Shown piece by piece: positions 1 to 64,000 of a DNA stretch of 64,000 nt; positions within the stretch are counted from its first letter, which is position 1, and each line of letters starts with the position of its first letter. A program made the translations under genes and the position numbers. Under the pieces are notes generated by a model, which saw only the letters and a program-made list of their open reading frames with translations, had not been told where the DNA came from and made no database searches. The stretch is from Eledone cirrhosa (lineage: Eukaryota), in contig OZ024753.1 of assembly GCA_964016885.1 (NCBI GenBank), forward strand, positions 30,070,001-30,134,000, in the 5' to 3' direction.

Positions 1-11
1 GATGTAGTTTT

Positions 12-382
12 TTTCTCTCTTTCATTGCTCTCTCTCTCTCTCTCTTTCGCCTTCTTTATTTCATTGCTCTCTCTCTCTCTCTCTCTCTTTCGCCTTCTTT
101 ATTTCATTGCTCTCTCTCTCTTTCGCCTTCTTTCTTTCATTGCTCTCTCTCTCTTTCGCCTTCTTTCTTTCATTGCTCTTTCTCTCTCTTTCGCCTTCTT
201 TCTTTCATTGCTCTCTCTCTCTTTCGCCTTCTTTCTTTCATTGCTCTCTCTCTCTCTCTTTCGCCTTCTTTCTTTCATTGCTCTCTCTCTCTTTCGCCTT
301 CTTTCTTTCATTGCTCTTTCTCTCTCTTTCGCCTTCTTTCTTTCATTGCTCTCTCTCTCTCTTTCGCCTTCTTTCTTTCATT

Positions 383-416
<34 letters not shown>

Positions 417-452
417 CTTCTTTCTTTCATTGCTCTCTCTCTCGCCTTCTCT
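12..452. repeat. Compound minisatellite (tttcgccttctttctttcattg + (CT)n), ~12 units
   Basis: Directly visible; explains ORFs 25..642, 99..311 and 107..466. Confidence 0.95.
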
Positions 453-1320
453 TCTTCCCCCATTGATTCTGTCCTCCATTGCAGCTGCTGCTGTTGTTAA
501 TGTTACTACTACTACCATCACTAATACTCTTCTTATAGTTTTTGTTACTACTACTACTGTTGCTGCTACTACCACTATTACAGCTGCTGCTGCTGCTGCA
601 GCAGTCACTGGTTGTAAATATTTGCTTGACCTCGTTAACTGAAAATCCTCGCCAAATTACCCAGATCTGCTCTAGAATAGAGAGGAATTGGAAGTGATGC
701 CTGTATTTTTGCGTGATTTCATTAATAGAGTAAACCATTCCTGACAGCCAGGCATTAGTAATTAATTATTATCAACCAGAACAATAACGTTGGATTTGAG
801 TTTTTTGGGGATCAAAATCTGGTCGCTACTTACTTTTCACCGATAGTAACTTGTAATATCAACAACAATACTAGTAATAGTGGTATCAGTAGTGGTAGTA
901 CGAGAGCAGCAGTAGTAGTAATAATAATAGTTGGTATAGCTATAGCAATAGTAGTAGTAGTAGTGTTGAAGAAAGAGGTGGTGATAGAAAAGCTGGCTTG
1001 TGAAGACAGGGTGCTCCCTCCCACCGCAGCTCCGACACATGGACACGGATGATACAATCAGCATTTCGCTAGAGGTGGAGGATTACGGTCAACCAACAAA
1101 ATACTAGCCAACAACAAAAAACTATTAAGCTAACCAACATCGCCAACAACAACAAACACTTGATTTATACGGCACCTATTTCTTTCTAGACCGAAGTAGA
1201 AATGTTCCTTATTCATCGGTGAATATTTTTCACCTAATTTTTCTGCTTTTGAAGCCTATTTAAAAGTTTTTTTTCTTTTTTTTTTTTCTGTGTGTTTCTC
1301 TTCCCCTCTCTCTATCTCTG

Positions 1321-1351
<31 letters not shown>

Positions 1352-2752
1352 ATATATAGTGTATATATTATATATATGCGGAATGTTATTGTTGTATACA
1401 GTAGTCGTCGTCGTATGTCTATGATGGCAAGCGAATACAGCCACCATGGCTTAGTGCCCGTCTATTTTATATATTAATCTTATTTTTTATTATTATTTCT
1501 ATCTCTTTTCCTTAAAAAAAAAAAAAATCTGAGACATGTTGTTTCTCTCTGTTTTCTGTCTCAATCTCGCCCCCCGCTCCTTTTCTTTCGCTCGTCTCTT
1601 ATTTTTATCCTTTCTTTATCCCTCTTCCATTTTGGTCTTTCTTTCGTCTGTATTGCTGTTTACCTTTTTTTTTTAAATTATGCATTTACTAATCTTTAAA
1701 TAAGATATGTATGTATTTATGTGTTAAGATGGAAAACATTCAGAGAATTAATTTCGGTGTGGGCATTAGTTTGCATTTTACTCAAATGTTGCCCGTATTG
1801 TATGGTGCATGTTTATAACGCTCTAAGATTTTCAATACAGGCTTGTTTAGAACATATATGTGTGTGTGTATGTATGTACATATATATAATGTAATTTTTA
1901 TCTAGATGTGCTTTATAATTCGGCATTTGTTGATTCTTCTGTCGAGAATTTAGTTTCATGGAACGAAATTTTCCCAAGTATTCTTTATATCTATATGTTT
2001 GTGAAATGCTGTGTTTTTATTTTTTCCCTCTATAACTCCCGCATTAGCTTGCCTTTTCTCTCTGTCTATGCGTGTGTCCTCTTAACTATGGTAGTTTACA
2101 TTAGCTTCAGTTCTTAATAGCTGTTCCAAGCACTGCTACGCTTGTATTATATCGTCTCTTCCTATTTTCAATTCACATATCTGTATCTGTTATATATATA
2201 TATATAACAGATTCGTATACAGATAAAACACACACTAACTTCTGCTTAGAGAAAAACAACAAATTGTCGCCTTAATTTTCTATCTTGTTTGCTTTTAAGT
2301 ATGGATCGTCTCCTCGCTATTTCATTACAACACAAATTTGAAAAGCCTCTGTTTTCTAGATGTACTTCACAACCACATTTTTGAATGCTTCGATCTCTTT
2401 TTTTACACAGCTTTCTGCTTTAATATTTACTCGTTTGTCGTTTCTCCAGATCTCTCAGCGCAACTATGGAGTGAAATAGTGGATCAATGGTCTGCTTTGG
2501 AGCGCTAACTCTCAGCCTACATATATACATACACGTAGCTTGCTGTATATATTTATACACATACTACTACTACTAACACTGGTGACGGGTGAAGGACCTT
2601 TATATTTCTTTGCCAGCTTAATGCTGGAGCCATGGCTAGAATATATATCTATCTTCATTAAAATTATTCAGACACCAGAGATTGCCTTTGTTACTTAAAC
2701 CTTCACCGATTATATATAATCAATCAAATAGTAGATATATATATATAATATA

Positions 2753-2799
2753 TGGCAGCTAGATGAAGCGATCAGGCTGAAACTTCGAAGTTACTGCCA
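2753..2799 (+). ncRNA. Hammerhead-like motif with variant core
   Basis: UGGCAG-CU(A)GAUGA-AGC/GCU-GAAA-CUUCGAAG-UUA-CUGCCA. Confidence 0.45.
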
Positions 2800-3342
2800 C
2801 TTTTTTTATTTAGAAAAATACATTTCTACAATCTATCAACCAGTATTGATGCTCATTCAATTAATTTTGAATGTTTTTTAATACTACGGTATTTTAAACA
2901 CATTCTAATATATATTTTATTAAGACCAGTATCCACCCATTCTCCTGCTACGCCTTCTTCTAAACGTATTTCCGCTGTTTTTGGTCAAAATCCCCACAAG
3001 ATCTCACTTAATATTTTGAGATCTTTTTTTCCACAACGTTAAATCCCTTTCTCTCAAGCTTTTGCTTTTTAGTTCGTTCACGATAATTCTTACAGTGCTT
3101 ATCAAATGATCAAAATGGCTATCCTCCCTTCTCTTATATTTATCTTAGATTTCGTCGTAAGCCATTCTCTCTGTTGACCACATTTTTCACTTTTTCTCTA
3201 TTTTGCTACAACTTTTCGATTTATGTTTGTATGTTTATTGTATAGTTTATAGAAGCTTTCCTCTTTTTCAATTTTCCTTCTACATACGAACTGTTTTGCA
3301 GCAAAGTCAATTTGTCTCCCATTTTTATTTTTATTTTTATTT

Positions 3343-3373
<31 letters not shown>

Positions 3374-3959
3374 TTTGTAACTAGCTTTTGTTGCTTGATC
3401 CTTATCGGCATTATTTGTATTAAAAAAAAAAATCTGAAGCATTTGCTAAATTGTATAGACAAGCACTTAATTTTTTTAAAAATTTGTATTTCACATTACC
3501 CTCTTAATTTTTTTTAATTAAAAAAATATAACACACCCACCCCTTGTGTGCGTGTGTATATATATATATATATGTGTGTGTGTTTATATAATGTTGTTGT
3601 GCTTCAATTATTTTGAGATCATGGTTATCATACATCATTATCAAACCCAATTTCAGAATAAAGGGTGAGAAAGACAAAAGAAAAACCGTAACAATGGTTG
3701 TTATCCTTTTGGAATTTTGGAAAATTTCGTTCAAGTGCTTTTTCAAATTGAATAAATGCTTAAATATTAGTGGAAATTTTTGTCTAAGTAGCAATGGGGG
3801 AGGATAGATTGACCAAACAACAAGGAAATATATTTAATAGCAATTTTATTTTTTACGTTGTATATTCTAAATTTAACTAAAAATTTCTTTCGGACATTTT
3901 ACTTCAATAAAACTATACACAATTTGCCTGTTTAATATATATATTATTATTATTTATTA

Positions 3960-4527
3960 GGGCGGTGGATTGTCAGAATCGGTAGAGCGTTGGACCAAAT
4001 GCTTCGCGGCATAAAATTACGGCCCTTTACGTTTTGATTTCAAATCCCGCCGAAGTTAGTTTTGCCTTTCATCCTTACGGGGTCGATTTAATAGACCCCC
4101 CCTCCCCCTTCAAATTGCTGGCCCTGTGCCTGAAGTAGAAACATTAAAGTACCAGTGATACATTGAAGTAATTGCTGGCCTAGTGTCTATAATAGATATC
4201 ATTATTATTAATGGCATGTTCAAATCCCGCCGAGGTTGACTTTGCCTTTCATCCTTACGGGGTCGATTTAATAGACCCCCCCCCCCCCCCCCTTCAAATT
4301 GCTGACCCTGTGCCTGAAGTAGAAACATTAAAGTACCAGTGATACATTGAGGTAATTGCTGGCCTAGTGTCTATAATAGATATCATTATTATTAATGGCA
4401 TGTTCAAATCCCGCCGAGGTTGACTTTGCCTTTCATCCTTACGGGGTCGATAAAATAAAGTATCAGTAATGCACTGAGTAATTGCAGGCCTTGTGCCTAA
4501 AGTAGAAACAATTATTATTAATGGCAT
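3960..4527 (+). mobile_element. SINE B (tRNA-derived, Meta-domain-like) with a tandem ~180-bp duplication
   Basis: Box A-like head, box B ttcaaatcccg; core gcctttcatccttacggggtcgat repeated three times. Confidence 0.8.
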
Positions 4528-7500
4528 GTAAATTTGGTTTCAATGAGCTTCACTTGTCTATCGGTAACGCATGGACATCACACAATCACATGTTTTCTAA
4601 CGCCTTAATTCCTGTGTTTATTTATTTATTTTTTTTTTTTTTTTATTATAAAAAAAAAGACCATTAATGCTATTATTATTACTAACACAAATTTTAATGT
4701 TTATATCTGGATAATTTTTAAAATTCGTTGTACAAATTTTAAATTAAAATTTCTATTTTAGCATTATAAAAATGTCCATGCTTAAATAAATCCTTTTGTC
4801 TCTTTACACTAATTTGAGAAGCTAAAATCAGAATTCTGTATTTTATTTTACTCCAGGAAGAGAAAGAAAAAAAAGCTCATAAAAAGTTCTTATATAAACG
4901 TTGTTTCTTAATGGTGAAATTTATTAAACTAAATTGTGTACAATTCTTGTTTTCATTTTGGTATTTTAGAATAGGAATCTTTGTTCTAAGCTATGATTAT
5001 TGTGGGTGTGTACATCTGAGTGCTTTTTTTTCGGGTTATATGTACTACAGTGTGTGTGTATGTATGTATATATATATATATATATATATAGCCCCCCCCC
5101 CCCCCAAAAAAAAATATATATACACGCTTTAACAGCATTCTAATAAATGAGTATATATTTTTGGGGGACACCCTGCATATATATAAATCATTCATATATT
5201 CTTACAAATATTCATTCTAATATAGAATATACTTTATTAGAATCCCATTTGGGTTGAGGAAGAAAATAAATATATTGATAGGTAAGTATATGGAGAATCG
5301 ATGTTTATGATATATATATGTATATATATATCTTACGTCACTGAAATATGCGTTTGAAATATAATGGGAACTCGATTAAAACCTTTATAAAAGATCTAAT
5401 GCTGGAAAAGCAAAATAATGAAGCAAGCCTTTTGTTCTACCTTGCTGGTCAGGTTTGTTAGTCTAGCAACAACAATAAACATTCATTCTACTTGACAATG
5501 GTGTCATGATTATCTCCCTTTCATAGTTATTTGCATTTGCGATAACAGCTTCGACAGAAAAAAATCCATAAATGTTTGCCTCCTCCTTAATTTTAACCCT
5601 AAATAATGTTTTTTTTTAGGGGGGTGTGAATAATTTAATCAAAACGGCAATAGAGTACATATATATATATTTTTAAATATTTAATAACATAGATTATAAG
5701 CTTCTCCACACCTGTTTCCACAAACTAAAAACTGGTTCTTCCTCTTTTTCCTAGTTTAGTATGAAAGAACAATAGATTTTAGAATTTTATTTAATTATTG
5801 AATTATAAATACAAGAAAATATTTTATTTTATTTTTCCTTTTCAAAAGTATTATTAGTTATTGGGTTATTGCTGGCCTTGTGCCAAACGTAGAAACAATT
5901 ATTAGTTATTGGGCGATTTTTATTTTTTTTATTTTTTATTATTATGAAAATGTAGTTCATGTATCTTTTAATCAAGAAGTAGAGTTATAATGTAATTAAT
6001 TGGGGGGGGGAGGGTATTCAATAGTTAATTATATTGCTATTAAATATATTATTTATTCAAGTGTGTTAACATTGATAATTATAAATGTCCCCTATTTTTA
6101 TATAATCATGATTACTCAGAATAATTAAAGCATATGTAAATATATATATTTGTGTGTGTGCGTATGGATATGTGTATATACGCACACACACATACTGGAT
6201 TAACAAGTTTACATAAAACATTAACTGAATATGATATATTTCTTTCCAAAGAAGAGACATTATAGAAAAAATCTTTGTGTGTGTATAATGCATGAGTAAG
6301 GCGTGGTTTTCCGATCAGTCTAGTTTCGGGCATTGACAGTCCTGATCCATGTGAAAGAGGATGGATGATGATGGTGTGTAGATGTATATATATATAGAGA
6401 GAGACGTGTGTGTGTAGATAGATGTGCATATATATATATATATTGTGGATCTTCCTGCATATTTATATTACTCAGTATAAATATGTAAGTGTGAGACTAA
6501 TAATACAATAACTCCTGTTTTCTAGATTACGTTGTTTATAATAATACATTTAATATGTATTGGATTCGAAATAGGTAGATTGTAAATTTTAAAATAATTC
6601 TGTAACTATTATGTCTGACCTTCCTTGGAAAATGTAAAATGTTTTTGAATAAAAATGTATTCAAACTATGATGAATCTACCTTAACAGTTTGTTTTTTTC
6701 AATCTCTGCATGTTCTAATTTCTACAATCCAAAATATAATCTAATGACTGACTGACTTTCTCCTCCATCAGAACTGATTTCCTGCCATCTATTTACCCCC
6801 CCCCCCCTCCCCAATGACACTTAGCAACTTCAATCAGCTCAAATGCTCCTATTGATTTTTCTTCTCAGAACAAAGTAACTTCTGGCTAGTAACTCATAAC
6901 TTTAGACCATTAAAAAGAAGATATTTAGATTTGTCTTGTTTTTGTTTGTTTTTTTTTAGAGGAAAAGCTTATTTGAAAAACATGAAAGAGAAAATTTTCT
7001 CCTTCAAATCTTTAACTTTTCAATTTAAAATCCAATCAAAAACCTAACTTTTACATCTAATATTGGATCAAAAGCCATCCATGGAAATTTCATAAAATGG
7101 ATGGAAATTAATCTTTGGGTGTTTACAATCAACTGCATCTTCTGACAAAGATAATCCTTATTTAATTTAGCTGAATTTGAAGATTAGATTAATATTGCTA
7201 TTTTTAATTAAATATATTTTAATCTTATATCTTATATGATTTGAAGCCAACATTAAAGAAGTGGATAACAAATTTGAATATTTTTCATTGTCATTAAAGA
7301 GATTCGATATCTGTTTTCTAATCAAATACCTTACGTACGTTGCCTGCATAATATCTTTGGTCACAACACCCACCTTTATTTACAACATAAACACCTTAAT
7401 TAGATAGAGCTATGAACAAAGCTGTATTCATTTAGTTAATTAAGGCATGTCCATATTATACATAAAGTATATGTATTATAAAATTCGTTCAAATGAAACT

Positions 7501-8269
7501 ATTTGTTTTTAATTTTTCATACTTATATGATAATAGTTTCCTACTTCTTACTCTTCATCCAGTTTTCAAGGAAGTGAAAATTAGATTAGGCTAGAAATAG
7601 AAACTTCTGGATGGTTTTTTTTCATATATTCATTTCACTAGAGGTTTGTTTGAAGATTTATGCTTGTATAGTTGGTACTACACAAAGGGTTTATTAGCTA
7701 TTTACTTAAAACCCACATCTCATGTATTCTCCCTCCATTTTATTAAGTTTTACATAGTCAGTATAGTATATTATATTTACAAGATATGGAAAGCCTGTCA
7801 AAATTTGGCGTTTTGTTCATTTTTCTTATTTAAATACTTTCTTTGGTGTTCATGAGTAAAGATTTAATATTAAATATATTACAACACTACTATATTGTTA
7901 CTGTTATAAATAATTGTATACTTTTAATTCCACATTAACAGATATGTTAGCAACTGTTTTATACTTTTAATTCCACATTATTAACAGATATGTTAGCAAA
8001 TGTTTTATGAATGAAAATAAGTTTCTACATTCAACTTACAAACTTGTGTGAGAAGAAATGCATCATAATTATTTTAATGTCTGATTTGTTAGAAATTAAA
8101 AATCTAATTCTAAGTAAATTTGATGTGGTATTATTAGTTAAGTAAATTTTCATTATGTCCAAAAATATGCAGCATGTTGTAAAACATTAAAAAAAAAATA
8201 AAAAAAAAGTATTCAAAGAAATAAAACCATATAGTTTTTATGTATAAATAACACATCTCAGTTCCCTCT

Positions 8270-8479
8270 TTAATCCTTTAGCATTTAAACTGGCCGTATC
8301 CGGCCAGAATTCTCCCACCTCTTTCTGTTCAAACCAGCCATAACTGGTCACTCATACTGATGTTAAGGTATTGTTCTAAAAAAAAATAACATAAAAACCT
8401 CATAAATTCGATATTATGTGAGATAAGCCTTTACCACAAAAATATAATAGTATATATAATGTAAATGCTAAAGGGTTAA
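8270..8479 (+). mobile_element. piggyBac-type MITE (family A; orientation arbitrary)
   Basis: TTAA-tCCTTTAGCATTTA...TAAATGCTAAAGGG-TTAA, ~200 bp. Confidence 0.85.
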
Positions 8480-11270
8480 ACAAGGGTGTGTGGGGTTTTT
8501 TTTATATAAAATTGTTAGCTGATCTCTTCCTGCTTTTGACTGTTCCTATTCTTTTGTATGTATCTAGTTAGTAAACGGGGGAAGATATATAAAAAATATA
8601 GTCCCTTAGTCCTTTCATTACCATATTTAATCCTAATGAACTTGAAAATAATAATAAAAATGTGGGGGTGGGGGTAGTAATAAAACTTTCTCATTATTAA
8701 GTTGTTTGAAACATAACAAACATTCTTATATACAAATATGATAAATATAAAGTTTTCTATCTGTATCATAAAACCAGGAACAGTTCCGGACAATTTGGTA
8801 CCAAAAAGGTTAAATGGTTGATACAAGAGCAACATGAGAACAGTGAAACAGATCTCTTTTTTTTTTTTTTTTATTATTTTACTTGTTCTAGATACTAGGA
8901 TATGGCCATGTTAGAGCACCACTAGACTATTTAACATTGTTTTAGAGACTAATATAATCTATTTCTAATTTCAAGTGTCATATTTTGCATTCATTTCAGC
9001 ATGGTTGAACTAAAAAAACTATGTTTCTCAGATCCTAATTCCACTTAGCTTTATTCCACTTAAACTATGTAAATATGGTTTTTGTATACTCAGTTAGATT
9101 TAGTGGAAGAAATTATATTTAAATTGTGGCATTTGGGAATGAGATTTATTTTCTCCAACTATAATGTTTGTTGTATGACAAAAAGCAACAAACAAATTAA
9201 AATGATATTTACTGTTGCCGATAATCTTAAGAGTTTAGAAGTGTTTCACTTTCTCTTGATTGTATTGTTTATTTTAATTATGGTAAATAACCAGAGATCT
9301 GTTTTTGGATTGATTCAGATGGCTTCTTTAAGAATTGATTTAGAAAATATAAATGTTTTAACCCTTTCATGATTGAATTTCTAATGAAATATACTCTATT
9401 TCATTTAATTGGTAAGGTCTTTTGACGGAATTACTAAAATTATTATTTCATTACTAACATAGTAACTTAGCATGTAGTTCTTATATAAAATTATGTTGGC
9501 AGATTTTTTAATGAAATATGAATCCTTTAAAATGGATGGTTTTGTTTCATAAAATCAGAGCTGGTTTTGGCCAGGTTGGTTTCAAAAGGGTTATTTTGTA
9601 TAATCTAGATAGTACCATGCCAGATAGGATTCTCTGCCATAGTTATTCATTTTAAGTTTAATTATTGAGGCAGTGTTGGATTTGGTTTTCACTCTTCCAA
9701 TCAATGTCGATAGTTTTTACTCTTCCAATGTTGATAGTTTTTACTAACCAGCACTTTATCCCTTCCCAACAAAATTGAACTTATCTATACACTAAAGTAA
9801 AGGCAATCATCCACTTCATTGAAATTAAAATAAATCAAGAAACAATTATTACAGATTTTTTTTTTTTTTTTTTTCAACAAAATTTATTTTTGATTTTAAA
9901 GATCCAAATATGATAAATTCATATACCGCTTTCACAACCATATTTCTAATGAAACACACTGTTTCATTTAATAAATGGAGGATTCTGAGGGATTTTACGA
10001 AAATCATTTTGGAAGATTTTAATTTAAATAGAAACCCTTTAAAATGGGTGGCTTTGGTTCATAGAATCAGAGGTGTTTTTTTTTTTTACCAGGTTGGTCT
10101 CAAACGGGTTAATATAGTAGTTGGGGGGATTTGTTGGAAGATTTTAATTTAAATAGGACCCCCTTAAAAATGGATGGTTTTGGTTTCATAGAACCAAAGG
10201 TGGTTTTGGGCCAGGTTAGTCTCAACAGGGTTAAAGTAATTGGAAGATATAAATAATTTCAAACACAAAAGATTTGAAGAAATATTTTGAAAATAATGAA
10301 TGTAAAATGAGGTCAGATAAGGTCTAAACAGTTTGGAGGCATCCTCTTCTGTGAAAACTATCAAGCTGATGAAACTTACTTGTGTCTATCTACCATTCTA
10401 TCTTCTGATGAAGGACTAACTTTTCCTACCATATAAAGCATTAATCTAATATATGTCAGCATTGTACTGTGTTGTTTTTTCTTGTTGACCTTTCAATTAC
10501 ATACATATCATACCTGACATTAAATATGTGACAGTGTGATAGAATTGTATAAGTAAGTCTTGTAAAGTAGAAAGTTAGCATAAGAGATGCCTAAATTTGT
10601 GGATGGAAGATTAAATAATTTCATACTGATATAATGTCTTAAAGTTGCATATTTTTTATTGTCATGCAACAGTATATTTGAAAGGTAGATATGATTTGGG
10701 TGGTATTAGGGTAAGTGTTTATAATTAACTAATTAGCTACAATAGTTCATAAAAAATCAATAACCAATATTTTTTCATATTTTATATATATATATATATA
10801 TAGTTATGTAATAAACAACATAAGATAATTATTTCATTTACCAGTGGTTTCTTGAAAGCAAACAAATCTGCTTTCAGTCATCAGAATGAAAAAAATTCTG
10901 GTATTTTTATTGAATGTGGATTTTGAAAAAAAAAATATATATATATAAATTTAAAACCTTATGAAGAATAATATTATATAAATACACATATAATTAATAT
11001 TATTCATAAGGTTTTAATTTTTGTGGCTTGTACATCTTTTAATCTTTTCTTTCTTTCGGGTTTTAGTGTAAAGAATCCCAATAAATACACTTTTAAGTAT
11101 TAAGTCAGTTTTGCTTCTAAAGTTTGGGTAGCTTGCTTGCTGAATGTGTATTATGCTTTATTGACATTTTATGTTAGGTATTGTTTCGTGAGTTTGTGGT
11201 CTTTTGAGGTTTCTTTGAGATGAAATTTCTCAAATTACTAATTAATTTTCTTTTTCCCTTTAACTTCCAG

Positions 11271-16223
<4,953 letters not shown>

Positions 16224-19200
16224 AATATACTATCCCCAATAAACTATGGCAATATCACTTTCTGTTCATAATATTTCATCTGCCTCATTACCATTGTTAT
16301 TGGCAATATTGTTTGCTTTTCTACAATGAACTGACTTAAGATTACTGTACTACCACTAAAAGCATCTAACTATATCTATGCCAGCTACCAGACCAGTTAA
16401 ACGGCTATCCAGCATAATTTGTTTAGAAAGACAGTTTCTGCTTTACTTCAGAAACACATAAACACAAGCATATGTATACACTACCACTAAAATATACACA
16501 CAGTGCTTCAATATCGTTTTGCACGATTCGCTATCCCAGCCAATTCTTTTGTTTGTAATTTGCTCATCCTTGACTCGTGCATGCATGTGTGAATGTCGTG
16601 TGAGTAAGCACGCGCTACATCAGACTAAATAAAGTATGAATCGTGCATGATTGATAAAACAGAAAAAAATCCTGCGGTGTTGGCTTTATAACTAAAATGT
16701 GAAATTTGTCCAACATTCTGTATCGAAGAACTAATCAAAATAAATACCCTCCCCATTCTTGTGTGGCTGTCATTCTTTGTGAAGACACATTTCACTGACA
16801 CCACGTCATCTTTCTATAACTCTTCTTGTGATAAGTATTGAGAAAAGCAAAATGATGCAGTACCTGGCTTTCTGGATAAATGCAAGATGCAGCTACATAA
16901 ATAGCAATGGTCTTCAGTGCCTACGGAGCAGTACTTGGTTAATATAATCTCATACCTCCAATATGAATCTTGTTAAATCCTAATAATGTTTGGAGACAGA
17001 GAAACTGCGATATCTGAGGGCTCTAATATGTACTGAGCTGTGCAAATTTACCCTGTAATAAAACATGAAAAACCTAGCCTTTGGAATATTAATGAATTCT
17101 TGATTTTCTTTACTTATATCTTTCATTTATTCTCTACGTCTTGCTTACTGAATAAGAATTAACCTCAACTTCACTGATATCTTAACCTCTTATGAAAACA
17201 GCCCTGCAAGTGAAATCTCTTTTGTTTCTGAAACAGCCTCATACTTGTTGCTAATATTTTTTATAATATTTCATAGAAATGGTTGAGTTGAGAATTTCTC
17301 AGCAACTGCTTTGTTTCTTGCTGTTTGATATAGCACTAATTCTAATAATTTACATAATGTTTCTTAAACAAACAAACAGCTGCTTTTACAGGTAACGGCT
17401 TCAAAATTGTTTATAACTAGTCAGGAAAATGTCAGATATAAAATTTCACTGTATTTAGAGGGATCAACTAATTTTTCAGTGATTTGTTTCTCTCTTTTTT
17501 TTTTTTTTTTTTTTTAAATACTGCGTACACTTCATAATTAACCTGATATATCCACTGCATTCTCTTTTCTTATCCATTTTGATATCATCTTAGATTAATT
17601 TCCAAAGCTAAATCACCTTTTAGCACATGCTGCTCTAGTTTGGATTCCTTTGTTGTGACCAGATTAAGCAGGTAGTGAACAGGCCTGCCTCTCTCATTTC
17701 AAATTGTGTTATTTCTCAGGAAAATCTTTTCAATATATTCCCTATGGGCTCAATTTTTTTTTTTTCTTGTATTTAAAAAAAAATGGAAGGAAAAATCACT
17801 AAATGAAGCTTATTTGTTGTTAAATGAAGTGAGCAAAGTAGCTGTTGATTGTCACCAGTGGGAATATTTTGTTGCACTTGATTGTTACATTTTAAGATCT
17901 ACTAATATCAAGCAAAACCAAGTTTTCAGAGATACTTTCGTTGCTTCATTATTGGAACATTCTGCTTTGGTAGATATGTACCATAGAATAACTTTAGGAT
18001 GGAAGCTACATTGGATAGTAATATAGAATAAAACCATTCTATATCTACCTATGTTTGTGTATATATATATATATATATATAAATATGGACATATAAGATA
18101 GGAACCATATATGTTGTGTGTGTATATATACATACATATATATATATGGACATATAAGTTAACGATATATGTTGTTTGTATATATGTATATACGATAAGA
18201 GTATATATATACATATACGATAAGAGCTATATATATGTAGTGTGTGTGTGTGTGTGTATATATTTAAAACATATACATGCATTAATGCATATAGATGTAG
18301 AAATTATGAAAGATGGGAAATATATATATTAAGAGTTTGTAAATGATATACATAAAGTAATGTAATGTAAGATATTAACTATATAGTTGTATGTATATAA
18401 ATATACATATATGCATACATTATATATTAAGTAAGTAGCGAACTGAATCTCTATTTAACAAAGTAACCATAGGAATAATTTATTAAAGACAGGCATTGCA
18501 GAGTATACAGATTCTATTAAATTTAAGGAAAATTTTAAAGAAAAATGAGATTTAATTTACAATTATAGTGAAGAAATCGCCACTAAACATTTTTGTTTCA
18601 TCAAAATATGTTTTTTTAAAGTTTAACTCAGTTATATTGCAATGTTTTTGTCTGTCAAACCTTTTTCGAATGTTCTAAATTAAGTTTCGATAGTTCGACT
18701 AACGTTTTTCTCCTAAATAATGGTACATAGCACCCCAAGTTGTGTTTATTTTTCTTTCTTCTGAAAATGTTGACATATATCCCTTGTAAGAATAACTGTG
18801 CTGAGATTGGCAATATTATTGTGTGTTGGCATAGATTTGGTGACGTGCCTTCTGGTAATAGAGGTTGAATTCCTGGACACAGCCAATTAGTTAAGAACAG
18901 TTTCACCTGCTTTATTTAATCAAGACTTCAGATTGGGTAGCTGGAGTTATTATATATACTCATGCAGAAAATGCTCACTGACAAAATGTGCACACTTGCT
19001 GATTCTTGTTGGGAAATTTCTGTCAGTTTCCATTTCTTTTTCTTTCTTTCTTTCTTTCTTTCCATTTTTTTTTATTTTGTTTTTTTTTACATTGTAAAAT
19101 TCCCTTTCTTCTCCCTAACTATCACCTTTTCCCACTCCCTGCTGCTCTGATCTAATTTAGCTGTTTGGAATGGATGCTTCATAAAAATAAAAAAAAATAA

Positions 19201-19435
19201 AGAGTGTTTTCCCCTCCCCTTTATTTTTTCCTATTTTTTTTTTTTCAGTTTGCTTTAGAAAGCTCTCTGAGCTTATTGAATATTTTGTAACTTGTGAAAA
19301 ATAAAAAAAATATAATGAATGAATAAATTCTACTGCGTAGAATTTTCTCTTTAATACAGTGTGCATTTTGTACCATTGTCTTCCTTTTGTGTAGCAAATT
19401 TGCTCTTCTGAAAACAGCAAAAAAGCCTTGATTTC

Positions 19436-19441
19436 AATAAA
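19436..19441 (+). terminator. Candidate poly(A) signal of the RNF38/44 mRNA (would give a ~3.2-kb 3'UTR)
   Basis: AATAAA at the end of a stretch (16224-19440) free of the MITE/SINE families; other AATAAA hexamers exist, so tentative. Confidence 0.35.
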
Positions 19442-20335
19442 GTAATTTTTTTAACTCTAAGTAACCGAATCTCTCTCTCTCATGTTTCCATTTCCATATT
19501 TTTAAAATAAAATAGCTGTATTCCTCAGGCTAGGACTCATTAAGTGACCACATAAAAGCTTCCTTATTGGCTCAATTTTTATTTTATTCTTTTTAAATAT
19601 GAGACTTTGTTGCTAAGTTCCCTGTTATGTAAGCAGCTATCTATAGAACTTAGCAGATCATTTAGTTGATGGTGGCGGTTGCTATAGTAGTGTATCATTC
19701 CGGGAAGTGGAAGCAATACAAAATTAAAACATCTTTACAGATATGTAAATTGTAATAGACGAAATGAGTGAGATTTATAAAAACATAGTCGAAACTGCTT
19801 ATTATAATCACTTTGGGATGAAGTTCTTGTAATTACTTTGCGATTACAATAAATGTTTGGAGTTTGGAGCATTATTTAAGAAACAAGTCTTAAAATTATA
19901 ATGGAGATTTTAAGATAAGTATGCAAGGCATTATTTAACAAAGGAGTGTTACCTGAATTTATTATTAGTTGAGTAACTAATTCCTTCATCAGTTGGTTTA
20001 GTAACCGGATAGTTGTTTAATTGTTAATTGTCAAAGCTCTTTTGTCACTCCTCCTTTGACCTCAATGACTATTCTTATTACTCTTTGTCTCCTCTTTGTT
20101 CTATTTTACTCCATCTTGTCTTTTTTACATAAAACTAGCAGGATGGCCTGGCGTTGCTTAGGATTTGTTCTAGGGTTCTTATATATTTATCCTTATCGAG
20201 CCTGGTGAAATAAATACGTTTGTTTATATTTTGTTATTGTGTATGCAAAAATATCTACACGAATATATAATTTTAAATATATTAAAGTTTAAGCAAAGAA
20301 TTGCTGCTTAATGTTTTAATATAAGTATGAACACT

Positions 20336-20747
20336 TTAACCCTTTAGCATTTACATTATTCTATATGTAAAGGGCGGTGAATTGGCAGTATCGGTAGTGT
20401 TGGACGCCATGCTTTCTAGCACAGTTACGTCGCATTACGGTCTGAGTTCAAATCTTGTCGTGGTTAACTCTGCTTTTCATCCTTACGGGGGTCGATAAAA
20501 TAAAGTACCAGTAATGTACTGGGTTATTACTGGCCTTGTGCCTAAAGTAGAAACAATTATTCTATATGTACTATTATATTTTCATAGTAAAGGCTTTAGC
20601 TCACATAATATTGAATCTGAGATTTTGATATTATTTATTTTGATAATACTTTAACATCAGTATGTACAGTCAATTACAGCTGGTTTGAACAGAAAGGTGT
20701 GAGAGAATACTGGCAAGATACGGCCGGTTTAAATGCTAAAGGGTTAA
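20336..20747 (-). mobile_element. MITE family A interrupted by SINE B (20370-20555)
   Basis: TIRs plus TTAA; the SINE is flanked by the 15-bp repeat attattctatatgta (20355-20369 and 20556-20570). Confidence 0.85.
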
Positions 20748-20830
20748 AAAGAGTAGTTTTGTACCATTAAAAACGAGTGGTTTCAGACTGGTCTATATCA
20801 AAAGTGTTAAATCATTTCACATATACACTA

Positions 20831-21021
20831 TGGCGGTGGATTGGCAGTATCGGTAGAGGGTCGGACGCCATGCTTTCCAGCATAGTTACGTCCCTTTACG
20901 ATCTGAGTTCAAATCCCGCCGAGGTTGACTTTGCCTTTCATCCTTACGGGGTCGATAAAATAAAGTACCAGTAATGCACTGAGTAATTACTGGCCTTGTG
21001 CCTAAAGTAGAAACAATTATT
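20831..21021 (+). mobile_element. SINE B, full-length, young-looking
   Basis: Box A tggcagtatcgg, box B gagttcaaatccc, core, (ATT)n tail; TSD atatacacta at 20821 and 21022. Confidence 0.88.
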
Positions 21022-21418
21022 ATATACACTAGAGATCTGTATCTTAGAGGGACCAAAAGGATCATTCTAAACCTTGAATAAGATAGAAAGTCATATAAGA
21101 TGTTTTATTTCAATGTTTGTGTCTTTCTACTCTTTGTATTATTTTTTTATAGGTTGAGACTTTTGGGATACTCTTTCATTAGGTAGTATTGGTTCAACTA
21201 AATATATTGGTTCTTGCAGTTTGGTTTATTATGGTATATTTATTTATTCCATAACTTCCACGTTTGATCTGTATTTATTGCTCTCTCTCTCTCATATATA
21301 TATATATGGGAAGGGAGAGATTATTTGGCTTTTAAAATGCTGCTTGTGTATATTTTTCACCAACCTATGATAGCATGGACATTAAATAACGATGATTCCT
21401 TCTTTCTCTCTTTTTGTA

Positions 21419-21472
<54 letters not shown>

Positions 21473-22020
21473 AAGAGGGGATAGTGAAAAATATACACAT
21501 TTTAAAGCTAAATAATCTCTCTCTCTCTATATATATATATATAATAATAATAATGAAATTATTGTGTACAGGAGGTCAATGTTCTGAGCAAGATAGGGGT
21601 TCCAGACTGATGATGCGAATATATATATATATATATATATATATAGCTGAATAATTTCAAATACCTGTGATGTGGATTGCAGACAAATACAACCAATTTC
21701 ACATTATACTGTTTTAGATTTTTGACTAGCCAAGAGTGGGGGTTCGAAAGGAAATCCCCTCATTCACAGAAAATTACAGTAAGAGATATGGTAGTACTAA
21801 AATTGATGCCAGTGCATCACCACCCAGGCAGAAAACAGCAAAATATATATTTGTATCATCATCATCGTTTATTACTCACTTTTACTAGTAGCAAGGGTTG
21901 GGCAGGTTGTTACTGACAAAATCCATACTTAACTGGAACCATTGATTCCCCAATTTACAGAGAATATCATGCATTTTATCATGGCTTCAGCACTAAAGAG
22001 GTTGTCACGTCTTTGACACA

Positions 22021-22219
22021 ACCCTTTAGCAATTATCTTACTCTATATATATTATTGTATTTTGACGGTAAAGGCTTTACCTCACATTAATATCGAATCT
22101 ATGAGATTTTGAGAACAATACCTTAACATCAGTATGAGCAGCTGGTTACTGTATGTTTGAACAGAAAGAGGTGAGAGAATCCTGGCCGGATACAGCCAAT
22201 TTAAATGCTAAAGGGTTAA
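22021..22219 (-). mobile_element. MITE family A
   Basis: TIRs, conserved body. Confidence 0.82.
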
Positions 22220-22249
22220 AGCATCCTGCCAAATCTTTGCTTGGCAAGT

Positions 22250-22330
22250 TTCCTATGACTGGATACCCTTCTTATTGCTTCTATGACTGGATACCCTTCT
22301 TATCACTTCTATGACTGGATACCCTTCATA
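22250..22330. repeat. ~27-bp tandem repeat x3
   Basis: ctatgactggatacccttc three times. Confidence 0.85.
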
Positions 22331-23189
22331 TTGCTAAACACTTTACAGAATATAATGAGTGTGTTTTATTGTCAACAACATTAAATTGTCACGCCCTCAA
22401 CACAATGAAAGTTTTCTCCACCCTTATGTATACATATTTTATAACACCCAAATAATCTGTGCTTGTGTATGTATAAATGTGTACATATATATGTGTGTTT
22501 GTATATATAAAGTTTGATCCCTACTACATGACATCTAGGGAAAATGTTATTTACCATAGCCTCATGTAGACCCAAGCCTTGTGAGTTAAATTGAGAAGAC
22601 AGAAAATGTTTGAAACTGTACTGGGGAATTATTAATTTGAAGAAGAAAAAATACAGCATTTACCTTTTTGAAATTAGAGGTTTTTGACATTGATAGCTTC
22701 AGTTTTAGATAGAAAGAAGTAATTGATTTAATGAATTAATAGCTATCAAATTATATTGTACCAGTCTATTATTGATATAAGATAGATTCTTCTTATTGTG
22801 TCCACAAGAGTGTCAGCTACAAAGCTTGGTTAGATGTGGTTTTGCCACAACTGAACACATTGCTGTCCTTTCTCATTAGACTCTGCCAAGTCCAATGCTG
22901 GTGCAGGGGGCATATCAGGACGTTAACTGTGTCTTTCATCTATCTGATGAAAGATACGGTTAATGTCAGCGAAATTTGAACTCAGCAAACGGATGTTATT
23001 AAATATCATCAGACGTTTTAATCTAGAAAGTATGAGCGAGATGTGATCACCTGACTTGTCTAGCTTCATTATATCACATTGCATCTAACCCATGCCAGCC
23101 AGCATAGAAAGCAGACATAAACAACAGATTTCTTTTAGAGAAAGAAAGAAAGAAAGTGAGAGAGAGAGAGAGGAAAGGAGCAAGAATCA

Positions 23190-23340
23190 AACCCAGTACT
23201 TGACAGGTACTTTTTTTTATCAACCTCAAAAGGATGAAAGGCAAAGTTCACCCCGGCAGGATTTGAACTCCAAGAGCAGAGAGCTGAAATGAATACCATA
23301 AAGCATTCTATCCAATGTTCTAACGAGTTTGCCGCCTAGA
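23190..23340 (-). mobile_element. SINE B, degenerate
   Basis: ggatgaaaggcaaagttcaccccggcaggatttgaactc is the reverse of the core and box B. Confidence 0.7.
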
Positions 23341-24595
23341 AAGCAGACATATGATGATGATGATGATGATGATGGTCTCTTATTGTATTTGTTACCACAC
23401 CTTCGGAATTAAAAAAAAAAAAGGATAATCATTTTGTGGAGTGTGAATATATTGACTTGAAAGTAAGGCAGTCGGTCAGGTTTTAGATTATTCCCAGGGA
23501 CTGAACTAAACAGCTATTTGTGATAACATAGGAGCAGCTGTTCTCTTACATTGTCACCTCCCTCCATATATCAGTGTTTTCACAACACTGTTACTGCATA
23601 GAACACTCCTGTGTTTTATTTAGACATGCTTCAGTAGTCAACAAATTAACACAGCTGTTACCTGCTTTGAAAGACAGACACACAACTGTTTAATGACACG
23701 GTGTGCACATAGCTTCAAATCATGCAATGAGCATTACTTGAAGTAGAATTAGTTCAGGTTAACTGGCCTCTATATATACTAGTTCGCATTCACTGATCAA
23801 CATATATACATTTCATCATCTCATCATCTTCGTTTAATGTCCATTTTCCATGCTAGCATGGGTTACACTAGACCACACATACTGTATATACACTAGTCCA
23901 TATATATATATGCACTAGCCTACATATACACTGGTTCATATATACACATACTGGTCCATACATATACGGAGCCATAAAGAATTTTATCTGACACTGCCAC
24001 GATTCAGCTATTTCATTGTCCTAATAAAAATAATAATAATAATAGTTTCTTATTTAGGTAGAAGGGGGGGGGGGATTACATGGACCACGGTACTTTACTG
24101 GTATTTAGATAGAATATCTACAATTTTGGAGGGAGGTGAAAGTTGACTACATGTATCTCGGTATTTAACTGATCATTTATATTATTGATCCTGGAAGGAA
24201 GAAAAGCAAAGCTGACTGTGGCATGATTTGAACTCAGAACATAAAGAACCAGAACAAATACTGTAAAGCATGAGACTATAAGAGTAGAAGGAATTGCTTA
24301 AGACGTTAAACAGTTAACTTTAAGCTGCTTGTATTTTCTTGGTTTGCCAGACAGTATGATCACCAGATGGTGTGAAATTCTGATTGTCCTCTATTCTTCT
24401 CTATTGATTTCTTGTCAGTAGTCGCAAAACTAATTTCTGCTTTCTGCTGGCTAGAGGATATTTCCAATTGAATTGACCCATTAGACAACTAATACTTATT
24501 TTATCAATCACAGAAAGCTGAAAGGCAAAATTGACTGACCACAGCAAGATTTACACTAACAACAATAAAATATAGGGTGTCTCCAAAAATGTATA

Positions 24596-24900
24596 GGCAC
24601 ATGGCTTAGTGGTTAGAGCATTGGCCTTGCAATCGAAAGGTTGTGAGTTCAATTCTCAGACCGGGTGATGTGTTGTTTCCTTGAGCAAGACACTTTATTT
24701 CACATTGCTCCAGAGGACTGGGTTCCCTATCATACCACTGCAAAGTGGTCGTGGAGGTGCCACAGCAAAAAAGCACCCAGCACTCACTGTAAATGAGGTT
24801 AGTGTTAGGAAGGGCATCCAGCTGTAGAAATCAAGCCAGAATCAGTTCCCGTCCCACCCTTGCAAGCAGGGAAAAGCGGACGTAAATAATGATGATGATG
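24596..24900 (+). mobile_element. SINE C with RTE-like tail
   Basis: tRNA head, CORE-like segment, ggaagggcatccagc block, (GAT)n tail. Confidence 0.85.
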
Positions 24901-25343
24901 ACTTCAACAGCAGTCTGTTGTCCTTGCTAGCAATGGGTCATAACAAACCAAGTCAGTACTCCAGTGAACCTACTGACCTCACATATGGGCCGACATCTCA
25001 CTTACATATACATTCCTACATTTCTACTGAGTCTATTTTAGCGTGGCACCAGCACTATGGAAGTTGTGATGTCTTCGATGCAGTTGAAATGGTCACAGAA
25101 AGCTGACATCAAGCCAACACTGCATCTGGATGATCATAGACAAATCCAAACAAGTGCTGTTTAGTTAGTTTTAGTCATCAAGAATAAGGTCAAACTAAAC
25201 AACTATATAAAGCACCAAATGTTTATAAAGTTCTCTGTTGGTTTTGTATTTCATTCTGCAGGAGCCAATAATTAAGTAAATATATTACTAGTATGATTCA
25301 AGCATGTTTCAATGGATGTGCAATTTGTTAACAACCAAACATA

Positions 25344-25613
25344 GATGAGTTGAGAGAGAAACTGTATATAAGAGGAATATGCTATAGTGTGCAGGAGAGA
25401 AGACTACGTTGGTATGGCCATGTGATGTGCATGCATGATGACCACTGGGTGAAGAATTGGCAAGAAGACCACAGAACACATGGGCAAAGGTGGTGAGAGT
25501 TGACCTCGGATCGCTGAAGCTTGCAGAGGTGACGAATGGAGAGATGCTGTGCTAAAGAGTACCCGTCTCACCCTTGCAAGCAGAGAAAAGTGAATGTAAA
25601 ATGATGATGATGA
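25344..25613 (+). mobile_element. RTE-clade LINE 3' fragment
   Basis: Translates DELREKL...ERRLRWYGHVMCM, typical of the RTE C-terminus; ends in (GAT)n. Confidence 0.8.
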
Positions 25614-26016
25614 AGACAACGAACATACTTGAAATAAGAAGGCAAAATCTAGTCTGTATCTTTAAGGGTTATGTTTGTAGGTCACCATAGCTAAAACTAA
25701 GCTGACTAAATAACTATGACATCCCTTAACCCTTCTTAACTCCCAGCTTCCTGTCATCCATTCCACTGACTTGTCATATAACTAAGTTTAAGTATATTCT
25801 TCTGAAAAATCCTGCATTTCTAAGCAAAAATACAATAAAATAAATCCACTTTATATGAATTTAATCTAGTTCAGCTTAGCCTAGCTGTCTGCAGTTATCA
25901 AGAACTATATATATATCTATATATACACATACATACATATATATATATACACATATATGTATGACATATAATCACCATCACTGTTTAACACCCATTTTTA
26001 AATAGTGGTGGTGATG

Positions 26017-26072
<56 letters not shown>

Positions 26073-26237
26073 GAAATGATGAGGATACATATTAGTAGGT
26101 TACATTATAGTGTGATATAACTGCAATCTCAGCTCTCTTTGGACAAGTTCACATCATTGGGGGTAGCAATGATTGAGTAATGTGTCCTTACACACAAACC
26201 ATATACCAAACTAAAACTTCTATAATCTGGTGGGTTC

Positions 26238-26577
26238 TTAATCCTTTAGCATTTAAACTGGCCATAATTCTTTCACCACTTTCTGTTCAAACCAGTCATT
26301 CATTCTGACTTTAACCCGGCTGTATCCGGCCAGAATTCTTTTACCTCTTTCTGTTCAAACTGGCCACTCATACTGATGTTAAGGTATTGTTTTCAAAATC
26401 TCATAGGCTCGATATTATGTGAGATAAAGACTTTACTGGGAAAATATAATAGTATATATAGAGTAATGTAAATGCTAACGGGTTAAGGTATTGTTCTCAA
26501 TATAATATCAAAATCTTGTAGCTTCGATATGTCAGTAAAGCCTTTACTGTGAAAATATGTTAATAGTAAAGGGTTAA
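26238..26577 (+). mobile_element. MITE family A nested inside another copy (inner 26311-26486)
   Basis: Inner copy sits at the internal TTAA of the outer copy, with TTAA duplicated. Confidence 0.8.
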
Positions 26578-26725
26578 AGGAATGGCTTGTAAGAGTGGGA
26601 CATTCCATGAAAAATACAATACTATATATAGAGTAATTTAAATGCTAAAAAACAATGTCGTCCTCCAAATAACACTTTGGTCCTTTATTTATTGTTGCAA
26701 TTACTAGTTATCAACACGGGGATAT

Positions 26726-26928
26726 TTAACTCTTTAGCATTCACATTACTCTATATTTACTATTGTATTTTGGTAGTAAACACTTTATCTTACATATCGA
26801 ATCTATGAGATTTTGATGTTATTTATCTTGAGAACAATACCTTAACATCAGTATTAGTGGCCAGTTTCAATCGATTTGAACAGAAAGAGGTGAGACATTT
26901 CTGGCCGGTTTGAATGCTAAAGGGTTAA
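26726..26928 (-). mobile_element. MITE family A
   Basis: TIRs plus TTAA. Confidence 0.85.
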
Positions 26929-27467
26929 AGGATGGGGATGTTGTGTGTGACTATGGCATCGAACCACAGACTACGCAGTGCCTCCTGTACAGTATTGGAC
27001 TTGGTAGAGTTTAATGAGAAAAGACAACAATATGTTCAGCTGTAGCGGAACTACATCTAGCAAAGCTCTATAACTGACACTAAAAGTAAAATCAACTGAT
27101 TATTATTGAAACCTAGCATTGCTGATATTTATGTATGAAGTTAGCATCATTTTGTCCACATTTTCATGGGTTGGACAGATTGTCCTGTAGAAAAATGGTG
27201 TCATCATTATCATCACTGTTTAAAGTCTATTCTCCATGCTTTCATGGGTTGGACTAGTAAGGAGGCTTTGTCTTGTTCACATGTTCCACTTTTAAGTAGT
27301 AGGGAATACGATATTATGTGCTCTACTTTCAGGAAAGCTAAGTTTTGACAGATGCTTTAGTTGTGAATATAGTGAAGGATGCCACTTATAAAGGGAAGTC
27401 TACCATTCCAATTATTAAAATAACACTAGACATTGTGAAGTGTCAATTGCTGTTTAGAACTAAAAGA

Positions 27468-27664
27468 TTTAACTCTTTAGCGTTTAAACTGGCCAGAATT
27501 CTCTCACCTCTTTCTGTTTAAACTGGCCACTCATACCGGCATTAAGGTATTGTTCTCAAAATAAATAACATCAAAATCTTGTAGCTTCAATATTATACGA
27601 GATAAAGCTTTTACCATGAAAATACCATACTTAATGTAGAGTAATGTAAACGCTAAAGGGTTAA
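27468..27664 (+). mobile_element. MITE family A
   Basis: TIRs plus TTAA. Confidence 0.85.
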
Positions 27665-28199
27665 AAAAGTCAATCTTCTTAATATGGTTTTGATAATATT
27701 AAATAAGTATATAAGACTTGTAGAAGTCAGATGTGATGCTATTTCATGTCATGGTTTTGACAATATTAAATATATTGGCTAAATCAGAAACCATTAAGCT
27801 GATGGCAGTATCGGACAATATACTTTGTGGCATAGAATTATGTATTTTCATGTTTCAAGTCCAAATCCTGTTGAAGTTAGCTTTGTTTTTCATCCTTACG
27901 GGCATCAAAATTGACCCCGTCACTCAAATTGTTGGCCTTGGCATATGGCAAGTGCCTCTTCTAGTAACACAGGTAATGCTGTCCACTTTCCCCCATCTGT
28001 AGGGCTCAGATAACTTGACTAATTTTCACAGCCAAGGAAACCTGTGTCAAAGCAGTTAACTTTAAGCTGACATACATTCAAAATTTATTCTTTATATCAA
28101 AATACCCATGTTGATATAAGTACCAATTAAGTACTCAGTTGATACTATCAACAAAGAGAGAAAGAGAACAAAAAAAGCTCTTTTAAAAATTAAATTCCA

Positions 28200-28205
28200 T
28201 TTATT
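28200..28205 (-). terminator. Candidate SLBP poly(A) signal
   Basis: AATAAA on the minus strand ~300 nt after the stop, followed by U-rich sequence. Confidence 0.45.
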
Positions 28206-28510
28206 TACAAGAAATCAAAGTCAATGATACATTTAAATATAAAATACAATGGAAAATGGAGCCTAAATTTTCAGGGGGAACGTTAGCTTTCTGGATATTA
28301 TGGCGACGAAATAGTTTTTATATGCTGCCAAATCACGCAAGTTTACAAACATACACACACACACACACACAAATGAGTAGGTGAGAAACAAGTTAAGTTA
28401 AAAATGTTTTATACATATTATATATAAATATATATATATATATTATGAGCCAGGAATCATAAGTAGATTGTTTTAAATGATGGAAAATGTTTATAACTAC
28501 ACATAATATG

Positions 28511-28760
28511 CTATTCTATGTTGTCAGTAGCAGTTAAAACTGCACGAGGGACATGACTCTCTGGACAAGATGGATCTGTAAGTAGTGTTTCTTCCAATGG
28601 TGAAGCCAGAGTTTCTTTAGATGGAGACAGTGGAGGTGAGTCTAGATCAAGGTCAATATCAACATCAATATTGAAATCAATATCCTCTTCTTCAATAGCA
28701 TCTTCACTCATGACGCTATTGGAAACTTCAGATGAATTATCAGATGTAATGGAATCACCC
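28511..28760 (-). CDS. SLBP: SLBP exon 8 (acidic C-terminus, TAG stop)
   Basis: tttcag| acceptor; [10 protein letters not shown]...[16 protein letters not shown]...NIE*; within ORF 28511..28897. Confidence 0.85.
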
Positions 28761-31700
28761 CTGAAATAAATATAATAGGAAATATAGAGCAATGTAAATG
28801 CTAAAGGGTTAAGTCTTTCATGGGACAACAAGGCTTCCTGCTTTAGCAGGGAAAAGGACCTTAAAATACATGTTTCGTTTAGCAGTAAATAATTCAAACA
28901 GAGTACTCACCTTGTTGAACTAGTAACATTATCAAACTGATGGAGTGCAATACGCCAGTTCCTCATCTGCCCATCCCATGACCTGCGACTACATTTCTGG
29001 TACTTATTTGGGGTTTTAGGATGAGTCTTTTTCCGTTTATGCCTGCAAAGAGTTAAGGATAAGAGAAATGACTGCCACCAACAATATAACATATATTTTA
29101 ATTTTATAAAATGTAATTACATTTTAATTAAAGAACACTTCCATGACAGAACAAAGAGTTACTTTGATGTAGAAATGATGTGACAAAAATATTACCTTGG
29201 GATCACCCTGATATAATTGTCATAACCAATTGTGTTCATGCCATAATCAATGTCCTTTTGTCTTCTCATCAAAATGTTTGGATCACTTTCAACTTCATTA
29301 TTTCTACTATAATAATAATAAATAGACAAGACTAAATGCATGTTCTAATAACACAAACATTAATAGTTTGGAATATAGCTTAAAGAAGGCTCTTACATAT
29401 TATGATGAAAGGTTTTTAGATAAATATAAAGACTTTAAAATACACAGCTTAGTGTTGTAAAACTAGGGGTGGTTTGGTACCAAAAGGGTTAACCTGCTCC
29501 AAAACCTTTCAATGTCCTATACCACACAAAATCACACAATAGCTAGACATTCTTCAAAAGCACTACATGAAATATTAAAGCTTCCATTCTAATACTGCTA
29601 ACAATGACCTGTCCATTAGTAAAGATACTATAAACATTTGAATAACAAAACAACTTCAGTTATTTTCTGTGAAATTACAGGATGTTAAGAATTAACTCTT
29701 TAGCATTTACATTACTCTATATATACTATTGTAGTTTCGTGGTGAAGGCTTTATCTTACATAATATTGAATCTACGAGATTTTGATATTTATTTTGAGAG
29801 TAATAACTTAACATCAGTATGAGTGGCCAATTATGGTTGGTTTGAACAGAAAGAGCTGAGAGAATTCTGGCTGGATATGGCCGATTTAAATGCTAAAAGG
29901 TTAAAATCTCAACAACTCAATATCAAAGGAAGAAAAAATATATTACTTACTCTGTATATTTTTTCCCTTTTTGATTCAACTCAAGTTTACGGCAATATCT
30001 GGTGAAAAACAAACACAGTAACTATCTATAAAAGATCAATATTCCGGGAAGAAAAACTTTACAAATGTTATATAATTGTTTCTACTAGTGGCACAAGGCC
30101 AGCAATTACCCAGTACATTACCGGTACTTTAATGTACAAATGTTATATAATAATGGAGACAAAATATATTACCTCTTTAAATTTTTATGTTCCTGCTTAG
30201 CACGACTCTCAAAGTCTTGTAATTGACAAGTTAGTTCAATTTCAGACTGAGGCGTTGGGGTTGATCCCTTAGACCAGGCAACATCTGCAGAAGCCTGAGC
30301 TGGAGGAGTCCTGAAAGAAACAAAATTATTAGCAATGTATATTAACACCGTGGGAATTTCGTTGTAACCACAAAGCTTCACCCCATAAGAAATACATACA
30401 CCACCACCAAAACTTCATCGTCAATATTTGCTTTCATTGTGAAAAACTACAATTCATATGACTATATAATAGCCCAATAAGTCAAGTAAATTAGCCCAGA
30501 TGACAGCAAAAAGGTGGGCAGACACACACAAAATAAACCATAATCTAATATCACCACAAGGAGCCAGAAATTATTTAACCCTTTATTACCATTTACATTA
30601 TATATACTATTGTATTTTCATGGTAAACACTTTATCTCACATAATATCAAATCTACAAGATTTTGATTTTATTCATTTTGAGAATACTTTAACATCAGTA
30701 TGAGTGACCAGTTATAGTCAGTTTGAATAGAAAGAGATGAGAGAATTCTGGCCGCATACGGGTGGTTTAAATGCTAAAGCATTAACACAAAAGTTCATCA
30801 TTTTGATTTTAACGCAACTACAAGAAGTTCCGCATCTATGAAACAAAACAACCCATTTTATAGGCTTCTCATTGGAATTAAAATCTTCCTACAATTTTCT
30901 AAGAACCATTTTTAAGTTACTACCGTAGCTGAAATAATATTAGCAAATGGCTCAGAATTCTTCATTAATATATAGAAATAGGAGTATACAATCACAAGAT
31001 GGTTAAAATACAAATCAAAAGCTATAGCAACTACACAATACATATATCCATATGAAACAATATCTCTCCCCTTCTATATATATGTATATATATGTGTATG
31101 GAGGCACATGGCTTAGTGGTTAGAACATTGGCCTTGTAATTGAAAGGTTGTGAGTTCAATTCTCAGACCGGGTGATGTGTTGTTTCCTTGAGCAAGACAC
31201 TTTATTTCACATTGCTCCAGTTTACTCAGCTGTAGAAATGAGATAAGGACTGGGGTCCGTATCATTCCACTACAAAGTGGTCGTGGAGGTGCCACGGCAA
31301 AAAAGCACCCAGCACTCACTGTAAATGAGGTTGGTGTTAGGAAGGGCATCCAGCTGTAGAAATCAAGCCAGCATCAGTTCCCGTCCCACCCTTGCAAGCA
31401 GGGAAAAAGCGGACGTAAAATGAAATGATGATATATATAATCATACACACACACAAAAAAAAAACAACTCACCACTCTGGAGTAGTTGGAAGAGGAGGAA
31501 AGTCATGGGGCTTGTAACGATAACGCCGTTGATGAAATTTCTGATAATTATCCCTGTAATACACATACACAACAACATTTATAAAGAATCCAAAGAAAAA
31601 ATATATAAAAAAACACAAAAACAAATGTACAGAAAAGCTTCCAACCCATATCAGTATAGAAAAATTAAAATATGTCATCTCTGACAAATGAGTATCTTTT

Positions 31701-34700
31701 AATAAATACATGAAAAAAGACAGATATAGGAGCACGGTATGTTGACCAGCATACATACATCTGAGGAAGATAGATATGATTAGGAAATACCTAAATCAAA
31801 AAGTTGACTACAACATCATGGTTGGACAATGGCAGTGTGTTGTTCTAAGGCCTAACTCAACCCTTTAGCATTTAAACTAGCTGCATCTGTCCAGAACTCT
31901 CTCACCTCTTTCTGCTCATATTGACATTAAAGTATTTTTCTCAAAATAAATAACATCAAAATCTCAGATTCGATATTATGTGAGATAATTATGTAAGATA
32001 AAGCCTATACAATAGTATATATAGAGTAATGTAAATGCTAAAGGGTTAATGATGATTGTCTAACCAGATTGCAACTGCAGTAGCATGGAAGGACAGACAG
32101 CAACTGATAGTCATGTAGAATATTTTACTCTACCCAACAGTGTGTATATATATATATTTATAAGTGATTATGTATTATCTTAAAGATACAGTATAGGTAC
32201 ACTGATACATCATATTTCTGCACACCATAAGATGAAACTAAAAGGGTTGTTGTGAAGAAAGGAATTTGCCCATGTGTAGGTTCCACTTGTATTGAAGAAA
32301 GCTGTTATTCACAGAGGGCCAAGCTATGTGTTTGAAATATTAGTATAATTTTCACACCCTAGTGTTAAAATTAAATAAATTTAATATTAGTTAACTACAC
32401 AAAGAAAAAAGACAGTTTTAAAAACAGGAATATTTCACAGGACAGCACGACTTTATTTTACCAGCCTTGAAAATATGATGGGCTAAATCAACAGGCCTCG
32501 AGATCACCTCACTAACAAAGCATCTAGAATACACCTTTGTTATATGCTTTCCTAAATGGTAAAATACCCCCAGAAAATAAGTAAAAAAAGACAACAAAAA
32601 GCAACAGACCGTGTATGTCCCCCACTGACTTCATCTCTTCTCAATGGACTACGTAATGGACTGGAATTCTCACTCTTTTCTCTCCAACCATCTCTGAAAT
32701 AAACGTACAAGTAAGTTAGCAGGAGATGAAAATAAGAAATGCAGGAAAACTTCATTAAAACTAACAAAATATTCCATTTCTGACTAGAGAACTTCTGAAT
32801 TAAAATAAATCAGATTCTTTACAAGCATTTTTTTCCATTTATTTACAATAGACACAAGGTCCTCCTCACATATATAAGAGATGGAAATGATGCGTGCAAC
32901 AAGAGAGGTATATTCGATAAACGAGATTCTGTTACCTAAAAGGTACTTATTTATCGACAACGAATTCAGAAAGGAGTTTAAAAAATAAAAATCCTGTTAT
33001 CTAGCAGTTTTCTTCAACAAATAACTATTTCTTAGGCATATGTCAACAATATATATTGAATTCAATATTTCACTTTTTCGTTCAATACAACAATGAGAAT
33101 CAACGACGGCGGAGCTCTTAGTTGATCGAAAAGAAATAGCAGCCAAATCACACTAAAATATACCTTAACGTAAAACGGGAAGGACGCATTTCATACAGCG
33201 ACTCCAAAAAGACGAGATGGTCACGACCGGAACACCTTTAATTATAGATCTTCTCAAACATGGTTGGCCTCGTGTTAATATTTTGATTAAATATGATATA
33301 AAATTGTCTCCCTTTGGTGAATAATGTCAGATGCACCGATTTTCATACTTAATGAAAGTGGAGGGATCGCAGATGTTTTATAGTGTAGGAAAGGAGATAG
33401 AATGGAATTTGTATTCCACGGCCAGAACTTACAATATAAATATATACATAAAGCTGAATGGTTAAAAAGTTAGCCTTGCAACCACGAGATCCTGGGTTCG
33501 ATCTCATTGCACGGCATCTTGAGCAAGTATCGTTACTGTAGCCTCAAGATGACACAACCCTTGCGAGTGAAATTAGCTAAGCTAGTCGGATGGGTTGTAC
33601 CTGTAATTTAAAGGGCCCATCCTTGCCTCACACATTGTTAGTACTTGCTTTGATTGAGATCTGCGTTATGGTTACACGTGCCTGTGGAATACTCAACCAC
33701 TTTACACGTTAATTCACTAGTCAGACTTTCAGCTGACAGAACTGAATGCTCATCGTCGAAACCGATGGAAGATCCACTACACACATAAACCCATTTTCCA
33801 TCCAAATATTTATTTCTAATGTATCTGAACTCCTCAACTTTTTCTAACAAGTCGATTAAGATATAAAAGGTGCAAAAATGAAACGGAAATGGCGCGATAA
33901 GATGCTATTTGTTATACGTAGTATCTTGAGCAAGCCCATCCCCTCTCCAGGTCTGATCACAGCCGATTTCTTCTTCGAGAGAGAGAGATGAATTGAATGA
34001 CTCCAGCACTGGCGTGGTATTTTTTTATCGACCACGAAGAGATGAAAGGTGGTTGACCTCGACAGAGAACCACAACGAACACAGCAAAGCATTCTATCTA
34101 ACACTGTAACGATCCTGCCAATTCGCCGCCTTTTAATATATATATATTCTTTTGTGTTATTTCCTTTTATAGTGGTAACTTTATACGCTGTACGCAAAAC
34201 GAACGAAAAAAAGATCGATCTGTTTCTTCAATGACAAGTAGTGGGATTTGAACTTAAAATCGAAACACCGCACCCCTCCCACACACCCAACCATCCCGCC
34301 CGACTCTTCAACAATTCCGCCAAATCATTCTTGAATTGGCATTTTACTTATCGACCCCGAGAAAATGAAGAACGAAGTTGACTTCGGCGAGATTTTAATA
34401 GTGAGTGTAGAGAACCGGAATACCAAGACAACTGGTACGTTATCGATATTGGAAAGATGAAAGGCAAAGTCGGATCATCAACAAGATTTGAACTCAGAAC
34501 GTAAAAATACACAATCAAATATCGAAAGCCTTTGATCGACTATTCTATCGTTTCTGCAAATAATATTTTGTATCATTTACCAGGCGGCAAATTAGAAGAG
34601 TCCTTCAAAGGCAAATAGAATACTATGTGCTACTATTAACCCCGGCTCTCTGCGTTCAGAGTTCAAAGCCCGCCGAGGTCAACTTTGTCTTTTATCAACT

Positions 34701-36002
34701 CAAGGTCGATAAATAAAGCGACAGTAAATTACTGGAATCGATTCTTCTCTTGGAAACGGATGCGCAACGCCGTGGAACCACTAAGGCATCTCTTTTGTTA
34801 TGGAGGTGCACGACAGCAATTAGAGCATTGGACCCACGGTCATGGACGGGACCATGGGTTCGATTCTTTGACAAGGCAGTGCTTTGTTCTTAAGCAAGAT
34901 GCTTCATTTTACGTAGTTTTTTCATGGTAGATCTGGGGCATTTATATTTCGAACACCTTCGGAGATGTAACCTCGTAAGAAGTCAACTAAACATGTAAAT
35001 ATTATTTTTTTCAACCTCTCATACAAAAGGAATCATGATTTTGAAACAGTCTAAAGACGAGAGGGTAATAGAGTTATAAAGTACGAAAATTCCAGGCATC
35101 GTTATGAATGTGTTTATGATCTGATGAAACTAGTTAAAAAGCCCTGAAGGAGACAATACTACTCATACTATATCATAACATTTTAAATTATCAAGTCACT
35201 TTTACGATATATATCCCGCGAAATTAAACAGACATCAACATTTTATTTTATTTTTAATCGCTTTATAAATGCTTCCTCGGTATTTTCTGCCCTTAAGAAA
35301 ATAAGATTCTCTATTGTTTTTTTAGCAATCAATCTTCTAAGTATTGGTTTCATCGATTTATAAGAAACCGTTTCCTCATCCAAAACAAAAACATAAGATT
35401 ATTATTTCGATTGTAGGATTTCGTTCGATCACGCGAAATAGCGCCAGTTGAAGAAAACGTAAACAACCTCGAGACGTTTAAAAAGGAAGGGAGAGCAATA
35501 AGATGGCGGGACATTGATAATCGCCACAGTTCAGTGCAATCTTTCTCTCTCTCTATATATATATATACAATATATATACATAACTGGAAAGTCTACAAAT
35601 ACTTTGGATGAGATATGCATCCACAAGCTTGTTCGATGAAAATAAAATCTGAATATGGTATGAAATACGTTAATCGAGTTATTGTAATTTCTATTTTTAA
35701 TTTTTTTTAAATATTGTTTTTATCGTGTAAAAATGACATTAAAATATGATCAAGAATAAAATATGCATAGCTTTGATCGCTCGAAAATCAACATAACTAG
35801 GAAACCTTGATGAAAGAAAAACTGTCAGATGACAGCAATCTATTTCACCAGAAAGTTATTTTCGATCTTTGCATGCAAACAATAAATATACGATAGAAAA
35901 CTAATGTGATTATACGAACTTGTTCCTGCGCGGAGTGGTCATTCTATTATTATCAGGAGAAGATACATCATGAAGAGAAGAGGGAGCCGAAGCCGAATCC
36001 AT
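28511..36002 (-). CDS. SLBP: Histone RNA stem-loop-binding protein SLBP (8 exons, ~308 aa)
   Basis: Exons (- strand) 36002-35920, 32693-32610, 31553-31473, 30310-30173, 29998-29951, 29306/29303-29196, 29042-28911, 28760-28511; all introns phase 2; total 927 nt. RNA-binding domain [26 protein letters not shown]...[28 protein letters not shown]; also TTP and RYCRKL motifs and an acidic C-terminus. Confidence 0.93.
28761..28812 (+). mobile_element. MITE family A terminal fragment abutting the last SLBP acceptor
   Basis: aatatagagcaatgtaaatgctaaagggttaa matches the family terminus. Confidence 0.8.
28911..29042 (-). CDS. SLBP: SLBP exon 7 (RNA-binding domain, second half)
   Basis: ttgcag| acceptor, AG|gtgagt donor; HPKTPNK...[17 protein letters not shown]. 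Confidence 0.96.
29196..29306 (-). CDS. SLBP: SLBP exon 6 (RNA-binding domain, first half)
   Basis: TAGTAG tandem acceptor, AG|gtaata donor; [25 protein letters not shown]. Confidence 0.94.
29692..29904 (-). mobile_element. MITE family A
   Basis: TIRs plus TTAA. Confidence 0.85.
29951..29998 (-). CDS. SLBP: SLBP exon 5 ([16 protein letters not shown])
   Basis: caccag| acceptor, GA|gtaagt donor; 48 nt; RYCRKL resembles human RYKRKL. Confidence 0.82.
30173..30310 (-). CDS. SLBP: SLBP exon 4 (TPPAQAS...KNLK)
   Basis: tttcag| acceptor, AG|gtaata donor; 138 nt; within ORF 30169..30381. Confidence 0.82.
30575..30785 (-). mobile_element. MITE family A
   Basis: Degenerate TIRs plus TTAA. Confidence 0.82.
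31101..31432 (+). mobile_element. SINE C with RTE-like tail
   Basis: Near-identical to the 24596 copy. Confidence 0.87.
31473..31553 (-). CDS. SLBP: SLBP exon 3 (DNYQKF...PLPTTPEW)
   Basis: ttacag| acceptor, TG|gtgagt donor; TTPE resembles the vertebrate SFTTPE degron. Confidence 0.82.
31861..32049 (+). mobile_element. MITE family A
   Basis: TIRs, conserved body. Confidence 0.82.
32610..32693 (-). CDS. SLBP: SLBP exon 2 ([19 protein letters not shown]...)
   Basis: tttcag| acceptor, CG|gtctgt donor; 84 nt, phase 2-2; SPLR CDK-type sites. Confidence 0.7.
33990..34750. mobile_element. Cluster of older SINE B copies in both orientations
   Basis: Multiple degenerate core/box B matches at ~34020, 34345, 34450 and 34660. 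Confidence 0.65.
35920..36002 (-). CDS. SLBP: SLBP exon 1 ([27 protein letters not shown])
   Basis: ATG just downstream of the E2F/YY1/NRF1 cluster; AA|gttcgt phase-2 donor (weak). Confidence 0.65.
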
Positions 36003-36756
36003 GTTATTAATTGAATGACTGGTAATCAACTGAGAAGTTCCCGCCAAACATGGCGCATGCGCTTCGGACAATAAACCAAATAATCTTTTTAAAAATCGAA
36101 ACTTTTTTTTATATTACGTATATATTTTTAATTCTTATCATAATTAAGATAGATATAAATTCATAAAATATATTTTTATAGTGATTTTATTTTTCAAGTC
36201 TACATAACTATGTACAATAATTACAGATGTGTAAATACTGGCTGTTGATTGGTTCGAATAATATTTATTTGAAAATTGTGGCGCCGACGTTTTTTGTTGT
36301 AAAACTTAGTTGGTCCTCATAGATTTTAGTTAGTTGCCAATCTAGTGCTCTTTTAGCACATCGAATTTGGCGTTAAAAACCACGAATGTACATCTACACG
36401 TCATCTACGACAATAACTATTTGTAACGTTTATTTATATACCGTATAACAAACAAACAGAACAAAACGCCCGTGCCTCATAGTTTTCTAAAAAAAAAAAA
36501 AGTTTCAATGTTTTAAAATATATATTTTTTAAATCTCGCCTACAGCTATTTACCTAACACTTTTTGTAGTTAAAATTATCGGTATTGAATCCTCTTACCT
36601 CTTATAGATATTTAATAACACGAGGACAGCGTTAACTAGAAATTTCTGTTGATAGTCACCAGATAGTCTAGACTGGTTAGTTCCTGTTTGTCATATCGTA
36701 AATATATTTAATTTTAAGCTAACTCGTTATTTAAGTGTTCCTGATATACTGAAAGA
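36003..36756. promoter_or_regulatory. Putative bidirectional SLBP/Cdc25 promoter
   Basis: Lies between divergent ATGs. E2F TTCCCGCCAAA 36038-36048; YY1-like AAACATGGCG 36046-36055; NRF1 GCGCATGCGC 36053-36062; ATTGG 36248-36252; CHR-like TTTGAA 36268-36273; CCAAT 36337-36341; TTTGGCG 36366-36372. CpG-rich relative to flanks. Confidence 0.75.
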
Positions 36757-36878
36757 ATGTTACGAAATATGGATGAATTAGACATTAAACCACGGAAATC
36801 TATGGGTGAAGAAAAGGGAGAACTAAACTCACCAGTTACAAACCTGGCGATGAATTTAAGTGAACTTAGAACAGACAG
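36757..36878 (+). CDS. CDC25: Cdc25 exon 1 (MLRNMDEL...[13 protein letters not shown])
   Basis: In-frame TGA at 36742 upstream; ATG at 36757 or 36769; AG|gtaaat donor; SPVTNL matches the CDC25A N-terminus. Confidence 0.85.
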
Positions 36879-39800
36879 GTAAATCATATTTATATAATTA
36901 TAACTCATTTTTTTAGCATTAACATTTTTGTTTGCTTTTTGAGATGGCATAAATTTCAAACGACCTAGATTTGACAAATAACATTTTTATTGTTCATATA
37001 TTTACAAAGTATTTAGAATTTTACCGTGATTTGTCTATTTATGTATCATTTAATTTACTCTAAACATTTACAAGCGTTGATTTTAGTCGCGTTTGGATAT
37101 TGTTTTCACTAAGTTATAAATAATATACCAGCAGGGCATTCATAAACGGAAAGTATTACATTCACGTGTCTTGGCACGTTTCTTTCCCATGGTTTGATCT
37201 ATATTCCTAAAGTGTTACAAAAATAGTAAATTTAAAATTGTTGTCTAGTTGCTGTTAACCAATCATTGAGAATTCTTGGACAGTATCTGCTGAGAGCTAT
37301 CATTTTTTAAAATTAGTGTTTCTTTTACTTCCATTTTTTTTGTTAAAAAATAAACTGTTTTGAAAAACTTTATTAACCAATAGTTTTATTTCTAGTGAAT
37401 AGCTTATAAACAAACATGTTAAGATTTTCAAATTTGTGTTATAGTCTCATGTATGATATTCTCTCTAATTGGGTTGGAGTACAGCTGATTGAATCGATTC
37501 TTGGGGTTTACAACCCTCAAGCCCCCCTCCACCCGTAAAAAAAATAAGGGGAAAAAATGAAAATAAAATCGATCTGGGTGAGATGTGAACTTTGAACTGA
37601 TTTAGACATAAATATTGAAATTCTAGAGTGTTCTAATCTCATCTACCATATTCACCACCTTAGAAAAAGAATGGAAACCGAACAGATGGTCTCAGTACTT
37701 TATGTGCAATTTTCTCAATCATACAAATTTGCCTGTTTTAATTTCGAATTTAATTACTCTGAAATTACTTTTTAATTATTTTGTATTTAAGATTAATATA
37801 AAACCCTTTCAAACTAGATAGAGACTGTTGGTATCTTTCAGAATAAAATTGATAGTTTCTAGTTGGGTAATGCAATATTTCCCTAGGGCTTTGTTTTGGT
37901 TCAAATTGTCTTGGCTCAAAATTCTATCAAGTTTTATCATTCTAGTGTTTTTAGCTATTGTGAAAAGAAACTGAACTCGTAAAATTTTTTTTTTTTTCTA
38001 AAAAAAAAATTTTGACTTTAAATTTCAGTCTCTATTTTTGACGAAATAAATTTGACTACTTGCTTTTATTATCCATTTATTACAGCATAACTAGCTTAGT
38101 GCCCCTCCCCACTCGACCCAAATTTCTTTCATTATAGCTTTCTTAAAGCATATATTTTAGAATAGATCGTTAGTGATAGAATTTTGAAGTTGTAGCAATT
38201 ACAATTATGTTGGTGATATTAAAAGAAAATTTATAATTATAGAAAATGACAGTGTAGTTAATTTCACGTTACCTCCTTCATTAATATAAATTTAGTATCA
38301 TGAAATTGGCAGGCAACAAAAAAAAAAAAAATGATCGACATGATCACAGGTTAAAATACTCATAGCGAGACTTGTGTATGTTTATTTTAGAGTTTCATAT
38401 ACATCCTTATTCTGAATCACACAGATCGAAAGTATTCAGTAAATGAACGTATTAACGAACGGGGATACAAGAATGCAAAATTAACATAATCGTAATCTGA
38501 ACCTTCAAGAACGTCCTTGCAATATATATATATCTTAGGTTATACTCGTTATTATTATAGCATAGACTTACAGCCCTTTACATTCTGAATTCAAGTCCCG
38601 ACGAGATTAGCTTTGCCTTTCGTCCTTACGAGGCCAATAAAATAATGCACTGGAGTCGATTTATTCAACTTCCCCTCCCCCAAATTGCTGGCCTTGTGCC
38701 TAAAGTAGAAACTATTATACTATATATATGTAGATGCATTATTAAAGAAAGTTATGGAGATCACTTGACTATAGTTATGTCTAAATGTTATTGATTCCTA
38801 TTAACTTATACTGATATTTCGATAAAACCTTTTTTTGGAATGCGACAGTCTGGAAAACACTTCAATAGGCCTATTTATTCTTCATTGAATATCTTTTCAT
38901 TATGCTTCATAATCAGCCATGACTAGCTTCGTTTTGTGTTTTCAAATATTTTGCTGATTTCATTTTTTTTTTTACTCAACATCCATTAGTCACTGTTCTC
39001 TCATGCAGTGTCATGCCCTTTGAAGAGCATATATTCTAAACGGTTTAGCTCTTAATTGATGGCCAATCTTTTGTCTAGTTTTAATCTTAGTTATGTCACC
39101 TATTTGAATAATTCATTCGCGCCATAAACATCGACTTTTTGCTTTTAATTGATAAGTCTGCAAATGATATTTGAGCAACTGAGTAACTTTCCAGGGACTG
39201 TGGTGGTTTAAACTGGGCCCCTCGAGATTTGAACTCAACTGCAAAACTCAAAGCTGAGATTCACCACCAGTTATATATACTAAACTTTTGAATTAAATCT
39301 TGTCAGTAGGATTCTTTACAATGAACCAGTTTTTTTTTTGTTTTGTTTTTTTACCAAGATAAATAAGAGTATGGTAAATTAGCATCTGTATTCATGCAAA
39401 TGTTAAATCGTTCTCCTTTCGGATTGTCTCACAGTTCTATGGCAATGTCTCTCGCTGGAAAATGGTTGCTTTGAGAGTTTGATTGCCTTTGACCTCAATA
39501 CGTTATGCTCTTGTTTCGAAATGTTTGCGTTGAACTTTATATATATATATAATGACAAGTTAATTTCCTAAAAACTAATGTAATTTGTTTGTTTTAAATT
39601 TTAATAAAGAATTAGTTGTCTTTTATGGCGAATGAAAAATGTATGTAAAGATTGAGTTTGCTGATTCAATGTTGGTATCTGTTAAGGGAGTAATTGGTAA
39701 TTTAGCACCAGAAATAATAAAATACTGAACTATGAAGTTTGAAATAGTTAATGAATAAGCTACTCGGAAACTGCTGTAAGTGATAAATCGCCATTACCAT

Positions 39801-42191
39801 ATGCCTATTTTAAGGGGATAAAAAAGGAGGTACAAATTGGATATTGTATTCACAAAAATACAAATTGGGCATGATTGGAATACCTTTTGTTCACCCACGG
39901 AGTTTAGCCATCCTATAATGGAAAACAAGAAAAGGATCTTGTTTCGAATTTAAAAATCGAATTTCTTTTAAAGTCCGGGCCTTTCGGGAGGGAAAGGGTA
40001 TCTTTAAATATGAAATTTGGCCCAAATGATAGCAACAGAATGGAATCTGCTAGTGATGGTGTTTAACTGAGCAACGGATAAGACTATTCAAGTAGGCCAT
40101 AGCTGGAGTTGAACTCATGCGCCAAAAGTCGGAACAAATACCACAAGGCACTACAATCCGCCACCTGTTCGTTTAAAATGACCAATTGTTTTAGTGGTTT
40201 CTATTTTAAAGTATAGTTGGTTTATTAATTCTAAGAGTTGGGTATTAAGTTTGTCGTGAGGAGTAAAAAAAATATTATGTATGTTTCCTATTTTTTAAAC
40301 GTTTTCTGGTAAAATGCAGAAAAACGGTGTAATAAAAATATTGGGACCAGCTAACGGAGAATGTAAAAACCTTAGTTTCCTTGTTTCCGAAACGAAGTGA
40401 ATGGTTGTCAGTCAAGTATGTTCAGTATTCGGGGAGATATATTTGAATATTACCATACGATGATTCGTGGTGTATTATAAAAAAAATATTTTCTGAAGAT
40501 GGGAACATATAAGCGTATATGTGTTCCGTAAGGTGTCGCGGGTACATAATCGGATTCTTCGATGTTCAAAACCTAGAGTTCAAAGGTAAAAGTATACCTA
40601 TTTTAAAGTATTTCGTTTCGGTAATTCACGAAACCCAAGTTAGTTTTTTGAATTCCCCACTATTGCTGATCCCAAGTTTAATTGTCGTTTTCATCTACTT
40701 AAGTTAGTTTAAAAATTAGATTTTTAATTTAGTTCTTTGTAAGTAAATTATATCTACTTAACCTATTCTGTTGGTAAAAGGAGAAAGATTCACTTCGTGC
40801 TATTTGATCTATGGGAAAACTTTTGCCGTCGGTTGATTTTGAACTTCTATTTGAGATTGCCACGCTATGCTTTGACGCATTTCTAAGTTCAAATCTCGCC
40901 GAGGTTAACTTTGCCTTTCATCCTTACGGGGGTCGATAAAATAAAGTACCAGTAATGCACTGGGTAAGTGCTGGCCTTGTGCCAAAAAATAGAAACAATT
41001 ATTAATTTAAGAAAAATGTATTAATATTTAAAATGTAATAATTTTTACTCATAAAATCTTGAATGCAGCTAAATGAAGGTCTGGGGGTAATTCATAGATG
41101 TTTGGTATTAGTTGATTCAAAGATTGTCTTGGATAGCACGTAAAGTTTTGTTAAATTATTGCAAAGTTGACTAATTTCCCAATACGTTTTTGAGGGATTC
41201 GGATAAAAGAAACTGTGTTGGAAAAAATGCGAATTGTTGAAGAATGATAAGTGGTTATGTCAGTTTCAACATTTGAGTTTATATCCGGTTTTGTACTGGT
41301 TAACGAGAAATATTTAAAAATTCTTGTATATCCGATATCAAGAAAGGGTTGATTGCTGCCCTTGATAAACTCTGAACTCGTTGAACGTTGACAAAGAGGT
41401 CCAGACGATTGTTTTTAGCTTGTGAAGGCGCGTGTCGTCGTCTTCTAGCGTATGCGACTTGCTGTCTCAAGCTGTCGTTCGCCTGATAGAGGTCAGTGAT
41501 CAGTTTCCAAGGCCCACCGCGAAGAGGTCGACATCGTGCTTAGGATATTGGGTTCATGATCGTAAGGTCGTGAGTTCGATTCCCGGACCGGGCAGCGCGA
41601 TGTGTACTTGAATAAGATACTTCGTTTCATGCTGCTCCAGTTGACTCAGCTGGCCAAAAAATGGATTGTACCTGTAATTCAAGAGGCCAGCCTTGTCACG
41701 TAGAATCTCCACGAGGAGTATGTTAAGGGTCGGTGACAGATTTACCATTGTGTTTAGGTGCTTAAGCACAGCCCCCCCCCCCCAATTTTTTTACGATGAA
41801 ATTTTCAAATGTTTGGGTCCTCATAACTTAACTAGCAAATGGCCTCATTTGTCTTAAACCCAGACCTTGAAGAAGGGTGCACGTGCTTGTGGAATGCCCA
41901 GCCTCTTACGTTATTTTCACGAGCAAGCAGTTCCATTGAATCAACTGGAGCACTCGTCGTTCAGAAAACCAGTACTATTCTATATTCACTATACCAAGTG
42001 AATATTTTCTGTGATGTAACTGAAAATGATTCAGACTTAATAAAACTATTAATTATTGGTTATTTTCTCTTTCCTCATAAATTATATTTTTCTTTAGACT
42101 TAAATTAATTTAATTTCTTCTTGAATTTCAGATCAACTCCACAAAGATGTTTATCGCGAGATTTCGCGGGAAATGGGTCGATTTTATCAGG

Positions 42192-42232
<41 letters not shown>

Positions 42233-43080
42233 AAAATAAAATGAAATACGTCTCTTTTTTTTTTTCGTGACAAAGATGGGTGGACTCAAGAGACTTTAAC
42301 TGTCATCTTTGTAAGGCACAATGAAAAATTTTCAGTATTAATAATTTCGAATTTAATCATTGTTATAAATGGAAATTAATTTGTATTTAATATTATCAAA
42401 TAATTTTCTTCGAATATTTGGTTTCTTAAGAAATATTTACAAAGTTTAATTTTAAAAATAACTTGTAAAATATTTTTTTTCTTTCTGAAGTTAGTGATGT
42501 GATGTTTAGTTTGTTTGCTTCAGTTGCTTCTGAATTAAGAGTTAATTTCACAGTACAAAAGTTTTCATGAATACATAGTAGCAGGACTTGTGGTGTTAAA
42601 GAGTTCGACATAATTCCATGGTTAAGATTGTTTAAACCATAACACCCGAATACATATGGCAAACAATATTATAAATAGTATCTTAATATATTTAACTTTA
42701 GTTTGTGTGGTGCAACAAAACTGGGGAGTGGTGGTGGTATTTCTTAGCTATTTAAAAAGATAGAGATAGTATCTTAACAAATAACATCCTACAGTGATTT
42801 AGAAGACTAGATTTAAACCCATGGGAAGGGAGTGTTTGAGGACTCTGTCCCCACGACCCTCTCAGGAATCTATTTTGTATTATTCAAGTGTGGTTCAAGA
42901 GTTAGTATATTTGATATTTAGTTTGTGGGGGAAGTAGATTAAATTTTAAACTAACTTTAAAAATTTAATAATTTCTCTTTCATTCTAAATTGTATTTCTC
43001 AGGTTGTTTTAAAGACTCTCCAACTCCTTACTATTCACCTTCTGATGAATACAGGTAAGTTGAAATCCTCCCAGGATAAA

Positions 43081-43134
<54 letters not shown>

Positions 43135-46100
43135 TGTATGTGTATATATATATATTATATATATATATAATACACACACGGCAACCAATCCCTTTAGCAT
43201 TTACATTACTCTATATTTACTATTGTATTTTCACAGTAAAGGCTTTATTTGACATAATTATTTCACATATCAAATCTACGAGATTTTGATGTTATTTATT
43301 TTGAGAACAATACCTTAATGTAGGTGTGAGTGGCTGGTTTGAACAGAAAGGTGAGGGAGTTCTGGCTGGCTTAAATGCTAAAGGGTTAATAATAAATGAA
43401 CTGACAATAAACTGTTTGAATGTTTGATTGAACGTAGTTATTTGTACAAATCCCATTTAATGTCAGTTGTCTGCAGACAGTCTTGAAGGCCCTGAAAAGG
43501 GTCATAGACACTGCATCTTTCTATCTCTCTGATTAAAACAGTATATGTATATATATACATACACACACATAGTTGAACAATGGTATAATATTTAAGCAAA
43601 GAAATCTGTATTTAATTCTTTCACTGTAATAATATTTTTGTGTGAAATATTTTCATGTATTTTAGTTATAGAATAAAAATAACATCTGGTAACTTTGTAA
43701 AAAGCAAATGTTTTCCTCTCATGTTAACTATTCCTTATGAATGAGGAATAGCAGGGACCCAATATTTATAACTTATATTGAGTTACTCCCTTCTCTTCAT
43801 TTTTCTAGGAGACAGCTGATTTTATTCACATTATCTCAGCTGTTCTTAAATACCTCTTTACTATATCCTGTAGTGTGGAGTGGGCAGAAGACAAAGGCTT
43901 GATAGGGCATAGACCTTTGTTATAGCAACCAATAGAATTGTTTGCTTCAGCCAAATGCTGATCAGTTGTGTCCACCAGCTGGTGGCTCTCTACTCTTTTC
44001 TAAAGAAAAGATTCCTTAGGAGAGGAGACATCATATCAATATAGTTTACTCTCCCCTTCTGATGCAGTAAAACATTGTTACTTTTGTTATTTACAAAGAA
44101 TAAATACCTCCATCAAATTATGACTTTTAAAAAATATTTTCATTTCCAAATCACAAATTAATTTTAAAAAAAAACATTTTTTCAAAGATTAAAAATCTTA
44201 CATTTATAATTGTTTCTACTTTTGGCACAAGGCCAGCAATTATCCAGTGCATTACTGGTACTTTATTTTAGCGACCCCGTAAGGATGAAAGGCAAAGTTA
44301 ACCTCGGCGGGATTTGAACTCGGATCATAAAGGGAGGTAACTCTATGCTTCAAAGCATGGCGCCCGACCCCCTATCGATACTTCCAATCCATGATGCTTT
44401 AACTCTTTAGCATTTACATTACTCTATATATACTATTATATTTTCATGGTAAAGACTTTACCTCATATTAATATGAAATCTAAGATTTTGATATTATTTA
44501 TTTTGAGGGTGAATTGGCAGTAACGGTAGAGGGTCGGACATGCTTTCCAGCATAGTTACGTCCCTTTACGATCTGAGTTCAAATCCTGCCGAGGTTAACT
44601 TTGCCTTTCATCCTTACGGGGTCGATAAAATAAAGTACCAGTAATGTACTGGGTAATTGCTGGCCTTGTGCCTAAAATAGAAACAATTATTTATTTTGAG
44701 GCAAAAGTAACCTGCTGAGGTTAACTTTGCCTTTCATCCTTACAAGGTTGATAAAAATAAAGTACCAGTCATGCACTGGGGTCAATTTAATCGACTTCCC
44801 CCTCCCCCAAAGTTGCTGGCCTGGTGCCTATATAAGAAACCATTATTTATTTTGAAAACAATGTTAACATCCTGCCAAAAGTCAATTTTACCTTTCATTC
44901 TTCTGGGGTTAAAATAAAGTACCAGTAATGTCTTGGGATTTGATGTAATTGACTTTCACCTCTCCTCAAATTGCTGGCTTTGTGCCTAAATTAGAAATTA
45001 TTATGCACTGGAAAGTGGAATTGCTGGTGTCAAGAAAACAATCCTGGTACACACCATGAAATGGTTGGCATGGGGAAGAACATCCACCTGTAGACACCAT
45101 GCCAAAATGGAACCTCAGAATATATCACATCTAATCTGTACAAGCATTGCTGACAGTGTGTGACTTGTAGTTGGGGTTTAGTTTGACAAGAAATGAACCT
45201 TCAATTATACATTGCTCTCACTGACTTACTGTCATAATAAAAGTTGAATTGACATGAAAAGTACCATAAAATCAGTGCAAAGTCGAATCAAATATTTATA
45301 AGGTTAGGCTTTGTCTGTTTAGATTTCAGTTTTATAAAGTTACAGAGTGAGTTTAATAAAATCATGAAGTTATCCAACAAAAAGTTGTCTGTCGGTGACT
45401 GATTACAAATTAGAAATTAATTCTAATTATGATTTACATATCTTAGTGCAATTGAAGCTGATCAAATATTTATTTTTGTGTTTTTAGCATTTTAGAATTT
45501 ATTTAACCCTTCAGCATTTACATTACTCTCATCATCGTGTAACGTCCATCTTCCACGCTAGCATGGGTCAGGCGGTTATTTACTCTATATTTACTATTAT
45601 ATTTTCATGGCTTTATCTCACATAATATCGGATCTATGAGATTTTATGTGAGATAAAAAGGATCGATCGACTTTCATCAAATCGGACCGAGGAAACAATG
45701 TTTCCGTTGGTCTTTCCGATTGCTAGTACTATCGGTCGCAACTCCAGGTAGAAGGAGCAACATGAAATAAAGTGTCTTGCTCAAGGACATAACGCATTGC
45801 CCGGTCCAGGAATCAAACTCACAACCTCAAGATTGTGAATCCAATTCTCTAACCAGTCAGCCACACGCCTTCACTTATGTGAAATAAAGCCATGAAAATA
45901 TAATAGTAAATATAGAGTAAATAACCGTCTAACCCATGCTAGCGTGGAAGACGGACGTTAATATCGAATCTGAGATTTCGATATATATTTTGAGAAGAAT
46001 GCCTTAATATTAGTATGAGCGGCCAGTTAGAACAGAAAGAGGTGAGAATTCAGGCTGGATATGACTGGTTTAAATGCTAAAGGGTTAGCAGTGCATTCTT

Positions 46101-49100
46101 TCAGTATAAATCGTATTTTAGATGGAACAATCAGGAGTGATACACACATTAAATTATAGATCTAGTTAATTAATCCTATTTGGTAGCTATTAAATTCTGT
46201 TGCTCCATTTAAAAATATTTGAAAGGGGCAGCTGAAATGACATCTAGTTGTAGAAAACCTGTTAAAGGATTGAGAGGACTCTTCAGCTATATTAACCCAT
46301 TACCCTTTACATTACACTCTATATTTACTATTGTATTTTCATGGTAAAGACTTTACCTCACATAATAGCGAGATTTTGATATTTTTTCAAATACCCAATG
46401 TTTAAAGTACCAGTAATGCACTGGGTAATTGCTGGCCTTGTGCCAAAAGTAAAAACAATTATTTATATTGAGAACAATACCTTAACATGAGTACGAGTGG
46501 CCGGTTTGAACAGAAAGAGTTGAGGGAATTCTGGTCAGGTATGGTTGGTTTAAATGCTAAAGGGTTAAGGACACAACTTCTCTCGTGTTGGTGCCATAAT
46601 AAAATGCACTCTATAGAGTAAGATATGTTGGACCCCCTGTCACTTACTGACTGGTCTGTGACATGTTCAACTCTTGATAGTAGGGAAAGTTGATGATGGT
46701 GGAGTTGATGTACTTGATTTAATGTTTCTCTCACTTATAGTATATTTTATATTTGATTTCAGAACTAACGAAAAGAACTCTTGCTTTGTAAGTGATATAC
46801 TTCCAAATTCTGATGTAGTGATGTGTGGAGAGTATTTGAGAATTCTTTTGGTTTGGGGTGGAGATGTGCTAAGTGTTTTTATTATATTTTTTAATCTTAG
46901 AATGAATGAAGCTAGTTTAATTAACCCTTTAGCATTTACATTACTCTATATATACTATTGTATTTTTATGGTAAAGGCTTTACTGCACATATTCAATCTG
47001 AGATTTTTATACTTATTTTAAGTACAATACTTTAACATCAGTATGAACAGCCAGTTACAGCAGGAAGAGGTGAGAATTCTGACCGGATATGTCCGGTTTA
47101 AATGCTAAAGGGTTAATTAATTGATTTTAACTGTAGTGGATTTGTGAAGGGCAGATTGTGATGCATGTTTGAACTTGTGTGTTGCTGAGTAGCAAGACAT
47201 GGGTCATGAATGCAACAGGTTTGTGAAGAGTTGTAATAAATGAAGAATGCAATCATTGATGGATTGTTGGTGTGCTTCAATGGCTGAGCACAAATGAGCT
47301 GATTAAAATTTAAAAAAAGACAATGTATAAAAGGAAAAAGATGAAGTGAGTAAGAGAGACTATTGTGCTGGTACTAATGATGTCTGACTATTGTAAAACT
47401 AGGTCGCAGTTTTAGGTGGTTTGGTATCAAAAGTGTTAAACCAAAGATGCCAAATTTCATTTGTTCCTACTCATAGACATCATTTGTTGTTTTGAGTAAT
47501 TTTTATTTTTTTATTTTTTTAAAGTTAAATAAATTTTCCTCGCTTTGTGATGTGAAACCTCTTGAAATCCTGGATAGTTCTTTGGAAAGTAGCCCTCATG
47601 GTTTTCAGGCTGAACAAGATGACAGCAATTCTAGAGATAGTGGCTTTGGTAATGAGAAAGACAAGGTTAGTAAATCTATACTTATATTTTGTTGCTTTAT
47701 TTATTAGTGATTATTATATCCTGATGGCTATTTACTGTGTGTGGACATATACGAATTTCTTTTGAATCTTTTCTACTTGATATTCAGCTAGTTTTCATTG
47801 TTGCTGAAGTCATATGCAGACTTGGTTGTGCGGTCAAGAAGTTTGTTTTACAAGCATGTCTTCAGTTTGACCAACGCCTTATAAACGAATTCAGTACATG
47901 GTAACTGTATGGAACCTTTGTTTTATATATATATATATGCAGTGAATTGGCAGTCGTTAGAATGTCGGATAGAATGCTTTGTGGTATTCGTTCCGGCTCT
48001 TAGCTCTTGTAGTTCAAATCCAGCCGAGGTCAACTTTGCCTTTCATCCGTTTGAGGTCAATAAAAGAAAAAAAAAGGTACCAGTCTAGTGCTGGGGTAGA
48101 TTCTTCCTCTATATCTCTTTCTCATTTTCCTGGAAGAAATCCTCTGTACTTGGGCCTGGAGGGGTCAGGCCCCGCCAGGCTTTAAATACTTAAGAAACAC
48201 TGTATGTCAATACAACACCCCTACAACTATCAGGAGTTACGGGACCATACCATAACCTTATGAAATTCAAGCATAGAAAAAATGGACATAAAAAAAAAAT
48301 AATAGAACTATTAATGATTTGAAAGCTTTAAATGAACAGCTATAATTTATAAATTTATAAATCTCAAGTGAAAAATTCTAATAATTTTCATTTTGCTTAG
48401 GATTATTTTATTTGAAGTTTTCTAGTTATTCAAATATATTGATGGGATTATATTCTGAAATTCCTGCTGAAAATGTTGGTTTATGTATTTAAAGTATATT
48501 GCATTTTTTTTTTTTTTCTAATGTTTAGAAAATATGCTTATTCATTAATTATCCTGAAATTAATTGAAAATAAGCCCTTAGGGTCTTAGTCTAGTCTAGG
48601 CTTGGTTATTCTTCTGTAATGAACCCCAAGCTTTAAACTAGTAGATTTAACTGTAAGGCTGTGTTGCGTGTGTGCACTAGTCTGATCTTCCTCCTCTTTC
48701 TTCCGTTGGTAGGAGGACCAGTTTCAGTTTGTGCCACCTTTGGGAATGCCACCACGTAAACAGAAAATGTTTGAGGAAAATTTTGAATCTTCATTCTCTC
48801 GAAAATTTCATCGTTCTATGTCAGCTCCTTTAATAAAGAAAGAGGTATATGAAACTTAAACATTTTGTAATTATTAGATGTTTCTTTTTTTTTAATTTTG
48901 GCTTTTTTTTTTGTCTGTGCTTCTATAAATTTATTCATTTTTGCCACTTTTCCATAACCTATTTTAGTACTAAAGTTTTGTTTGTTACTTGCAGGATATT
49001 GAATTTTTACAACGAGGTAACAGCCCCAAGAAACCAGATGTGTTATCTAGTGAAAAGGATGATGGTTTCTCTGATCACTTTGAATCAATGGACACAGCAC

Positions 49101-52100
49101 CAGAGGTAATGATTATATCTGTGCTTGACTTTTAATACCTTGGAGAGATTTAGTAGAAAACATTGTTAAAAAAATGAGTTTAATTCAAATATTTGTAGTA
49201 TCTTAACTAGGAACAGATCTTTGTGAAAATTAGCAGTAAACGAAAAGACTTCAGTTTTTAGTGCAATGCAGTCACTGGGCTGTTTTGCAGTTTTCAAGAA
49301 TGTCTTAATAATGAAGTTTTTGTATTAAGGATGGTTGTCTATGTCTTGGTATTTACTGCACTGCAATTATTTTTCATTACAGCCGGTATCAGATAGCATT
49401 AAAAGCCTCATTGAAGCTCCACTGAAGAGTACTGAAAACTCAAGACTCTGTAAACTTGGAGAATCCTTCGATGACACACCAACAGTAAGTAAAACAAGTT
49501 TTGTATCTACCCTCCTATTTAATTAGACTAGCATCATTTTTTAGTAACATTGTATAGTATATATTGATCTTCATTAAACTACTAAATTCCAGCTTGTATT
49601 ATTTATGCAGGAAATAACATTTAATAGATATTAAATAATGGTAAAATTAACCATTTGCTTTTAATTGTTGTGTGTGGAAACAGATATGTATGGAATATAT
49701 ATGAGTGCCAGATTCAATGAAAGAAAAATCCTCTTCCTTCCCTTTTCCCTTCTGTTATATATTTTTTTGTCCCAATAACTTCCTTTAGTTATTGATGCAC
49801 TGGGGTTAGATATCTTGTCTTTAATGCGTAGAAATGTCCATGATCCCCAGCAGATAACTGATGAAGGAAAATTTTCTCCTGTTCGTGCTTTCCTCTTATT
49901 TATAAGTACACCTTATCCAGCCCCTGTTTCTTCTTATATGTGTGTATATATATATATATAATTAAAATTTAGCTTCAGCATAGTTGTATACATATATGTA
50001 TGTGAATTTTGTATATCTAAAGATATACGATATTTTTAATAAACAAACATTTTGAAAGCCCAGCTATGAATATTAAAAGGCTGACAGCCAGCGCTGTGTT
50101 GTGGATTCCAGCAGAAGCAGCGAGGGACAACTCTCATGCGTATTTCGAGCTATTGACTCTCATCAGAACAGTGCTTCCCCTGTTCTCTGCTGGAACTTGA
50201 AAACAGGCAAAAATATATAGTATGTATATTAAGTTCAGTTTTCCTTTGATACAGCTTTTAGTTTTAATTTAGCGCCATATATTCATAACTCCTGATGGAG
50301 CTATATACATGCAGCAATGGCATACATGTGTTTCTTTGGGCATTTTAAACCTAGCATAGCCCATCTCTCCAGATTTGAACAGAGCTAATTTCTTCCATAG
50401 AGGAAAAATTGACCCCTCTACTGGATTATTACTTTTTTTATTGACTTCAAATGATGAAAGGCAACAAATGCTCATAAACTGTCTCATTATTTATGCCTTC
50501 ATATAGGTGTGCTTCTTCTTTAGTTCGTTTTTCTCTTCATGGAGCATTGGGTTAGGAGAGCTCTTCGTTCTACATAGTTGGAATCCTTGTCACATGTCTA
50601 CTCTCTGGTTATTCATCTTCTCATCGTATTTGTAGCAATTTTGATTAATAAAGGTAAGGTTGTTAGCCTCATGCTCCATCCCTCATCCCTTCTCAACACA
50701 ACTCTAATGGGATACTGATATCTTTGTACTGCCTGCTGAGCCTCGGACTCAAATCACTTCCACTCGTGAGATAATGCTTGGTCCTGTATTGAAATTGCAA
50801 GTTTGTGTTCATTGATTCATTAACCCATTATGATTTACATTACTCTTTATATACTATTGTATTTTCATGGTAAAGTTTTTATCTCACATAATATCGAATG
50901 TATGAGATTTTGAGAAGAATACTTTAATATCAGTATGTGTGGCTGGTTGCAACCGGTTTGAACAGAAAGAGATGAGAGAATTCTGGCCAGATACAGCTGG
51001 TTTAAATGCTAAAGGGTTAAATATTGAATTATTTTCCACCTGTAAGTTGACCGTCATTAATAAATGTTCCAATTTCTCATTTATTAGACCACGCGTATAA
51101 TGAAATATTGTGCAAGGTCTTTTGATGTTAAAAGACGTTCTGTTTCCATTAAGCGCGATCTAATAAAAGATGAGAACACACCTGTACATCAAAAACGACG
51201 GAAACCAACACATGGAAAGGTAAATTTTAAGAATCTTTAATAACTTGCAAGAATTCTGTGTATGTGCATCCATTTTTCTTGCTGGCAAACTTGAAATTTT
51301 GTCAGATGTTTAAATATCAATAATTTACAATTATCTATTTTTACCTGATTTTTTTTTTGTGTTAAATTTGACCTTTATGGGCAGGTGAAAGTAATTAACA
51401 GGTGTAGAAGTAATGACTTTATGGATAAACAGAAAAATTGAAATAATAGGTGAAAGTAATTATAAAAAGTTTTTTGTCTGCTTGCAGGCCTCTCCAGTTT
51501 TCAAACGCTCACACTCTGCAACAGAGGCTCAAATCAAAGCAGCTGTACAAAAAAGAACGCATAATCCATCTTTAATTGGTGATGCATCAAAGGTAAGTGA
51601 TGAAGCTGTGTATTTCTTGGCTTAGGGGTTACGATGGTTGGATTCACGATCATAAGGCTGTTGGGGGTTCAATTCAAGCACCAGGTGGCACTTGTTTCTT
51701 GAGCAACATGCTTCATTTCACATTGGTTTTCATGATAGGACTGGAGTCTGTATCATTAAAACATTTGAGAAACCTCTTATGAGATGAGGCCAGCTATGAA
51801 CCTACATGGATGTCAACATTTTACGTCCATTTTTTCCATGCTATAATAGATTAGACGAGTTGTCCTGTTGTGGGCAATGCTAGGTCAGGTGACCATGTCT
51901 TCCTCATACAGAACTAATTTTGGCTGGGTGCCCTTCCTAATGCCAACCTCATTTACAGTGAGTACTGGGTGCTTTTTGTCGTGATGCCTACACAACCATT
52001 TTACAGTGTGGGCTGGGCGCTTTTTGTCATGACACCTACACAACCATTTTACAGTGTGGGCTGGGCGCTTTTTGTCATGACACCTACACAACCATTTTAC

Positions 52101-55100
52101 AGTGTGGGCTGAGCGCTTTTTGTCATGATACCTACACAACCATACTAGAGTGTGGGCTGGGCGCATTTTGTCGTGACACCTATACAACCACTTCAGTGTG
52201 TGCTGGGCGCTTTTTGTCATGACACCTATACAACCACTTCATTGTGAGCTGAGCGCTTTTTATCATGACACCTATACAACTACACTACAGTGTAGGCTGG
52301 GCACTTTTTCTCGTGATACCTACACAACCACTTTACAGTGTGAGCTGGGCACTTTCTACTGTGTCACCATCATGACCACTTTACAGTGCGACCTGCAAAT
52401 TTCATTTTTCCATAATTTGATAATATTTTTCTGGTTGGACTAATTTTTCAACATAACTTTTATTTAGACATACTGCTTACCAACAACAGCTGGAAAACAC
52501 GAAGATCTGAAATCTGTTACTTCTCACACTGTATGTAAAGAAATTATTTTATATTTTATTTGTGTGTTGGTAGCTGAAAGTAGGCATCTGGCTTGAGTGA
52601 ACTGTTACTACTTATAGGAGTTATCTAGATAAGCAACATTGTCATAAGGAAGTTATTCCTTTTAATAACAAACTGCCTGAAACCAACCTCAGTTCTACAT
52701 TACCACCCCCAGTTCTACATTACCACCCCCAGTACTACATTACCACCCCCAGTACTAATTATCACCCCAGTTCTACATGACCACCTCTAGTTCTACATGA
52801 CCACCTCTAGTTCTACATTACCACCCATAGTTCTACATTACCACCCCCAGTTCTACATTACCACCCCCAGTTCTACATTACCACCCCCAGTTCTACATTA
52901 CCACTCTCCAGTTCTACATGACCACTCTCCAGTTCTACATGACCACCCCCAGTTCTACATTACCACCCTCCAGTTCTACATTACCGTCCCCAGTTCTACA
53001 TTACCACCCTCCAGTTCTACATTACCACCCTCCAGTTCTACATTACCACCCTCCAGTTCTACATTACCACCCTCCAGTTCTACATTACCACCCTCCAGTT
53101 CTACATTACCACCCCTAGTTCTACATTACCACCCATAGTTCTACATTACCGTCCCCAGTTCTACATTACCACCCCTAGTTCTACATTACCACCCATAGTT
53201 CTACTACCACCCCCAGTTCTACATTACTACCCCTAGTTCTTTATAACAAAACTTTATATTTATCTAAAAGAATCTTGTAATTTTATGTAAGAACTTTTAA
53301 CCCTTTAGCATTTAAACCGGCCAGAATTCTCTCACCTCTTTCTGTTCAAACTGGCTGTAACTGGCTACTCATACTGATGTTAAGGATTTGTTCTCAAAAT
53401 AGATATCAAAATCTCATAGATTCAAGGCACATGGCTTAGTGGTGAGAGCATTTGGGCTTGCAATTGAAAGGTTGTGAGTTCAATTCTTGGACCGGGTGAT
53501 GTGGTGTTTCCTTGAGCAAGACACTTTATTTCACATTACTCCAGTTTACTCAGCTGTAGAAATGAGATGATAGGACTGGGGTCCCTATCATTCCACTGCA
53601 AAGTGGTCGTGGAGGTGCCACGGCAAAAAAGCACCCAGCACTCACTGTAAAGTGGACGTGTGGGCGCCACAAAAAAAAAGTACCCAGTACTCACTGTAAA
53701 TGAGGTTGGTGTTAGGAAAGGCATCCAGCTGTAGAAATCAAAGCCAGAATCAGTTCCCATATGAGCAAGACAAGGTCAGCCAACTGGACACTGCCCACAA
53801 CAGGACAACCCGTCTAACCCATGCTAGTGTGGAAGAATGGATGTAAAACGGTGATGATGATGATAAAGCCATTGATATTCTCATTCATATGAGAATAAAC
53901 TAATTGCAGATTGCATCAAGCTGGTTAATCCTTTTGCATTTCAACTGGCCGTATCCGACCAGAATTCTATCATCTCTTTCTGTTCAAACCAGCTGCTCAT
54001 ACTGATCTTAAGGTATTGTTCTCAAAATAAATATCAATCTCATAGATTTGATATTATGTGAAGTAAAGCTTTTACCACAAATACAATAGTAAATATAGAG
54101 TAATGTAAATGCTAAAGGGTTAATGAATCACCAAGAAAAGTTTCAGGCATGTTAAGAAAGGTTTAATGTTTTCACATCTATATGTCCCTCCAGTACTTTG
54201 AGTGTATGGGGTAAAGTATATTTAAAGATTTCTTATTTCTTTTAATCTTGATTTTTGTGTGGCTTCTGGTGTAAAATTGAAACATCTTTCTCTCAGTATC
54301 TTCAAAATTCTGAGAAAGTCTTGCAATTTATTGTCAGTACTAAAAAAAAAATGACTGTATAAAAAACAAAATGACTGTATAAATGAATCACTGAAACTGT
54401 TTTTGTTGTTGTTTACTAAAACTTCATGCCAAAGCTTATTGATAATTGCCCTTTTTTTTTTCTATTGGTCAATAGGAAAATATGACTATGTAAACAAATA
54501 AAATAAAATAAAATTTTTATAGCGATAACTTGATTGGCTCAGACAATTTAGGTACAGGCCCAGTAATTTGAGGGGAGGGGAAAGCCAATTATGTCGGAAA
54601 CTCCTTCCCCCAGTACTTTACTGGTAATTTATTTTATTGACCCCAGAAAAATGAAAAGCAAGGATTTAAACAGATTTAAAATCCTTTTAAGCATGTCTGA
54701 CACTTTCTCTGCCAATCCAGTCTTCTAATCGTTGTAAAAGCTTGCACAGTTTTTTTTCTTTAATTAAAACCCCCAATGGTTGGGTGGACCCTTTAGTATA
54801 ATCTCCCTAGCACTAGTGTCACAATAAAATGCATTCAGTAGTGTGCATGATCGTATGTAAGCGAGAAGCAGGCCCCTGGTCCATCTGAAGTCAATAGCCC
54901 TGCTTGAGTATTAACTGGGTCTGTGAAGACTGTCCATTGCTTACTAGCGGGTAACACAGATGTGAAATGGTGATGCTGGACAATTGTCACGGAAGTGTAC
55001 AGTTGTGTACCTGTAGTTGATTAGTATGGCAGTCATTAGATAGAATGCTTTTCGGTATTCATTCCAGCTCTTTCAATTCAAATCCTGCCAATGTCATTGA

Positions 55101-58100
55101 AAATAAGGGGTTGGCATCTCATCCAACCCATGTCAGCCTAGAAAAACAAAACAAAAATACTAATGTAAAGATAATACGCACGCACGAAGCTAAATTTACA
55201 GTTAAAGATTTGCCATAAATATTTTATTTTTTATTTTTTACAGGTAAGAGAATTATTAGATGGACATTATAATCATGAAATAAACACTTACTCCATAATA
55301 GATTGTCGCTATCCTTATGAATACCAAGGTGGACATATTGTGGTAAGTTTTTACCTTTCAAGATTTATCAGGTCATACCATAACTGTTGTTTTTTACATT
55401 GTACTTTTTAAAAGATGTTCCAGCATGTCTAAACGAGCTTTTTCCGCAACTGTATAATAAATCCTGCAAAAAAAAAAGTTTCAATCGGATAGTTTTGGGC
55501 TTGCAAACACATATGTTTTAATTTGTTGCTTTATCCCTTTACCATTTACATTACTCTATATTTACTATTGTATTTTCAAGGTAAAGGCTTTACATCACAT
55601 AATTATCTCATATAATATCGAATCTGAGATTTTGATATTATTTATTTTGAGAACAATACCTTAACATTGGTATGAGTGGCCGGTTACAGCTGGTTTGAAC
55701 AAGAAGAGGTGAGATAATTCTGGCCGGATATGGCCAGTTTAAATGCTAAAGGGTTAATAATCCTTCATGAAAATGGAAGTCACAGAAAAGCTTGAGACAT
55801 GGCAGGTTTTATGAATTCAAATAGAGCCGCTCAAAGGTGGCATGAAGAAACTGAAGCTCAAACAACTCAAAGGCTATGTGAACAGAGCCAGACAGATTTA
55901 CAATTTTAAAAGGTTGCTCATTGGAACTCTGCTGCTTTTAGTTATAATCCACATCCAGACTTTGCCTCAGGGCCTTTAATTCGAATTTCCTTAATGAACA
56001 AAATTTGTCAAAACTGGTGCTAAAAGATGGAATGGTGAGTGAACTGGATTCTGATATTTAAATAGAAAGATTAAGTTTAGACTGTTACCTGAGCCACCAG
56101 AACCCTTGAGGGGACTGCTGGTTGGTACAACTACTGAATCAAGACACTTTCTTAAAAATATCTGGAAGTAAAATAATGCATTCCAAATTACATCATTTGG
56201 TGCAAATGTCATCCATTGTTGCTTTATGCCCTCTTAAGATTCAAGGGCAAGTGTACCATAGAATTGGAAGACTTAAGCCACTTTCAGAAGAACCAAAATA
56301 TTTACAACTGTATTTCGTCAGTAATATGAAAACCAAATCACAGACAAGATATGAAAAGAATCATGAAATCATTTTGTAACTCCACGATATGTTATATACA
56401 AGAAACAGTTATATTTAGAAGTTTCAAATATACCCTGGGAAAAACTTTTGAATGAAATTTCATTATTTTCTTTAACCTGGACAATGTTGGGTACTTCTGC
56501 TAGTGTGTGTGTGTGTGTATAAATATATATATATATTTCAGCTAGACGTGTTCAATCACCATCTTTTAAAACAAGATTAAATTACACAACGGTGCCAGCA
56601 TCAAGTTTTTCTAGAGATAACATGAATAGACTTGTTTTTTCTCTAAGGAATTTTTCATTTCGGCCACTGCTCACTCTCTTTCTACTTCATTAATTTCTCA
56701 TTCTATTTTCTGATGAAGGACTAGCGTCTGAAACGTTAAGACACTTTTCCTGTTATAGCAAGTGTAAAACTAATAATATTTCTTCATTTACTGTTTCGTT
56801 TGCTTTATTTCTGTGCATATATATATGCACGCGCACATATATAAAATTGTAAACTAGAACAATATTGTTTTTATTTGCTTTTTTTTTTTTAATTAGCAAG
56901 AATTCTGTTTGTTGTTCAATATTTAATTAAAGATTGAAATCATTATTTCAGGATGCTGAAAATCTTTATGACAAAGATAGCATTTATAAAAAATTTTTAG
57001 CAAATCCTCCGAGAGATAATTTTGGAAAAAGAGATATTGTAGTTTTTCACTGCGAATTTTCGTCGGAAAGAGCACCAAAGTTGTAAGTATTTTTATAGTT
57101 TTCATTTAAAAATTTTTTTTCAAAGAGCTGATACTCTTTTTATTATAGATGAGTGTGTGTAGAGAGAGGAGAGGGTAGTATGCAGGTTCTCTACTTCCTT
57201 GATCCTTTAGCGTTTATATTACTCTATATTTGCTATTTCATTTTCATGGCAAAGGTTTTATCTCACATAATATCGAATCTGAGAGATTTTGATATTTATT
57301 TTGAGAACAATACCTTAATGTTAGTATGAACAGCTGGTTTGAACAGAAAGAGGTAAGAGAATTCTGGCTGGATATGGCCGGTTTAAATGGTAAAGGGTTA
57401 AACATTTATTTCCATCATTCCTCTAATTCCATTTCTCTTCACAACATTCATCACCAACTTTATTACTACCATCCTCTGTAATTCGTTGTCTTTATCTCTC
57501 TCAGCAATATTCTTCTATTGTACCAGACCATTCTTATTTCCATTCTTCCCGGCTTTCTGTACATCCACGTTTATCACCTCCCATGTCTCGTTCCCATAAA
57601 TCATGGCATTTCTCACACATACAGCATACATCTTTCCCCTCGGTTTCAGTGTCACTCTTGTCCTCATAAGCACACCCGTCATTATAATGATGTAGATGTT
57701 TCAGTATCGGTAGAGCGTCGGACAACATGCTTTGCAGCATAGTTACGGCCCTTTATGATCTGAGTTCAAATCCCGTCGAGGTTAACTTTGCCTTTCATCC
57801 TCACGGGGTCGATAAAATAAAGTAGTCACACACTGGGGTCGATTTAATTGACTTCCTCCTCCTCCAAAATTACTGGCCTTCTGCCTATATAAGAAACCAA
57901 TATTTGTTTGTATACCAACCTTTTTCATAAATTGTCACTTCTATAATTTCAGAGCAAGATTTTTAAGAAACAATGATCGGAGTGCCAATGCAAACCGTTA
58001 TCCATTTCTGTATTACCCAGAAATTTACATTCTTGATGGTGGTTATAAAGCTTTTTATGAACGATGTGTGGTAAGTGTTTTAAATATTTTTTATGTAAGC

Positions 58101-58796
58101 ATAAGGCATAGGTAGTGAATTGGCTGATTTGTTAGACCGTTGAATTACATGCCTTGGTATTGTTCCAGTGCTTTGGGTTTAAATTTCGTTAGTGTGGCTT
58201 GTCTTCCTTTTGGAGGTCAATTGCGTACCAGTCCAGGGGTGGCGAATTAATGGGAATTGTTGGAATGGTTGCTTTGCAGTATTTGTTTTGGCTGTGTGCA
58301 CGCCAAGTTCCAATCCTGCTTCCTGACACTGGAACAGCGGTAATGATTCTGCCAAAAGTTCTGATCAGCAATAGGACTAATAAAAAGTTTTCCTTTATCC
58401 AAGCTGATGATTGCCTCCTTTTGTTCTTTATGTAAGCAATTTATTTCTCTAATGATAGGTTTTAAATGCTTAGGGTCTGTGCAGTAAACACAATCACCAC
58501 ATGTAGTTTATGTATAGTCCATAAGCAATCACCACATGTAGTTTATGTATAGGCCATAAGCAATCACATGTAACTTATATATAGGCCCTATTCACTTAGC
58601 ACATGTAGTTTTTTATGTTGCTATGTTAACAGTAGTGATTCATATTAAATTATTTATTGTTGCCTTACAGGAGTTTTGTGAACCAAAAACTTACAAACCT
58701 ATGTTACACAGTGACCATTCGCATGAGTTGAAACATTTCCGAGGAAAATCGAAGTCTTGGGCAGGAGAAAGGACTCAACGTCACTTAAACTTTTAA
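36757..58796 (+). CDS. CDC25: M-phase inducer phosphatase Cdc25/string (15 exons, ~505 aa)
   Basis: Exons 36757-36878, 42132-42190, 43003-43054, 46763-46787, 47525-47665, 48713-48844, 48995-49105, 49383-49484, 51088-51219, 51488-51592, 52468-52530, 55244-55342, 56952-57082, 57953-58070, 58671-58796; 1518 nt in one frame. Motifs [53 protein letters not shown]. Confidence 0.95.
38570..38717 (+). mobile_element. SINE B, 5'-truncated
   Basis: Core plus ggccttgtgcctaaagtagaaac tail. Confidence 0.75.
40860..41003 (+). mobile_element. SINE B, 5'-truncated
   Basis: Box B, core and tail. Confidence 0.8.
41422..41700 (+). mobile_element. SINE C-like head interrupted by a ~100-bp insert
   Basis: gaaggcgcgtg|insert|gcttag...gagttcgattcccggaccggg. 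Confidence 0.6.
42132..42190 (+). CDS. CDC25: Cdc25 exon 2 ([19 protein letters not shown])
   Basis: tttcag| acceptor, G|gtgatt donor; phase 2-1. Confidence 0.72.
43003..43054 (+). CDS. CDC25: Cdc25 exon 3 ([16 protein letters not shown])
   Basis: tctcag| acceptor, AG|gtaagt donor; phase 1-2. Confidence 0.75.
43190..43389 (-). mobile_element. MITE family A
   Basis: TIRs, conserved body. Confidence 0.82.
44207..45002. mobile_element. Cluster: SINE B (-) at 44207-44392, then MITE A from 44399 interrupted and followed by three SINE B (+) pieces
   Basis: Repeated gcctttcatccttacggggtcgataaaataaagtacc cores; 16-bp TSD attatttattttgagg at 44493 and 44686. Confidence 0.8.
45503..46088 (-). mobile_element. 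MITE A containing SINE C (-) and an 86-bp inverted duplication
   Basis: MITE termini; SINE head at 45770-45873 on the minus strand; arms 45540-45625 and 45875-45960. Confidence 0.8.
46292..46568 (-). mobile_element. MITE A with an inserted SINE B 3' fragment
   Basis: TIRs plus TTAA; aaagtaccagtaatgcactgggtaattgctggccttgtgcc at ~46404-46460. Confidence 0.8.
46763..46787 (+). CDS. CDC25: Cdc25 exon 4, 25-nt microexon (TNEKNSCF)
   Basis: tttcag| acceptor, TTT|gtaagt donor; supplies the needed phase 2 to 0 change. Confidence 0.62.
46921..47116 (-). mobile_element. MITE family A
   Basis: TIRs plus TTAA. Confidence 0.85.
47525..47665 (+). CDS. CDC25: Cdc25 exon 5 (contains DSGFG)
   Basis: aaag| acceptor, AAG|gttagt donor; within ORF 47492..47707. 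Confidence 0.82.
48713..48844 (+). CDS. CDC25: Cdc25 exon 6 (FQFVPP...RSMSAP)
   Basis: ggtag| acceptor, GAG|gtatat donor; 132 nt. Confidence 0.85.
48995..49105 (+). CDS. CDC25: Cdc25 exon 7 (contains DDGFSD)
   Basis: ttgcag| acceptor, GAG|gtaatg donor; 111 nt. Confidence 0.86.
49383..49484 (+). CDS. CDC25: Cdc25 exon 8 ([10 protein letters not shown])
   Basis: ttacag| acceptor, ACA|gtaagt donor; resembles CDC25A MASLWTAPL. Confidence 0.86.
50106..50195 (-). ncRNA. Type I hammerhead-like motif with extended stem I (probably inactive)
   Basis: CUGAUGA-GAGU/GCUC-GAAA core; outer 10-bp stem UUCCAGCAGA/UCUGCUGGAA. Confidence 0.6.
50820..51020 (-). mobile_element. MITE family A
   Basis: TIRs plus TTAA. 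Confidence 0.83.
51088..51219 (+). CDS. CDC25: Cdc25 exon 9 (bipartite NLS KR...KRRK)
   Basis: attag| acceptor, AAG|gtaaat donor; 132 nt. Confidence 0.86.
51488..51592 (+). CDS. CDC25: Cdc25 exon 10 (RSHS...LIGDASK)
   Basis: ttgcag| acceptor, AAG|gtaagt donor; conserved LIGD. Confidence 0.92.
51951..52390. repeat. 48-bp minisatellite, ~9 units, SINE C-derived
   Basis: ttacagtgtgggctgggcgctttttgtcatgacacctacacaaccatt repeated. Confidence 0.93.
52468..52530 (+). CDS. CDC25: Cdc25 exon 11 ([16 protein letters not shown])
   Basis: tttag| acceptor, ACT|gtatgt donor; GKHxDLK motif. Confidence 0.93.
52690..53240. repeat. 20-21-bp minisatellite, ~27 units
   Basis: ccagttctacattaccaccc(t) repeated. 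Confidence 0.95.
53297..53423 (+). mobile_element. MITE family A, truncated at SINE C
   Basis: Left TIR and body, then the SINE head. Confidence 0.8.
53425..53863 (+). mobile_element. SINE C with a duplicated internal unit and a variant tail
   Basis: Same head and body; internal ~48-bp unit twice; cccgtctaacccatgctag...(GAT)n tail. Confidence 0.85.
53925..54123 (+). mobile_element. MITE family A
   Basis: TIRs plus TTAA. Confidence 0.85.
55244..55342 (+). CDS. CDC25: Cdc25 exon 12 ([15 protein letters not shown])
   Basis: ttacag| acceptor, GTG|gtaagt donor; rhodanese CH2A motif. Confidence 0.96.
55531..55757 (-). mobile_element. MITE family A
   Basis: TIRs, conserved body. Confidence 0.85.
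55780..56440 (+). pseudogene. Decayed Helitron Rep/helicase N-terminal fragment
   Basis: Frameshifted/stopped [12 protein letters not shown]...[21 protein letters not shown], then [27 protein letters not shown], a Helitron-like signature. Confidence 0.8.
56706..56741 (+). ncRNA. Minimal hammerhead-like motif (Penelope-type)
   Basis: UUUU-CUGAUGA-A-GGAC/GUCU-GAAA-CGUU-AAGA. Confidence 0.55.
56952..57082 (+). CDS. CDC25: Cdc25 exon 13 (catalytic HCEFSSER)
   Basis: tttcag| acceptor, TT|gtaagt donor; HCX5R active site. Confidence 0.97.
57199..57401 (-). mobile_element. MITE family A
   Basis: TIRs, conserved body. Confidence 0.83.
57702..57902 (+). mobile_element. SINE B
   Basis: Head, box B, core and tail. 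Confidence 0.82.
57953..58070 (+). CDS. CDC25: Cdc25 exon 14 ([14 protein letters not shown])
   Basis: tttcag| acceptor, GTG|gtaagt donor; CH2B motif. Confidence 0.96.
58491..58610. repeat. ~35-bp tandem repeat x3-4
   Basis: caatcaccacatgtagtttatgtataggccataag variants. Confidence 0.8.
58671..58796 (+). CDS. CDC25: Cdc25 exon 15 (CEPKTYKPM...KSKSWAGE...*)
   Basis: ttacag| acceptor; TAA at 58794-58796. Confidence 0.95.
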   Translation, partial: EFCEPKTYKPMLHSDHSHELKHFRGKSKSWAGERTQRHLNF

Positions 58797-59526
58797 ATAT
58801 TATTGATCACTAAATATTATTGTGTGTGTGCGTGTGTATGTGTCTTTTGTTGAAAGATATAAAACGACATTGAAAAAAGTATTGCTGAGTCATTATTGCA
58901 TCAGTCCTGTGTGGAATGTTAGTGTTTTATTAAGCAGTAATCATAAATATTCAATTAATTTCTTATGTTGTAATCTATTTTTAGTTAAATGTATATTCAA
59001 TGGGGGAAAAAAATAACCATCTATTGTATTTTTATTTTGTTTTTGCCTTATTAAAAGTAATTCAGATGGCAAAAAAAAAACCGAAGACAAAATACTTTCT
59101 TTACTAGAAATTTTTCTCTCTCTCTCTGTGCCTGCAGGCTGGCTGGAACCCAACTATTTTGTGATATCATGGATCACTGTTAGAGAAGTTGTGGGTTGTT
59201 TTTTTTTTTTATTCATCTCTTTCTAGAATCATATGTATAACAAATGTGATTCTCACTGACTATTTTCTAGTTATATTTACAAAATTTTCATCTAATAAAA
59301 TAATGTAGCCATACGTTTTTTTGATAGCATTTTCATTTATCATCTTTATATTTTTAATGTATATATATATATATATTTTAGTAAAAGCTACATTATATAA
59401 ATGAAATCAAAGGCTTTTCTAATAAAATTTCATATTCCTTATTTTCATTTTTGTTCTTGGAAGTTATTTAAAATACCCAAGATTAAGCTGTGTGTCCCTA
59501 CAACACTGTGACAACTCTATCAGGAG

Positions 59527-59745
59527 TTAACCCTTTAACATTTATATTACTCTATATTTGCTATTGTATTTTTGTGGTAAAGACTTTACCTCACATAATT
59601 ATCTCACCTAATATCGAACCTATGAGATTTTGATATTATTTATTTTGAGAACAATACCTTAACGTCAGTATGAGTGGCCGGTTTGAACAGAAAGAGGTGA
59701 AAGAATTCTGGCCGGATACAGCCGGTTTAAATGTTAAAGTGTTAA
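59527..59745 (-). mobile_element. MITE family A
   Basis: TIRs plus TTAA. Confidence 0.85.
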
Positions 59746-60611
59746 AATATTGTTGCTACATTGGCAATTATAGTCTTTCAAATGAGATGAAGTTTTGGTT
59801 TAAATTTAATCTGAAATTTTTAAAGTTAGATTAATTTAATATATTCTTTATTTGAAAATGAAATTTATTCAACTAATATATACGATTAAAAGAAAAATAA
59901 CAGATCCACTTTATCTTGCAAACTTTTAGGCCATCTATAAATTTTCAATATATCTATGTATAAATCTTCAAAATACGAGAATCTTTAATTTAAATTGTTA
60001 ATTTCTCTATTAGATTCATGGGGTTTATGAAAAAAAAATCTTCAAAATTGCATTTTTCTGGCATTAAATCATTTCAATTAAGATGCATATTTCTCAATAA
60101 AATTGTATACTTTCCAGAGTATTATCTCTAAATGTACTTTGTGAGTGAATAATTTTCTATAATTAAATAAGAGATTTTAACTTCACACTAAATTATTTTT
60201 GATAAAATTTAACTTTTTTTTTTAATATTTGACAAGGCTTTTCTCTAAGATGGTGTAATTATATCTTGGAGTTAAATACTGCTTAGGATATTTTGAAACT
60301 GTTAAAAATACATTATTCATCATGTAAAGAAACAATTTTTCTTAGGAATTTTTTAAACCAGCCAGCCAGCCAGTCATGCACTCTCTCAAGTGATTTGTCA
60401 ACTTTTAAGTCTGATTTTGATACTATGTTTTATGGATTTCCTTTCAGCACCATTTCCATTCATTAATTTATGAAGTGTAATGAACTGATGTACATAAATT
60501 GTGTAAATATGAAAAAAAAAATGTATTTGAACTCAGAATATTCTTACTTTATTAGGCCACTGATGCTTTTAACTCATCTAGGACATTCTCAGAGTTGAGT
60601 TGTTTTTTTCT

Positions 60612-60975
60612 GGATGGATATTTGGTCAGTGGTGTATGGTCTGTTGACAGATGTATGGTCAGTGGTGTCTGATCTGTTGACTGGTATTTGGTCAGCGATC
60701 TGTTGACAGATGTATGGTTAGTGGTGTGTGGTATGTTGACTGATATATGGTCAGTGATGTATGGTCAGAGGTGTATGGTCTGTTGACAGATGTATGGTCA
60801 GTGGTGTCTGATCTGTTGACTGGTATTTGGTCAGCGATCTGTTGACAGATGTATGGTTAGTGGTGTGTGGTATGTTGACTGATATATGGTCAGTGATGCA
60901 TGGTCTGTTGACTGATGTATGGTCAGTGGTGTCTGGTCTGTTGACAGATGTATGGTCAGTGGTGTATGATCTGTT
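60612..60975. repeat. ~33-bp minisatellite with higher-order duplication
   Basis: tggtcagtggtgtatggtctgttgacagatgta variants. Confidence 0.9.
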
Positions 60976-61775
60976 TGTGTTATGATAGGACATGAGGCCC
61001 CTCTATCATTAAAAAACTCCAAAACCTTTTGAGATGCAGCCTCATAGGAGACCAGTTAAACCCTAATTAGGTATGAGCTACGTGTGTATGGTAGGATATG
61101 GTGCCTGCTCTCTGTCATAAAATTCCCAAGAAACGACCAGTAAGCCACGACATAGACTCAGACTGTTGTGACTTGTGCTATAAAATTATTTAATACCTAC
61201 CTGATATTTCTTGATTACACTCAGGTATCATGGTTGATCAGTCTTATTAGCTTTTCACTTGAGAAACCCACAATACCTACTGCCAACTAGCTAGTAAACT
61301 GACCCCATTCCCTTCCATAATACAAAGAAACAAATACAAAATTTGCATGAAATTTAAAATTAATATACACTTGTGAGATGGTTCATTAACTCCTTTAATT
61401 TGTCTTTTTTGTAATGAAACCAAAATTCTTCTTAATTGATATTTGTGTTGTTTCTTTGTTATTGCACCTCTACAAAATATGTTCAATTGAGAAAAACTAA
61501 ACAAAATTGAAATTTGTGTAATCTTGTGACAATTATAGTTATAAATTAATAAGCATGTGTGACAGGTGGCTACACTAATGGTTGATTGTGGTTTTTTTTA
61601 GCCTTTTGAGGAAGAAAACTTGTTTCCTTGTGACAAAATTGTTGCAATTTTGTAATAAACCTGTGCAAAACTTTGTTGTGGTTTTTTTTTATTTTAATTT
61701 TTCCTTTTATGTAAACTGTTGAAATGCTGGAAAAGTATAAGTTTATTGCATGGTCTTAAAAGTTATAATCTGAAC

Positions 61776-61919
61776 CAGGGCTTCCCAAACTTTTTGATTC
61801 AGAAACTTTTGGAGAACCCCAAAGCCTAATACTGCTATATGGTTGTAATATAAATATACTCTATCTTTTTTCATGGAACCCTGGACACCTTTTTGCAGAA
61901 GCCACTTTGGGAACCACTA
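61776..61919. mobile_element. hAT-type MITE
   Basis: CAGGGCTTCCCAAA...TTTGGGAACCACTA ends; 8-bp TSD atctgaac/gtctgaac. Confidence 0.75.
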
Positions 61920-62390
61920 GTCTGAACTATAATTCAGCTGCAATATTCCATTGGGGTTTCAAAGTAGATCTGAGTCCAAAGTATGGGAGATTGTTTGTAG
62001 ATGTACAAGGAACAAAATAGGACAAAAGTTTTGTCTTAGTTTCTCAAGCTTTGGATATTACTATTCTATATATGCAAATTAGCACTTTCTAAATATTTGT
62101 CTGGTTTGTATCACTTAGTAAAAGGTGATATAGCACCAACAATTAGAATTTTCTTTGATTTAAGGATATAACCTGACATATACCACCCAGGCTGTGGTGC
62201 AGCCTGCTGCTCCTCTTTTCCTTTAATTATTCAATATATTTTCTTTCACATACAAACATGTTGTTTGAGATATATATATATATATGAATAAAGTTAATGT
62301 CTAAGGGTACAGGGTACCCCCAGAAATACATAGGTTGTCTATGATTCAAGGTGGTTCTATGGTAATAATTTGATATACCAGAACTTAATA

Positions 62391-63103
62391 TCAAGATAAG
62401 CAGAACAAGTAAAATTCAACCAATTTTTCAAAATAAATCAAAATTAATTTAAAATTAAAAAATATAATATAAATATTTACCTATTCAAATGGCCCTAACT
62501 GTACAGTTTCATGTTGCAAAACATTAGATATTAATGGAAAAACAAAGATCATCAGAGAAGCATTTTCCTTTCCTAGGGTTAAAAACCTCAGGAACGAAAA
62601 AATATATGACCTCGTCCCCAGCTAACACAGGTCTGAAAGGTCGTAAAAGTGACCCGTATGTACGCTGGTGTGAAGTGAAGACGGGAAATCAGACTTGTCT
62701 ATAGTCGCCACTAAAAAAATAGACATAAACTTTATATTCATTATTCTCCGTTATGGAGAGAACAAATCTGTCGTTCTATCTAGTTGCTATTTTTTTAGTG
62801 GCGACTATAGACAAGTCTGTGATTTCCCGCCTTCACTTCACACCGGCGTACATACGGGTCACTTTTACGACCTTTCAGACCTGTGTGAGCTGGGGACGGG
62901 GTCATATATTTTATCGTTCCTGAGGTTTTTAACCCTAGGAAAGGAAAATGCTTCTCTGATGATCTTTGTTTTTCCATTAATATCCATGTGATATCTAATG
63001 TTTTGCAAAGTGAAACTGTATAGTAAGGGCCATTTGAATAGGTAAATATTTATATTTTTATTTTGAAAAATTGGTTGAATTTTACTTGTTCTGCTTATCT
63101 TGA
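62391..63103. mobile_element. Foldback element with ~330-bp inverted arms
   Basis: 62391-62722 is the reverse complement of 62787-63103 with a few indels; TA on both flanks. Confidence 0.9.
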
Positions 63104-64000
63104 TACATACATACATTATATATATATATATATATATATTATGTATGTGTGTGTGTGTGTGTGTATATATGACACACCACAAACAGATATTAAAAAGTGT
63201 CATGCTTTATATGGAAATAAGTAAAGAAAGTGTGTGTCGGGTTTAAGCCCTTCTTCAGGAGTACAATATATATATATATATATATATGTGTGTAATAGGA
63301 ATGTAGATCGATACCATATTAAATGCATAGAAACCTTAACGATTATGCTTACCTTGTCCACAGAATTGCTCGATAACTTTTAAAAAATCAGAACAAACTC
63401 GTACTATATGTTCGCAGAACAATAGTACCCTAATAGAACATAAGTCGGATATATATATATTTATATGCGTGTGCGTAACAAGATATTGCATCCAGTAAAA
63501 ATAAACGGCAGCTAGTAAATCAGTTAAGGGAAAGACAACCCGTACATTTATACAGGTGGTTGTGATTATCTCCCTTGAAATGTTTCTCGGACATGAGATC
63601 CTTAATTTAATTTTGGTTATATATACTGCTCCGAAATAGTAGACAAAGGATTTGGCTGCCATTTCTAGCTGTCAATAATCTTATTCACGTCACTGGGTTG
63701 ACAGCGAGATGTGTATAGTTTAAAAAAAACGTTTTTCGTCATTTCCAGATTTGCTTTTAGTGTGTAATAACATAGTTAAATCTTCTTTGCCGATGATCTG
63801 GGATTTAACATGTGATTTGTCGATTAATGGTGAAATATATACAAAGGAGATTAATCATTATGACGAGGTTCTCGTTAATTTTTAATGTTACCAACGAAAC
63901 TGTGTTTACACTCTTCACAAATTATCCCCTGTAATTGTTTGTGTTTATTTTACATATATATGACTTCAACTTTGATAGGTTTCAGCCAGTATTGACCCAG

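Follow-up and report, generated by a model that had tools for sequence, protein, structure and literature searches.

Head-to-head SLBP and Cdc25 genes in the octopod Eledone cirrhosa: a probably ancestral bilaterian gene pair that may share one short promoter

The DNA analysed here (the window) is a stretch of 64,000 nucleotides from the Eledone cirrhosa assembly GCA_964016885.1 (contig OZ024753.1, positions 30,070,001 to 30,134,000). It harbors the genes for SLBP, on the minus strand, and for Cdc25, on the plus strand; their features are collected in Table 1. Divergent ATGs of these genes had been pointed out in a preliminary description of the locus. They are confirmed here, with both genes intact and head-to-head and with 754 bases between the two start codons, and the outer limits given there for the pair, 35920 and 36878, are the exact first splice donors of SLBP and Cdc25.

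Table 1. Features of the SLBP and Cdc25 genes and of the region between them (positions in the window).
Feature	Position	Strand	Remarks
SLBP coding span	28511..36002	-	8 exons, 308 aa, ATG 36002
SLBP exons 1-4	36002-35920, 32693-32610, 31553-31473, 30310-30173	-	
SLBP exons 5-8	29998-29951, 29306-29196, 29042-28911, 28760-28511	-	
TTP motif of SLBP	within exon 31473..31553	-	resembles the human CDK-dependent degron; putative degron here
Candidate alternative first coding exon of SLBP	33204..33245	-	weak match, 10/14 residues, E 0.012, to O. sinensis and O. vulgaris SLBP isoforms
CpG-undepleted domain over both 5' ends	33001..37200		observed/expected 1.22 vs 0.44 and 0.49 flanking
Largest possible untranscribed gap	36003..36304		at most 302 bases; SLBP leader and putative shared promoter
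Stretch conserved in Octopus vulgaris	36015..36068	-	17/18 residues identical in read-through gene model
Overlapping E2F-like (36038), YY1-like (36047) and NRF1-like (36053, palindrome) sites	36038..36062		25 bases
Two CCAAT boxes (36248 -, 36336 +) and CHR-like hexamers (36253, 36268)	36248..36341		Cdc25 end; not above chance
Cdc25 5' UTR, part of exon 1	36305..36756	+	at least 452 bases; spliced contig
Cdc25 coding span	36757..58796	+	15 exons, 505 aa, ATG 36757
Cdc25 exons 1-5	36757-36878, 42132-42190, 43003-43054, 46763-46787, 47525-47665	+	
Cdc25 exons 6-10	48713-48844, 48995-49105, 49383-49484, 51088-51219, 51488-51592	+	
Cdc25 exons 11-15	52468-52530, 55244-55342, 56952-57082, 57953-58070, 58671-58796	+	

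The SLBP introns are all of the GT-AG type and in phase, and the reading frame closes with a single stop. The product is an octopod-type protein, 78-80% identical to the SLBPs of Octopus sinensis and O. bimaculoides (80% over 308 aa for the latter). Two of its exons match the Pfam family SLBP_RNA_bind (PF15247) with E-values of 8e-17 and 3e-9, both above the curated cut-off. A search that scores only the best candidates detected a single SLBP locus in the 3.0-Gb genome. The TTP motif is followed by an RKL motif in exon 29998-29951, the order found in human SLBP, which is broken down when S phase ends, via its TTP motif and the cyclin-binding KRKL (PMC3764509). Of the 14 SLBPs checked, 2 have no TP motif ahead of the RNA-binding domain, which counts against the overall reading given below. 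Octopus SLBP isoforms use alternative first exons; the candidate counterpart in this genome has no start codon at the corresponding place. The GKNT motif of the RNA-binding domain (exon 29196-29306, minus strand) carries Met in the octopod SLBPs (Eledone, Octopus, Argonauta) at a position occupied by Lys in nearly all other aligned SLBPs.

The Cdc25 introns are likewise all GT-AG and its frame closes with a single stop. The protein is 69% identical over its full length to three Octopus Cdc25 proteins, the PDB chains of human CDC25A/B/C align with its catalytic exon, and it belongs to the Cdc25 family by its Rhodanese-fold catalytic domain with the HCEFSSER loop and its long N-terminal regulatory region. 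Exon 1 encodes a segment matching the Argonauta Cdc25 N-terminus (61%, E 2e-8), and one Cdc25 locus was detected in the genome, again among the best-scoring candidates. The start lies about 5 codons later than in Octopus and Argonauta, behind an in-frame stop (36742-36769, plus strand), and a second Met at 36769 offers an alternative start.

The 754-base gap is largely taken up by the Cdc25 leader. A 673-base contig (contig 7) of sequencing run X4, a run of unrecorded kind from the same study but another sample, spans 36305-36878 without differences and continues with the letters of Cdc25 exon 2 (42132). Since the contig joins exon 1 to exon 2, it derives from spliced RNA, which assigns at least 452 gap bases to the Cdc25 leader; this length is a lower bound, as the true start is not readable from the contig. 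At most 302 bases are therefore left for the SLBP leader and the promoter. Thus the gap of about 750 bp described previously is real, but the shared promoter proposed to fill it can occupy only the smaller part. Three other runs examined gave genomic contigs and are possibly the assembly's own source. No contig of run X4 crosses SLBP exon 1 in the stretch examined, which carries no weight. The Cdc25 leader contains two uORFs on the plus strand (ATG 36386, 20 codons; ATG 36508, 2 codons), which may possibly exert translational control of Cdc25.

These first exons are divergent and start less than 1 kb apart, as in bidirectional gene pairs, barring an unseen upstream exon and with the distance on the SLBP side taken from the ATG. 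Both 5' ends lie in a CpG-undepleted domain that is likely to be unmethylated. Human bidirectional promoters show an excess of E2F, NRF-1, YY1 and CCAAT motifs (10.1101/630442, citing Lin et al. 2007), and the gap, inside the CpG-rich domain (observed/expected 1.22), has predicted E2F-, NRF1- and YY1-like sites within 25 bases. The NRF1-like 10-mer has no other copy in the 64 kb, and shuffling the 754 bases attained it 3 times in 5,000. The sites were assigned by the consensus motifs of E2F, YY1 and NRF1. Jointly the three motifs occurred in 0 of 5,000 such shuffles, the motifs having been picked after inspection; in the same shuffles the E2F (p 0.08), YY1 (p 0.07) and CCAAT (p 0.15) matches were not significant singly. 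The composite block occurs once in the whole genome and is therefore not a repeat. It falls within the stretch conserved in O. vulgaris, where the identity of 17/18 residues compares with 22/28 for SLBP coding exon 1 against the N-terminus of Octopus SLBP. This stretch has no in-frame ATG and is therefore best read as conserved non-coding DNA.

Towards Cdc25, the CHR-like hexamers are of a kind common locally (144 in 64 kb), and no CDE was seen by eye four bases upstream of those at 36253 and 36268. Within SLBP intron 1, the CpG-rich domain contains a further YY1-like site at 35500, close to an E2F-like word (35430-35510); it is possible that these sites mark an internal or antisense promoter.

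The adjacency of the two genes was followed through other invertebrates by protein record numbers and matching sizes of the parent sequences, on the assumption that numbering follows gene order. The lists, which lean towards molluscs, held the best 120 of 165 SLBP hits and the best 120 of 2,905 Cdc25 hits together with cluster members. In all 14 invertebrate species common to both lists the two genes are on parent sequences of equal size, three of these being scaffolds of 0.67-1.45 Mb. For 12 of the 14 species the accessions or locus tags of both genes were available, and in 7 of the 12 they are consecutive (Cdc25/SLBP): O. vulgaris (CAI9726901/902), O. bimaculoides (XP_014786513/514), Argonauta (GAB1600512/511), Mizuhopecten (OWF50794/795), the brachiopod Lingula (XP_013383189/190), the annelid Owenia (CAH1783461/462) and the acorn worm Glandiceps, a hemichordate (XP_077992206/205). 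By chance, consecutive numbers are expected with a probability of about 1 in 10,000-20,000 per genome. In Solemya, Dreissena and Pecten the record numbers differ by 3-5, in O. sinensis by 14 and in the chiton Liolophura, where the pair is possibly split, by about 3,240; Ostrea edulis and Ylistrum contribute the size match of the parent sequences only. Among the best 120 hits of each list and the cluster members there was no arthropod, nematode, echinoderm, amphioxus or cnidarian with both genes. Drosophila Slbp and string, which are presumably close, play no part in the argument.

A fusion of the two proteins was looked for as well: none of 329 proteins carries both motifs, and the long Cdc25 models of Lingula, Acipenser and Solemya proved to be internal repeats. 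Solemya also has a second, short Cdc25-type gene (ScPMuIL_015020) on a different chromosome from the SLBP-linked one, with four near-identical tandem copies fused in one model. Of 209 loci with SLBP relatives in metagenome contigs 80 were kept, none with a Cdc25 match by tblastn, and the Cdc25 catalytic motif is absent from the 31 metagenome SLBP loci longer than 5 kb; these loci are probably mostly non-animal and so have no bearing on animals.

The same arrangement is present in a vertebrate. In the cattle genome CDC25C (BTA7, 51,313,474-51,344,138, minus strand) and SLBP2 (51,344,517-51,348,748, plus strand) are head-to-head and 378 bases apart, and row 141 of Table S3 in PMC5499805 lists them as a putative bidirectional promoter. 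There are 563 such promoters among 24,616 cattle genes (PMC5499805), so a head-to-head distance below 1 kb is not rare by itself; it is the recurrence of this pair across phyla that goes beyond chance. CDC25C and SLBP2 also stand side by side in a pig gene list (PMC6487013). The preliminary description had stated that human SLBP lies next to FAM53A, that human CDC25C lies next to FAM53C and that SLBP2 maps to the latter region. Published gene orders bear this out: FAM53A, SLBP, TMEM129, TACC3 in human, with no CDC25 neighbour of SLBP in the order given (PMC4359789), and CDC25C, SLBP2, FAM53C in cattle (PMC7764440). In five teleosts slbp2 adjoins zmat2 instead (PMC7255616). SLBP2, an oocyte-specific gene, has become a pseudogene in human, mouse and rabbit (PMC7226043).

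All 9 vertebrate rows, SLBP1 as well as SLBP2, fall on a single branch of a tree built from 24 RNA-binding domains, with a support of 94/85, just below the star level of the tool; the Salvelinus row groups with SLBP1. CDC25A, CDC25B and CDC25C presumably descend from one invertebrate gene. After the vertebrate duplication the pair would have persisted as CDC25C-SLBP2, with SLBP1 retaining its FAM53 neighbour only. FAM53 (PF15242) gave no match in the Eledone genome, where a control search likewise matched nowhere. The 20 kb on either side of the window, inspected by eye, hold only repeats and retroelement frames: just past the Cdc25 3' end, contig positions 30134001-30144000 are almost entirely multi-kilobase simple repeat of the TA/CA type, and another flanking block contains retroelement-like frames. 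Some 13-17 kb ahead of the window lies a further CpG-undepleted stretch, possibly the promoter of the next gene.

The pair in cattle and in molluscs, a brachiopod, an annelid and an acorn worm makes bilaterian age likely, and the adjacency itself is highly likely to be ancient. Its presence in a brachiopod, an annelid and a hemichordate rules out confinement to this lineage. An origin before the split of protostomes and deuterostomes, as proposed earlier, thus agrees with the coordinates in cattle and with record order in these three phyla. By the definition of conserved linkage applied to conserved ancestral microsyntenic pairs, or CAMPs (non-paralogous genes, at most 4 intervening genes, at least 4 major lineages) the pair qualifies, with Mollusca, Brachiopoda, Annelida and Hemichordata by record order and Vertebrata by coordinates, lineages that differ from Irimia's exact taxa. 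Record order gives no strand; both lineages with strand data, this genome and cattle, have the 5'-5' orientation, and the ancestral arrangement was very probably head-to-head. Our overall reading, to which we assign a probability of roughly 0.6, is that SLBP and Cdc25 are an ancestral bilaterian pair kept together by one short shared promoter. That shared regulation is the cause of the pairing is a moderately likely but much less secure part of it, and selection may have acted on the promoter to couple histone mRNA processing to CDK activation.

Separate origins of the adjacency in different lineages, or an artefact of record numbering, would dispense with an ancestral pair. RefSeq numbers are indeed not strictly positional, as O. 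sinensis and Liolophura demonstrate. But consecutive numbers occur in RefSeq and in submitter annotations from unrelated projects, with agreeing sizes of the parent sequences, and the cattle coordinates agree independently, which leaves this explanation with hardly any credit. The main rival to shared regulation accepts the ancient pair and holds that two separate promoters are packed so tightly that breaks are rare and harmful, with no joint regulation. The positions of the sites fit it: the strongest motifs are 36-60 bases away from the SLBP ATG, some 240 bases separate them from the Cdc25 contig at its known 5' end, and the CCAAT and CHR-like sites are at the Cdc25 end. SLBP control is mostly post-transcriptional, with a suggested transcriptional change of 2-fold (PMC3764509), which argues against shared regulation, as do the alternative first exons in Octopus. 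A 2026 survey found most stable pairs to be without co-regulation, a statement made chiefly of long-range pairs (PMC13508932). The break of the pair in teleosts and its decay in human and mouse fit separate promoters too and, with the possible split in Liolophura, speak against a strict need for the pair. On the other side, human SLBP and CDC25C are both cell-cycle genes under E2F or DREAM (E2F induction is described for SLBP in PMC8346857, and CDC25C is a founding CHR/DREAM gene according to PMC9090780), a gap of less than 1 kb has been retained in two large genomes, and ancient 5'-5' pairs are enriched for short gaps, taken as shared promoters (PMC3514665). We consider tightly packed separate promoters a serious but clearly less probable explanation.

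The constraint might also be maternal, with oocytes co-loading SLBP and Cdc25 mRNAs for meiotic maturation and cleavage and any somatic role being secondary. CDC25C acts in dividing cells generally, whereas the vertebrate SLBP copy that has kept the pair is the oocyte-specific SLBP2; this difference counts against shared regulation, and the presence of the oocyte-specific copy in the pair favours a maternal role. The long Cdc25 leader with its two uORFs and the U-rich elements 3' of the Cdc25 stop point the same way, but U-rich hexamers are expected by chance in DNA of 70% AT. Moreover, the invertebrates examined carry one SLBP for all cells (a single locus here), E2F and NRF1 motifs are not germline-specific, and teleosts retain slbp2 without the pair. 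A primarily maternal constraint thus appears improbable.

If the promoter is shared, the short CpG-rich element would fire in both directions. Factors of the NRF1/YY1 type would hold it open both ways, and the E2F site, together with Rb/DREAM, would act as its switch, so that SLBP and Cdc25 mRNAs would both rise in dividing cells and oocytes. The timing of the two products would be split at the protein level: CDK activated by Cdc25 would phosphorylate the SLBP TTP motif, and SLBP would be removed at the end of S phase. Cyclin A/Cdk1 is reportedly tied to SLBP. Cdc25 activates CDK1, and therefore one promoter would make SLBP together with the activator of its destroyer. Only tentatively, the pair may be seen as a cell-proliferation cassette from the last common bilaterian ancestor, in which one E2F/NRF1 promoter would turn on both the supply of histone mRNA and the activator of the very kinase, CDK, that afterwards destroys SLBP, forming a feed-forward timer. 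In that case an ancient bidirectional promoter would live on by one half in the mammalian CDC25C promoter, among those where the CHR was discovered, and SLBP2, not SLBP1, would occupy the ancestral address.

The closest known class is that of the 5'-5' CAMPs such as HSPD1-HSPE1 (Irimia et al. 2012, PMC3514665), which are also unrelated genes of related function kept head-to-head within 1 kb in several animal lineages; SLBP-Cdc25, in contrast, is not intact in human, and neither gene is named in the main text of that paper. The cattle pair consists of co-orthologous genes with 378 bases between annotated starts, but the table row is one of the computed pairs, given there without evolutionary comment, and an oocyte-specific SLBP2 stands where octopods have a single SLBP. 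Human FOXM1-RHNO1 (bioRxiv 10.1101/630442) resembles the proposed SLBP-Cdc25 arrangement as two cell-cycle/replication genes on one promoter with E2F motifs; those are other genes and were tested experimentally, and the source passages describe no conservation beyond vertebrates. Vertebrate EIF2S1-ATP6V1D (PMC13508932) is head-to-head with an NRF1-bound intergenic region, to which the NRF1-like motif corresponds here, but that pair is confined to vertebrates, while SLBP-Cdc25 spans protostomes and deuterostomes. No description of the pair was found in the full-text literature, mostly open papers, and the supplement of Irimia 2012 may list it. A search by gene name in the supplements of PMC2871058, PMC13508932, PMC9023564 and PMC4729200 did not find it either, although the tables may use identifiers. 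The pair is hard to spot from human and mouse because SLBP2 is a pseudogene there.

Few gene pairs stay side by side across phyla, and those that do point to shared regulation; here the partners are two textbook cell-cycle regulators studied separately from each other. It offers a history for the vertebrate paralogs, CDC25C-SLBP2-FAM53C on the one hand and SLBP-FAM53A on the other. Edits of the CDC25C promoter in cattle or pig may alter SLBP2 too. In the octopod genome the pair provides a testable element of about 300 bases that would switch on histone supply and CDK activation jointly in dividing cells and eggs.
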